Positions 1 through 64,000 of a stretch of DNA of 64,000 nucleotides are shown here, piece after piece. Each line of letters starts with the position of its first letter. Position 1 is the first letter of the stretch. The DNA is from Plasmodiophora brassicae. Lineage: Eukaryota. The position numbers were made by a program, and so were the translations under genes. The notes beneath the pieces are model-generated. The model made no database searches. It worked only from the letters and a program-made list of their open reading frames with translations, and was not told the origin of the DNA. The stretch covers positions 1,240,001 through 1,304,000 of the forward strand of contig CP145411.1 of NCBI GenBank assembly GCA_036867785.1. The letters run 5' to 3'.

Positions 1-426
1 GCACTGGCAGGACCGGCGCGCCAGCACGCCCAGCGTGTCGCCCGTGTCGGGCCAGACGACGATGACGGCGTCGCCGGCGAACTTGAAGACGTCGCCGCCG
101 TGCCTGGCGACGACCTTGACCAGGATGCCAAAGTACGCCTTGACGATGCGGGCCAGGTCCTCGATGCCGTTATGCGTTTCGCCCAGCTGCTCGCACATGG
201 CCGTGTACCCGCTGATGTCGGCGAACAGGACCGCCGTCGTCAGCCGGTGACGAGCGGGCAGCGACAGCGGCACCGGGTCCGAGCAGTGCCCGGCCAGGAA
301 CTGGACGACCACCGACGGGATGTACGAGCACAGGTTGATCAGCGACGCCGACGACAGCGGGACGGGCCCCGGCGCTCGCCTGCTGCTGTCGTCGCGACGA
401 TACCTGCCGCCGCCGTCGTCTGTCAT
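1..426 (-). CDS. Soluble (type 10-like) adenylate cyclase, 5' part; runs off the window
   Basis: Manual translation from ATG 426: MTDDGGG...LCSYIPS...TAVLFADISGYTAMCEQL...RHGGDVFKFAGDAVIVVW. FADISG and GGDxxKFAGDA are class III cyclase / sAC motifs. Confidence 0.85.
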   Translation of the reverse strand, partial: MTDDGGGRYRRDDSSRRAPGPVPLSSASLINLCSYIPSVVVQFLAGHCSDPVPLSLPARHRLTTAVLFADISGYTAMCEQLGETHNGIEDLARIVKAYFGILVKVVARHGGDVFKFAGDAVIVVWPDTGDTLGVLARRSCQC

Positions 427-571
427 CCCTGCTGATGGGCGCCCTGCACCGCACGAGCATGCGCGCGCCGGATCCCGACGATGCCCCACTGGCCGGGTCG
501 TATCTACGACGATCAGCGGTACCTGGAACGTACCCGCCACACGACCTACATAGGCAGGTGACCGGGTTGTA

Positions 572-3500
572 TTAGGCGGGGAACTCCATCTTCTTCAGGA
601 AGTCGTCGATCGCGGCGCCCGGCTTGCTGCCGGCGACGCTGGCCTCCCGCGGGTCGTCGGCGTCCTTGCCCTTGAGGTCGTCGGCGACCTCCTTGGCGAT
701 CACCTCGGACAGGCGAGCGGACGGCTCCCTGGCCCTGTACGCGTAGTCGATCACGTAGTCGGGGCGCAGGTCCTTGATCTTGGCCTCGAAGGCGGCCGCC
801 ATGGATTCGGCCCGGACTGTCAGCACCCCGCCCCCCGATCAGTACTGTGGGACACAGGCGGTCGTGGGGCGCGCCGCCTACTGCATCGATTGCCGAGGAC
901 GACAACGTTGCGTTTCAGGGACGCGTTCTTCTGCTCCAGCAGGTCGACCTTGGTCTCCAGGGTGCGGATCTGCTCGCGCGCCTCGGCGTTCTTGGCGGTC
1001 AGCGCCTCCGTGTGCTGTTGCCGGCGCGCGATCTCCATGACCTTCGTCTGCAGATCCGTCCGGGTCCAGTTCAGGTCGGTCCGCATCTACAGACGTGTGG
1101 CGAGACGCAGTCAGCCGCCCACACGCGCTGCCAGACGCATGGCCCGCAGCAGTGTGACCTGTCGAAGGATCTGGCTCTCCAGCTTGAGGCTGTCCAGGGC
1201 GGCCGTGTCGTGCTGGGCGGTGGACCGGCGACGACCCCGAGCCGAACGTGCCGGGCTAGCCGCCGTCGTTACGCTCGGCAGAGTGACGTCGAGCTGGCCA
1301 CGCGCCTTCATTGCTGGGCGGACAATCGATCAGGCGAAACAGCAGGCGGTACGCGCCGTGCGAAACACCTTCGACCCTGGAGGCCCATCCCTCGAAGCGC
1401 TTGTCGTTGATGAGCCGGTCCTTCTGCGTCGCTTGGATTTGCCGTTTCAGATCGGCGTTCAGTGCGATCTGTTTCTGCAGGTCGCCCTTGACGGTGTCCA
1501 GCTGCTCCTGGGCGCTGCGAAGGGCGGTCTCGGTTCTGATGCGCCCGTGCAGGGCGTCGGCCAGCTCCCGAGCCACATCCGATTTGCTGGTTCGAGCAAC
1601 CACCAACTGCACGGGCCGGGCCATGATCAGCACAGCCGCCGAGCAGTACAACTTGACAAACGAGGGGACGCAACCTGCTGTTTCAGAGCCAGCAGGCCGG
1701 ACTTGGCGTCGGCGATGTCGGCGCGTCGGCTGAACTCGCTCTCGACGAGGGCCCTGTCCTTGGCAAGCGATTTCGTCGCTGTCGCCTGCATGCGCTGCGA
1801 TTGCAACCGGTGCTCGGCGCGTACTTCACTGATCTCCGTTAAGATCTCATTGTCGCGCGACTCCTGCCGGCGCTGGTTCGTCTCCGCTCGCCGCACCTGC
1901 GCCCGTCTCAAACAAGGCGAACTGGTTGCGACGAGCACGCGTACCCGGGCGTTGGCCATTTGCAACTCGGCGACAGCCCGGTCGCGCTCCTGCTCCCACT
2001 GGTCACATCGTTGCCTGGCCTTGACCAGGGCCTTCTGCGACTCCGCAAAGGCGACCCGCATCTGCTCGAGCTCCGACGTGACCCTATCGAGAGAGCGCAG
2101 CGCTGAGGTCGAGCCGACCTGTGAAACATACACTGCCCGCCTACGATGCCAGTGTCGTCTGCAAGTCGATCGTAGCCTGCTGCCATTTCTTCTCGGCCTC
2201 GACAGGTATCCGGGCGACGTCGGCCAGCTGGTGCTCAGCGCGATGGGCGCGCGCCTCCATCTGAACAGCCGAGGTCAGGGTGCCCCCGGCGAACATACCA
2301 TGCGGTCAACATTGCGACCGTTGCCAGTTCCGACTGGATATGGGACGAATGTTCCAGGGCGCGTTTCCATTGGCGGTCGGCGTGCTCGCACTGGCCCATC
2401 AGGGTCTCGTTGGCGGCCCGCAACTGCTTCATTTCGACCTTCAACTGGGCGGCCATCTGTTGCAGCAAACGCATTGTCAGACGACGTGTGCGCCCAGCAG
2501 TGGGACGCAGGGGGGCGACCTGGTCGGATTTGGCTTGTAGCGACCCGATCAAGGTGACCAAGCGCGCGTTATCGACGGCCTGCTGCTGAATGACGGCCTG
2601 AGCTTCGGCCAGACGTCGATTCAGGAGCTCCTCGGTCTTGGCGATGGCCTCGGTGGACGCCTTGGCATCGTTCTTCAACGACAAGACGACGGCCTTCTCC
2701 TGCATAAGCTCGTCGGACAGATGCTCGATCCGATCCTCCAGCGCCTTCGCCTGCATTTCGCTGAAGACCAGAGAGTAAGCGGCATGCCTGGCCGACGGGT
2801 CGTTACGGTCCCAGTGCCTGCCTTTTCTTGAGGGCGCCCAGAATCTGGTAGTATGCCAGGCCGCTCCGTTCCAGGGCCTTCTGAGTCCGCATCTCCGCCT
2901 CACGACTGTCTTTCAGGTTCGATATCGTTTCATCGTGCGTCTTGGACAGCCGGAACTGGCGATGCTCGAGAGCGTTGTACTTGGCCTGCAGGGCGACGTT
3001 GTCTTCCTCGGCCCGTTTCGATATCACCTCCAGGACGTGTAGTTGTTTCCTGCGCGTTATCAATAAGGGACGGCGGGCACATGGACGCGGTAATGGTAAG
3101 GGTAACGAACTTGGCGTTGGCCGCATCGGCGGCCGTGCGACGCAAGATGCCGTCGCGTTCGTCCATGGCGTCGACCGATTGCTCCCAGCGGAACAGGAGC
3201 AGGTCATTCGATCGGCACAGCAGGTCTAGCTCTGCAACAGCGACATGCGATTAGTTGCCGCTCGATAACGGCAGTGTACGACGGCGATGGGCGCTGACCT
3301 TTGACGACAGCTGACAATGCTGTTTGCGCCAGTTTGGTTTCGTGTTTCTGTGCGACGGCTTCGCAGCTGACATCCCGCACGGCCACCACGGCGCGCTCGA
3401 ACTTGTTCTGCCATTGGTTCAGGTTGCGAAGGATGACGCGTTTCTCTTCCTGAAGTCTGCCGATCTCAGACTGCAGGCTCTGCTGGAACAGGTGGTGCAT

Positions 3501-4349
3501 TCTGCGCGGGGACCCCACCCGGTGTCACCCATCGTGACCAAGGCGACGAGCGTGTGGCGGTCGGGCTCTGACCTGAGGTCATCGGCGACCACGTTCTGCA
3601 ACTGCCGCATCTTGGCGTTCTCGTTGACCTGCGTATCGACCTTATCGTGCAGTGCAGCAATTTCCACCTTGGACGATTGGTTGCTGTCTCGCAGGCTGGA
3701 TGCCTCGCCGGTCACCTCGACCAATCGCCAGCGCAGCTGTTTCGTTTCGCTCATGCTAGACTCCAGCTGCTGTTGCCTGGGCAATCGCGGTACGACGCGT
3801 CAGCGACACACCCGAAGCGGCCGTGCCTGCGTCCTCCTACGTGGAGTGGACGCTGCGTTTCAGGTCGATGATCTGGGATTTCGCCTGGCGCAATGCCAGG
3901 GCCAGGTCGGTGCGAGACCGTTCCGTCCACTTGAGCGCGTCGTCCCGGACGCCTGTCATCCAGCGGCCAGGTCAGCCCCGATACGACGAGCGCCCGCTGG
4001 CGTCTCATACCAATCTGCTCATGCAGCGCCTGCAGCTGCGTGTCGAGTTGATCGAGGACGGCAACCTGGAAGCGGCGGTTGTGCTCGAGCAGGCGCGCCT
4101 CGTCCGCAACCTCGTCGTCGGTCAGCTGTACGGCGGGACCGGGTCGTGCGGCATCACCGATGACGCCCGGCGGATGCCCGACCGCATCCCAGGACTTGTC
4201 CTTGTCAAGGACGCCATCGGCCATGCTCGGCACTGATGCCTACACGGCGCCCCCCCTGGGATATGCACCGCCCATCGATCGGTACGGCACCGGGTATCTC
4301 CGATGCTGTGCAGGCCAGCTTGGCGAGCCCAGTAGGCCACTGTCTCCAT
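572..4349 (-). CDS. Large multi-exon coiled-coil protein, function unknown; exon boundaries and start approximate
   Basis: Chain of minus-strand E/L/Q/K/A-rich heptad segments (ORFs 3751-4233, 3419-3784, 2803-3207, 2235-2903, 1627-2133, 1256-1651, 820-1086, 572-826) separated by short intron-like gaps. Candidate ATG 4349. Confidence 0.65.
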
Positions 4350-4523
4350 GAGCCTTTTCGGGGGAGGCACGGCCGCACTGGGCAGGCACGGGGGCAGCAG
4401 GCCGCGGCGGGCGGCGGCGCCCCGCCCGCCCCTCCTCCTCGGCGTTCCGCCGTCCGACTCGCTCGTTTTCGACCCGTGCGTGACCGCGTCCGGCACGTCG
4501 TCACCCCGCGGTACCGCCGTTGA

Positions 4524-6741
<2,218 letters not shown>

Positions 6742-7052
6742 TTGGGCTAATTGCGCAATACATGCCTTCAATAGATATCTACCACGTGTCGGGGCTCCGA
6801 AGGTGCTCGTCCCGGCTCCGGACCGACCCGCGGTCCGGTCCGCACTAGGCGTGCCCGCCAGGGGTCGGCAACCGGTATCGCGACATTCCATATGACAGCG
6901 TGCAGGATGGTCCCCGTACAGGCAGATATGAGCCACTCGGGTCCGTGCTCGACCGTCTCTTCACCGGCCGATTCCGTTTGAGTAATCAACGTGTCGTGTC
7001 AGGGCCGGCAACGGGCGACGCGAGCGCCAGGTCACCGGCGGGACAGGACCAG

Positions 7053-7229
7053 ATGGACACACGTAGCGAATTGCTGCTCGTCAAGGCCCAGCTGCTGGCC
7101 ATGTCGCGCATGCACGACGAGCAGAAAGTAGCGAACCGAGCCCTGCGAGAAGAAATTCTCGTCCTGCGATCAGCTGTGCGAGGTGCCGAGCTCGGCACCA
7201 TAGCGTCGAACGGCGAGTCGAATTCGTAG
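7053..7229 (+). CDS. Small coiled-coil hypothetical protein (58 aa)
   Basis: MDTRSELLLVKAQLLAMSRMHDEQKVANRALREEILVLRSAV... amphipathic helix filling an intergenic gap. No family recognised. Confidence 0.35.
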   Translation: MDTRSELLLVKAQLLAMSRMHDEQKVANRALREEILVLRSAVRGAELGTIASNGESNS

Positions 7230-7454
7230 TGTATATGCTCTAGTAAATGAACCAGTCCGTACATGTTATCAGGACGGGCAGGCGGTGCACGCCCACAGCA
7301 GAATCCGGTGACGAGCAGGGCAGCACCTGTCCACAAGCGATGCCAGTGGGCTTGCCGGGCGGGCGGATTGGTGGCGGGGTGCGGGAGGGGCGGATGGCGC
7401 GCCTCGCGCCGGGGTGTTGCCAGTTGGCGGTCAAGTGCGGGCGCCGGCGCACCC

Positions 7455-8670
7455 ATGGACGATGGGGAGATCACCTGGCGCAACCTGAACAAACCGAAGC
7501 TGTTCCTGTATCAGTTCGGCGTCTTCATGGGCATCCGCGCCTGCTTGTACCCGGCCACGGTCCTGAAGACGAACCTGCAGGTCGACCAGGGCGCCACCGT
7601 CGCCCGTACCGCACGGCGCATCCTGGCCGACGCAGGCATCAGAGGATTCTGGAGAGGGTTCCCCACTATTGCATTCGGCATCGTACCTGCGCAAATGGTA
7701 CCTACCGTGTTGCGGCCTGTGCTGAACTCGCCCCGGCTGATCGTGCATGCACCTCTCGTCTAGTTATACCTGACTGTCTACGAATCCGGCAGGGAGAACC
7801 TGGAACCCGTGCTGCCGGCCGCAGCCAGATCGTTTGTCGCTGGCGGTACAGCAAGCCTGTGCTCACAGTTCGTCATGGTCCCCGTCGACGTCGTATCGCA
7901 GGTCAGTAACGCTGCTGCTGCTACCACTACGCTGCATTGTCCACGTTTGATGTCATTCGTAATCCCGTCCATCCATAGTCCATGCAATTGAGCCGCCGTC
8001 TGGCACCGGCAGAAGGTGCCCACAAGACCGCTTGTGGGTCCCCGTAGCCCAACGTACTGTTCACCGTGCAGCCCTGCTAAGATGGCCATTGCCGCATCAG
8101 GGTCCACCGTTCGACAGATCGTCAGCCAGGAAGGTGCTGCTGGCTTGTACAAAGGTTTCCTGTCGAGTGCTGCGGTCTATATGCCCTTCTCGGCGATCTG
8201 GTGGAGCACCTGTAAGGCGCCGGCGCCGTGATTCCGCATCGCGATTCACCAACCGCAATACGTACTGCGAATAGGCACGGCGGCAAAGCGGTTCGTATAC
8301 CAGCATCGTGATGCGCCGGATGCATCCCGTCCGATGGGGGCGCACGACGTGGCGCTGCATGCGACATGCGGGGCATTCGCTGCGTTTGTCGGTACACAAC
8401 CGTTGACGGTGACGACATGCAACGCCCTTGCCCTGATGTGTCGGTTGTCCAGGTGTCATGACGACCGCCCCGCTGGACACGATCAAGACGCTGCGCCAGA
8501 CGACCCATGCGCACCTGTCGTCTTGGCAGATTGCTGCCTGCCAGAAATCGGTGTTGGGTTTGTGGCGCGGATCGCAGGCCCGCCTGCTCAGTTCCCTGCC
8601 GTTCTCGGTGCTGGGCATATCCGCCTACGAAGTCATCAAGCGTTGGGCCAGCAACGACCCGGCATGCTGA
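7455..8670 (+). CDS. Mitochondrial carrier (SLC25A44-like), multi-exon
   Basis: MDDGEITWRNLNKPKLF (compare SLC25A44 IEWEHLDKxKF). Carrier signatures YPATVLKTNLQ, VPVDVVSQ, APLDTIKT. GFWRGF, GLYKGF and GLWRG repeats. Confidence 0.85.
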
Positions 8671-8751
8671 CACGCGCGAGTCGCGTACGGGCACTGAATT
8701 GTATAAAGAATTATTATGCGGGCGGGAGAGGCGTACCGGGTGGCATTGACG

Positions 8752-9420
8752 TCAGCGCATCGGTGTCGGCCGGTCGCCGTCCGTACTGCAGCGTTGTCGT
8801 TTCGAGCCGACCGCGCTCTGCTCGGGAACACTGGGCACCAGCGCGTACCCCGGCGGTATACAGGGCCAGAAGTACGGCCCGAACGGCGGTGGCTCACTCG
8901 TCCTGTCACAAGACAGCCCATGAATGCCCGTTTCGGCACAGATACATCCGCGCGGCCAGGCCGAGGTCACGTACCACCAGCCGTAGGCGATCTGGGGCGG
9001 TTGCTCGAATGTAGGAGAGCGGGCGGGTGCCGGCCCCGCCCCGCATATGCCAGGCGTCGAGGTCGCCTCCAGAGGCGCACACTGAGGCGTGGAGAAGTTC
9101 AGCGGCGTACGGGGCGTCGGTGGCAGAATCTGTCGCAGGCGACGGGTGGACGGCAAGGGCGTCGGTGAGAACAGCGGCGAGAAGGGCACCGATGGCACAG
9201 TGGCGGTGGCGTGCGTCGTCCCAGCGGTCGATGCAGGCCCCCCTGTGGGCCACGACGCCAGCAGTTCGAACGACGGGTCGGCGGATGGCGTCGGGGTCGT
9301 CATTGATGGCAGGGCGGGCCCGCACGAACCAGTGGCGGGCGGACACTCAGGGTGCGCGCCAAAAGGACCGCTGACCCAGGCGACCATGGCGCTCCTATGT
9401 ACAGTAGGTACATACACCAC
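8752..9420 (-). CDS. Pro/Thr-rich hypothetical protein
   Basis: 222-aa ORF filling the gap between two genes. Low complexity, no recognised domain. Confidence 0.35.
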   Translation of the reverse strand: MVYVPTVHRSAMVAWVSGPFGAHPECPPATGSCGPALPSMTTPTPSADPSFELLASWPTGGPASTAGTTHATATVPSVPFSPLFSPTPLPSTRRLRQILPPTPRTPLNFSTPQCAPLEATSTPGICGAGPAPARSPTFEQPPQIAYGWWYVTSAWPRGCICAETGIHGLSCDRTSEPPPFGPYFWPCIPPGYALVPSVPEQSAVGSKRQRCSTDGDRPTPMR

Positions 9421-9556
9421 TCTACCCTAGGTAGGTATCCATGTATTTGCACTTATTGTACAACACCGTCGACAAGGCGGTGAACGGCAACAACAGAGGG
9501 GTTAATGAGCGGCACGCCGTACAATATGCAATACGTATCCGTAGACGCACCCCGCC

Positions 9557-10674
9557 CTACTCCTGCAAGTCCACGATCGCCGGCGCGTCTTCATCGTCGC
9601 TGTTGAATGTGCCTTGTGCGTTCAGCACGGGTGCACCCGTGAGATGCCACCCGAATTTGCTGCTGACCAAGGCCCGCAGCCGATGCAGGGCGGGTCGCAG
9701 GGGTGTATCCTCGCCGAGCTCAAACAGGTCCGACAGGCAGCGGGTCAGGAAGTTGTGCCTCGTCAGGTCGCATGCAAAGAAATCATCCGGCGCCTGTTTC
9801 ATCTGGCTGCACAGGACATCTGACCAGGCGAAATTAGGCACCAGGACAATAGGGTCGGCACGCACATGCATGAACGTACTGATAAAATTCCCATAGAATG
9901 GGCGATGATCGGTCATTGCCCGCGGACAGGTGCACACCAGGGAGAGCAGTCGTTTCCACTGTTCGAACCCTTCGAACGATTGCCCAATGACGAACAGGAC
10001 AAACGCGTATTGCAGCTCACCAAGGATGGCATCCCAGTCGTTGCCAGCGATGGCCTCGAGCTGATCGGACCGATCCAGGTATGCCCGCGTCAGCTCGTGT
10101 GGCGCCATGGGCCTTCTTGGAGTGAACGACTCCAGGTCGGTGAAATAAATGCGGGTTGTTTCAACGTTGCACTCAGCGCCAGGCGCCTGCGACCCGGATA
10201 TGACGCCGTTGCCCACAGGAGACAACTTCTTGAGCACATCGTTCGAGATAAAGTTAGTCAGCGACCTCCAGTCGTCAAACGATTCGAACGGATACGGGCC
10301 CAGGCCCAGATCGAAGTCATGCCTGCGAACGCCTGATGGACTCGGTTAACGACAATGCCGACGTCCGCAGGCATCAATCACATCACCACACACATACCAT
10401 CGGCGTACCGGTTGTACTCGTCTTCATCAGACAGCACGACAAGCTGCTCAGTGACAGGGTCCCAGCGCCCAACCCAGACGTCACTACCGTCAGGTTCCAA
10501 GACGACAAACTGGCCCGTGCGCATGCCATGAACGCCATCGCCGCCCGTATAGATGTAATGCGGACCGGTCGGCACCTGGCATATACCCTGGAACTTGGGC
10601 CCAACTTGCCAGCAGGCCAGATCGATGCCAACCGTCGCGTTGGCCGGCACACCAAGACACAGGACCGTGGGCAT
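9557..10674 (-). CDS. AAR2: AAR2, U5 snRNP assembly factor (at least 2 exons; start could be 10800)
   Basis: VGIDLACWQVGPKFQGICQVPTGPHYIY, DLGLGPYP, WRSLTNFIS and ILGELQYAFVLFVIGQSFEGFEQWKRLLSLVC are AAR2 family motifs. Confidence 0.85.
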
Positions 10675-11224
10675 CACGGGCCAGCCTTGTATGCACTGAC
10701 TGGTCCACCAGGTAGTCGCTGGCAGCAGCAGGCGACGGTAGTTGCGCGCAGTTACGGACCTGGCCTGAGTGGGCGCTGTCAAGGCGGCAGTGGCGTCCAC
10801 TATCGAGACAGGGTCGCGTGGTGCTGCGGCCAGGAAGGCAGGCAGGTGCCCACGGGAAGGGCGGGGGGGAGGCAGTTGCCATTTTTCGATACATAGAGCA
10901 TGTCGCCGTCAGCGTGTCCGGCCGCGTGGCCTAGTGGTGGACAGTCAGCAGACATCAGCCGGCCGTGCCTGATGCGGCACCCCGCGCACGAAAGGCATCG
11001 GCCCCGTTGTCCTGGTCCTGTGTGCGGTCCCCAGTGAATGAATACGTCGTGCCGCAGCAGGCACAATTACCTATCCGGAGCGGCCCTGCCCCCGCCTGCC
11101 AGTGCCACTGGGCAGCGGCGCTCGGGTGCAAAAAAAGGGGCGGGCGCCTGTCTGCTGGTGGTGCAGTGGTGGGCGTGGCGTGCCTGGCAGCGACGACGCC
11201 GCTCAGCGACCCGCACACCCGCCA

Positions 11225-13299
11225 ATGACGGACCTGAAGGCCATCCTGGGCGCAAAGCTGCTCGCCGTCATCAAGGAGAGCCGAGAGCGTCCCACCGACT
11301 ACCTCGTCTGCGTCTGCGATGACTACACGACCAAGATCATGTCGTCGTGCCTGCGTGTCCACGCGATCAACGACGCCGGCGTCGGCGCCGTCGTCAATAT
11401 CAACTTCGATCGAGAGTATCTGCCGTCAACGCCGGCCATCTACTTCCTGGAACCCACAGCCGAGAACTGGAAGACCATGCTGGGCGATTTCGCCGGCAAA
11501 CGTCCCCGGTACGGGTTCGTCCACCTGTACACGACGTCGCCGGTACCGACGGACCTACTCAATCAAATGAAAGGTAGGCGAATGCGCAGCGATGTGCGTC
11601 GCGACCTGCCCCCGATAAGTGGTACCCAGGCGCTACGAACTTTGTCGCCCGTGTCAAGCAGTTCAAGGAGATCAACATCGATTTCCTGGCCGTGGAATCT
11701 CGTGTATTCACTTTCGGCAGGCCCAGAACGATTCCGTCGCTCTATTTCAAATCGGTGGCCGCCTCCACCCTGTCATCGGAATTGCGTCGCACCGCTGCAC
11801 AGCTGTCGTCGCTCTGTATGTGTGCACGTGCTCGCGCCGATCGTCCGTCTGGACCAAATCGCTGACCACCGCGCCACCCAGGTGTGACGCTCGGCGAGTA
11901 TCCATACATCAGATATGTTCAGTCCAACGGGATCACGGCCGAAATCGCCAAGCTGGTCGACAAGGCTCTGGAGAACGTCGTCCGAACGCTGCCCTCGTGG
12001 AAATTCAATCCAAACCGGGGCACGCTCCTCATCGTTGATCGCGCCATCGACTGCATTGCACCGCTGATGCATGAGTTCACGTACCAGTCCATGATCAACG
12101 ACATTCTGACGGTGGACGGCGAGATCTGCAAGACGAAGCCCATCTCTAAGGACTCGTCTACGAAGAGCGACGGGAAGAATGCTGATGCTGGGTCGTTTGT
12201 CCTCAGCGAGGACGACAGCCTGTGGCGGGACCTGCGCCACAAACATATCGGTGAAGCCCTGCCCACTGTCAACGGGCAGTTCAACGACTTCAAGAACAAG
12301 AATGCGGTCGCCAACCTGTCCGAGGATGCCTCGCTGAAGGACCTCGTCAAGGCCGCCAAAGGTGCGACATCGTTCAAATCCGAGATACAGCGGTTCACGA
12401 AGCACTTGACGATCCTGGAGAACGCATTCGATCACTTCGACAAGCAAGGCCTGAAGAAGCTCGGTTAGGTGGCGGCGCCGTCTACACGCTTTGGGCGAAG
12501 TCTGACGCTTTGCCGTGGTTGGGTGATAGGCGAAATTGAACAGGACATGGTGACCGGTGTCAACGAGGACGGCAAGAAGACGAACAAGACGGACTTGATG
12601 ACGTCGCTTGTGTCGATCATCGAGGATCAGTCGATCGCCCCGCAGGACAAGTTGCGCCTGATCATGATCTACATCATCGCGCAGGACGGCATCAAGGAGT
12701 CGACCCGGAAGAAACTGTTCACTGTCGCGAAACTCAACGACAAGGACCAGGACGCTATCCAGAACCTGTTCCATCTGGGGATCACGTTGCAGACGAACCG
12801 CAAGAATTCGTCGACGCTGTCGTCGGCGACGTTGAAGAAGAACGCCGCTCTGGCCAAGTCGACTCAGCTGTCGCTCATGAGGTTTATCCCGGTGATCGCC
12901 GACCTGATCGACGGCATCGTCAACGGGACGCTCGATCGTCAGACGTACCCGTACCTGAAGGAGCCGCCCGAGGCAGAGCACACTGGCCGTTCTGCTGCCT
13001 CGGCCAGATCCGCACGAACAAAACCATCGGCAGCCCCGAGAGCGAACAAGTGGCGAAACCGGGGAGATGGTGACGATGGCGATTCGTCGGGCAGCGTCCC
13101 GACTGCGATGCGTCAAATGATCTTCATTGCCGGCGGGTGCACGTTCAGCGAGATGCGGCAGATCTACGAGGCGGCCTCCAGCACCGGTGTCGAACTCATC
13201 CTGGGATCCACGTCGACGCTGACCCCGAAGCAGTTCCTCGAGGAGATGTCGTCGTCGCACACGGCTGCAGCCGATATCGAGATCAACCTCGACGAATGA
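11225..13299 (+). CDS. Sec1/Munc18 (syntaxin-binding protein) family, about 4 exons
   Basis: KIMSSCLRVHAINDAGV, REYLPSTPAIYFLEPT, FKEINIDFLA, TLGEYPYIRY, LLIVDRAIDCIAPLMHEFTYQSM, EQDMVTG, DKLRLIMIY, FIAGGCTFSEMR. Confidence 0.92.
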
Positions 13300-13408
13300 C
13301 TGCCGCCCTAAGCGGTCTCCCTCTTTGTAGATCAGTGGCGTAATAATACATTTGGCATTGTGCATCAGATGCTGTCGTGTGTGTGTATGTGTCTGAGTGT
13401 GTGTTCAC

Positions 13409-13999
13409 TCATTTCGTTCGTTCGCGATGGCTTGATACGGGTCGACGGCGCTCATCATCCGTTGGCACCCGTATCAGTACGACATGGTTGCCGAGGTCGT
13501 CTCGGAACATGAACCTGCATTCGTCGCCGGCAACGCACCCGAAATATGAATCGAGGGTGGCTGTCCAGAGGCGTCCCCGATCTGGCAACCAGGTGAGCCA
13601 CAGCTCCATCCGCACTGATGACAGGGGGCGGTTCTGCCGGAGGAAGGCGATGCCCCGAGCAACCGTGGACCCCGACTCCTCGTCGGTAGCCGAGGCGTTC
13701 CACCACCGAATGCCATTGTTGGTCGGATCGGGCACCCCGGCTGGACTAGACAGATGTAGGAGATATGAGGCAGACAGAGGTTGGCTGGTGGTCATTCGGA
13801 ACCGGGCGCCTTCAAACAGTGTCGGCAACCGCACGCCTGGTACAGCCTGTGGACGCGTATGGTGGATGATGGCGACGAAGCCGACCAGGCCCAAGAGGCC
13901 GGCGCCCAGGGCCGCTACAGGCGCAATGCGGGAGGACCGCTGGAGAACGATCACAGATCGATTCCACCAACGCGATGATGGGCGACCCGATAACAGCAT
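13409..13999 (-). CDS. Hypothetical single-pass membrane protein
   Basis: 196-aa ORF with hydrophobic segment IAPVAALGAGLLGLVGFVAII near the N-terminus. Confidence 0.5.
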   Translation of the reverse strand: MLLSGRPSSRWWNRSVIVLQRSSRIAPVAALGAGLLGLVGFVAIIHHTRPQAVPGVRLPTLFEGARFRMTTSQPLSASYLLHLSSPAGVPDPTNNGIRWWNASATDEESGSTVARGIAFLRQNRPLSSVRMELWLTWLPDRGRLWTATLDSYFGCVAGDECRFMFRDDLGNHVVLIRVPTDDERRRPVSSHRERTK

Positions 14000-14178
14000 G
14001 GCGGAGCACCGCTCTTCATTAACACGACTCCAGCACCACCATCGAATCTTGGTACCGTGTGACCTGATCGGGCAATAGACAGCATGACTCGGATGCAGAA
14101 TCCAGCAAGGTGAGATAGTTTACAATCGGCTGTACTGCATTGTACGGCGTAGAGCAGCAGCGGCAGCAGCAGCACGAC

Positions 14179-17100
14179 CTAGAACGCGGATACAACCTGA
14201 CCGCGACGGCATTGCCGCGACGCCAACGACTCTGCATCATCCCAGTAGACACGTTGCTGCCCAATGAAAATATGCATGGGCGCGGCGTACTGACGGGGCG
14301 TCGACGCATTCGTGACGATGGCGGCGTGCTCGGCCATGGCCAATAGTACGCGGTGGAACCCGTCCATGTAAGCCGACGGGGAGAACGTCGCCCGGCTCGC
14401 CTGGCGGACGCCTCGAGCGAGTTTACGCCTGACCTGATCGAGAATGCCAGGTCGTTTGCAAATGTCAACGACAACCTGCACATACTCGTCGATATCGTAT
14501 GTGATGAGCTCGTCAAGGCCCAGCGACGACAGCAGCGCCGAGGCGACACGCGATACGAGGCGTGGCCCTTGGAGCGTGACAATGGGGACCCCGCTCCACA
14601 GGGCGTCTGCCGCCGTGCTGTGCGAATTGTACGGGAACGTGTCGAGGAACAGATCGGCCAGCGATTTGACAGCCAGGTGTGTCTCGGCGGGCTGGCTCGG
14701 CGTGATGATGACGCGATGGGCCATGCCGGCGGCTTCCGCCTCCTTCCTGATATTGTCAGCAGCGCCGACGACAATGGCCTCCTGCAGCCAGAGGACCGTG
14801 CCTCGCGTCTGTCGCAGGATGGACATCCAAGCAGCGAACATGGTCGGTGTCACTTTGTACAGCTGCGAGAAGCTGCACAGGACGATGCCATCGACGGGCA
14901 ACCCGAGGTGGACCCGATCGGATCGTGGAAGGCGCATACCGGGGCCTGTACCCGACTCTCTCGTGTACGCGCTGAACACGTGCACGCCTGGGTGATACAC
15001 CAGGCGCTCATGGATATAGGGCGGGTCGCTGATCTCCACGGGCGACGCCATACGATCCGTGATCAGATAGGGCATCGAGCGACTGCCCAGCGTCTCAGCG
15101 TAACCGAGGAAGAGCGCCTGGCACGGCGCGAGGCCCGCCGCGAACACATCGGATCGCGCCCCGCTTGTATACCCGTTCAGGTCAATCGCGATGCTGGCCC
15201 GCTCCTGACGAAGACGTGCGACGAGGGACGACGACGACGACTGAGACGATAGGTCGAGGAATACCTCGACATCGGCCATAATCTGCTGGCGCTCAACACT
15301 GCCGTCGTCAGGCGTCGTCGAGACGGCCACAGCGCGAATCAGTCGACGGTCAATGAAGGAGAAGAAGTGCTGGAGGCGGCGTCCAACCGGATGGTCTCTG
15401 AGGTCCGACGACATGAAGACGACAGTTGGGCGTGATACCGTCACGTGCCGACTATCGAACATGGCGATTCGATAAGCGCCTTTGGCAAACGTAGCCCATG
15501 ACGAGGGTGGCGGGCCCGGTGCACGCGCCTCGGCGTCGTCGGCCAGGCGTTTGCCCATGCCGTACAATAGCTCATCGTCGATGCTGTCATATGACAAGGC
15601 ATGCAACAGATGGACGCAGATGTGCCCGTGGCGGGACGTGACCTGCACCGGCAGGATATCGTTCTGCAATCGCTCCATGTCGGCTTGCCGGGTATCCCAT
15701 TGGCAAGCCTGGACCCGAGCTCGGACAAGGTTGCAGAACACGGCGTCAAAGGTTGGCAAGACTTGCAGGGCATGCTCATAAGCCGCCATGGCGTCGGACA
15801 GCGAGCCCAGGTCCTGGTACAGATCGCCCAGGTTAGCATAGGCGTAGCCGGGTGAGGAGCCGGTGCGCGCTGACGCCAGGATACCATGCTCGAACATGGA
15901 CTTGGCTTCTTCGACGGCCAGCCGATCGTCGGGCAGACGTAGACCGCGATGGCCGATGGACGAACGGTACTGCGTCAGGTGAAGGTAGCCCAGATTGACG
16001 ATCGCATCGACAAAATCGCCATCAATATCAACAGCACGCTGGAAGGCGGCGCCGGCCTGATCCAGGTGCTGGAAATGCTGCAGGATGACGCCGTACAGGT
16101 TGTGGGATGCGGCCGATGGTTCACGACGTTGCAACAGTGCCGATTCGATCGCCTGTACGGCAGCCCGCTCATTGTTCAGGTCCCTTTCGACCATTGCTAG
16201 ACCTTCCAGCGCTTCGGGAAATTCAGCACGCAGCTGGATGGCTCGGCGCAACAGACGATGACTTGATTCCAAGTCGCCCGTGCCATGGCGATACATTCCC
16301 AGGTTATACAGACCTTCCGGGCCGTCAGGCACAGCGGCAACAGCCCGTTCGAATAGAGCACCCGCGTCCGATGGGCGCACACTGTTCAGAAACGAACCGT
16401 AATTCACGAGAAGGGCATAGTGCCCCGGAAACAACGCTAGGCCATCCTGATAGGCCAACTCGGCGTCCTCCAGACGGCCGTGCGTTTGGTAGACGTCCGC
16501 CAGCATGGCAAAATCGTCAGCGCCAATTGCCACCTTGGAACGCATACAGGCGACAGCGACACCAGGCTGACGTTGCTCGCGGTACAGAAGGAACAGGCGA
16601 TGTAACAGGGCATCGTCAGCGGGCGCATCATCACTATAGCAATACGCAGTGGGGCACCGCACATCGGGCACCCTGGGTGCATCCGCATCGATCAATAACC
16701 ACCGCTCCGCTCGGTACTGCCGAAGCTCGCGCACCAAACCTGCTGATGTCCAGCCGGGGTCGACGACAAACGACGGCGCCTTGGCACACACGGCAAAGGA
16801 GACGGCTTCGCGAAACGCTCGGCTACGTGGGATATCGTTCTCTGCGACCTGACGGTACGTTATCGTCAGAGACGTTGGGCATATATATCCAGATCATGGG
16901 CAGCGAACCTGGTCGAAAAGGGTTCGATGCCAGTATACGTTGGGACGAACTAGCCCGGGTATAGCTTGCCGAGACACGACATACACTGGCCCATCCCGCA
17001 GGGCCCGATTGAGGCTCGTGTCGGATTTCAATATAGCGCAGGTCCAGGACGGCGACGCTAGGCGCTGAATGATACGGTCGGCAACGCGATAGACAGTCGC

Positions 17101-17819
17101 GGCCAGTGACGCCCGTATAGCATGCTGACGAATGCGAAGGACGACATTGTTGAAAGGGTTATCGAATGAGACGGACGTGCTGGGCAATCATGCATATGCA
17201 TCAGGCAACAGACGGACGCCAGTATTAGTGACGTCGACGTACAACGAAAGGAGATGGTTGATGACGAATACCGGTGCATGGTCCGTGTCTAGGTTACGAA
17301 TCTAAACGGATAGCGCACCGCAGCGTATCAGTGGCGGGGCTGTAGTGAATTCCATCACGTCAATGGGTACCTGGGTCTCGGTGTACGCTACGGGGCGTGG
17401 TCCCAGATCGACAGTTTGCCGGGGCAGAACTTTGAGGATATCCGACCTATAAGGCAGTGGCGCCAGCGAAACCTGACCATGCCAAGATCCAGTGCCTATG
17501 GCATAAGTATATCGTTCGTTGATGGCTCGGGCAAATATATTACGTGCTGGTCCAGAACGGACATGTTGAATACAACGTGTATGGGGTTCGGTTCCCCGGC
17601 CTGCAAGTGAAACTGACGTGACAGCATGACGGTTACGGCACCGGCTCGGTCGAGCAGGCCAAACAGATTGATCAGCGATAGCGGGCGGTCAACATCGGCC
17701 ACGAGCAGCGACGGGGCTGGATCCGGAATCGAACCGGGTGACCACCCGGCCACGTCGAGGTTGGCTACTGCATGGGCTATAATGAAGAGAGACAGAGCGG
17801 TACTTCGCAGATCCGCCAT
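14179..17819 (-). CDS. TPR + GT41 (OGT/SEC-like) glycosyltransferase with a probable signal peptide and extra N-terminal domain; 5' exons inferred
   Basis: TPRs (ALLVNYGSFL, GLYNLGMY, AYANLGDLY). OGT catalytic motifs FCNLV..CQW, SSDLRDHPVG, IDLNGYTSGAR, FLGYAETLG, FSQLYKVTP, ADLFLDTFPYNSHSTAADALWSGVPIVT, SRVASALL. Upstream exons appear to reach MADLRSTALSLFIIAHAVA at 17819. Confidence 0.85.
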
Positions 17820-19366
17820 CGTGCCGACAGACCCGGCTGGCATCGCGTGCCCTCAGATCATAACCGCGTCCTCCACCGACCTACGACCGCGACGCACTTC
17901 GCCGACTGAGCCGCGCCATCACACTTGCCCGTCAGGTTGCATCCCGCACGCGGCACGCACATGGCACGTGGCCACAGTGATAATGACACCAACATCGCAC
18001 ACAAAGCAAGCCTAGTTAGTGCCTTGGAACAGTACTAATATGCGAGCATGCCGGCAGGGGACAGGTCGACATGATATGACGTCAATGCTTGGCGCCATTC
18101 AGCTGATCACGGCGGCCTGATCGGCAAACCCGTATCCGACCTCCTGGTCTCCGGCTTTCAATAGTTCCCAAACAGCATCAGCGAATACGTCCACGTTAGC
18201 GCCAAACTTGTGCAACCCAGGGGCGGTCTGTGTCCACGGCGGCGGGATGACCTCCACGACGCGGATGTCCGTTTGGCGCAGCTTGTTACGACTGGAACGC
18301 TCACGCGCGTTGCGCGTACTGGTAACGGCAACGTTACCGGTAGTGGTTTGGCAGGATGACATCAATAAACCGTCCGCGGACGCCGAGAGGATGCAGGATG
18401 CGGGAAAGCCTACTTTTGTGAGTTCGTATAGATATCTGTAGCTCGATTGCAGTGCACGTAATTTAATAGACATGCACCTACTCCTACAGCTTACGCTGAA
18501 TGACACTTATAATGGTAAGTCGGACCTTCAATACCAATACAATGATGGTGTTCTTTACTCCACGAAATTTACTCGCCGCTGTCTCCAGTAGTGATTGTTA
18601 GGAATTCGGTTATCTCGCGGTCGCCGGAGCCAGTCACATAGTGAGACTGGAACCATTTTCCCACACAGAACCCGAACCGAGTCCGGGAATTGGAGAACCG
18701 TCTTCGGTCACGTCGTCTGGTCTCGAAATCCCCGGCACCGGAAACGAAACTCGCATTGTTGTCTGAGGGACCGTATCGCGAGTCGGCCGGTTATTCATCA
18801 AGGCTGACGGGCCGGGACTGGAGAGACGGTGCCTGTCCACCAATCGTCCAAGGCCCCCATTCTTCCTAGCAGCTACCTGCTAACTTCCGGATCGGAAATG
18901 GTACCGTTTTGGTGTGAAAAGTCACGTACGTACAGTTCGCCGTACTATTCACGGTGCCCAACTGTCACTACATGTCACTGCACCCCGGTGGTCCCCCAAC
19001 TTCGGCGTTGGAAACTGGCTGAACGAGATATCGATAATGCTTCATCCGGGTCTCATGTCGAACAGCTTGCCATGAGCTTCTTATAGGATACGCCATATAC
19101 AACAATACTACTTTGGAATACCGAAAGTACGCGCGTACACTTTGGAAATCTCGAGAAACGTCGTCATATTTGCAAGCTCGTTCCTCATGCAGCTTTAACC
19201 GACTGTTGTTTATTTTTATATCACATTGTAGACTTTAACGAGCTGGACAAGTTGTGTAACAAGTCTGTTCAATAGGCGCAGGAGGATGCGGGAATGGCCG
19301 ATTTTGCACTGGGAACGCCCTTGCAGTATATTATACGGGTCTATACAAAAAAGTTCGTACGAACTT

Positions 19367-19540
19367 ACGAACTTCGGTATAAAAGGATAGACCTTTACGA
19401 ACTTCGGTGTAAATAAATAGACCTTTACGAACTTCGGTGTAAATAAATAGACCTTTACGAACTTCGGTGTAAATAAATAGACCTTTACGAACTTCGGTAT
19501 AAACAAATAGACCTTACGAACTTCTGTGTAAAATAGACCT
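19367..19540. repeat. 30-bp tandem repeat, about 6 copies, subterminal in the inner transposon
   Basis: Unit ACGAACTTCGGTGTAAATAAATAGACCTTT, head-to-tail with no spacers. Confidence 0.9.
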
Positions 19541-20113
19541 GACGAGTAACGAAACTATGGGTAGTTTGACGGATTTGGCTAGAGGGGTGCCTATCCAATC
19601 TTACCGTAAATGCAAACAATGGACGCCGACCCCACCGGCGCATACCTTCGCCCGCTTGATCTTCGCCGCAATGATCAACGCCGCCGAGCAGGCAGTCGTG
19701 GGACCGCAAGGTCCCCAGTTCGAGGCACGATCTCCCCCAAAAAAGTCCCGGTGACCAACAGCCGTAAATGTTGCAGGGGTGAAGATCAGGCAGCCCAAAG
19801 TGCCAGAGCCATTAGGGGTCTCGCTTGAGCGTCTGGGAGGTAAAGGAACGGCCCGTAACAAGTGTATGTCGGCTCCCCGGCGTAGGCGGTATGGCGAAGA
19901 GGTCCGACAAGAGTGCAGTCGACAAGTCCGGGCGAATCACGTCCCGTTCCGACATCGTCCAAGGCGCGATGAACCCAGTACAAAGGTGATGCCGGGGGAT
20001 GTTGGCGTTCTGCTGCTGAACCTTCGATCCTCGGACTCGAGACCGAGGCGCCTGCGTGAAAAGCGCGAAAAACAAATAAAGCCAAAACCAACCAAACCAA
20101 CCAGTATATTATA

Positions 20114-20824
20114 CTTCCTCCGTACCACTTCTTTTGCAAATTTGCCTCCCGAAAATAACGGCTACGGCGCTGCCGCCACCCACTTCTGCGCAATCTGGCA
20201 TGCAAACGGACAACCGATACGCAAAGCGTTTGAAGTGTGGTGTTCCGAGCAAAGTGTGATCGCATCGAGGAAACGTATACAATAGAGCTGTCGCAGCTGT
20301 TTGAAATGGCGTCAGATGCGGTTTGAGCCGAACGCTGTGATGCACGATGCATCCTTCTTTAACGCGACGACTCGCAGTGGAGACGGGCATGGCGAGTGCG
20401 CCGGCAAGCGCCCTTATACTCTTTCGACGACTGTACGGGATTGCCATCAGCACATCAGGATCGGCCACATTTTTGGCTCGTCCGGCATGGCCACGCTTCG
20501 TCGACTTTACGTTGGCCATTCGCGAGCCGGTATCGAGAGATTCCATCGCTCGAGCCCAGATACGACTCACCGCGATTGAGACTTCTAAAACCCGGGCTGC
20601 CTCGCTCATGCGGCCGTGGTCTAGCCGCCACTCTCCGTCGCAGTGCCGTAAGAGATATTCGTACACCTCCTGTCTCTGGTCGTTGGTCAGATTGGGTCTG
20701 CGGTTGGTCCCCTGGACACGATGTTCAGGTGCTGGCGCTTCGGGGAACGACATGCAGCCTCCACGCAGTTCGAAGCGCACGCCAAAAAATTTGCAAATTT
20801 GCAAAAGAAGTGGTACGGAGGAAA
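20114..20824 (-). mobile_element. Non-autonomous mariner (plant Stowaway/DD39D-like) deletion derivative
   Basis: About 32-bp TIR CTTCCTCCGTACCACTTCTTTTGCAAATTTGC with TA on both flanks. Retains only the N-terminal HTH region (LTNDQRQEVYEYLL...VSRIW...IPYSRRKSIRALAGAL...HSVRLKPHLT). Confidence 0.85.
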
Positions 20825-20994
20825 TATATAATTGAACACGGGACGGTTGTGTTAAGTGCTGAAATGGCAGTGTAGGACCCTAGCTCACACACAAGGCCAG
20901 CCTCATGTAGGTTGCATTCCTGTTGTGGTGATTGAGACAGAAAAGTTAATTATGCGTATTATTTGGGAATAGAAAGCAATGGGGCGCATCACAA

Positions 20995-22010
20995 TCATGT
21001 CGCTTGAAGTGGAGTGACAGCGAATAGCGGCTCCCCGTTTTCGAGCGTGACCTCGACCACGTTCGCAACCGCATGGAAGCAACTCGGATGGTAGTCGCGA
21101 CGATGCCGAAATGCCGCCTCATGCAAAACGGCGAACGTCTTGACCCGTGCGTTTGTAGACCGGACCGCCCAACTAGGCCACGAGAGCAGGGGGGCCACGA
21201 GAGCAGCTGCTCTCGTGGCCTAGTTGGGCGGTCCGGTCTACACGTTGACGGTCTCGTGTCGGGCCAAGAATTTTTATTCTGGCAGCCATCTGGTCTCCCT
21301 CTTCGGCCCACTTGAAATACACTGCGTCCCGATAGGCGATAGCCTTTATCGTCTACAGTGACTTCGCCTTGTCGGACATGATCGACGTAGCAGGAGCGTG
21401 TCAGCTTCAAATCCTGCCACTCACCGCATGAAACACCGCCCGCAACCCACACGATCTGTCCAGTGCGAATGCAGAGGCCGATCTCGTACCGGATGCCAGG
21501 CCCGTTCAGCTTATGTGAGTACCATTTCTTGTCGAATGGGGACGGCTCCTGAATGGGAGTGGGACAGTCGGTCCCGTCAAGTGAAACCAGATAACTGCTA
21601 TGCTTTGGGGGCACAGGAGAAGCGCTGATTCCATTGAATCTGAACGAGAGGATTAATATGATAGAATGATCACTAGCGCAATACTGTAATGTGTTTACAA
21701 CAGGAAGATCCGTCAGTAATTTGACGAATATCCATGTCACTTTGCGGAACAATTTCTCGTCAGCACCCGTTATAAAGCTGTTGACGTGCTCTGTTTCATA
21801 TCGATTGAGAAAAAGCAACGCCCACAGCAAATGGACGGGCTTCGTTCCAGGAGGAGTACGCAATGCGCAGAGAACGACGCAAGTGTCTGCACTGACGCCG
21901 AACATGGCCCGAAACCGCCGGTGCCCTGTTGCTCTACCTTCCGAGTCATGGTGCCGAGTCAGGGTATGACCCAGCCTCCAGAACTCGTCAACGGTTGCCA
22001 TCGCCGCCAA
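20995..22010 (-). pseudogene. DDE_Tnp_4-like (Harbinger group) transposase, disrupted
   Basis: RFRAMFGVS, HLLWALLFL, SLDGTDC, WYSHKLNGPGIRYEIG, DDKGY, HETVNARVKTF. The last motif is split by the hairpin insertion at 21154-21242. Confidence 0.8.
21154..21242. mobile_element. 89-bp palindromic (hairpin) insertion
   Basis: TGTAGACCGGACCGCCCAACTAGGCCACGAGAGCAG...CTGCTCTCGTGGCCTAGTTGGGCGGTCCGGTCTACA flanked by 4-bp TSD CGTT. Confidence 0.9.
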
Positions 22011-22553
22011 AAGTGCGCAGTGTCCATGCAGTGACCGCCGTGAAATGTACGGACACTTGCCAAGAGTACGTGACGCACCATTTTTGAGGATGAAGTCCTC
22101 GTCCTATATTTCGAGTCTTGTGTAGATGTTAAAACCACCTTCTTGTTCACGTCTAGATCTACATTATGACGTGCCGATAGTTAAAATCCAATTATACAAG
22201 AATGGTAAAAACGCTTACAAACAACACGGCGCATCGCGAGTGTACCCAAGTGTACAGCCGCAGCACTTGATATAAAAATTTATATTACTGTTTGTCAGGT
22301 ATCCCAATTAAAAGAGGATGGAGAGCTCTACATTATGGTATCCTGTTCAAGCATAGTCGACTTCTCAGTCAGCCAGTTTACTCTAGTGAACTCGAGCATT
22401 ATGGGAGTGCAGTGACACGTGATTCTGTAGTGTCCACCGTCAAATGTCCGCAAGTGTCCATGTAACTACAGAGGCAATTCTGTTCCGACGAAGTCCGGGC
22501 TAGCCAAAGGGGGGCCGGATATAAGACTGGCGAACACTCCCTCTCAGATCTCT

Positions 22554-23597
22554 ATGCCGCGTTGGACGAAGGATTGTGCAGCAGAGCGCAAGCTCAAGGA
22601 GCTTCTCGCTACGGGGTCGATCAACCTACATAGATGCGAACCCGGCCGAGGTGCAGAATACGTACCCTGGGGTTCGGAGTTTCAGCCCTCATACCTTCCG
22701 GCGACATTTCGCCGAGATCAAGACGGAGATGTTAAAAGAAGGTGCGATGTGTAAGTATCAAGTCCTGACTCTTTAAGACTTCAAGCATTCTGATGGTATG
22801 TGCGCCAGTGCGGACGCCGACCACGGAAACAGGGGCACCAGGCAGTTCGGAAGCAAGTTCGACGTCTAGTTCGACAACCGAGGACGAGGACTCAAGCTCA
22901 AGTCCAAAGAGGGTAAAGACCGCCACGGTTGTCTATGACAACCTGTGTATGCAACGGTGTACAAAGACACGGGCACTCAAGCCGAGCGGGTGGTGTTATG
23001 TGTCGCTATCTCCGGCGGCTCGCATATCGACAAGATCGACCTGTCAGTTTCTGACGACGGCAGAACAGCGGTAATACGTCATACCTGGCCTCATGCTGCA
23101 TACACGCCCGCCGTTGGGTTTACTCCATGGAAGGATAAGGACGACAGCTTAACACACTACGGCCGTATCATCGCTGTCAATTAGGAGCTGGAACATCATC
23201 GTTCGCACCACGATGCAGCCCCTGAAGCAACGCTACGTATATAATTGCCGATTTGTTAGGAGACGACACGACGCGACATGATGCCAGACGACGATTGTCT
23301 CCAGAACACGGAATAGCCGACTGAGGTCGGCGTCCGCGGACGGTTTATTTCTGTCATCCTGCCAAACCACTACCGGTAACGTTGCCGCGCGCCGCGCGTA
23401 CGCGTTCCAGTCGTTACACGATTCCTGTCCATCGAAATACCCGAACGTGGACAAAAAATGCAGTCAGTTTCCCAGAGTCTGGGCAGCTTCTTCTCTGGGA
23501 GCTGAAGGCGTACCAAACGGAATACGCGGCCGGATCGGGCGATCGCCTGGTGACCGAGCGCGTTTCTATCGAGAGCGAAGGAGAAACGTCTAAGTAA
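22554..23597 (+). pseudogene. Second (accessory) ORF of the Harbinger-like element, frameshifted and interrupted by a solo LTR
   Basis: MPRWTKDCAAERKLKELLATG..NPAEVQNTYP..FRRHF, then YATVYKD..VVLCVAISGG and LPIPVHRN once 23254-23418 is removed. Divergent from the transposase and inside the TIRs. Confidence 0.55.
23254..23418 (-). mobile_element. Solo LTR (165 bp)
   Basis: TGTTAGG...GTTACA with 5-bp TSD CGATT. Shares the GGAGACGACACGAC and ATTGTCTCCA motifs with the gypsy LTRs at 34703 and 48524. Confidence 0.9.
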
Positions 23598-25164
23598 AGA
23601 GTTTAGTAATTACTGCGCAATTTGATGCAATACAGGCCCGTTCGATTACTATACGTTACTTTGCCAGAGTTCATGTTTACATAACGGCTACCTCCTACAA
23701 GCGACGGGTTTCATGTTAGAGCGCAACAATCGGCCATTTCTGCATCCTCCAGGACAGGCGGCGTGATCCGTCGCTAAAGATAGTGTCCACGTACCTTTTA
23801 GTGGGCTGTCATACATTGCGCGCGGACGTTTGCGGTGACGTTCGCGTACACTTGGCGTCACTTTTGGTCGACGCCAAATGTCCGTTTTGGCGGCGACGGG
23901 AACGGTTGACAAGTTCTGGGTGCCGGGTCATACACTGACTCGGCACCGGGAGGTTCCAGCTGCACTAAACGAATCTTGGCCTGGCACGATACCGTGAACG
24001 CGCGGGCAAAGATGTTCTCCGTTTTGCGTGAGGCGTGTTGGCATCGTTGCGGCTACGATCGCAGGTGTTTCAATGTGGTCGAGAACGTGGCTGAGGTCGT
24101 GCTCGAACATGGAAATGCGCTATTTGCAGTCAGCCCAATTGGAGCCCCGTGATCATTACCTGCTTTCGGTTTCGCAAATACAATATGCCTAGTTGCCTGG
24201 CTCTGTCAACAGAACAGAAATGTGACCTATATCATGAAGACAGTCTTGTATGTCGAGACCGGGTAATTGAACGACATTTCAGCGGTTAATATAACCGTCC
24301 TATCCATTAACCTGTGCAATTATATATGTATATATACTGGAAGGGAGTCCCCAGCGCAAAAGTGGTCATTCCCGCATCCTCCGACCACAGTCGGATATTC
24401 CGTGTTCTGGAGACAATTCGCGTTGTGTCGTCTCCTAACAGGAGAATCTTCGTCTGGCGTCAAGTCGCGTCGTGTCGTCTCCTAACACAGCTGGTGACGA
24501 AGCGACCAGGTCCAGGAGTGCAACCCTGTCTGCCCAAATGAACGTTAAACAGAAGCACCTTGGTGGCGCTGTAGATCGGCGTGTCAGACTTCGGAACAAA
24601 CGATAGGCCACTCGAAACGTTTACTATCGACACATTTCGTACTGATTTCAAGTGTGGCACCAGGAGAAGTGTGAGATGGATGGGCCCCGACACGATAATG
24701 CCGATTCCCGAAGCCACTGTCGCCCAATCGTCTTTCATACCGTCCAGGACGTTGAATGACCTCTGGATGCCGGTGTTATTGACGAGAACGTTCAGGTCCG
24801 AGAATGACTTCAGGACAGCATTCACAAGTGCAATCCGTCCCTCCGCCGTGCTAACGTCACCTTGCAGGATGTTCAGCTCCGGGTGCAGACGCTGAGCTTC
24901 TTTCAGATGAGCGTCGAGCCGGCGCCCGGCAATGATGACAGTGTGCCCCTCCCTTATGTACCGAATGGCTACCGCCCTGCAGATACCGGTACCACCACCC
25001 GTGATCAAAACTGTCGACGGTTCCGATGGCATGATGACAAAAGCAGGCCGTCCGTCGACGCGGTCCCAAAGGCCTATTCGATTTCCCGCACCGCACTGTA
25101 CTCCGTCTGAAAATCGCGAAGTATGTTGGTTTTGGCCCGGTTTTGATGATGTTCCACGTTTGCG

Positions 25165-27300
25165 GTGACAAAATCTCCCTGTCGGTGTAAATGGGGGTGC
25201 GTCAAACTATTTTCGAGATATAATATGCACTTACGGTGGAAAGAAATATTTGCATCACAACGAAGAAATATTTGGATAACGAGGAAGAAATGTTTGCATC
25301 AACAGGAAGAAACAAGTGGATCATGCGGAAAAATGTCTGCGTCATCAGGAAGAAATGCGTGGCCCGTAGGAAAAGCGTAAACGTAAAAGGGTCTTTACTT
25401 ACGTTTACGTCTTACGTTAGGACAGTAAAACAGTGGTAAACGTAAAGTAAAAGTAAATTTACCGAAGTAAAAGTAGTTTATAACGTAAATCAGGTGGCAG
25501 GGCCATCGAATGTGTCCCGCGTCAGAGCATTCTAGCACTAGTCAGATCGGATGACGTCAAGCAATGCTACCCTCCAGGATTTCAAGGTCTTCTTCCAAGG
25601 AAGTGCCTTCAGTGCTATCTGACTCCAGGACTGCACGTGAAACAGCCCAGCGGTCTTCTGGAATTTGGTTGAGACCGGATCGCGTCCTTTAACGCGTCGA
25701 CATGGAAGAGCCGAACATAGGTGTGGATAACGATAGGAATGTCGACCATTGCCAAGGGTATGGTGTGGATAGTACAGGTCCCTGCAAACATACCACCAAG
25801 TGACCAGATCCAGGTCAGGCAAATCCCCACCAGCTTGCGAACAGAATGCGTCGACCTCATCAAACCCATTCTGGGCTATCGAACCGCACCCGGAAGTGCT
25901 CACCATGCTCCACAGGCTGTTGGACGCTGTAGATATGTACTGGACGTCGACGGGACACCAGTGAAACCGTACCTCTCGGAGAGAATCCTAACAGCATTGT
26001 CTCACTTAAACAATTTCAATCGGGAGAATATACAAGATGATGCGTACTTGCGTATGGACGACTTCTCATCGAGTGAGTCGACCGGCGTCGGGAATCGAGG
26101 ATCCAGATACATGCCCAAAAGCGAAGGGTCGCTCACCAATTTGGAGCTATACGACTGCAATTTGGCCACCATGGCGGCTGCGGGCTGCTTCAGATCGCAG
26201 AACAGATGAGATTCGTCGTTCTGAACGCAGTTTTCGCAGTGCGTCTGCAAGAAGTTGAATGATCCTCTCACCATGTTGATGGTAGGTGACTTCGATTTCT
26301 CCACCCCCTCCATCGGCATCGCTTCCCTCCATAACCTCAATCACATCGATGTCGTCATCCGGCATCGCAATACACGAACTACACACTCAAGAGGGAATGA
26401 GCAAACGACGACGTCAACGCCAAAATTACAGGAGCTCGCTGTCCTGACTCCCGGGTTTCCGTGCGAACAGTTTCAACTGGCAAGTGCGACGTGCAGGCTG
26501 CAGGCTGTAAGTCATTTACGTTTTTACTAGCTTTACTTTATCTTTACGTCTTACGTCATAGTCGTTTACGTTTACTATATTTTACTTTTACGTCGTTGAA
26601 TTTACATCACGAAAAAAATAAATTTACTTTACGTTGCCGAGGCCTAGCGTGGGTCAACGGTAAAAGATTAATGGATAACGGGGACCCGCCGTTAGCCGGC
26701 GACGACGCGGCCACCTCAGCATCGAACGCTGCAGCGGGGCAATGTAGCACGAGAGGTAAACGCACATGTAAGTACGAACATTGGTGGACGTCTTAAAGGA
26801 TCCATCGTTTGCAGCTGGGCGTGGTCGTCCGGCGAAGAACCTAGAAAGCCTCCCGCGACTGGATCCGGCCATCGCTTCTGATCCACGAGTCGCAGACATA
26901 CGGTTCACCCAAGCGGTTTCCGGTACCCGGCACGCTGCCGATCAACGACGACTTGAAGAGCAATGAAGAATCGCTCGAGAGAAAAGCTGCCAACGTGCAC
27001 TACAACAACTTCAGCAACTCCAGTGTGCAGATGATCAAGTTCGTGCGGTCGCCAACAGGAAAATTGAACGACGAGGAGTTCATCGCGTACTGTAAGGATA
27101 GAACGCAGAAGCTGTATGAGTCGGCGTATCACGGAGATGAAGCGCGCACGTGCCGGCCGACCCACTCTCTCGGCGTCGAGGTACTTACCGCTGTTCTATG
27201 ACGAGTTTACTCCAGCTGGTTGTCAACGTTTACGCGACGTGTTCGGTTGTTCGGATCTGACGAAGGAAGCTGTCGAGAAGTTCTGGGACGGTCAAGTTTG
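25165..27300 (+). mobile_element. Degenerate, internally deleted relative of the Tc1/IS630-like element at 42597; ends approximate
   Basis: Similar GAAGAAA..TTGCAT subterminal repeats. Peptides GRPAKNLESLPRLDPAIASDPR and YCKDR..QKLYE..HGDE..YLPLFYDEFTP..LRDVFGCS match the N- and C-terminal parts of the 42931-44553 protein. Confidence 0.7.
25363..26646 (-). mobile_element. hAT-like transposon remnant
   Basis: Inverted arrays of (C)GTAAA/TTTAC(G) at both ends, right terminus ...GAGGCCTA, YLDPRF and DLVTWW remnants. GCGTGG occurs on both flanks (25357-62, 26647-52). Left TIR is not recognisable. Confidence 0.65.
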
Positions 27301-27369
27301 AACGAGACGCTAAAGAAGTGAGTTTATTCCGACCGACGTCGGCGCGAGACGGTGGCGATGTAACGCTGT

Positions 27370-28130
27370 CAGACAGAAGCGCTCTGACTAGCTGCAAGTA
27401 GTTCCTGTTTACCACCTCTATTGATCCATTACTGTAATGTCCATAGGCAACAGTCGGGTGATGAGCAAATCCGAATCGACGCGCAAGATCCTTCACAACG
27501 TTTGCCATAAAGCAAGACGCCATGTCTGACACCATCAACTCAAACGTTCCAAAGATAGCACTCCATTCGAGCAATGCTTCTAGAGTGGTTTCCGCATTGG
27601 GTGTATGGTCAGGAGTAATCTTGACCATGCCAGACAGATCATCCCTGATTATCAGGTTCCATTGCAGATCATGTCTTCCGCCCTTCTGAGCCGCCATCTG
27701 TACAGCCAATCCAATTGAATCACCTGATTCGGCCATACACCATGAACAGCTGTTCCCAGTGGCCTGGGAATCCTAACCCGCCCCTTGTCGGTAGACAGTT
27801 CAAACACGCGTTGCAGAACTTCCTCATGTCCTCTTCGCAGTGTGCCCAATGGCAGAACTCCCCCAACTTCCTCAACGAGGCCTTCAGTCCTGGATGCCCA
27901 CTGTTTCCGCCCGCATGAGCGATAGCGCATAGCTGCAGCTTCATCTCGTTGCATTCGTCTGGTATGATCACTTGTCCTTCCCTGTAACGAAGAGATCATC
28001 ATCACCATTCTTCGGTCGTTTCGTTCCTCTGAGCCATTTCCTCTGAGCCTTTCGGATTTCGTCCACGGTCGGCATACCTTCCTTTGCCCGATATCCGTTC
28101 TCAACTTGAAGCGTAATCCTCCTGATCGTG
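27370..28130 (-). pseudogene. Ty3/gypsy integrase fragment
   Basis: AIAHAGGNSGHPG...KFCNACLNC (HHCC), QVIQLDWLY, IIRDDLSG, VSDMASCF, SNGSIEVVN. Frameshifted. Confidence 0.7.
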
Positions 28131-28135
28131 CGTAC

Positions 28136-28298
28136 TGTCAAGGACCATCTCGTACCACCGGCACACGGTGACGCCGTGACTGTGCGCGACTGCGTAACGT
28201 CCACGGCAGAGGCTCCGCCACTGACGCCGTTGTCGGTAACGGCTTGGCAAGCCCCTGTTACATAGCGTTACGTCGCCGCCGTCTCGCGCCGATGTCGG
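28136..28298 (+). mobile_element. Truncated copia-type LTR (same family as 49074 and 49637)
   Basis: Near-identical to the reverse complement of 49637-49832; starts TGTCAAGGACCAT. Confidence 0.8.
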
Positions 28299-29945
28299 CA
28301 GCAGCGCGAGCAGATCTTATTGGAGGTCGCCGCCCGCCAACCAGTCGTGACGAAGACCGAGTCTATCGACCCTGCGCGACCGCCGGCGCCCTTGTCGACA
28401 ACGTCGTTTACAACACCCGTCCGGCTGCCCTCGTTCACGGGCGATGTCTCGGTAGATTCGATGTCTGCGACGACATGGTTCGAGGAGTTTTGCCGGTTTG
28501 CCGACGCTGACCCGACGTCAACTGCACCGTTGTCGAATACGGCCATGAACCTGTTGACATCGAGTCTGGACGGCGTGGCGCTGAAGCTGTACATGGCGAT
28601 CAAGCCATCGTCCCCGCAGGCCCTCATGGCCACGCTTCTGGAGAACTTTCCGGAGATCACTGCCGCGAGTGCCAAGGCCGATTTCGACGCCCTGCGCCAG
28701 ACGGGCCCGTTCGCGGGGCATCTCGTGGAGTTCCGCCGCCGCTACTTTGTCGCTGTCGCCCGCGACCCGGACTGCCGTCTAAGCGTCTCCTCGCTGGGCC
28801 GAGAATCTTCGCACATCGCCGACCCCTGCCCTGGCCGAGGAGTTGTACAAGTGGCAGCTCCGCAGCTTCTCCGGCATGGTGGGTAAGGCGGTCCATCTGG
28901 CGTCGCTGTTCCCGGTGCCGTCGACGGCTACTCTGACCGTGGCCGCAAGCGCTCTGCAGCCGCTGACCGACGAGGAGCGGGACCGTTGCCGCCACGAAGG
29001 CCGCTGTTTTCGCTGTCGCGAACCCGGACACATGTCGAGTAAGTACCCTCGCTCTCAGCCGGGAAATGTCCTCGGGTGATCCGAGCCGGGTTCGCGGATC
29101 GCCCAGTACATCACAACATTCTTGAACCTGATTGGCTCTTCGTCTCTTCTCTCTGTTCCAGCGTACGATTCGTTCCGTCCGTCACTGTCCCCATTCAGAT
29201 TCTTATCGCGTCACGTGTCATCTTGACTAAGGCCCTTATCGATTGTGGCGCTACATCTTCGTTCGTCGACTGGTCCTTCGCTCGCTCGCACGACATTCCC
29301 TGCGTTGCGAAGCAGCAGGCGATTGCCGTCAAGGTGGTTGATGGCAGGGCCCTACCGCCTGTGCCACAGGAGACGCTGCCTCTGACTGCGAGGGTCGATG
29401 GTCTGTTCCAGAACAGCAACTTGATTTGGAACGTGATTCGCGCCCCCAACCATCCCATCATTCTCGGGATGCCGTGGCTCGAACACCATGATCCGGTGAT
29501 CGACTGGCGCCAGCGATCTGCCGCCCACCGTGACTTGGCGACTCCGACATCGGCACCGGATCCGCTACGCAGCTCCCCTCTTACCGTACCGACACTCGAC
29601 AAGGTCGACACCAAGATTTCTGTAGACGAGAGAAGGGTCGCTGAGGGAGCTTGTTGCCCGTCGGACCCTCCTGCGTTCACCTGGGACCAGCTCTCCGCTG
29701 TCTGCTCGCCGGGTCAACAGCGCACTGATGGGGGTCCCGTCGTTTCGGCAGTGAACCGCACTCCAGCCTCGGTGTCGGCTGAATCGTGGGCCACATCTTG
29801 GCTTCGACATGTTTTGTGGGCCTTTTGATGGTCAGCATAGCGCTACTGCGTCTCCTTTTATGTATCTGTGCCGGCGCCCTTTTCGCCTGGATCTTTCGGC
29901 TCGCGATACTGGCAGGCGGTTTCGGTGCTTGTTTCGCCTTAGACT
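28299..29945 (+). pseudogene. Gypsy gag-protease fragment, paralogue of 50200-52000
   Basis: High similarity to the 50200 gag. CFRCREPGH knuckle and ALIDCGATSSF protease motif, with frameshifts. Confidence 0.85.
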
Positions 29946-30099
29946 ACGCTGCTAGGCTGCAGGCCGCAGCTCATCGCGTTCGTGCTACAGTCCCGCCCGA
30001 CCTCTTCGTGATCACCGACGCGTTCGTCGCCACCCTGCTCGTGGTCAATGCGTCGCCGAACAGGATGCCGTCACCGCCAGCCTGCACAGCCGTGGCCTG

Positions 30100-32010
30100 G
30101 AGACACGTCCAACAGTGGCCGACATCGTGGCCTCATTAACAAGCGAGGAGTCTTGTATTCGTGAAGCGCGCGGCCGCGAGCAGAGTCCTTCGAAACGGCG
30201 AATCGAGTCGCGACGAACCAGACGGACCCGCACACCACATCATTCAAGCGCCACGATCCGTGCATGCTGCACCCGGATGCCAATCCGAAGCACACGAACG
30301 GCAAGTGTCGCGCCCAGCGTCATCTGTGTCACACGAATACAAAGACATCGTCGGACGCGTATACCCCTCTGTTCGAGCAATGTCAGCCGGTCACCCCGTC
30401 GTAGACACGACGTTAGTTGGCCTACTGGATTCCGACTGTTCCACAACGACAACACCCCTGCGGCGGCATCTCAGCTGTTATCGACGAGGCTCTGGACCGG
30501 AAGTCGAACTAGCTGACCTGTCGCGTACGAGCACTTCCGGTCGAGGCATGACGTCATTCGGCAAGGATGCCCAGGCGACGAGTATCGACTCGCTGCACGT
30601 TCCACGACTTGGCCAAGCGCTCGTTTCAATCGGCCAGATCACCCGATCAGGACACAAGATCGTGTTCGACGGCGCCGCCGCGACGATCTACTCGAAGGAC
30701 AGCTGGACGGCACCTACCGGGCAGCCAGTGGCGATCAGCAACCGTGAAGAAGACAACCTGTACCGGATCGCACTATCAGCTCCACCCACCAACATCACGC
30801 AATCGACTGTACGAGCCTGTTCCCTGATCGTATCCGACATCGCCTGTCGCGCCGCAAAGGTCACCGCTGCATCTCCCGATCTGTGGCACGCACGAATCGG
30901 CCATCTCGGTTATTGCAGTCTGCAGATCCTGCAGAACCGCTGTCGTGGCATGAAGTTCGATGGCTCCATTCCCAAGCGTTCGGACCGGTGCCCATGCGAA
31001 GCCTGCCTCCTCGTCAAAGGCAAGCGTTCCTCATTTCCTCCGAGTAAGTCGCGGGCACGTCGTGTCGGCGATCTCGTGCACAGCGACCTATCCGGCCGGT
31101 GGCCCGTTATCGGCATTGGCGGCTTCGAGTACTACCAGACGATGCTGGATGACTCCACGCGCTACCTGACGGTCTACCTGCTTCGCCGCAAATCGGACGC
31201 CCTCGATGTCATTAAGAACTACGACGCGCGCCTTCGCAATCAGGAAGGGCGAGGTATCGGGGACTTCTAGACCGACGGTGGCGGCGAGTTCAACTCGAAG
31301 GCATGCGTCCTGTTCTACAACACGTCCGGCATCCTGCACCGCAAGTCGGTCCCATACAACCTGAGCAGAACGGCCGCGCCGAAAGCGTCAACTACACGCT
31401 CTGTTGCATCGAGCTAGCGATCCGGTGTCGCGCCCACATGCCCGACTTCACGTGGCCCTGGTCGCTGTCTTACTCTGCCGTCCTGTACAACATCCACCCG
31501 AGATCCGTCCTTCCCGAACGTCGCACATCGTTCGAGGCAGCTCGCCGCGCCCGACCTGACGTCTCGGCCCTTCGTGTCTATGGTTGCGATGCCTATGCCA
31601 TGCGACCACATCCAGCCACGAAGAAGCCGAGCAAGTTGGAGCCGGGTCGTGTTCGCGCTGTGTTCATCGGTTTCACGCCCGGCATGAAGGCGTGGCGGTT
31701 CTACGACGTGGACCGCGAAGACACGTTCGAGAGCACGACTGCCGAATTCCTGGAGAACTCATTCACATTCGGTTTTGGAAGATCGATCTCGGCCAGTTCA
31801 TCATCAGCGCCAACATCCAGTCCCGAGTCGAGCCCTGCGTCGAACGTTGACACGATCGTCCCGACGTCCATCTCTTCCGACGCCATCATGGCACCTCTAC
31901 CATCGACGTTAGCATCCTCTATCGCAACAGCCCCTCCCGAGCCTCCTTCACCTCCCGCCGCGTCATTGCCTTCCGAGATCGTCCGACCGTCACGATCACC
32001 GTCTCCTGAC
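30100..32010 (+). pseudogene. Copia protease-integrase fragment, paralogue of 36480-41435
   Basis: LLDSDCSTTTTP, LWHARIGH..CPCEAC, VHSDLSG, stop at the QTDGGGE motif, frameshifted integrase. Confidence 0.85.
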
Positions 32011-32049
32011 CCTGCATCCCAGAACGCGGACGCCCGTGCGCTGCACAGG

Positions 32050-33307
32050 CATTGGTGACGGGCAGACATGGCGCGAACCGGGACGTACTGATCAGGTTGC
32101 GACGATGTATTCGATGTCGTCCGCCACAACGAGCGCTGTAGGAAACAGTTGCCATTCGTGTGCGGCTTCCTCAAGGTCGTATGTAGGACGCACAGTCCAT
32201 CGCGTTCGGGAGCCTTGATCGGGTGTGCGGTGGCGTTTGCACGGTTCGCCGTTGCGAACGATATCTCCCGGTCAGCATGAGCCTCTTGAATGCGCTGCTC
32301 TTCTGATGTGAGCGTGGACACGACCTCAGTGACGGTAGGCCGCGGTTCGAGTCCACGACTGTGCAGGTTGGATGCGGCCGTGTCTAATTCTGACGAGGCG
32401 TTGCCAGCCATCAGGACAGCCAGGAAGGAATCCGTCATGTGAAGCATGTCGTTCGGGACTGTTGTACGGAAACGTTGGGCAGCGGCTTGCAGACGAGCCG
32501 CGTACAAGGCGACCGATTCACCGGCTTGCTGTCGAACACTGAACAAATCTTTAGAAGCACGAATGACAGACGAAAACGTGCAGGGTCGCAGCATGCGGAA
32601 GAGCGCGCGCCAGCATTGCGCCGATGTACCGGCGTACAGCAAGTTGTAGCCGATCAGAACGGTCTTGTCGACCATCTGAAACAAGAGTATCTCCCGAGCA
32701 GTTGCCTCCAGATCCGCGTCCACATTGTCGGGGATACTCGGAGTCGGCGATCCGTCCAGATCGATGCCGACGATTCCCGCGAATCCACGGTTGGTAAACC
32801 AAGACGCGGCGGCGGGCGCCCAAGCGGCAAACGATTCGTGCTTGCCGTCGAACCGAGGCGGAGGCACGCGATCTGTACCTGGACGCACTACGCCGTCCAC
32901 AATGGTTGGGCGAGGCTGCGTCGTCGGCGTCGTGGCGATGCAGGAGTACGATGCGGTTTGCTGTCGCAGGAATGCGATGCGCGCGATCTTCTCCTGTCGC
33001 TCGGCCTCAGCGAGCTGCGCGTCGAGATCTTGGACATCTGACTCCGCCGTTCGGCCGCGATCGGCCATGACGTTGGACGCGAGCGAGACGCCCAGAGCGC
33101 GGTTACGACTGTTAATCTGAAACGACGAAATCAGAGTGAGATATATTGATGGATATAGAGCGAAGATATTGGGTGTGACGGGCAACGTCGTAGACGTGAG
33201 ACGCGGTGCACGTTACATCATCGCGGGCGGCGCTGACACCAGACTTGCGGAGTGCGTGGCAGCGTCGGTGTGCTGCACGAGTGTGCTGCTGGATATGGAG
33301 TTCGACA
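32050..33307 (-). mobile_element. 5' end of a related copia: LTR (33118-33307), PBS (33104-33117), gag from ATG 33068
   Basis: LTR begins TGTCGAAC like the 36253 LTR and carries the same PBS. Gag PPRFDG..FAAW..LTSEE is homologous to the 36480 gag. Joined to the inverted fragment at about 32010. Confidence 0.8.
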
Positions 33308-33718
33308 TCTCCTCAGGACAGCAGCATCTTGAGGTCGGGCACGAGACGCTAAATATAGAGCCCCGCTCTGCAAGGCGTGCATGTGCCGCCGTACACACTA
33401 AGCTTATGTATCGTTAGTCGTATTCGATTGTCACACTTACATGCCGTGCCTCACGTCAGGCAAGCCTAGCGACCGAGGCGAACCAGTCGTTCCTTTCATA
33501 GGTCCGCTTTTGACGCGCGCCACTAGAACGGAAGCGTTGGAGTTTAGCGACGACATCGGCTGGCGGCTCTGCGTTTGGACCGCGCGTTGCAATACTGAAC
33601 GTGGATACAGCGCTCGAAGACGTCGTTTAGTTTGTGTGACAGAGACCGGCACAGGTCCGCGTTCCCGTTTACAACGCTGACCCATCTGCGACCGCTAGCA
33701 CGTTGCGACGCCGGAGCT

Positions 33719-34049
33719 TGTAGACCGGACCGCCAACTAGGCCACGAGAGCAGCTGCTCTCGTGGCTCGTGGCCTAGTTGGCGGTCCGGTCTACAAAACA
33801 TCTCACCGACGGGAGTTCGAGCCTCCTCGAAGTCCGCCGTGGACGGAGAGTTTTGGGGAGGATGTGTAGATAGTACGGACGCGCCAGGCACGAGAGCAGG
33901 TCTGCGAGTCGTCTACACGGGTAGGCGGCGGACATCGCTCGATCGTCGGGGGGCTTGAGCTTCCCCGGTGAGATGTTTTGTAGACCGGACCGCCCAACTA
34001 GGCCACGGGAGCAGCTGATCTCGTGGCCTAGCTGGCGGTCCGGTCTACA
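33719..34049. mobile_element. 331-bp MITE whose two termini are each a palindrome
   Basis: Hairpins at 33719-33795 and 33979-34049, continued inward by AAACATCTCACCG/CGGTGAGATGTTT. 4-bp TSD AGCT. Confidence 0.9.
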
Positions 34050-36252
34050 AGCTGCAATACCAGTGCTGACCGCGCGCGCCAACGTCACTGGTTCACGTTC
34101 GACCGATGTGGTATTGTAGACTGCAGAGTTGCGGCCGTCATGTTCGCGCGCCCGACGATAAAACCAGGTGCGCATCCTCGATCTTCTTGTCGTACGCGAC
34201 CTTGGAGGTGACAGTCATCACGTTGTTCGGCACCACTTCGAACACGGTGGCCACATGGAATCTTGGTTCCCAGGCTGATATCCCTTATCTAACAAAACAA
34301 TGTTCAGGTGGATGATGTCAACGATATATGGCAGCACATACCCTTGTTCAGGACGAACCGCGGTAGAACGAAACCGAAGGGCGCGTCGCTCGCATGCAAT
34401 TTCTGCCAGCGGGAAACGCGAATCAACACGATCGACGACGGCTCTGGTTCACGACGATACTGCCAATTCAAGTCGAATTGCACGAATGTTGATATGGAAC
34501 CCATATACAGACCGTCGCCATCAAAGTCGACAACAAACCGGGAACTGCACGACTTGGGGTACGACCTATTCCGTGACTGCGTCACGGAATTTGCAGTTTC
34601 CTACAATGCAGCGACGGTTACTCAACGGGAAACAGCGTTTAACAAAACCACCGATGACCAATATTTGTTCCGAACTACTTTAGACACTCGTTGGAAGGCA
34701 GATGTCAGGAGACGACACGACGGACGACTATTGTCTCCACAACACGGAATTAACCGACTGCCGAAGCCGTCGGTTGCCGTGGACGTTTATTCAAACTGCG
34801 CGGCTGCGCGACCCCCGTCGCGGCCGTGCCATAACAGTATAGTCCCCTGTCATCGGGCCGGCCTGCGGGGTGGCTTTCGCCACTTCGGCCCCGGCTTGGT
34901 TGGGTACCGAGCGTGGAAGTTAGCCAACAATTCGTTGAGCCCACCTGTACCGTGTAGTTCTCCTGCGGGTTCCCACGTGCGTTCAGAAGGCGGGTACCCC
35001 TCCCAGTCGATCAAATATTCCAATCGGGAACGGCGATATCGAGAATCGAGAACATCGTGAACGATGAAGAGGGGAGCATCGTCATCCGCGGGAAGAATCG
35101 GTGGAGGAGGAGGTTGAGTGGGTTGGCGACGTAAGGCTCGAGTTGAGATACGTTACATTGTGGATACGGAACTCGGCAGGAAGGTCGAGTTGAAAGGCAA
35201 CCGGATTGACGAGTTGACTGATAGGGAATGGCCCTTAAAATTGGTAGTCGAGCTTCGCGCAGGGTCGCAGAGTTTTCAGGGAGCCGCGACGTAACATCAC
35301 TAAGTCGCCCACCTGAAACTTCGGAGACGTTTGCCGCTTCGCGTCGGCGAATCGTTTGGAATCGACAGAAGCTCGAGTCAATTGGCGGGTCAAGAAGTTG
35401 CGAATCCTCTGCAAGGACTCAGCTCGCTCGTCGGCAGTCGGATTGGCGCTGGTAGACGGTCGAGGTTGCACGTCCATCACACGTGGATGGTAGCCATAAT
35501 TCGCGAAAAACGGTGACATACCTGTCGCTGCATTGTTGTACGAAAATTCGGCTACGGCAAGGAGCGGATGCCAGTCGTCTTGTAAGTAGTTGACGTACGC
35601 ACGGAGATACTGTTCCATGACTTGGTTCACCCGCTCGGTTTGGCCATCGGATTCTGGGTGCCGCGAAGAAGACAGGTTGCGTTGCACGCCGAGACGTATG
35701 AGAAGTTGCTTCCAGAACTTAGCGATGAACTGAGGCCCTCGGTCCGACACGGTATCGTCAGGGAGGCCATGTAAGCGGAAGACATTTGCTAGAAACAAGG
35801 CGGCAAGGTCGACAGATGATATTGTTTCGTTGCAAGGAATAAAATGCGCCATCTTGGAGAGGCGGTCAACGACGACGAGGATGGAGTCATACCCGTTCGA
35901 GCAGGGAAGCTTAACCACGAAGTCCATGGAAATGGACCGCCACAGAGTCGTCGGCAGAGGGAGTGGCATGAGTAATCCGAAGGGATTGTGCCGAGCCGTC
36001 TTAGTCCGACGACACGTATCGCAGGAGAGCACGTAGCGGGTTACGAAAGGGGTTAAACCCGGCCACCAAAATTCGCGGCGAATTAACTGCACGGTTTTTC
36101 GAATACCGAGGTGGCCCGCCGTGCCATTATCGTGGAAATAGCGAAGAATGTCCAGTTTGCAGTCATCGCCAGAGACAACCACAGAATGTCCACGGTATAG
36201 AACGTCGTCTCGGACGCTAAAGTGGCGGCCGCTCGGACGATGAAGTCGCTGA

Positions 36253-39200
36253 TGTCGAACAACGTATCCACTACGACCAGCAGCACATGCCTGCAGCACG
36301 TGAACGCCGTCACGCACTCCGCGACTCCGTGCCCGCCGGCGTTGGCAACCGTTACACCGTCGGCGACTACGTCGCCACTGTAACGTCCGCCGCACACGCC
36401 GTACGTAATACATCCACTTCATTATTGTCCTTCTCAGATTAACAGTCGTATAGGCGCAGGCGCTGAGCCTCTACTCGCCATGGCCGAGCGCCAGGCGACG
36501 CCTAACACGGATGACGACCCGCTGCGTCATCTGTCGCTCGAGGAGATCGACACCCGAATTGCCGAAGCGGAGGCAACGATCGCCAGGCAGGAGAAGATCG
36601 ACCGTCTCCGTGTCCTGCAGCAGCAGCTGGCGCGTCCGACCAGCTGTCCATCGACCCCGGCCATGCCGATCATCGCCGAGGCGCACAGCCGAAGCGACGC
36701 AGGCCGACTGCCCATGCCCAAGTTCGACGGTACTCCCGACTCGTTCACGTCCTGGGTTCAGACAGCTGCACTCTGGTTTCGCAATCGTGGGTACGCGGAC
36801 GTCATCGGGATCAACGAAGATGGCTCGCCGACTGCGACAACCGGTACGGCACACGACCCAGCTCTCGAGGCAGCCGCGCGCGAGATTCTACTCGTCCACA
36901 TGCTGGACCACAAGATCGCGTCCGCATTGTCTTTGTTTCAGGCAGGCTCGGCTGCCAAGTGCTGGCGCGTGCTGTTCCAGGCGTACAGCCCGTCGTCGCT
37001 GGCATCGGTCGTGCGCGCCGTCCGCGACCTCGTCACGGTCCAGCACATGCCCGGCGAGTCGGTCGCCACGTACGCCGCCCGAGTTCAAGCAGCGGCTCAT
37101 CGCGTCCGGTCGACGGTACCGACCGAGATGCTGTCCCTCACCGACGCATTGGTCGCCGTCCTCATCTTGGCCAACGCATCATCCGATCTCGACGCCGTCG
37201 TCGCTGGCCTGCACAATCGTGCTCTGGACACGCTGCCCAGTGTCTCCGAGGTCGTCGGGTCGTTGACAAGCGAGGAGATCAGGGTCCAAGACGTGCGGGA
37301 CCGACACGACGCGTTCCAAACGGCCAACCGCTCCAGTTGCGCCACATCGACGCGTCCCCGTGGACCACGACGCAACGAGTCCTGCGTCTTCCATCCCGGA
37401 TCCAAGCACACTAACGGCGAATGCACGCTGCAACGACACATCTGGTACCGCGACAGCAACGCGAAAAGCAATACATCCTCACCAACGTCCAACGAGTATC
37501 CAACGTCTGGCGCTCATCCGATCGATCCGGCGCCCGAGCCGATGCGTGCTTTGTCGGCACGCCACGCCATCGACGTGTACGCGAACTCAGTAGGCCTACT
37601 GGACTCAGCGTGTTCCACGACGATGACGCCCCTGCGCCGACATCTCAGCTGCTATCGCCAAGGCACCGGACCGGAAGTTGAGCTAGCCGATCTGTCGCGT
37701 ACGACCACTTCCGGTCGAGGCGTGACGTCATTCGGCATGGATGTCCAGGCGACGAGTATCGATTCGCTGCACGTTCCCCGACTTGGCCAAGCGCTAGTAT
37801 CAGTTGGCCAGCTCACCAGATCAGGTCACAAGATCGTGTTCGACGGCGATACCGCGAAGATCTACTCGGGGGCCAACTGGACGGCGCCCGTCGGTCAGCC
37901 AGTGGCCGTCAGTCAACGAGGACACGATAACCTGTACCGGATTCCATTATCCGCTCCAACCTCCGCGCCCGGCACACTTCACTCTGCCCGAGTCTGCTCC
38001 TTGATCGCATCCAGCGTCTCATGCCGCGTCGCTAAGGTCACCGCCGCAGCTCCAGCTGTCTGGCACGCTCGAACCGGCCACCTGGGTTACGGCAACCTGC
38101 GCATCCTGCACAAACGTTGTCGTGGCATGAAGTTCGACGGGCCAATCCCGAGGCCGCAAGATCGATGTCCATGCGCTGCATGTTTACTCGCCAAGGGCAA
38201 ACGGTCATCATTCCCTCCCAGTACGTCGCGCGCGCGTCGTGTTGGCGATCTCGTCCATAGCGATCTGTCCGGACGGTGGCCTGTCGTCGGTGTCGGCGGC
38301 TTTGAGTACTACCAGACCATGCTGGACGATTCCTCTCGGTACCTGTCCGTCTATCTGCTACGTCGCAAATCGGAGGCGCTCGACGTCATCAAGCACTATG
38401 ACGCGCGTCTTCGCAACCAGGAAGGACGTGGTATCCGGACGTTCCAGACCGACGGTGGCGGCGAGTACAACTCCAAGGCGTGCGTCCTGTTCTACAACGA
38501 GTCCGGCATCCTGCACCGCAAATCTGTCCCGTACACGCCCGAGCAGAACGGCCGCGCTGAAAGCGTCAACCACACGCTCTGCGGTATCGAAAGCTCAATC
38601 CGGTGCCACTCTCGCATGCCTGACTCCACGTGGCCCTGGTCGCTGTCCTACTCTGCGATACTGTACAACATCCACCCGAGATCAGTCCTTCCCGGGCGTC
38701 GCACATCGTTCGAGGCTGCTCGTCGCGCCCTACCTAACATCTCGGCCCTTCGTGTCTACGGTTGCGATGCCTATGCCATGCGACCGCATCCAGCCACGAA
38801 GAAGCCGAGCAAGTTGGAGCCTCGTCGTGTTCGCGCTGTGTTTATCGGTTTCACGCCCGGCATGAAGGCTTGGCGGTTCTACGACGTGGACCGGGAAGAC
38901 ACGTTCGAGAGCACGACTGCCGAGTTCCTGGAGACCTCGTTCACATTCGGCTTTGGAAGATCCAGCCCTGCTAGTTCATCATCAGCGCCACCGTCCAGTC
39001 CCGAGTCGAGCTCTGCGCCGAACGTTGACACGATCGTCCCGACGCCCGTCTCTTCCGACGCCGTCATGGCACCTCTACCATCGACGTCAGCATCCTCTCT
39101 CGCAGCATCCCCTCCCGAGCCTCCGTCACCTGCCGCTGCGTCATCGCCTTCCGAGATCGTCCGACCGTCGCGCTCACCGTCTCCTGATGACGTATCCACC

Positions 39201-41488
39201 GACGAAGATGATGATGACGCTGAAGATGATCCCGACTACGAAGGTTCGGCGTCCAGCAACGACTCTCCCAACGAAGCTGCCGACCCCGACGTCCACGACA
39301 ATTCCGATGCTGCTGATATCGTTGACCACAATGTCATCGACGTGCCACGCCCTCGCCGATCGAATCGTCGTCGTCAACCGCCTGGTGAATGGTGGAAGGC
39401 GCCGGAGGCGGCCAATCGTTCGTCGACACGGTGGTCCTCGACGGTCGACGCCTGGTTCCAGAATCCGACCCTAACGTTCCCGACACAGCGCCCTCCTCGT
39501 CGCTCCCGCCGACTGATCCGGCATTGGCAGCAGGTTGAGGAGCGCCGTCTGATCGATCAGGCCATCAGGTCCAACCGTCCGACATGTCGCGGCGCAGCTG
39601 CCAAGGCATGTCGAGCCAAGGTATCCGCCCCGATCGACCCAGCCCGTCTACCACGACCCGACCTGTCGAAGCTGAAAGCGACCGACATTCCCGTACCCAA
39701 CTCAATGGCCGATGCCCTCTCATCACCTTTCGCTGGCCACTGGTGGGACGCCGCCGTCACCCAGATGGCAACACTGGACGCCAAGGACACGTTCGGCCCG
39801 CTAATCGACCTGCCGAAAAGTAAGATCGCTGTTGGCGCCAAGTGGGTGTTCCGAGTGAAGTCCTCGCTCAGTGGCAACGGTGGCATCCGCAAGTTCACCG
39901 CCCGACTCTGTGCTCAGGGCTTCCGACAACGCCCCGGCATCGACTTCGACGATACGTTCGCGCCGACCGCCCGTGCCACTGCGTTCCTCGTTATCCTAGC
40001 GCTCGCGGCGCAGCACGGCCTGCATCTTCGCCAGGTCGACTGGGTGGCCGCATACCTGAACGCCGACATGCTCCATGATGTTTACATTCGTCAGCCGGAT
40101 GGCTTCACCGATCATCACGTCCCGTACCGAGTTCGTCAACTGCAAAAGGCCCTTTATGGAACGAAACAAGGCGCCGAACGTTGGTACAAGACGCTTCGGG
40201 AGATGCTGTTATCACTCGGATTCGAATCGATCATCGCGGACCCCTGCGTCTTCCGGTACGATCGCGATGGAAAGTTCATGATCATGTCGGTGCACACCGA
40301 CGACGGTCTGCTGGCGTACAATGACGTCCCGTTCGCGGAATCCGTTCTCGAGAAGCTCTCCACGATGGCCGAGATCACCGATCAAGGTGAACCGTCGACC
40401 CTGCTTGGCATGCGCATCCGACGCGAACCTGGCACCGGCGCCATCACCCTTGACCAAGCCGAGTACATCGAGAAGGTGTTGAGCGACTTCAACATGTCGC
40501 ATTGTCATCCGGTCGACACGCCGCACCAGCCTGGCGTTCACCTATCAACGACAATGAGTCCACAAAGCGACCTCGACCGTGACGAAATGGCGACCAAGCC
40601 GTACCTCAAACTTATTGGCTGCCTGACATGGCTCGCCCATCGATGCCGTCCCGACATCGCGTACATAACGAATGTACTGGCCCAATTCTCCTCGAATCCC
40701 GGCATCCAGCATTGGCGTGCGGGGCAACGCGTTCTTAAGTACCTCGCCGGCACCATGACGCACGGCATCCGATACGAACGCCAGCCCGAAGATCGTCTGA
40801 TCGCATACGCCGACGCTGATTGGGCATCCGACCCTGACACGCGACGGTCGCGCTCCGGCCACATCATCCTGCTGGCTGGCGGCCCCGTGCACTGGCAGTC
40901 ACGTCGCCAAGACCTGGGCGCAGTCAAAGTTAGCTTATCGTCCACACATGCAGAGATCAAGTCGCTGTGTGCTGTTACCCGCCAGCTGGCCTGGATCCGG
41001 TCATTCCTGACCGAAATCGGCTTCGCACGCTCCAGTCCGACGATCGTATACGAGGACAATCAAGGCGCGAAGGCCTGGTCTGGCTATCGTCGGATGGATG
41101 ATCGCACGAAGGACATCGAGGTGCAGTTTCACTACACCCGGGAGGCCGTCGAGGCCAGTTTGATCGTGGTCCACAAGTGCCCGTCCGCCGAGATGGCTGC
41201 AGACTACCTCACGAAGCCCGCTCTCAGCACCTCGTATCATGCGAACCTGCTCCTGGCCGGCATCATCGACACAAGTCCCAGGCCGTGTGCTGCTGGAGGG
41301 GGCGTGTCGAACAACGTATCCACTACGACCAGCAGCACATGCCTGCAGCACGTGAACGCCGTCACGCACTCCGCGACTCCGTGCCCGCCGGCGTTGGCAA
41401 CCGTTACACCGTCGGCGACTACGTCGCCACTGTAACGTCCGCCGCACACGCCGTACGTAATACATCCACTTCATTATTGTCCTTCTCA
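36253..41488 (+). mobile_element. Full-length Ty1/copia LTR retrotransposon
   Basis: 184-bp LTRs 36253-36436 and 41305-41488, identical by eye, TG...CA. 5-bp TSD GCTGA. PBS GATTAACAGTCGTA and PPT GGAGGGGGCG. Confidence 0.97.
36480..41435 (+). CDS. Copia gag-pol polyprotein (1651 aa, uninterrupted)
   Basis: Order gag, PR (LLDSACST), IN (WHARTGH..CAAC, HSDL, TDGGGEY, QNGRAE), RT (KWVFRVK, ARLCAQGF, KALYGTKQ, HTDD), RNase H (YADADWA, EDNQ, ADYLTK). Confidence 0.95.
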   Translation: MAERQATPNTDDDPLRHLSLEEIDTRIAEAEATIARQEKIDRLRVLQQQLARPTSCPSTPAMPIIAEAHSRSDAGRLPMPKFDGTPDSFTSWVQTAALWFRNRGYADVIGINEDGSPTATTGTAHDPALEAAAREILLVHMLDHKIASALSLFQAGSAAKCWRVLFQAYSPSSLASVVRAVRDLVTVQHMPGESVATYAARVQAAAHRVRSTVPTEMLSLTDALVAVLILANASSDLDAVVAGLHNRALDTLPSVSEVVGSLTSEEIRVQDVRDRHDAFQTANRSSCATSTRPRGPRRNESCVFHPGSKHTNGECTLQRHIWYRDSNAKSNTSSPTSNEYPTSGAHPIDPAPEPMRALSARHAIDVYANSVGLLDSACSTTMTPLRRHLSCYRQGTGPEVELADLSRTTTSGRGVTSFGMDVQATSIDSLHVPRLGQALVSVGQLTRSGHKIVFDGDTAKIYSGANWTAPVGQPVAVSQRGHDNLYRIPLSAPTSAPGTLHSARVCSLIASSVSCRVAKVTAAAPAVWHARTGHLGYGNLRILHKRCRGMKFDGPIPRPQDRCPCAACLLAKGKRSSFPPSTSRARRVGDLVHSDLSGRWPVVGVGGFEYYQTMLDDSSRYLSVYLLRRKSEALDVIKHYDARLRNQEGRGIRTFQTDGGGEYNSKACVLFYNESGILHRKSVPYTPEQNGRAESVNHTLCGIESSIRCHSRMPDSTWPWSLSYSAILYNIHPRSVLPGRRTSFEAARRALPNISALRVYGCDAYAMRPHPATKKPSKLEPRRVRAVFIGFTPGMKAWRFYDVDREDTFESTTAEFLETSFTFGFGRSSPASSSSAPPSSPESSSAPNVDTIVPTPVSSDAVMAPLPSTSASSLAASPPEPPSPAAASSPSEIVRPSRSPSPDDVSTDEDDDDAEDDPDYEGSASSNDSPNEAADPDVHDNSDAADIVDHNVIDVPRPRRSNRRRQPPGEWWKAPEAANRSSTRWSSTVDAWFQNPTLTFPTQRPPRRSRRLIRHWQQVEERRLIDQAIRSNRPTCRGAAAKACRAKVSAPIDPARLPRPDLSKLKATDIPVPNSMADALSSPFAGHWWDAAVTQMATLDAKDTFGPLIDLPKSKIAVGAKWVFRVKSSLSGNGGIRKFTARLCAQGFRQRPGIDFDDTFAPTARATAFLVILALAAQHGLHLRQVDWVAAYLNADMLHDVYIRQPDGFTDHHVPYRVRQLQKALYGTKQGAERWYKTLREMLLSLGFESIIADPCVFRYDRDGKFMIMSVHTDDGLLAYNDVPFAESVLEKLSTMAEITDQGEPSTLLGMRIRREPGTGAITLDQAEYIEKVLSDFNMSHCHPVDTPHQPGVHLSTTMSPQSDLDRDEMATKPYLKLIGCLTWLAHRCRPDIAYITNVLAQFSSNPGIQHWRAGQRVLKYLAGTMTHGIRYERQPEDRLIAYADADWASDPDTRRSRSGHIILLAGGPVHWQSRRQDLGAVKVSLSSTHAEIKSLCAVTRQLAWIRSFLTEIGFARSSPTIVYEDNQGAKAWSGYRRMDDRTKDIEVQFHYTREAVEASLIVVHKCPSAEMAADYLTKPALSTSYHANLLLAGIIDTSPRPCAAGGGVSNNVSTTTSSTCLQHVNAVTHSATPCPPALATVTPSATTSPL

Positions 41489-42203
41489 GCTGACGGGTGC
41501 GGCACACAAACGGGTCGGAAGCTTGGTTGCGGCGGATACGATCGGAGTGCGTCGGTTGGAGTATCGGTCACGTGGGTCTGGACCTCCTGTAGAGGTCCTG
41601 GCCCGAGCCGCGACGGTGGAAGGAGCAGGAGTGACTGCTGGAGCACAACCTCATCCTGATCAGAAGGCGCGTATTCGGGGCGACGAGTCAGGGCGTCCGC
41701 CTTGCCATGAAGACGGCCTGGTCGGTGTTGGATAACGAAATCAAATTCGTTACGCAGTTGGGACCATCGGACTTGACGACGATTCAGTTTGTGAGTGCTG
41801 GTGAAGTACTCCAGATTCCGATGATCGCTGTGGATGACGGTCTGGTGCCGCGATGAGTCCAGGAACTGACGCCACTTCTCGAAGGTCTGGACGACCGCGA
41901 GAAGTTCCTTGTCGTAGATAGGAAAATTGATCTCAGCAGGCGCGAGCTTGCGCGAGAAGAATGCCAACGGGTGAAGTTCATCATCGGGCCCCCGCTGCGA
42001 CAATACCATTGCCACCGCGAAATCGGAAGCAACCGTTTCCACTTCGCACGGGCGATCTGGGTCGAAATGAGCAAGGACAGGGGCTGACGTGAAAGCAACC
42101 TTGAGCGCCGTGAATGCGGCTTCTACCGATTGGTCCCAACGAAACGGCACGTTATCACTGTCAGGAATTACATACATCCAATCCTCACGCCAGTCGGACT
42201 TCA

Positions 42204-42275
42204 GGCGCCGTAGCTGAGTGGTACAGCAGCGGTACGTTCAACCGTTGGCCCTGGGTTCGATTCCCAGCGGCGCCC
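42204..42275 (+). tRNA. tRNA-like gene in the 5' LTR (GTT at the anticodon position, non-canonical loop)
   Basis: Cloverleaf: acceptor GGCGCCG/CGGCGCC, D arm GCTG-AGTGGTA-CAGC, anticodon arm GCGGT-ACGTTCA-ACCGT, T arm CTGGG-TTCGATT-CCCAG. A box TAGCTGAGTGG, B box GGTTCGATTCC, TTTTT at 42279-42283. Confidence 0.8.
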
Positions 42276-42451
42276 GCGTTTTTCAGATTAACAGTCGTAT
42301 GCGCTATACATAGCCATACAGAAATGCGTGGCGCCAATGGGCCCTCTTCCGTAGTAGATCCCAGGACAGACACCATCGTCACACCTGGCTACGGATTGAG
42401 GGGGCGTGTCAGGAATTACATACATCCAATCCTCACGCCAGTCGGACTTCA

Positions 42452-42523
42452 GGCGCCGTAGCTGAGTGGTACAGCAGCGGTACGTTCAACCGTTGGCCCT
42501 GGGTTCGATTCCCAGCGGCGCCC
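42452..42523 (+). tRNA. Second, identical tRNA-like gene in the 3' LTR
   Basis: Same sequence as 42204-42275, followed by TTTTT at 42527-42531. Confidence 0.8.
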
Positions 42524-42596
42524 GCGTTTTTCAATCACGCGTGAGATTTGTCAGCGGTAAGGCCAGTTCTGCGAAGTGGGGAACGAACTTGCGATA

Positions 42597-44735
42597 CCAC
42601 CACGGGAAGATGAATTTGCATGACGGGGAAGAAATTTTTGCATGGCGGGGACATAATTTTTGCATGACGGGGAACAAATTGAAGGATGGCGGGGAACACA
42701 ACGAATGGATGGCGGGGAAGAAATGCGTGGATGAGTGGCCCAAAATAAATGGATCGGCTCGGGACGGACGAGCGGGCCGCCTAACTGTGTACCTACCGTA
42801 CCGTTGCAGGACGACGTCACCAGAACAATGGCAGGGATACAACCGATAACGGTAAGCGGATACCGTACAGTATCGCCGACGGACCTACCGTACCGTATTC
42901 TGACTTCATATCCCACGGTAGGTAGGAGGGTTGCAATCGTCGCAGACGTCCGCTCGTAGGCGAGTCGGTCGTCCTGCGATGAACCCGGAGCGGATTCCTC
43001 GTTTGGACCCTACAATCGCGTCGGACCCTAGGCTCTGTGAAATCGACTGCGAAAAAGCTCGGCAGCGCGCATACCAGCAATTGCAGCAAATGGAGAGCGC
43101 TGCTGACCATGTTCGGGCTGTTGCTGACAGGGCGATCGACCGCATCCATCAAGTCGCCGACCGAAAACGACGCTTCGCTGACGAATTGGTCGAGTGGCAG
43201 GCCCGACTGTCGGCCGACGAAGTCGCTGTCGAATCTGTTCCAGAGCGATTTCGTAAGGCTCTTCTCCCGCGGAAGCCACACATCGACGAAGACGAAGATC
43301 GTATTATGCATGCTCTTGACGGCAAGCGATCGCAGGTGGAGATCGCACGCGAGGTCGGCTGTGCTCAGTCAACGGTCTCCCGTCATTTGAACGGGGTATC
43401 GCAAGCCCGCGACGGTGCTGCTCGAGGCCGACCGCGGAAGCTGTCGGATGAGATGTTGAATGCTGCAGCGCGATTCATGTTTCTGCTCCCTGGTGCGACA
43501 CTGACACTTGCAGCCGCGTTTCTCCAGTTGTCCTACCATGTCGTCGTGTCCCGGAAGACTCTTGGTATACACTTGCGGCGTAGGGCAGGGTTCCGCCTTG
43601 GTGACTTCAAAACCTTCCACGTACAACGCAATGCGCCAGAAACAATCGACAATCGGTTCAGATACATTGCCCGTCTGGAGTCGGAAGAATATCGCCGGAA
43701 GTTCGGCCCGAACCCGCTCTATGACGCGATCTACTACGATGAGATGCCACTGGCTCGGATTGCCAACCGAAAAATCTGGTCCGTTCGCGGTTGGATTCCG
43801 TCTCTGGTTGAAGAATCGGTCAGAGGACGCCACGTTTCGCTTCTGCTTGCTGTGAGCCCAGCAGTTGGGGTTGTATGGTACGAAGTTCTCGATAAGACAA
43901 TTGATGGTGACGCGTTCCTCGCTTTTTGCAACAACTTGGTCAAATCGTATGTGAATACTTCCAGGAATGGTCGCCCACGGCTGTTCATTTTGGATAATGC
44001 TCGATTTCACCATGCTCGCTCGGTGGAGGCCTTTTTCGGACGCGACGAGGTCGCTCGCCACCTTGTCCTTGAGTTCCTTCCGCCATATTCGCCCTTTCTC
44101 GATCCCTGTGAAGAACTGTTCGCGCTTATTAAGATCCGTATATGGCTCAATTGGATTGCCGGTTCCTCGGACGAGCGGTCAATTGCAAGCAGCAAGCAAG
44201 CACTAGTAGAAGAAGTTCGGCAAATAACAACAGACGATATCCGTCAGACGTACGACCACATGAGGGAATTCCTATCGTATTGCAAGGACCGGCGACCTGT
44301 CTTCACCCAAAAGTTGTACGAGTGTGCACACCATGGAGACGAGGAGCGGATGTGTCCGACGGGATCTTTGGAAGTGGATGATTTACTGAACAGTTACCTG
44401 CCCCAGTTTTATGAGGAGTTTACACCGAGCCGTTGTCAGCATCTTCGTGATATGTTTGGTTGTTCACGACTGACTAAAGACATCGTCGAGCGGTTCTACG
44501 ACGCACAGGTGCGTTCTCCGGGAGGCGGCGGCGCCCATGGCACTGTTCGCTGAGCCGCCGCCACGCGCACGCACCTAACGCTCCAGCAATCGGTTCCAGA
44601 GAGACAAAATACATGCATCACGATCCATTATTTTTGTGCTCGTCATCCTTCAATTTGTTCCCCGTCATGCAAAAATTATGTCCCCGCCATGCAAAAATTT
44701 CGTCCCCGTCATGCAAATTCATCTTCCCGTGGTGG
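42597..44735 (+). mobile_element. Tc1/IS630-like DNA transposon
   Basis: TIRs of about 90 bp starting CCACCACGGGAAGATGAATTTGCATGACGGGG with TA TSD. Removing the element restores the gypsy ANFYRKF motif. Confidence 0.93.
42931..44553 (+). CDS. Tc1/IS630 transposase (DD38E spacing); probable ATG at 42979
   Basis: HTH SQVEIAREVGCAQSTVSR, GRPRKL, YYDE, ILDNARFH, FLPPYSPFLDPCEELF. Confidence 0.9.
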   Translation: MQSSQTSARRRVGRPAMNPERIPRLDPTIASDPRLCEIDCEKARQRAYQQLQQMESAADHVRAVADRAIDRIHQVADRKRRFADELVEWQARLSADEVAVESVPERFRKALLPRKPHIDEDEDRIMHALDGKRSQVEIAREVGCAQSTVSRHLNGVSQARDGAARGRPRKLSDEMLNAAARFMFLLPGATLTLAAAFLQLSYHVVVSRKTLGIHLRRRAGFRLGDFKTFHVQRNAPETIDNRFRYIARLESEEYRRKFGPNPLYDAIYYDEMPLARIANRKIWSVRGWIPSLVEESVRGRHVSLLLAVSPAVGVVWYEVLDKTIDGDAFLAFCNNLVKSYVNTSRNGRPRLFILDNARFHHARSVEAFFGRDEVARHLVLEFLPPYSPFLDPCEELFALIKIRIWLNWIAGSSDERSIASSKQALVEEVRQITTDDIRQTYDHMREFLSYCKDRRPVFTQKLYECAHHGDEERMCPTGSLEVDDLLNSYLPQFYEEFTPSRCQHLRDMFGCSRLTKDIVERFYDAQVRSPGGGGAHGTVR

Positions 44736-47135
44736 TAGAAGTTAGCGACCCCGAGAAATACCTGCACCCCGTGGACGTCGGTCGGCTGTTGCCACGAGAG
44801 AATGCAATCGATCCTGGAGGGGTCAACCCGTATCCCGGAGGAGGACACCAAGAAACCTAAGAATTCCACTTCGACCGTATTGAAGACGCACTTCTCCAGT
44901 TTAGCGTGGAGTTGAGCAGTGCGGAGTCGCTCTAGGACGAGACGGACATGGCGTTCATGGTCCTCGGGAGTCGATGAGTAGATCAGGATGTCGTCCAAGT
45001 AGATTACCACAAATACATCAAGGAAATCCTTGAACGTCTCGTTCATGAAGTACTGGAAGGAGGCCGGCGCGTTGGCTAAGCCAAACGGCATGACTAAGTA
45101 CTCGAACAAGCCGTACGGCGTGCGGAAGGCCGTCTTCCACTCATCGCCTTCTCGGATCCGAACTTGATTATAGGCGCTGCGGAGGTCGATTTTCGTGAAG
45201 TTTGTTCCGGAGCCCAGCTGGATCAAGAGCTGGTCGATAAGTGGAACCGGATATCGGTTCTTGATAGTAACAGAGTTTAGACCACGGTAGTCTACGCACA
45301 GGCGAAGACTACCGTCCTTCTTCTTGACGAACAGAATTGGGGAGCCCGCCGATGAACGGGATGGACGAATGAGATTAGCTTCCAGATTGATCTTGAGATA
45401 CTCCTTCAAGGCTTCTTGTTCCCGGGGTGACAGCCCGTACAGACGGCAATACGGCGGGTCGCCACCGGGTTTCAGGTCAATCGGACAGTCGAACGGTCGG
45501 TGATCAGGAAGAGTCGTTGAGTCCGCGTTATCGAAGACGTCAGTAAACTCCTGAGATTGCGGCGGTAGTTCCGCGGCGTGGGCAGCGGAATCGGACGGGG
45601 ACCATGTGTAGTGGATGGCATAGCAGTCTGCGCCGTCTTGCACGTCGTCTAAGAACGGTTCGGCGGAAACAAACGCGATGGAGAGCGGCTCCACAGGTTC
45701 GCGTGGCGGCTCCGTAGTCAACGGATCCGTGCCAACCGGCGACGACGTGGAGGCCTACGGCACGGCAGTCAGCAAGGCGTTGTCGATGACGCAGGGATCC
45801 GGAAGCATGGAAGGCGCACGTCTCGGGGCGGAGCTCTTGGCGATCAATACCAGGAGGGCGACCAGCCCAACGAGCGCACACAGCTGGGAGGCGAGTGACC
45901 CGCGTGGCATGCTGCGCCCTGAGCAGGCGAAGAGGCGCGTCGACCCGCGCGGCGGCGTGCCGGCGAAACCGAGGGAGGTTCTGAACAAGAGGGGGCCGCC
46001 GATATGGGTGCCAAGCACGAAAGAGGCGGAAGCGGTGGCGGAACATTGGCGGTAGCTGCGGTCGTCGGCGCAGGCGGTGCGGCGGAATTCACTGGTGTCG
46101 ACCAGCGGCAGACACAGGCGGCACTAGTTCCGGACCGTCGACCAGAGAAGCAGCCACCGGCACTAATGGCTGGTCAGTAGCAGGCGCAGGCTGCACTAGT
46201 TCCGGAACGTCGACGGCGACCAGAGAAGCACCCACCGGTGGTAACGGCTGGGCAGTAACGGGAGACGACGAGGCGAGGAAGTGATCAATGTCCGAAGGCG
46301 GTGCGTTCGGAAGCGGTCCGGGTTCGACGGGCAACCCGTCGGCGCAGCATAATAACGCGGCCGTGTCAGGAGAGCAGACGGCCGTGTCAGGAGAGCAGAC
46401 GGCCGTGTCAGGAGAGCAGGCGACCGTGTCATCAGAAAGGGCGACCGTGGCAGCAGAGCAGCCAACCGTGTCGGCAGAGCCGGTGGGGTTCCCACCGGCC
46501 CGAGCATCGAGCCACAAACGCGGTGATCCCCGAGTAAGACGTTCGCGTACGGTGCGACGACGCCAGTCGATATCCGGATTGTGCTGTTCGAGCCAGGGCA
46601 GCCCCAGAATTATACGGTGACTCGGAGCGTCAATAACGTTGAGGACAATTGTGTCGTGGAAGGCCCCGTTGACGGAACACGGCAATGGCGACGTCTCCAA
46701 TGTGATCGGTGGCAGGTGACGGCCGTCAACAACCTTGACGGGAATCGGTTGTGCTTTGGAGCGGAGCGGCAGGCCATAGCGGCGGGCGAAACCGGCGTCG
46801 ACGAAGGAAGATGTCGCTCCACAGTCCAAAAGGGCCGTCGTCGCCCACGGGCGATCGCCCGTGGATTGGAAGGGAACGAGTAAATGATGAGATGAATGAG
46901 CAGTTGCGAAACAAAGAGCAGTGACGAGGACAGTGTCGGGTTGCGAGGACGAAGAACATTCGTGTATCGAGAGAGGGTGAGCTGCCAACCCGGGAGCAGT
47001 CACCCTTGACCATTTCCCGGCGGACGATGTGGGCATGTTGCGACCATATGTCCGGGCTGCCGGCAATACATGCACAATCCTTGCCGTTTGCAGCGCTCGC
47101 GCTCCTCCGACGTTAGCTTGGTCCGACTGGCCGGC

Positions 47136-47477
47136 TGTATCATACGTACAGCATAGCAGCACCTATGATGTTGTTCACGGTCATAACCCCTGTCCCGACA
47201 CGGCCCGCCAACATTGCCGATCCGTTCCGGACTAGCACAGTCAGCTGTCCCGCCAGACCAGTCGTGTGTGTCCCAGAATAGACCGCGGACTTCCGGAGAC
47301 CGTCACGGACTCCGGAGACGCAGTGGAGGGCGTGAGGCCAGACGGCCCGAAATAAACCAGACAGACAATAGTCACATACAGGCAACCAGCAGTCAGACGA
47401 CAGGCTGCTTGTCATAGACCGAGGGGCTAGGAGCGAGCTTCTCAACGAGTACGTCTCGAAGCTTGAAGGACGTCACC
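47136..47477. mobile_element. Probable solo LTR (342 bp) inside the gypsy gag
   Basis: Starts TG, ends CC (degenerate CA?). 5-bp TSD CCGGC. Removal restores the gag frame [13 protein letters not shown]. Confidence 0.7.
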
Positions 47478-48394
47478 CCGGCGAGGCATCCGTAGCGAGG
47501 AGCGCTTGTGCCGGGGCATAGAGGGGGGCCAGGCGCGCTGCCTCTTTGACCATGGCGTCGAATGTCGGCGGATTGAGCTTGAAAAGCTCGGTCGAAAGCT
47601 CTGGGACGAGCGACTTGCGGAACTTCGTCGCCAGGCGCTTTGACGGGAGAATGTACTCACCCTTCGAGGCCGACTGTACGGCGTTGTACAGGTACATGAA
47701 CCGACGCAGATGAGCATCGAACGGTCCCGTTTGACGAAGAGCGTCGAACCGGGATTCTATGTAGGGTCTCGACGTCCGGTTCTGGAAAATTAAACCGGAG
47801 CAGCGCGGCGAACGCTGCTGGGGAGGCGGTCGCATCCAGTTGACGAAAAACGAAACGCGCTTCGCCCTTCAGGCAGCTAGCCAGGAGCGCGCGAGCGCCC
47901 GCTGAAAGGGGCTGGGTCGACGAGAGATCGACACGGGCAATGCTAGCGAATAGCGCCAGCCAGTCGCTCGCCGGCAGGTCGTCGGAATTGCCGGAAAATT
48001 CGCTCAACGACACCTTAGTCGTCGTGACAACAGGATCGTTGCGATGTGACGACGGCTCAGCAGATGTTGCCGAGGGATCGGTCATGGGCGTAGGCGGCGT
48101 AGAGTGTGGACTGGCGAGCGCGGTGGTAAAGATCTTCAGCTGCTCCTCAGCGCGAGCCCGCATTTCCGTGAAGAACGCATCCTGTTGGATCTGGAAGGCC
48201 CGTAAGACACCGCGAGGGCGCGATCGGCGGCGTCCACATCGGCCAGGGTCGTTGGGTCGATGGGAGAGGGAGGCGTCGTTGGGCACTTGGCTTCGTCAGC
48301 CGTCGAGCCCGTCGAGCCGGAGCGCGTGACCGTCATCGATACGTACACGATCGAAGAACGAATGGGGCGGACAGGCCGAACGAGAGACGATGCG

Positions 48395-48505
48395 AGGACA
48401 GACGGTGACGACAGACGGCGACAGACAGACGGTGACGAAAGACGGCGACAGACAGACGGTGACGACAGACGGCGACAGACGAGGCGACGACAGACGGTGA
48501 CGAAC
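48395..48505. repeat. Tandem GACAGACGG(T/C)GAC repeats in the gypsy 5' leader
   Basis: Imperfect units of about 27 bp, visible directly. Confidence 0.75.
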
Positions 48506-48659
48506 GGTTAAAGTCGGTTAAGATGTCAGGAGACGACACGACGGACGACTATTGTCTCCACAACACGGAATTAACCGACTGCCGAAGCCGTCGGTTGCCG
48601 TGGACGTTTATTCAAACTGCGCGGCTGCGCGACCCCCGTCGCGGCCGTGCCATAACAGC

Positions 48660-49520
48660 AAACTCCCCCGTATGCAGACTTGTAGTGCGAACAAAATTCA
48701 TCAAAATTCGCCAGGTTGTCCAGCATCATCGCGAAGGTACTAATCCGCCGGTTGGTCGTGACTTCGAAATCCTTCACCAGACATACCGGTACCTCCACGA
48801 ATGGTCATAGGATAAAAACGTCCAGTGCCCAGAGGTTATAATATGGGCATGCAGCCAGCACCGCTCGACGTCTGACAGTTCGTATGTCGAAAGCGGTGCG
48901 CGAACTTCAATGGGCAGCATCATCAGAGTAGCAGGCATAGCGTCTTCGACGCTGCCAGAGTTTTCGCCAAAGAGAAGCATGTTGCCCTTTGCCACCGAAT
49001 AGAACTGGTGATAATGACCTCGTAGGAAAACAGCACCCAAAGTCATCTGGAGATTGCCAGCGATATTAATGGTTGTGAAGACGATAACGAAGTGATTTAT
49101 TCCGACCGACATCGGCGCGAGACGGCGGCGACGTAACGCTATGTAACAGGGGCTTGCCAAGCCGTTACCGACAACGGCGTCTGTGGCGGAGCCTCTGCCG
49201 TGGACGGTACGCAGTCGCACACAGTCACGGCGTCACCGTGTGCCGGTGGTACGACATGGTCCTTGACAATGGTTTGGGAAATCGTCGATTCCAGGTTCTC
49301 CTTCATAAAGAAGATCCAACGCTCCATGGGGAACGTCCAGATAAATCCGTACAAAGGACCCCAACGAAGAATTATGTCGGGTAGATGCACTAAGGAATGC
49401 ATCTGATCAAACATCGTTTGAGGGTTAGAGAAAACAATGATGCTGCGCGCGGGTAGACATACCGAGATCGTGAACAGTGATGGTGGTATGACCGACTCCA
49501 GTCGCGCCAGCGAAATTGCG
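48660..49520 (-). pseudogene. CACTA/EnSpm-like transposase remnant, probably continuing at about 34100-34700 beyond the gypsy insertion
   Basis: MHSLVHLPDIILRWGPLYGFIWTFPMERW matches the HxxxH..GP..WxFPxER motif. Interrupted by the solo LTR at 49074-49268. Confidence 0.6.
49074..49268 (-). mobile_element. Solo copia-type LTR
   Basis: TG...CA with 5-bp TSD ATGGT. Near-identical to 49637-49832. Confidence 0.9.
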
Positions 49521-49622
49521 AACAAATAAATTCCAAGTCTGACAGTGACGCGGGACTGGCACTGGATGGCACCGGCGCGCGGGGCGCCGGTGGGCTCGCC
49601 GCCTCTAAGCGCGTAGAACGCG

Positions 49623-49832
49623 TACGACTGTTAATCTGATGAAGACGATAACGAAGTGATTTATTCCGACCGACATCGGCGCGAGACGGCGGCGACGTAA
49701 CGCTGTGTAACAGGGGCTTGCCAAGCCGTTACCGACAACGGCGTCAGTGGCGGAGCCTCTGCCGTGGACGTTACGCAGTCGCGCACAGTCACGGCGTCAC
49801 CGTGTGCCGGTGGTACGACATGGTCCTTGACA
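49623..49832 (-). mobile_element. 5' LTR plus PBS of a truncated copia-type element
   Basis: LTR 49637-49832 followed on the minus strand by GATTAACAGTCGTACGCG. Confidence 0.8.
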
Positions 49833-50199
49833 ATAATTACCGGATGATCCGGTAATTATGACGAACTCTAATGAATACGTCATTTGTTCTCGCACCTGAG
49901 GTCCGATCAACGCCGGCCGGCTGTTCCGCAGTGTGAGCGTGATGAAAACGGACACACCGAAGAAATTTGGTGAAGTTGCCTATTATAGCCATGACACGAA
50001 CAGATAAAAGGTAGTGGTGGGCGACGCTCCGGATCGGTGCAATGCCACGGTCCAGTCGATTTTAGTCTTGACGTATCATCACATATGTCAGGCGTCGACA
50101 TAGCAGGTCGGCGCCGGAATAAAGTCCGTGCGAGCGGGGACCGACGGCAGTCGGTCAACGCGTCGTCGTATAGTCGTGACAGTATGACCGACCTTCACC

Positions 50200-51132
50200 A
50201 TGGACACTCGTGGAACCCAACGCAACCGCGATCACCAGGACCCCGACGAGGAGCCATTGAACACACCCGTATCGGCGCTGACCAGCACGATCGCGGCGAT
50301 CGTAGCGGAGGCGCTCCAGGCACAGCGCGCCGACATCGACGCCATGCTCCGGCAGCAGCGCGCTGAGATCTTGGCGCAGGTCGCCGCCAGCCCGTCCATC
50401 GTCCCCAAGACCGAAACCATTGATCCTGATCGACCGCCGACTCCCTTGTCGACCATATCGTACTCGACACCAGTCCGGCTGCACACGTTCACGGGCGATG
50501 ACTCGGTCGATCCAATGTCTGCGACGACGTGGTTCGACGAGTTTTGCCGCTTCGCTGACGCGGATCCGACGTCAACGGCACCGCTGTCGAATGCGGCCAG
50601 GAGCCTGTTGGCGTCGAGCCTGGACGGCGTGGCGCTGAAGCTGTACGTGGCTATCAAGCCATCGTCCCCGCAGGCCCTCAAGACAATGCTCCTGGAGAAC
50701 TTTCCGGAGATCACTGCCGCGCGCGCCAAGGCTGAATTTGACGCCCTGCGCCAGACGGGCCCGTTTGCCGGGCATCTCGTGGAGTTTCGTCGCCGCTACT
50801 TTGTCGCTGTCGCCCGCGACCCGGACTGCCGTCTAAGCGACTCCTCGCTGGCCGAGAAGCTGCGCACATCGCTGACCCCTGCGCTGGCCGAGGAGCTGTA
50901 CAAGTGGCAGCTGCGCAGCTTCTCCGCCATGGTGGATAAGGCGGTCCATCTGGCGCCGCTGTTCCCGGTGCCGTCGACTGCGATTTTGAACGTGGCCACA
51001 AGCGCGCTGCAGCCGCTGACCGACGAGGAGCGGGACCGTTGTCGCCGCGAAGGCCGCTGTTTTCGCTGTCGCGAACCGGGACACATGGCGAACCAGTGCC
51101 CCCGGTCCCAGCAGGGAAATGTTCGCGGGTGA
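50200..51132 (+). CDS. Gypsy gag
   Basis: 310 aa, FDALRQTG, CFRCREPGHMANQC zinc knuckle. Confidence 0.88.
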   Translation: MDTRGTQRNRDHQDPDEEPLNTPVSALTSTIAAIVAEALQAQRADIDAMLRQQRAEILAQVAASPSIVPKTETIDPDRPPTPLSTISYSTPVRLHTFTGDDSVDPMSATTWFDEFCRFADADPTSTAPLSNAARSLLASSLDGVALKLYVAIKPSSPQALKTMLLENFPEITAARAKAEFDALRQTGPFAGHLVEFRRRYFVAVARDPDCRLSDSSLAEKLRTSLTPALAEELYKWQLRSFSAMVDKAVHLAPLFPVPSTAILNVATSALQPLTDEERDRCRREGRCFRCREPGHMANQCPRSQQGNVRG

Positions 51133-53924
51133 TCCGAGCCGGGTTCGCGGATCGCCCACTACATGACGACATTCTTGAACCCGATTGCCTCTTTATCTCT
51201 TCTATTTATTCCAGCGTACAATTCGTCCCGTCTGTCACTGTCCCCATTCAGCTATTTATCGCATCACGTGTCATCTCGACTAAGGCCCTTATCGATTGTG
51301 GCGCTACGTCTTCGTTCGTCGACTGGTCCTTCGCTCGGTCGAACGACATTCCCTGCGTTGCGAAGCAGCAGGCGATTGCTGTCAAAGTGGTTGATGGCAG
51401 GGCCCTACCGCCGGTGTCGCAGAAGACGCTACCCATGGCTGTGAGGGTCGACGGTCAGTTCCAGGACAGCAACTTGATTTTGAATGTGATCCGCGCTCCC
51501 AACCATCCCATCATTCTCGGGATGCCGTGGCTCGAACACCATAATCCTGTGATCGACTGGCGTCAGCGATCTGCTGCCCGCCGTGACTCGGCGACCCCAA
51601 CATCGACACCGGCTCCGCCACGTCGCTCACCTCTTACAGTATCGACGCTAGACAAGGTCGACCCCATGATTCCGGTAGGCGAGAGCCGAGTCGCTGATGG
51701 AGCTTCTCGCCCGTCGGATCCTCCTGCGTTCACCTTGGACCAGCGCTCCGATGCCTGCTCTCCGCGTCAACAGCGAACTGATGGCGGTCCCGTCTTGTCG
51801 GCCGTGACCCACACCCCAGCCTCTGTGGCGGCTGAATCGTGGGTCACATCTGGCCTTCGAGTATGTTTTGTGGGCCTGTGGCTGGTTTGCATAGCGCTAC
51901 TGCCTCTCCTTGTCTGTCTCTGCTCCGGCGCCCTTGTCGCCTGGATCTTTCGGCTCGCGCTACTGGGATGCGGTTTCGGCGCTTGTTTCGCCTGGATTTC
52001 CTTGTCCGCACCCCTGAACGGTTGCCGACCCACCGTCCGCGATGGGCCTTTCAACCCAGCCGCGACCGAGGGCCCCGCGTCTGCAAACGTGGCCAAGTCG
52101 TCGACTTCTGCCGCGAGTCTATCTCCAGTTCGATCCGGTCATTCGTGCCATCGCCGGCCAGCCGAATGGCGTGGTGGGTGCCGCCGCCCACCCCTTAGCC
52201 GGCGCAGCATGGCAACCGTTACCACCGAGGCCGCAACCCCGACTACATATCCCGATGCGTTATGGGTTCGGCGCGGTGTCGTCTTATGGGGTCTGCTTCG
52301 CGATGCTCGCCAGCAACTTTCCGAACGGCAAGCGGCTACTCAGATCCTCGCCTCGGCAGCCCTCCTGCGCGCCTGGGAAACCAGGCGAGACGCTGCCTTT
52401 GAGGCCTGGCTGGACACTTCACCTTGTGACCGGACACCTTGGCCGCCTTTTGACGAACCTGCGTCCGCGACCGGGGTGGATTCCGACGCCGTCGACGACG
52501 AAGTCGTTGGTGCTGCAGCCGTGCCGCAAGACCCCGCATGCATCGACGTTTGCGCGCTCGATATCGATGCATTCCTGGATGCGGCTGCGGAGGACGGTTC
52601 GGCGTGTTACGCGGTCCACACGATGTGGACACCGCTCGAAGAACCAGACGACTCGCCCCATCTTCCAGACAAGTACGCTGAGTTTACGGATGTCTTCGTC
52701 GAAACCGGGGCCACGTCCTTACCTGCTCATCGCCCATACGACTGTTGTATCGACCTGAAACCGGGCATGGAACCCCCGTTTGGTCGCTTGTACGGGCTAT
52801 CTCCGAGGGAACAAGTTGCACTCAAACAATACCTGAAGGCAAACTTGGAATCGGGGTTCATTCGTCCATCGAAGTCGTCAGCGGGGGCACCGATCCTCTT
52901 CGCAAAAAAGAAGGATGGCTCTCTCCGCCTCTGTGTCGACTATCGGGGCCTGAATGCGGCTACCGTGAAGAACCGCTACCCGATACCTCTCATCGACCAG
53001 ATCCTGGCGCAACTGAGCGCGGCGCGCGTGTTCACGAAGATTGACCTTCGTGGCGCTTACAACCAGATCCGTATCCGTGACGGTGACGAATGGAAAACCG
53101 CGTTCCGCACGCCATACGGCCTGTTCGAGTACCTGGTGATGCCTTTCGGGCTGTCCAACGGCCCGGCAGCATTTCAAGGCTTTATGAACGATCTATTCCG
53201 GGATTATGTTGACGTATTCGTTGTCGTCTATCTCGACGACATCCTCGTGTTCTCTCGCGACGCACAGGAGCACGAACGGCACGTTAAACTCGTCCTCGAC
53301 CGCCTACGACAGGCCAATCTGAGCGCGAAGCTTTCGAAGTGCTCCTTCGACGCTCGGGAAGTCGAGTTCCTGGGCTACGTCATCTCCGCTGCAGGAGTTC
53401 GCCTCGATCAGTCCCGTGTGGATACCATATTGGCGTGGGAACCACCCAAGGACGCGAACGGCGTCCGCGTCTTCCTGGGCTTCGCGAATTTCTACCGCAA
53501 ATTCATTCCTCACTTCGGCGAGATTGCTCTACCGTTAACCAATCTTACTCGTGAAGACGTCGCCTTCCGCTGGACTGATCGGGAACAGGACGCCTTCCGC
53601 TCCTTACAAGCCGCCTTTACGTCGGCCCCAGTCCTGGCCCACTTTCACCCCGATCGGCCCTGCGAGGTGGAGACCGACGCGTCGGACTTCGCTATTGCTA
53701 TGGTCCTCTCCCAGCGGGACGCGGACGATGAGCTGCGACCACTCGCGTTCTACTCTCGTAAGTTGACGAAGGAGGAGCTCAACTACAAGATTCACGATAA
53801 GGAGATGTTAGCGATTGTTCAGTCGTTTGAGAAGTGGCGCCAGTTCCTCGATTCCGCGCAGCACCAGACCCTGGTCCACAGTGATCACCGGAACCTGGAC
53901 AACATACTTAAATCGAAGTGTTAA
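51114..53924 (+). CDS. Gypsy pol (PR-RT-RNase H) in the -1 frame, truncated before integrase
   Basis: ALIDCGAT, LRLCVDYRGLN, KIDLRGAY, YLVMPFGL, YLDD, ETDASD, HDKEMLAI, SDHRNL; similarity then ends abruptly. Confidence 0.9.
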   Translation, partial: GKCSRVIRAGFADRPLHDDILEPDCLFISSIYSSVQFVPSVTVPIQLFIASRVISTKALIDCGATSSFVDWSFARSNDIPCVAKQQAIAVKVVDGRALPPVSQKTLPMAVRVDGQFQDSNLILNVIRAPNHPIILGMPWLEHHNPVIDWRQRSAARRDSATPTSTPAPPRRSPLTVSTLDKVDPMIPVGESRVADGASRPSDPPAFTLDQRSDACSPRQQRTDGGPVLSAVTHTPASVAAESWVTSGLRVCFVGLWLVCIALLPLLVCLCSGALVAWIFRLALLGCGFGACFAWISLSAPLNGCRPTVRDGPFNPAATEGPASANVAKSSTSAASLSPVRSGHSCHRRPAEWRGGCRRPPLSRRSMATVTTEAATPTTYPDALWVRRGVVLWGLLRDARQQLSERQAATQILASAALLRAWETRRDAAFEAWLDTSPCDRTPWPPFDEPASATGVDSDAVDDEVVGAAAVPQDPACIDVCALDIDAFLDAAAEDGSACYAVHTMWTPLEEPDDSPHLPDKYAEFTDVFVETGATSLPAHRPYDCCIDLKPGMEPPFGRLYGLSPREQVALKQYLKANLESGFIRPSKSSAGAPILFAKKKDGSLRLCVDYRGLNAATVKNRYPIPLIDQILAQLSAARVFTKIDLRGAYNQIRIRDGDEWKTAFRTPYGLFEYLVMPFGLSNGPAAFQGFMNDLFRDYVDVFVVVYLDDILVFSRDAQEHERHVKLVLDRLRQANLSAKLSKCSFDAREVEFLGYVISAAGVRLDQSRVDTILAWEPPKDANGVRVFLGFANFYRKFIPHFGEIALPLTNLTREDVAFRWTDREQDAFRSLQAAFTSAPVLAHFHPDRPCEVETDASDFAIAMVLSQRDADDELRPLAFYSRKLTKEELNYKIHDKEMLAIVQSFEKWRQFLDSAQHQTLVHSDHRNLDNILKSKC

Positions 53925-54280
53925 ATCGAAGTGTTCACGGCAGGAATGCTTTTAGGGAATGTCCTTTATTCCTGGTGGTACACTCTCACCGTCCACACTG
54001 TCGCGTGACTCATGCATACCAGTCCATGACAGTCGTGATTCACGGCAGACGTGACTCACCCGCAATGACGTCCCGAGATCCTTCCGAGATCCTCAATCAA
54101 TACTAACAAGGTTCACAAAGTTACTCAGGTGTCACCCACCCTCCCTCATAAATTTCACCTTTTTTGATTCCGTAGCCCAGGGCGTCAGCAAAGTGGGCTG
54201 CTCTGAAAATGGGGGCCTCCGATGTCCGACCACCGGCAACTGGCGACCGCTGCCCATCTGGTGCTTCCCGCCCCCGGCCA

Positions 54281-56994
54281 TAGGGGTCGGCGCGGTTTGG
54301 TTTCGAACCAGAAACCGTGAACCAAACCGAAACTGCGCGGTTTTGGTTCCAGGTAGACCCAATTGGTTTAGTTTGGTTTGGTTTAGTTCGAGGTCAGCCC
54401 AAACCGGTTCAAACCGGTTTGGTTCCGGTGGAACCGGTTTGAACCGTGGTTCGCACTGGGTGGCTGTATATATGACAGATGCGCTAGTAATACAGGAATC
54501 CCGAACCGCGAGCGCGCTGTACGCACGGTAGCCCGTAGGCCGTAGCCTCAGCCGCACCGCCGCACGCCCTCTCTGTATCGCGCTCGGAGAGTTTCGAAGT
54601 GTAGGAGGCTCTGTTCTCGACTCTGTCATGCCTGGTCATCGCCTAGATGGAGAAAGCATCAGCGTCCACGATTCATCGTCATCGTCCGAGACTCGGGTCG
54701 AGTTTGTTCCCCCCAGCATTCGCTCTGAGACCGCCCTGACCGTTTCTTCCGCTGCTCGTGGCAGCTCCGAAGCAATCCAAAGCGCCACCGTCGTCGCTGC
54801 AGTTGTCGAATCCGGCACCGTCGTTCAATCGCGGAAGCGCCGTCGCTCGTTTCCACAGGAGAAATGGCACCAATGCCATTGGTTTGAATCGGATGATGGG
54901 ACGAGGCGCCAATGCAAGCATTGTGGACTGACTTGGTCCATGTCTTCGTCCACTGGTACGATTTTGAAACATCTGAAGCAGAAGCACGGTATCACCGAGG
55001 GTCATGTCAAGACCACTTCTCGTCAGACGCTGATCACTTCGACAACCTTGCCGTCGCATCGTGTGGCGATAAACGATGCTGCTGTCGTCATGTATGTCGT
55101 CCGTCGTGGTGACGTTCATACACTCTCTGAAGAGGACTCCTTCCGCGAGTATTCTCGCACGCTGTGCCCCGGTTTCGAACCGAAATCCGCTCGCACGATC
55201 AAACGAGGGATCCTCAAACTATATTTCATCCTCCGTTCCATGCTAATGGAGTACTTCGCTACCGTTCCTTCGAAGGTCAGCACGACTTTCGATGGCTGGT
55301 CGAATCCGAAATTGCAGGGATTGTACCCTGTTACATTGCATTGGATAGACACTTCTGTTGGTCTTCTTCTGACTTGCCTACTCGACTTTACTTACATCGA
55401 TCCGGGGAAAGGTGCAGGGAAACGGATTGGCACCGCGATATGTGAACGACTCTCGGATTTCCAGATCGACGATAAGATTTTGGCGGTTGTCAACGATAAC
55501 GGCTCAGATGCCATCGCTGCTGCAGAATATGTGTCGTCGACGATGACAGCATCTGGCCATCGAATCGTCGAACCGAGAAATCTCCTCCGGTGCGCGATGC
55601 ACACCCTGCAGCTTGGCATCAAATCTGCCGTCGATGTTGTCGAACCCGCCTTGACGCGCCTTCGTGGCCTTCTGTCGACCGTACGCGTCAGTAAGGTCAG
55701 GCGTGCTGTATTCCGATCCGTGTGCAAGGGGTTGCTCGACAAGGAATTTGAACCACCTTGCACAGATTGCCGCACCCGCTTCAACTCCACACATATCATG
55801 ATCAAGCAGTGCATTGCGCTGCAGCCTGCTCTCGATATGATTGCTAAGCATGCTCAGTGCAAAGCGGACCTTGCCGATTATCGTCTGACCGATGACGATT
55901 GGCTGCACTTGCACCATGTAACTTCGTTTCTAGAATTGCCAGCGAGGCTTACCACCTTTCTCGGCGGAGACTCGTACCCAACACTGTCTGTGGCTGTCCG
56001 GGCTAATGAAAAGATGATCTCTCACTGCCGACAGTTCCTCGAAACGTGTGAACGCGACAACGTGATGCGCGACGCGATACCGAGCATTCTCGACTACCAT
56101 CGGAAGTATGAGCCGCATCTGAATTCGGACGCTGCGCTTGTGTCCATGTTCCTCGACCCCCGCAATGCGAAGACTGAAGGGCCTTTACTCACCAAGACAA
56201 AAACTCTGATCGTCAAACTGGACCTGCTGACGTACAGCGCTCTATCTGACGCTGAAGAGGAACCGCCTGCTGAAGCTGACACGGATGACGACTTATGGAA
56301 TGATGGCGGCTATAGTGCCGAAGCGTACGTAGCCTATTAATTTCGGTACTTCTTGGTGTCACTGACATTCCATGTTTAGAACTTCGTTGGAAGGGATTGA
56401 CAAGGAACTGTCGTTATTCGTAGCGACAGTGAATGAGAATATGCAGCCACGTCAAGCGGACGTCATCAGCTGGTGGCACAGCAACCGGAAGAAGTATAGG
56501 CGATTGTATGCCATGGCAATGGACTATCTTGCCATTCCGGCAACGTTCATTCCTTCTGAGCGCGCCAACAGCGCAGCCGGACGCGCTTACGATGGACGCG
56601 AGTCACTGGCGAGTCCGATGTTCAAAGCAGAAATGTGTTGCCGGTCGTGGCTGGACCTCTTCCGAAAGCTCAAGGTTGCGGTTCCTGACGACCTGAACGC
56701 AGCGTTTCGTGCGAGGATGGATAAGCTGGATGCCGATCAGCAACGCGACCTCGCCGACAATGATGATGTCATCGACCTTCTTCTGAAGGAGTTGGAGTAG
56801 GAGCCTCTATACGCCACACATTGTCGTGACTCACATAAACCACGGTTTCCACGGTTTGTTGGTTTGGTTTCGGTTCCGGAGGTCTGGTGTAGTTTGGTTC
56901 CGGTTTGTAGCCCCTACATATAGTTTGGTTTGGTTTAGTTCGGTTCGGCCCTCAAAAAACCAAACCAAACCAAACCAAACCGCGCCGACCCCTA
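54281..56994 (+). mobile_element. hAT transposon, apparently intact
   Basis: TIR TAGGGGTCGGCGCGGTTTGGTTT / AAACCAAACCGCGCCGACCCCTA, subterminal GGTTT/AAACC arrays, CGGCCA on both flanks. Confidence 0.92.
54628..56800 (+). CDS. hAT transposase, 2 exons (54628-56324, 56380-56800), about 705 aa
   Basis: BED finger (CKHC..HLKQKH), FDGW, NDNG, CAMH, TRFNST, FLDPR, and dimerisation domain WWHSN..YLAIPAT..SERANS. GT-AG intron 56325-56379 joins the two ORFs in frame. Confidence 0.9.
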
Positions 56995-57939
56995 CGGCCA
57001 ACCACCACTCAGTTACGCACTTTTGAGACTTCTGCGCGCATGTGAACCGTACGTGCAGATGCCGTATGTTGACAGCCGGGTCGGGTTCCTCTGTAGCCAA
57101 AGGCGCATGAACTGCAGCATTAGTAGAGTATATATGTGGTCCCTGGCTGCGACTTTCTCGTAGTTCCTACGTGACAATATTGTGTTGTCTGACAGGCATT
57201 AGGCATATGTCCACCCGGGAATGAAGGTTTTATCCGTTGAATGACGTCATTGCGCACACCTATACGTTTAGGTCTGCCTGAGAGTTGGGCCGACGAATGC
57301 AGCTTAAATATGCATTCCGGTTACACCGTTTTGAGGCACGTGCAATACTGACAACTGGAAAACCTTAGAAGTACTAGTTTCAAGAATGTGTCACCGGTTT
57401 TCTCAGCTACCTTGACGCGCCCCGTATGCTCTAATTGGGAATCGGCTACTTCTACTGGCGATGCACAACTTCTGACGTACAGCGGAAGCTGTGGAGGTGT
57501 CGGTTCCTGCCGTACAGCTCGTATGATCGGAGTCATTGTTGTACCGGTAAAGGTTCCGCCGTAAGGCGCATTTGTTTTGACGACGTCGACTACGCAAGCT
57601 CAATTCAAATTAGCGGATGCGCACGGCGGGACGTTCTCCCATATCGTACAACGAGATGGGAACCGATATCTCACTCTGTCAAGGGGGTTTGTAGTTTATG
57701 AGAAACGTCAATATTCCATCCGCCAATGCACATGATTGTCTCAGCAAGGCGAAATTTGAGCAGAAAACCGGAATTACCGCAGCTCCCAGCGTATTTTACG
57801 GTAGGTCACTGGGGCAGCGCCCCTTCGGCCTGACTTCGGACTGGTCGGGCTGGCCATGGCCTACTGGTGCCGCAATCGCCTGAACGCCGAGCTCGCTCTC
57901 GCTGGAAGACGACGATGACGTGTCCATGACGACCACTAT

Positions 57940-58549
57940 TGCAGCTCAGAGTGAAGTTGAAAACTTTTTGGGGACCGTCCCAGAGGCCTTTCAAAGTTTG
58001 CCTGCCGGTCTATATTTGGAACCTCGTGACGAGGCTGCGCACCCATTTTGGTGGTGAACAGACTTTGACTCGCTGTCAGTATATGGTGTTTACTCATAAC
58101 TCTAATGTATTTCATGTATCCCAACTCGAGCCTTACGTCGCCAACCTTATCCCTGGTCGCACTCAACCTCCTCCACCGATTCTCCTCGCGGATGATGATA
58201 TTCCCCTCTACTCTCGATATCGCCATTCCCGATTGGAATACCTGATCGACTGGGAGGGGTACCCGCCTTCTGAACGCACGAACCCGCACGGGACCTCCAC
58301 GGTACAGGTGGACTGAACGAATTGTTGGCTAACTTCCAAGCTCGGTACCCCACCAAGCCGGGGCCGCAATGACGCAAGCCACCCCGCAGACCGGCCCGAT
58401 GAGAGGGGACTATACTGTTATGACACGGCCGCGATGGCGGCCGCCCAGCCGCGCAGTTTTGAATAAACGTCCAAGGCAACCGTCGGCTTCGGCAGACGGT
58501 TAATCCGTGTTGTGGAGACAATCGCCGTCCGTCGTGTCGTCTCCTGACA
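57940..58549 (+). mobile_element. 3' end of a gypsy chromovirus (chromodomain, PPT, LTR 58416-58549)
   Basis: FHVSQLEPY, LEYLIDWEGYPPSERT, AGGGGACTATAC, then an LTR similar to the reverse complement of 34703-34836. Confidence 0.85.
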
Positions 58550-59277
58550 GCGGGTGTATTCTCTCAGGAAAATAAAAGGCACTTATTTGGCTGTCCTATT
58601 TTCAAGGTTACGAGTTATAATAGGCCGCCGTGTGGACTTATTTGTAACTAGTTACTTCCTCTGTTTCACAAAAATACCGTCATTTGTGAAACATCGAAAG
58701 ATTAAGGTCATTCTTAGATATTAACTGTTTTGAAACATAAGCTCTGTACAGTGATTACCGTAATTAGTCTGTATCAGACTAATTAGGTGTTAGCGATTTT
58801 AGAGGCTCAACCCTTGATTAGTGTGTATAACACTAAATGCGAATTAACACTATATAGGTGCTGGCATGAATACTGTGATACACACTATTTATTTGCACAC
58901 GTAATTAGTGTGTATAGGCATACGCAGCGCCGCAGTGCGAGCCAGTCCCCACGGACGCCGCACGTGCTGGCCGCTGAGCCCGCAGGGACCCGGAAATGAT
59001 TGCACTCTGTTTGTTCACGTGAGATACGCGGATGGCTCCAGCGTCATCGTCACAAGCGTTGTCTGTCTTCTCTGCGTCACCTCTTGCTGCCGCGTTTGCT
59101 CGATCGCAGCTGCATCAGCAGCATCGGCAGCCGCATGATCAAGTGCCACGAGAACCGGAACAGCAGCAAGGCGACGGCGCCGAAGAGGAGGTTAGGATTG
59201 AAGATGATGATGCGAATGCCCGCAACGATTCGGCACGTAAGAGAAAACTGCAGCACGCCTGTCACAGGCAGCAGATT

Positions 59278-59700
59278 CGCTACATGCGCGCTACATTATT
59301 TTGGTATTTTGCAATGGTGCATCGGCGCTACATTCATGTAGCCGCCCGACAACAGAGGTGCTACATGCCTGTGTCACGTTTGTAGCGTGTTGGCTACATT
59401 TGTGCTACATTCGATGTAGCGTGTTTGTAGCCTTTTGGCCACAAACATGCTACATGAATGTAGCTCAAATGTAGCACCCCGGGCACGTGCATGCTACATT
59501 AATGTAGCTCAAATGTAGCCTTTCGGACGCATACACGCTACATTCAATGTATCTGAGATGTAGCCGATTGGACACATTTTAGCTACAACACTTGTAGTCT
59601 GGATGTAGCCGGAAGGCTACAGTTACGCTACATTAATGTAGCGTAAATGTAGCCGTTCGGTAACAGACCGGCTACATTAATGTAGCCCAGCTGTAGCCCT
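59278..59700. repeat. Dense array of GCTACA/TGTAGC motifs, often as short palindromes
   Basis: More than 20 copies in both orientations, e.g. GCTACATTAATGTAGC three times, GCTACATTCATGTAGC, GCTACATGAATGTAGC. Confidence 0.85.
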
Positions 59701-59786
59701 TCTAGTACCGTATTTCGTAGCGCATTCGAAGCACGAAACCCGTATCCATTGCGACGCATCGCACACCGCCGGAGCTTGAAACTGTA

Positions 59787-60540
59787 TTACCGATTCCTCA
59801 GCTCTTGCTTGGCGCGCTTTATATGACGAGCCGTCATCTTAACGAGGTCGGGGTGCACCCAGGTGTAATCCTCATCATCATCATCATCATCGCACAGCTC
59901 GTCCCAAAGGTTCGCGATGAACGTGAATTTCTTTGAATCTGGATTCTGCGCCACAATTGGGCCTTTTCGATTCTTCCGACGCACCTGAGATCCCTCTTGG
60001 TGATGGCGTATCCCCAGATCATCTCGGCGCCTCGCAATCTCAGTTTTGATCACTACGAGCAGTTGACACATTCAGAAACAGTGGTGTTTACATGGAAATA
60101 CACACTTACTAAGATTCGTATGATTATAGGAGTACTGGTCGACATCCTCTTCATTGAGATCATCGCGATGCCTCAGCCAGTCCTTCAAATCGTTGTGAAT
60201 TTTCATCGTGGTGGGCTTCTTCTGTCCGCCCATCGACAGCAAATACTCGTCACTGTAATAGCTATACAACCACGGTTTCGTCAGATTGTATAAGGTCATA
60301 TCAAACCATGCCTGACCTACGCGGCACACAGAGTTTTCATCTCGCTCCGCAGCGCGTTGCGCTGGGGCGTCATTGCTGCCCTGACATTCTCCTGTGACAG
60401 GTATTCCGCAATCGGCCCCTGTGGCAAGGGTTCTTTCCTCCTGCCCGAAAACGGATCACGAGTAGGGCCAGGACTGGGCGACGTTGACCGTTCAGTCTCT
60501 GAACGGGCTTCCCGTGAAGGTCTGTGTTCGAATGGCAACA
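59787..60540 (-). CDS. Hypothetical multi-exon gene divergent from the recombinase; start not resolved
   Basis: Protein-like segments in ORFs 60317-60538, 60072-60329 and 59787-60071, with a GTAAGT..AG intron-like gap near 60060-60109. Confidence 0.45.
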
Positions 60541-61045
60541 GTCAGATACCTGACAAGAGGGTCGACGACGTACTTGTACCTCGACGATGCTCGTCTTCGT
60601 CGCGCCATCTCGACCTACACCGCCCAATATCACTTCGAGTGGTTGTGGGCGCACGTCACGAATGAGCAGCCCGGATCGGACTGTGACTGGGTCGAGTTCA
60701 CTGCGTGGGGGTTTGCGCAGCCTTCATCATGCAGCACCCCTCTCCCGAGCCGGTCCCCTCTCCCGAGCCGGTCCCCTCTCCCGAGCCGGCCCCACTGAAT
60801 CTTGCAAAACGCCGCTCACTACGACTTCTCGTCACAAGGCTTCCGTATTCCACGATTTGAGCAGGAATAACAATAATTAATAGCCACAATCTTCTTTAAG
60901 AACCAACTTCTACGGCAAAAACAGCTGCATCCACCTGTGCATCCTCACTGCATCACCAATGGGAACCCCCTGCATCCCCATGAACTTGCGCCCACGGCTC
61001 CCCCGTACGGACTGCGATGCGGACACCCCTGTCAATTTCGAGGAG

Positions 61046-63410
61046 ATGGCTCGGCATCGTGCTCAGCGTCCGAGGCGCAACCGCCCACGCCTGGCTTCTG
61101 GTATGCTTTCGCGTCGCTCGTTTGAAACGTAGCAGCTTCTCAGAGCGTCTTACTGTAGCGTTTACGCTCACTGCTGCTCAAGAAGCTGTGGTTGCGCGAC
61201 GCGTTGCTGAAGAGATCGCGAAGCTCGAGCTGCAGGTCAACGAGGAAGACCGAAGAAAGGTCTTCGGTAACAGAGTGCTTGCTGAGAATTCAGAAGCGTC
61301 TTACTACGTTCACTATCGTGGTCTCAAGCACTTCTGTGCCCTGATCGGCGACTACAAGTCGCTGATCCTGCTCGGTGACTGCATTCCCAAGTACGCCCCA
61401 TCCATGTTAGCCCGCACGATTGTACGCTACATGGACTGGAAGACCGGCGAAGAAGGATCTGCACTGCTTGACGTTAATGGCGCCTCAGTTGTCGACGTTG
61501 ACGGTAACGCTGTCGTATGCGACGGGCAGTGGAAGAATCCGGGAACACTTGTCCAGTTTCTCGCCGCCGTTTCGAACGCACACAAGGCCGCGGGCATGGA
61601 CGGCGTTGCTTATGCCGAGCCATGCGACCAATGTGTCGATCTGTACGAAACGAGGGGTTCAGTCCGCGGCTGCCGCCATCATGCTGGACGGCCTGTGTTG
61701 AACCAGTGCGGAAACGTGAGGTTCAGTCAGGACGTTATGGACGCCTACGCCCGGTTGAGCAAGGTCGTCCTGCGTGGATACGTCCCCCACGGCGACTCGA
61801 TGGTGTCCCCAAAAGAACTCATGGACCTTAGGAACGTTCTGATGGGCACAGGCAGGATCAAAGACATTCGTCTATGGACGATGATTCTGTTCTCGGTTCG
61901 TCTGTTTCTTCGATCTGATGAAACAGTCAAGTGCAGAGTCGGCGATTTCGTCGAGCAGCTGACAGTTGTTGATGAAGGCGTCGTCAAGCAACTGGCGGTA
62001 ACCATTAAGGGCAAGCGGGATACCAACCCAGTAGTTCTTCTTATCCACCGAGACGACGACGTTCCTGAGTTCTGTCTCCTGCGACACTTGTTAGCGTGGG
62101 TCAGTTTGTCGAGAACCGGACCCAACCGATCGGTATACCTCTTTCCGCACGCCAAGAAGCCTGATAGCCCGTTCCCGAAGAGCACGTTTCTACGTAATGC
62201 TGGGAAGATTGTTGAAGCAGTGACCGAAAGAGATGGGCCGTGGGGGACTCACTGGATGCGGAAGACCGGTGGCCTGTTAGGGACCTGGGGCGGAGCGTCC
62301 GACATCGACCTCCAGCACGCGTTCCGTCATTCCTCGATGGCGATAACGTCACAGTACAAGGCGGACTCCTCAGCTCTGCTTGAGCATGCGAAGAATCAAC
62401 CGTATGCCAGCTCACTGCATTGAGGTTCAGTTTACTGATATCATTCCATTAGGGACGACGCCATGATTCGACTTGCACCGCGATGGCGTCCCATTTACGT
62501 GGAGAACCTGCAGATGTGCGTCAATATGAATGCGCGCCAAGTAGACGACGACCTGGTTAGCCTTGCAAGACGCTTCGTCGATGATTTGATCCAGCAGGGC
62601 TGTCTGCGAAGCAGAGACCGTCTAAGCGGCCGCCATCTCTGCGCGGGTATGTTGAAGAGCCGTGCAGCTGAGGATATCCAGCAGGAGGTCGACTGCTTGG
62701 TCTCCAAGTTCCGTGACGACGGCTATAGTCGCTCGATCGACCGGCTTCTGAGCCTGCTCGCTCGCAAGCACTCGACCCTTGAGGCAGCAGGCGCTCGTCT
62801 CGTCCCTGCGTTGTCAGAGGATGACGATGATGATCCTGACGTTGACGAGTCCGGATCCGATGATGACGAAGTCGTCGACGGCGTGGTTGTACCTGCCGGT
62901 CGACAAGTCCCAGTTGACGGTCGCAACGAGCCCAATCGTAGCGCCGTCCTGGATCCGCGCCCTGCAAAACGACGTCGCGTAGGCGGGGACGACAACAGCA
63001 GCAGGAGTGGAACTACCCAGACGGATGCATCAAGGCCACGAACAGGAGGTGGACGCGTCAGCAGCGCGTCATCTTCTAGGCGGACACAACGCGTGTTTGG
63101 CGAATTTGACGTCCCGGCGCGTCTCCAGCTGGCCGCTGATCGATCGCGTCCTGATTACGCCGGGACGAAAGCTACGTTGAACATTATTCGCGAGGTTGCG
63201 GAAGCAGCGAACGACGTTCCTTCCAACCAGTTCTCCAACGCGTTCCGCGTCTTCTATGGCCAGACTGTCAAGCCCGTGCTGGCGTGTCTCGGTGCACATT
63301 GCGGTGGCGACGAGGATGAGTTCATCCGTCGATGGGGCGCAAACTTTACCCCGGGAAGATTTTCGTCCAAGGCCTGTAACGGCGGCGTGTCGTGCAGGTT
63401 CGGCCAATAA
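61046..63410 (+). CDS. Tyrosine recombinase (Crypton-like), 3 exons (61046-61100, 61159-62401, 62453-63410), about 751 aa
   Basis: Catalytic residues in order: LFLRSDE (R), IKGKRD (K), THWMRKTG (HxxR), FRHSS (H), QYKAD (Y). Two GT-AG introns join in frame. Confidence 0.85.
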
Positions 63411-64000
63411 ACGGATGATGGCAAGGTCACTGCGACCGTGACGCTACTGGGTGCCAGACCGACTGGATACTGTCTCGACTGTGACTCACGCCAAAAATAG
63501 CTGCATCACACTGCATCCCGTGCCCCGACGCCGTCTATCTAGTAAGTATCTGCTTACCCTAACGTACCCACGTCAGATTCTATTTCGTATTACATTTGTA
63601 CATAACGGTCTCGACGTTTACGCCTGCGGTCCGCCGCTGGGTGTACGCGCCAGAGTTGTCGGCTTCCTCGGACTTGTCACTTGCCGCAACCTGTGTCGCC
63701 TCGCTGCACCGACATGCTTCTGACCCCACGTGTTCTTCGTGCCAGGAAGGCTGCACGAACGGATGCGGCCAGTTCGATTCCACCATCGGACAGCACTAGT
63801 CCATCGTCTCCAGTGCCCATCGTCGACACTCCTGTCGTCAATCATTCGCCCGAGGATTCCGATTCATCTGTTTCCGATTCGTCGTATGACTCCGACCATG
63901 CATCAGCGGGTGTCGCCAAGATGCATGCTACCTATGATGCTGAATCGAACATATCCAATGTCGATTTTGATGTCGGGGAAGCCCTTCCGCCCGATGCTGA

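Follow-up and report, generated by a model that had tools for sequence, protein, structure and literature searches.

A 14 base sequence, GATTAACAGTCGTA, that lies directly beside the LTR of four different retrotransposons is likely, with a probability of about 0.8, to be the primer-binding site used by a Ty1/Copia group and by small non-autonomous elements mobilised by that group, and priming would be by a 5' fragment of tRNA-Asn(GUU). The four elements are found in a single 64 kb window, the whole stretch of plasmodiophorid DNA that was analysed. They are an intact autonomous element (Copia A), a truncated relative (Copia B), a short LTR pair (element C), and a TRIM with a tRNA-like sequence in its LTRs (Table 1).

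Table 1. Features of the four LTR elements in the 64 kb window.
Feature	Position	Strand	Description
Copia A 5' LTR	36253..36436	+	184 bp, TGTC...TCA; identical to 41305-41488
Copia A primer-binding site GATTAACAGTCGTA	36437..36450	+	exact, abuts LTR end
Copia A gag-pol, single ORF	36480..41435	+	1651 aa; Pfam domains
Copia A polypurine tract GGAGGGGGCG	41295..41304	+	adjoins 3' LTR
Copia A 3' LTR	41305..41488	+	100% identity with 5' LTR
TRIM 5' LTR	42159..42285	+	127 bp; identical to 42407-42533; T5 run at end
TRIM tRNA-like gene, 5' LTR copy	42204-42275	+	ARAGORN tRNA-Asn(gtt); Rfam RF00005
TRIM primer-binding site	42286..42299	+	exact 14-mer, abuts LTR end
TRIM polypurine tract GAGGGGGCG	42398..42406	+	junction 13-mer same as Copia A
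TRIM 3' LTR	42407..42533	+	identical to 5' LTR; second tRNA-like copy 42452-42523
Copia B 5' LTR	33118..33307	-	about 190 bp; start inferred from TGTCGAA; 60% to Copia A LTR
Copia B primer-binding site	33104..33117	-	exact 14-mer
Copia B gag region, truncated	32055..33068	-	tblastn with Copia A residues 1-362: 42% identity, E 2.6e-57
Element C 5' LTR	49637..49834	-	194/198 positions identical to 49073-49270
Element C primer-binding site	49623..49636	-	exact 14-mer
Element C 3' LTR copy	49073..49270	-	end …TTCACAA vs …TTCATCA

When up to two mismatches are permitted, GATTAACAGTCGTA has four matches in the window and all four are exact. The chance expectation is 0.19 copies, and four or more copies were found in none of 100 shuffles. 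The original prediction placed this sequence directly after four different LTR ends, and it is indeed present without a mismatch at each of the four places, in every case preceded directly by the TCA terminus of the LTR. The prediction that it lacks a TGG start is also borne out, as it begins with GATT in all four elements and therefore does not match the 3' end of a tRNA. The sole long invariant block in the alignment of the four elements is 17 columns, made up of the TCA and the 14-mer. The base immediately 3' of the block is T, A, T or C, and the leader that follows is not conserved among the four elements. Pairwise identity of the LTRs is just 50–63%, therefore the carriers have four different LTRs. 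Since the carriers have diverged to this extent in their LTRs, gag of Copia B is 42% identical to that of Copia A, and the leader is unconserved, the 14 bases have been kept by selection rather than by recent descent.

A conserved site in this position might instead serve Tf1-type self-priming, in which it pairs with the transcript of the element itself, at the 5' end, and cutting of that transcript yields the primer. This is scarcely conceivable for these elements. None of the four LTRs contains the complement of any part of the site of 9 bases or more, and the better pairing with the element's own 5' end that had been raised as an objection to the prediction has no partner in the LTRs. The best duplexes between the site and its own LTR have energies of -6.7 to -11.0 kcal/mol, compared with a mean of about -8 (sd 1.7) for shuffled LTRs and -18.9 for a perfect 14 bp duplex. 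Self-priming also does not predict a single site across four different LTRs. It is rejected on the absent complement and on LTR duplexes that are near the shuffled level.

Copia A is flanked by a 5 bp target duplication, GCTGA, at 36248–36252 and 41489–41493. Its ORF, of which the final 131 bases including the stop codon fall within the 3' LTR, has Pfam matches to Retrotran_gag_2, gag_pre-integrs, rve (residues 590–687), SH3_retrovirus, and RVT_2 (residues 1108–1349, 2.3e-49). The integrase precedes the RT, which is the Ty1/Copia order. The 13-mer at the junction of the polypurine tract and the LTR, GAGGGGGCGTGTC, is exact in both Copia A and the TRIM. Both of these elements have moved recently, since their LTRs are 100% identical and their 5 bp target duplications are intact, and their families are young and probably active. 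No relatives were found in viral contigs searched with the Copia A RT. The 16-mer of LTR end and primer-binding site has seven matches in viral contigs, all of them in AT-rich phage-like DNA without LTR context. Copia B has no 3' LTR because the element is truncated. For element C, neither a polypurine tract nor a clean target duplication was seen, and its primer-binding site may therefore be a relic.

The TRIM is non-coding and 375 bp in total, with an internal part of 121 bp between the LTRs, and its target duplication is ATCAC, at 42154–42158 and 42534–42538. Each of its LTRs holds a tRNA-like gene, and it is therefore a Helenus-type element. The tRNA-like sequence scores 57.6 bits against the Rfam RF00005 model, for which the gathering score is 29, and carries a box A (TAGCT...TGG) and a box B (GGTTC). 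Runs of four or more T occur in the TRIM only as the T5 that closes each LTR. The tRNA-like promoter would direct transcription by RNA polymerase III. The anticodon loop is ACGTTCA, without U33 and without a purine at 37, and the best identity of the tRNA-like sequence is 77% among 208 ARAGORN tRNAs of metagenome loci, a set that by construction is mostly Asn genes. The two tRNA-Asn calls in the window, made by ARAGORN and Rfam, are parts of the TRIM LTRs and not tRNA genes.

The complement of the 14-mer, TACGACTGTTAATC, is positions 27–40 of tRNA-Asn(GTT) genes. This span covers the 5' side of the anticodon stem, the complete loop, and two bases at the start of the 3' side. C32, U33, GUU, A37, and A38 give the complement a canonical anticodon loop, and bases 30–31 of the complement pair with its last two. 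A metagenome scan with the 17-mer of the arm, of which the elements contain 14 bases only, found at least 119 loci, and in 99 of the 119 matches listed the 17-mer forms the anticodon arm within a tRNA-Asn(gtt) gene called by ARAGORN. As the scan retrieves only sequences that bear the 17-mer, this shows the identity of the motif and not the frequency of the arm among tRNA-Asn genes. Of these 99 tRNA-Asn loci among the matches listed, 35 have no encoded CCA and have a T-run downstream, as do nuclear genes. The remaining 20 listed loci include five without an ARAGORN tRNA call, which look tRNA-like by eye or are cut off, and three that are called tRNA-Ile. The predicted complementarity to positions 27–40 of tRNA-Asn(GTT), with internal priming in the manner of copia and Ty5, thus holds at the level of sequence, given the arm in these loci and the lack of a partner in the LTRs.

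This identity also bears on whether the block could have a role unconnected with tRNA, as a hairpin or palindromic primer site similar to that of GalEa, as a packaging or dimerisation signal, or as a site for some other cellular RNA partner. Copia elements can bear in this position a conserved structure that is not a tRNA site (Donnart 2017, PMC5445492). In the fungal GalEa Copia elements this is the Conserved Hairpin Site, a palindrome of nine bases that takes in the final A of the LTR and has an inverse complement downstream (PMC5445492). The 14-mer is not palindromic, however, the four elements have no common downstream complement, and the MFE folds of their leaders differ. The absence of a palindrome and of a shared downstream partner rules out the Conserved Hairpin Site for these elements, and with the motif being a tRNA-Asn anticodon arm in so many of the matches listed, a non-tRNA role of any of these kinds is improbable.

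For priming by tRNA-Asn, the 14-mer would pair with positions 27–40 of the cytoplasmic tRNA-Asn(GUU). As there is no gap between site and LTR, the 3'-OH of the primer must be C40, and minus-strand DNA synthesis would therefore start from a 5' piece of tRNA-Asn. A cut of the tRNA at 40/41, within the 3' side of the anticodon stem, would yield this primer; halves of the ordinary stress kind, cut in the loop, would end at 33–38 and be at odds with the junction. Drosophila copia and yeast Ty5 are the parallel for such cutting, with a different tRNA. We infer the presence of the matching arm in the host tRNA-Asn, the cut at 40/41, and the identity of the cutter. The TRIM, and probably also element C, would use RT and integrase of the Copia A type in trans, because they have the same LTR termini, TGTC...TCA, and the TRIM has the same polypurine tract.

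Reads of four host-type runs were mapped to a eukaryote-type tRNA-Asn gene (L063:360–460, 80% likeness). They produced 3, 3, 1, and 0 short contigs on this gene, where the zero is no evidence of absence. The mapped pieces differ from the tRNA-Asn reference at 3 to 7 letters. A high-depth contig of 74–75 bases from the host runs has the tRNA acceptor and the 5' part of the D-arm, and it matches 34 of 39 bases over the tRNA-Asn arm, with five differing letters, which fits the tRNA-Asn reading without deciding it. At least one of the five must lie in the T stem, therefore at most about four could fall in the arm. Word content was 0.05–0.07 in the two runs recorded as RNA and 0.83–0.87 in four runs that were guessed to be RNA and are possibly DNA.

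The elements might instead have come recently from another host that has this arm, in which case the tRNA-Asn of the present host would pair imperfectly. The nearest published sites are those of rust fungi, which differ from the site here in the last two bases, at stem positions 27–28. Set against this, the identical 14 bases are present in four diverged families within one window, and two of the four families have moved very recently in the present host, as their LTRs are identical. Recent arrival with a foreign tRNA-Asn specificity is therefore very improbable.

Anticodon-loop priming by tRNA-Asn-GTT is known from the Helenus TRIMs (TRIMp3) of rust fungi, the Pucciniales (Kojima 2024, PMC10886601). 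The description of tRNA-Asn as an unusual choice of primer was therefore overstated; the priming mode is real and is already published for rust fungi, and the elements described here add to a known type. Eight consensus internal regions in the supplement of that paper start with (c)GATTAACAGTCGAA or (c)AATTAACAGTCGAA, the published size range of Helenus is 311–1263 bp, and its motifs are defined as TRGCY...YGG for box A and GGTTC for box B (PMC10886601). The TRIM in the window is like Helenus in having two short LTRs with a tRNA-like sequence that contains box A and box B, a primer-binding site, a polypurine tract, 5 bp duplications, and no ORF. It likewise has a primer-binding site that is complementary to a tRNA anticodon loop and that Copia elements also carry, and the 12 base core GATTAACAGTCG follows the LTR at once or after a single base. 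The last two bases of the site differ, being TA here and AA in Helenus, which correspond to tRNA stem positions 27–28. This is a likeness of features, as distinct from an established homology of LTR or tRNA-like sequences. The host also differs, in that the present elements are from a plasmodiophorid and the Helenus paper reports only fungi, animals, and plants (PMC10886601). This is apparently a Helenus-type TRIM in a host group where none has been reported. Unlike Helenus, an intact autonomous Copia element with the same primer-binding site and polypurine tract lies 670 bp from the TRIM.

Drosophila copia and yeast Ty5 have primer-binding sites that are complementary to a tRNA anticodon stem-loop, as cited by Kojima (2024, PMC10886601). 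The present elements resemble these Hemivirus-type elements in belonging to the Copia superfamily, in the single gag-pol ORF, and in the position of the primer 3' end inside the tRNA, but the tRNA is initiator tRNA-Met in copia and Ty5 and tRNA-Asn(GUU) here. The Drosophila copia primer is 39 nt. The copia and Ty5 primers have been studied experimentally, whereas the Asn site is read from sequence. Half-tRNA primer-binding sites are also found in plant Copia elements, being half tRNA-Met in Osser, Bryco, and part of Gymco-II and half tRNA-Ile in Bianca, and half-molecule tRNA primers account for about 2% of the surveyed plant elements (Neumann 2019, PMC6317226). Primer type follows lineage in Copia, in these plants (PMC6317226) as here. 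The tRNAs are different, however, and tRNA-Asn is found in that survey only for primer-binding sites at the tRNA 3' end (PMC6317226). In FunCo1, a Copia element of filamentous ascomycetes, the primer-binding site is ATTAAGAGTCT, the complement of an internal stretch of tRNA-Lys (Donnart 2017, PMC5445492). Compared with the core described here, it has a different base facing anticodon position 34 and also differs in the stem; the FunCo1 tRNA is Lys rather than Asn, and its hosts are fungi. The Cassandra TRIMs of plants are similar to the TRIM in that the LTR holds the gene of a small RNA, complete with promoter and terminator for polymerase III, but in Cassandra this is 5S rRNA and not a tRNA-like sequence (Kojima 2024, PMC10886601).

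It is possible, although on balance doubtful, that Asn-arm priming, instead of being a scattered oddity, marks a single widespread Copia clade, as yet without a name, and the polymerase III TRIM parasites of Helenus type that go with it, in rust fungi, a plasmodiophorid, diatoms, and algae. The spread of such a clade may be due to ancient descent or to horizontal transfer between plant-associated eukaryotes. In a weaker form, Copia elements may switch primer along near-identical anticodon loops (iMet CUCAUAA, Lys CUCUUAA, Asn CUGUUAA, and Ile), by single substitutions in the primer-binding site, one after another.

The practical value of the finding is greater than its conceptual value. Standard LTR annotation would record no primer-binding site for these Copia and TRIM families, because only sites for tRNA 3' ends are sought. 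Helenus-type elements inflate tRNA counts, as in rust fungi (Kojima 2024, PMC10886601). With the elements described here, the range of tRNA-Asn anticodon-arm priming and of TRIMs of the Helenus type comes to include a host group beyond fungi, animals, and plants. The TRIM lies beside an intact autonomous partner, and the two would therefore be a convenient pair for testing how the internal 3' end of the tRNA forms.

With up to two mismatches allowed, the 14-base site GATTAACAGTCGTA is matched four times in the window, each time exactly. By chance 0.19 matches would be expected, and a count of four was never reached in 100 shuffles. The copies are at the four places claimed in the original prediction and, as also claimed there, behind four different LTRs, which are counted as different because LTR identity between the elements is only 50–63%. 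TCA is directly 5' of every copy in the orientation of its element, and TCA plus the 14-mer (17 columns) is the sole long invariant block of the four-way alignment. The 14-mer is followed by T, A, T or C, and beyond this base the leaders are unrelated. A hairpin site akin to that described for the fungal GalEa Copia (Donnart 2017, PMC5445492) was considered, but the 14-mer is not palindromic and the four leaders have no downstream partner in common; this reading is therefore rejected. The 3' ~25 bases of the LTRs of Copia A, Copia B and element C, a short LTR pair (36410–36436, 33118–33145 and 49637–49665), have a loose pyrimidine-rich pattern, CACTTC.TTAT.GTC.TTC.TCA, which might serve as a second contact point with the primer or with integrase.

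Features of the window associated with the 14-base site and their neighbours
Feature	Position	Strand	Description
Copia A	36253-41488	+	intact Copia
Copia B		-	truncated Copia
TRIM	42159-42533	+	375 bp
Element C		-	LTR pair, 194/198 positions identical, around 369 bp
14-base site	36437-36450	+	exact match
14-base site	42286-42299	+	exact match
14-base site	33104-33117	-	exact match
14-base site	49623-49636	-	exact match
tRNA-like gene, one per TRIM LTR	42204-42275	+	72 bases; ARAGORN, Rfam
tRNA-like gene, one per TRIM LTR	42452-42523	+	72 bases; ARAGORN, Rfam
Gypsy integrase	35235-36422	-	pol piece
Gypsy RNase H	41419-42177	-	pol piece
Gypsy RVT_1	44618-45721	-	pol piece
Gypsy protease	46089-47162	-	pol piece
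DDE_3 transposase gene	42931-44553	+	

The LTRs of Copia A are 184 bp and 100% identical, with a 5 bp target duplication, GCTGA, and the polypurine tract (PPT) is GGAGGGGGCG. Its single ORF of 1651 aa contains Retrotran_gag_2, gag_pre-integrs, rve and RVT_2; integrase precedes RT. The PPT sits within this gag-pol ORF, the last 131 bases of which, including the stop codon, are inside the 3' LTR (41305–41435); due to this overlap, 43 codons are duplicated in the 5' LTR (tblastn match 36252–36380). Copia B has a gag with 42% identity to residues 1–362 of A, and its 5' LTR shares 60% identity with the A LTR. Preceding the Copia B LTR, GCTGCTG...GAGGAGA at 33308–33330 (-) resembles the PPT region of Copia A, and this LTR may once have been common to two tandem copies. 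The TRIM, a non-coding LTR element, has identical LTRs of 127 bp, the target duplication ATCAC and the PPT GAGGGGGCG. The 13 bases of its PPT/LTR junction equal those of Copia A, and no further exact copy occurs in the window. Neither a clean PPT nor a target duplication was found for element C. A 28-base near-perfect palindrome, ATAATTACCGGAT / ATCCGGTAATTAT (49833–49860), adjoins the outer end of its 5' LTR. Two of the four elements have moved very recently. The site is unlikely to be of foreign origin, since it is retained by four diverged families and the two recent movers moved in the present genome.

The Gypsy pol pieces, at about 35235–47162 on the minus strand, look like one element broken by nested insertions of Copia A, the TRIM and the DDE_3 gene. 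Several irregularly spaced copies of a GCATGRCGGGGA-like motif are found between the TRIM and the DDE_3 ORF (42590–42720), and these may be subterminal repeats of a DDE_3 DNA transposon. A plus-strand Copia fragment (29945–32031; 60–84% amino-acid identity to residues 198–910 of A) meets the minus-strand Copia B (33068–32055) head to head within ~25 bases, suggesting a rearrangement or a nested insertion.

The complement of the site, TACGACTGTTAATC, has the shape of an anticodon arm, with five stem bases followed by a seven-base loop (C32, U33, GUU, A37, A38) and two final bases that pair with bases 30–31. A metagenome collection was scanned with the predicted 17-base tRNA-Asn arm, giving at least 119 loci. 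Among the loci listed, 99 of 119 have the 17-mer at the anticodon-arm position of a tRNA-Asn(gtt) gene called by ARAGORN, although the scan retrieves arm-bearing loci only and says nothing of the share of this arm among all tRNA-Asn genes. A tRNA-Ile(aat) lies over the 17-mer in 3/119 listed loci and no tRNA in 17/119; of the latter, four resemble a tRNA with a long extra arm, one is cut by the contig end and the remainder look like chance matches. Nuclear-type genes, defined heuristically by the lack of an encoded CCA and at least 4 T within 15 bases 3' of the gene, make up 35 of the 99 listed. Because 99 of the 119 listed loci are tRNA-Asn(gtt), the predicted motif is, judged by sequence, a genuine anticodon arm of tRNA-Asn, and a common one.

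The stretch 36253–42533 is present at 0.83–0.92 of its words in 18 sequencing runs, labelled as soil or plant metagenomes or as four organisms. Four of these runs were aligned to an arm-bearing tRNA-Asn gene of eukaryote type (environmental locus L063:360-460, 80% likeness). Two runs of one organism each have a high-depth contig of 74–75 bases matching this gene, and the unaligned 5' part of the contig resembles a tRNA acceptor stem and D arm. The 39 aligned bases span the whole arm and differ at five letters; judging by the unaligned 3' letters, one or more of the five must fall in the T stem. This alignment is compatible with, but not decisive for, an arm identical to the site complement. 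In run X3, an 83-base contig matches the tRNA from acceptor stem to anticodon loop with three differences (L063:380-412) and continues for 41 unlike letters beyond the loop. Either a tRNA gene with an intron or a repeat derived from a tRNA could account for this contig.

In self-priming of the Tf1 type, the site would pair with a complement in the element's own LTR. However, the check for such pairing found no complement of 9 or more bases in the LTRs, and the best duplexes of site and own LTR (-6.7 to -11.0 kcal/mol) are no stronger than expected from shuffled LTRs (mean about -8 kcal/mol, sd 1.7) and far from the -18.9 of the perfect duplex. Self-priming is rejected on these grounds. At sequence level, the reading as a tRNA-Asn anticodon-arm primer-binding site (PBS) is well supported.

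A tRNA-Asn 5' fragment with C40 as its 3' end would anneal to the site over 14 base pairs and prime minus-strand strong-stop DNA through a short U5 and R. The remaining steps would be those of the usual LTR cycle, with the G-rich PPT priming the plus strand. The tRNA would have to be cut between positions 40 and 41, on the 3' strand of the anticodon stem; a cut in the loop would not fit, because the site directly adjoins the LTR. Stress-induced tRNA halves arise by cleavage in the anticodon loop. In tRNA-Asn, position 34 is queuosine and position 37 is t6A. The initiator tRNA that primes copia and Ty5 also bears t6A37, therefore such modifications are no bar to priming.

The tRNA-like parts of the TRIM LTRs are the only ARAGORN/Rfam tRNA genes of the window. 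ARAGORN types them as tRNA-Asn(gtt) and the Rfam score is 57.6 bits (gathering score 29). Automatic annotation would score both as tRNA-Asn genes. The anticodon loop is ACGTTCA, with neither U33 nor a purine at position 37, and a working tRNA is therefore unlikely from the sequence. No complementarity to the PBS was found in the tRNA-like gene. Box A (TAGCT...TGG) and box B (GGTTC) are present, then CGCG, and a T5 run is three bases short of the LTR end; apart from the two T5 runs, the TRIM has no stretch of four or more T. We infer that a polymerase III transcript, if it starts at the 5' LTR tRNA-like sequence, would have to pass the first T5 and terminate at the second. This would make the tRNA-like sequence the R region, in parallel with the scheme proposed for Cassandra.

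Helenus (TRIMp3) elements, described from fungi, animals and plants, are TRIMs with a tRNA-like sequence in their LTRs, and the fungal ones have 5 bp target duplications (Kojima 2024, PMC10886601). All of the Helenus structural features are present in the TRIM, which, set beside the published families by these features, appears Helenus-type in structure. In the supplement of that paper, the internal regions of eight Puccinia/Uromyces consensus sequences start with (c)GATTAACAGTCGAA, or with its first G changed to A. These have the same 12-base PBS core as the elements in the window and differ only at two bases opposite stem positions 27–28, as would be expected if each site tracks the tRNA-Asn stem of its own host. 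Half-tRNA-Met and half-tRNA-Ile sites are described in plant Copia lineages (Neumann 2019, PMC6317226) and an internal tRNA-Lys site in FunCo1 (Donnart 2017, PMC5445492). In a full-text literature search, tRNA-Asn was named as an anticodon-loop primer only by Kojima 2024 (PMC10886601), for rust-fungus Helenus TRIMs; the main text of that paper does not contain the word 'Plasmodiophora'. Priming from the tRNA-Asn anticodon arm is thus of a kind already published. New here are the host group, how many families have one common site in a single window, and the presence of a Helenus-type TRIM beside an intact Copia, both with the same PBS and PPT.

Follow-up and report, generated by a model that had tools for sequence, protein, structure and literature searches.

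[quoted passage not shown] Helenus elements are 311 to 1263 bp long and have a conserved box A (TRGCY, YGG) and box B (GGTTC), while their target-site duplications measure 5 bp in fungi and plants and 4 bp in animals (PMC10886601). The PBSs of Helenus are complementary to tRNA anticodon loops, and tRNA-Asn-GTT was adopted once, in one fungal lineage. In fungi, the PBS is similar to that of Copia families, and dependence on copia is covered in the same article (PMC10886601). The tRNA-like part of the LTR has no complementarity to the PBS, the LTRs are unrelated to those of the partner, and it was judged unlikely by Kojima that Helenus encodes a functional tRNA (PMC10886601). Transcription by Pol III was proposed for Helenus itself, not validated (PMC10886601). 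Cassandra, with transcripts from a Pol III promoter, is the only TRIMp3 lineage called validated (PMC10886601, Discussion). A repeated independent origin was proposed for Helenus-like elements by Kojima (PMC10886601). The hosts given in Table 1 of that article are Basidiomycota, six animal phyla and one lycophyte (Selaginella), and its text makes no mention of "protist", "Rhizaria" or "oomycete" (PMC10886601). In the literature searched, the term "TRIMp3" was used on this subject in Kojima 2024 alone. The same search gave no paper reporting a TRIM or Helenus from Plasmodiophora, although supplementary tables could add entries; passages of two P. brassicae genome papers speak of Gypsy, Copia, SINE, LINE and further broad classes only.

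In a 64-kb stretch of DNA of the rhizarian clubroot pathogen Plasmodiophora brassicae (the window, with a G+C of 50–66% in keeping with the genome of this organism), a 375-base element was found which is a genuine TRIM, each of its LTRs containing a tRNA-like gene (Table 1). The element consists of an LTR of 127 bp, an interior of 121 bp and a second LTR of 127 bp. The two direct repeats are 100% identical over 127 nt (repeat search, re-checked by script), start with TG and end with CA (TGTC..TCA in the longer form), and the element is flanked on both sides by the pentamer ATCAC. Each LTR begins with 45 bp of unique sequence, followed by a complete tRNA-like gene, the T5 run and the closing CA. 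The interior is non-coding, the longest ATG-started ORF within the whole element having 63 aa, and without PBS and PPT it had no second match within the 64-kb window (blastn-short). All structural details claimed in a sequence-only reading of this locus, namely the identical TG..CA repeats, the target-site duplication and the non-coding interior, are thereby confirmed. The same reading knew of no established TRIM family with a whole tRNA in the LTR, a view that is outdated since the naming of Helenus in Kojima 2024 (PMC10886601).

Table 1. Features of the TRIM and of the two retrotransposons next to or around it (positions within the 64-kb window)
Feature	Position	Strand	Remarks
Intact Ty1/copia, candidate autonomous partner	36253..41488	+	Identical LTRs, duplication GCTGA, one long ORF
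Gypsy pol, RT/RNase H junction, split by TRIM	41419..42608	-	RNase H domains; frame continues across TRIM
Target-site duplication ATCAC, left copy	42154..42158	+	Empty-site joint shares 5 letters on both sides
5' LTR, 127 bp, TG..CA	42159..42285	+	100% identical pair; first 45 bp would be U3
tRNA-like cloverleaf, 5' LTR; candidate Pol III promoter and R region	42204..42275	+	ARAGORN, Rfam
T5 run, candidate leaky Pol III terminator	42279..42283	+	3 nt past tRNA-like end
PBS GATTAACAGTCGTAT	42286..42300	+	Equals copia PBS, 15/15 bases
Interior, 121 bp, non-coding	42286..42406	+	blastn-short
PPT GAGGGGGCG, 9 bases	42398..42406	+	Equals copia PPT at 41296-41304
3' LTR, copy identical to 5' LTR	42407..42533	+	Repeat search
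tRNA-like cloverleaf, 3' LTR	42452..42523	+	ARAGORN, Rfam
Second T5 run; proposed end of full-length RNA	42527..42531	+	Script
Target-site duplication ATCAC, right copy	42534..42538	+	Empty-site joint

Two tRNA genes were predicted by ARAGORN in the 64-kb window, both of the Asn-GTT type and both located in the LTRs of the TRIM. The Rfam tRNA model matched both LTRs with 57.6 bits (gathering score 29) over model positions 1 to 71 of 71, a positive outcome of the covariance-model check proposed in the sequence-only reading. The assignment, in that reading, of a complete tRNA-like gene of the Pol III type (A box, B box and T5) to each LTR is supported. The stems of the cloverleaf are all paired (7 + 4 + 5 + 5 = 21 pairs, one of them G-U, in the ARAGORN drawing), and an A box (TAGCTGAGTGG) and a B box (GGTTCGATTCC) are present in each tRNA-like sequence. 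Both T5 runs are located 3 nt past the tRNA-like end and two bases ahead of the terminal CA. A search of the window for 29 nt of the tRNA-like sequence, allowing up to 3 mismatches, gave 2 places, a number reached in none of 100 shuffles. Unconstrained MFE folding of the tRNA-like sequence did not return the cloverleaf, whereas the covariance model and ARAGORN do. An Rfam scan by E-value between 41000 and 44000 gave four matches, which were all tRNA-like, with 5S absent. A scan for bacterial-type promoters and terminators, a type of scan not relevant to a eukaryotic host, returned 0 sites.

Working elongator tRNAs carry U33 and a purine at position 37. The anticodon loop of the tRNA-like sequence, ACGTTCA, has C at 33 and C at 37 (ARAGORN drawing) and thus lacks the canonical anticodon loop of a functional tRNA-Asn. 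Because of these two bases, it is unlikely that the "whole tRNA" is a working tRNA-Asn. The most likely role of the tRNA-like part is that of a promoter. The complete cloverleaf, the A and B boxes and the terminator would also be expected if the TRIM were a vehicle spreading a working tRNA gene, with the tRNA as the selected cargo, but the loop with C33 and C37 speaks against it, and this explanation is highly improbable. A functional tRNA is likewise unlikely in Helenus according to Kojima (PMC10886601).

The contigs of four public runs were compared over positions 41900 to 42800. A precise empty site was present in contigs of all four runs, with a joint from 42153 to 42534 at which 380 bases, corresponding to the TRIM plus one pentamer, are skipped and 5 letters are shared. 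These empty-site contigs are other copies of the same gypsy family or stem from other strains. The TRIM was inserted in the manner of an integrase, as shown by the 5-bp duplication and by other gypsy copies in which the site is exactly empty. Contig ends with foreign flanks were located at the LTR edges, namely before 42158 and before 42407 (X1), behind 42286 (X5) and behind 42287 (X1, X5), and five more loose contig ends were counted. Since the foreign flanks begin exactly at the LTR edges, the LTR also borders other sequences, and from the empty site together with the other flanks at the repeat edges it follows that the TRIM arrived by integration and is probably multi-copy. Foreign sequence beyond both LTR edges in the X1 and X5 contigs indicates further insertions, as would be expected of an interspersed family; one copy lies within the 64-kb window. 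The TRIM thus appears to occur at other sites as well, the other copies being deduced from contig ends and one full copy being read directly. The recent insertion suggested by the sequence-only reading is supported by the identical LTRs, the empty site in four of four runs and the other flanks at the LTR edges.

A loose end behind 42299 (X17) was considered as a second interior and rejected; the same letters follow the PBS at 33103 (minus strand), in another copia lineage. Scans of metagenome contigs with an exact 26-nt piece of the tRNA-like anticodon arm and with a pattern running from the B box to the PBS gave 0 stretches each.

Two identical tRNA-like genes 248 bp apart could also result if an ordinary tRNA gene had been duplicated locally in tandem, without any mobile element, which had been named beforehand as the case that would overturn the TRIM interpretation. 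A duplication of this kind has to be set against the TG..CA ends, the 5-bp duplication, a PBS and a PPT equal to those of a copia element, the empty site in 4/4 runs, the foreign flanks and a location within a gypsy pol gene. It is refuted by the empty-site contigs together with the PBS and PPT pattern matches described below, and its probability is practically nil.

The TRIM is located in a Ty3/gypsy element on the minus strand, of which ORFs for integrase (35235–36422), RNase H (41419–42177), RT (44618–45721) and protease (46089–47162) were found. This host gypsy is interrupted three times, by the intact copia (36253–41488), by the TRIM and by a DDE_3 transposon (42596–44735), and the three insertions are independent events. 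In a tblastn search with the pol of a second gypsy, residues 839 to 954 were aligned at 42156–41809 and residues 815 to 839 at 42608–42534. Residue 839 is aligned on both sides, and therefore the gypsy frame runs on across the TRIM, with the pentamer at the joint.

Further repeats and one gene were recorded around the TRIM. The host gypsy extends over approximately 34700 to 48671 (minus strand), with candidate LTRs at 34700–34850 and 48521–48671 (97%), and a second gypsy copy with an open pol of 961 aa is located at 51039–53924. The DDE_3 element, a Tc1/mariner-like DNA transposon, has inverted ends of 97 nt (98% complementary) with TA on both sides, subterminal repeats of 22 bp within these inverted ends and a transposase ORF of 540 aa (42931–44553). 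It sits in the host gypsy 60 bp from the TRIM, and contigs of three runs show the gypsy continuing there. In the gypsy region near the protease ORF (46337–46483), six tandem units of 21 bp, similar to CGGCCGTGTCAGGAGAGCAGA, were found; a seventh copy at 48642–48683, 62% identical, was grouped with these units by the repeat search. Apart from the transposons, an intronless gene for an O-GlcNAc-transferase-like protein with TPR repeats and a Glyco_transf_41 domain is encoded at 14179–16791 (minus strand). Its ORF is 100% identical to a P. brassicae protein over 96% of the length, while the next-best identities are 27–31% (63 proteins with E <= 1e-30). The nearest relatives outside P. brassicae in this search are mostly bacterial or metagenomic with 23–35% identity. 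The label "mitochondrion" given to the P. brassicae protein by one source looks like an annotation artefact.

The intact copia lies upstream of the TRIM, 670 bp separating the end of the former from the start of the latter. Its identical LTRs (36253–36436 and 41305–41488) are 184 bp long and not 185 bp, since the target-site duplication (5 bp, GCTGA) already begins with the 185th repeated base. The single ORF (36480–41435) is uninterrupted and encodes 1651 aa with gag, integrase and RVT_2 domains. The PBS of the copia was located at 36437–36451 and its PPT at 41296–41304. The 15 bases GATTAACAGTCGTAT directly after the 5' LTR are identical in copia and TRIM (15/15), as are the 9 bases GAGGGGGCG directly ahead of the 3' LTR, so that the earlier claim of a PBS and PPT shared with the copia at 36253 holds for all 15 bases of the former and the whole 9-base purine tract of the latter. 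The LTR termini TGTC..TCA are common to both elements, and the duplication has a length of 5 bp in both. The PBS pattern with the preceding CA, CAGATTAACAGTCGTAT, gave 4 matches in the window compared to 0.09 expected, all of them directly behind LTR ends (copia, 36435; TRIM, 42284; copia-type LTRs, 33103 and 49622). The sequence GAGGGGGCG followed by TGTC was matched twice in the window, in the copia and the TRIM only (0.15 expected; 2 of 100 shuffles reach 2). In a four-way alignment of the TRIM LTR with the copia-type LTRs, the invariant columns cluster in the last 17 (TCA and PBS). Homology of the TRIM LTR to the copia-type LTRs was rejected, as the LTR bodies do not align convincingly past the termini. 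Judged from these shared signals, the TRIM is probably copied by the copia at 36253. The closeness of the two elements may be chance, both being located within a transposon nest.

Several other copia-related sequences are present in the window. A copia-type sequence at 30056–32058 (plus strand) is 71–88% identical to parts of the intact copia, and another one at 33103–33307 (minus strand) comes with an LTR of its own, next to which the PBS recurs with one mismatch. A PBS of the Asn-type anticodon loop is therefore common to several copia lineages of the P. brassicae genome. A second short LTR pair (49076–49834, minus strand) is composed of 195-nt repeats, 98% alike, and an interior of 369 bp. 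The LTR of this pair is copia-type, and the PBS of TRIM and copia is found behind its 5' LTR, differing in the last base only. No tRNA was predicted in this LTR by ARAGORN, no clear purine tract was seen, and the flanking pentamers do not match cleanly. This pair probably represents an older, ordinary non-autonomous element derived from the same group of copias.

In its architecture, the TRIM resembles Helenus in several respects. The length of 375 bp falls inside the range of 311 to 1263 bp, with two LTRs and no coding capacity; TAGCT..TGG and GGTTC, corresponding to box A and box B, are present in the LTRs; the PBS follows the 5' LTR and the PPT precedes the 3' LTR; and the duplication ATCAC has 5 bp as in fungal and plant Helenus. 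The agreement is extended to the Helenus elements of fungi (Pucciniales) by a PBS which is common with the Copia superfamily and complementary to an anticodon loop, and by an LTR body unlike the copia LTR. The PBS is of the tRNA-Asn-GTT type, as in one fungal lineage (Kojima 2024, PMC10886601). Differences concern the host, which is a rhizarian protist here and a fungus, an animal or the one lycophyte in Table 1 of Kojima 2024, and the presence of an intact candidate partner with an identical PBS (15/15) 670 bp off in the same genome. Like Cassandra, the TRIM carries a small-RNA gene of the Pol III type in each LTR, with a transcript proposed to run from the copy in the 5' LTR to that in the 3' LTR. 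Unlike Cassandra, which has 5S in its LTRs, it contains a tRNA-like sequence and gave no 5S match with Rfam; Cassandra also has a plant host and no known autonomous partner according to Kojima (PMC10886601). The tRNA-derived SINEs (SINE2) are similar in that the A and B boxes of a tRNA-like head form an internal Pol III promoter, and in being short, non-coding and moved in trans. However, SINEs are LINE-dependent, end in a LINE-type or A-rich tail and have no LTRs, PBS or PPT, whereas the TRIM has all three of the latter and a duplication of fixed length (5 bp), which sets it apart from SINE2.

Taken by its architecture, the element is very probably a Helenus-type, copia-dependent TRIM. The best explanation overall, to which we assign a probability of roughly 0.8, is a Helenus-type TRIM (TRIMp3) in P. 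brassicae with an inferred mechanism involving Pol III and copia. New in comparison with Helenus are the rhizarian host, which lies outside the fungi, animals and plants for which Helenus has been listed, and the location of the likely partner next to the TRIM.

For the transcription of the TRIM, a model with a Pol III start at about 42204 and a leaky first T5 is slightly favoured on the basis of the sequence features. In the 5' LTR, the A and B boxes would direct the assembly of Pol III, and most transcripts would end at the first T5 with a length of about 76–80 nt. A fraction would read past the first T5 and end at the second, giving an RNA of about 324–328 nt. In this long RNA, the tRNA-like sequence and its trailer (about 76–80 nt) would serve as R, with a U5 of a few bases and a U3 of 45 nt. 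The Gag and Pol proteins of the copia, acting in trans, would package the long TRIM RNA. A 3'-truncated fragment of tRNA-Asn(GUU), with the anticodon stem-loop paired to the PBS, would be the primer, as in Ty5, Drosophila copia and fungal Helenus, and integration of the TRIM cDNA would generate the 5-bp duplication.

The reverse complement of the PBS, ATACGA-CTGTTAA-TC, can be read as the 5' strand of a stem, a loop of the Asn-GUU type and the first bases of the pairing 3' strand. The choice of tRNA-Asn(GUU) as the putative primer is based on this CTGTTAA loop. In Ty5 and Drosophila copia, the PBS likewise pairs with the anticodon stem-loop region of a tRNA and not with the 3' end (PMC10886601), although the tRNA is the initiator tRNA-Met there, compared to a loop complement of the Asn-GUU type (CTGTTAA) here. 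Self-priming by the tRNA-like sequence of the TRIM was rejected, the longest run in common with the reverse complement of the PBS region being 4 nt.

Pol III would be expected to end at the T5 of the 5' LTR without reaching the PBS, and therefore a leaky terminator is needed in the Pol III model. Pol II would not be stopped at this position. The same copia-mobilised TRIM might accordingly be transcribed by Pol II or by read-through from a neighbour, for which the surrounding transposon is a possible source; in that case the fold would have come along as a passenger with a captured tRNA or SINE, or would act as an RNase P/Z signal defining the RNA ends, as at MALAT1/mascRNA. None of the 21 stem pairs is broken, even in the acceptor and anticodon stems, on which the A and B boxes do not depend. 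This could point to selection on the fold, but a young capture may suffice to explain it. Processing would be in line with two further Rfam matches between 41000 and 44000, both to mascRNA-menRNA and located on the same bases as the tRNA matches. With 30.6 bits, however, they remain under the gathering score of 42.5, and a match of this kind is expected of any tRNA-like fold. A cut by RNase Z in the 5' LTR would moreover lead to the same problem as the T5. For Pol II, the LTR offers only 45 bp ahead of the tRNA-like part, inspection of the 127-bp LTR by eye revealed no polyadenylation signal, and the transcripts of Cassandra come from a Pol III promoter (Kojima 2024, PMC10886601). Transcription or end formation of this kind is thus rather improbable for the TRIM, and Pol III read-through is preferred.

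A Helenus-type element in P. brassicae adds a rhizarian protist to the listed hosts of TRIMp3 and Helenus, previously fungi, animals and one plant, and a rhizarian Helenus fits the repeated independent origins proposed by Kojima (PMC10886601). A more far-reaching, tentative possibility is that Helenus-type elements arose independently in Rhizaria and that the one in P. brassicae is active now, with the fully paired tRNA-like gene acting within the 127-bp LTR as promoter for Pol III, as R and as leaky terminator, and is copied by the intact copia with priming from the anticodon arm of tRNA-Asn. If this were true, the two elements would be the first pair of a TRIMp3 and its autonomous partner in a single genome, and such elements might account for part of the automatic SINE annotation in the P. 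brassicae genome. The best TRIM-partner pair in the literature comes from two species, compared to one genome here, and with identical PBS, PPT and LTR termini within 6 kb the TRIM and the intact copia form a clean pair for experiments. For the annotation of the clubroot pathogen, it has to be considered that tRNA prediction will yield a tRNA-Asn gene for each LTR and that repeat classifiers may report a SINE. Since the LTRs are identical and empty sites exist, the TRIM family may mark recent insertions among isolates of P. brassicae.
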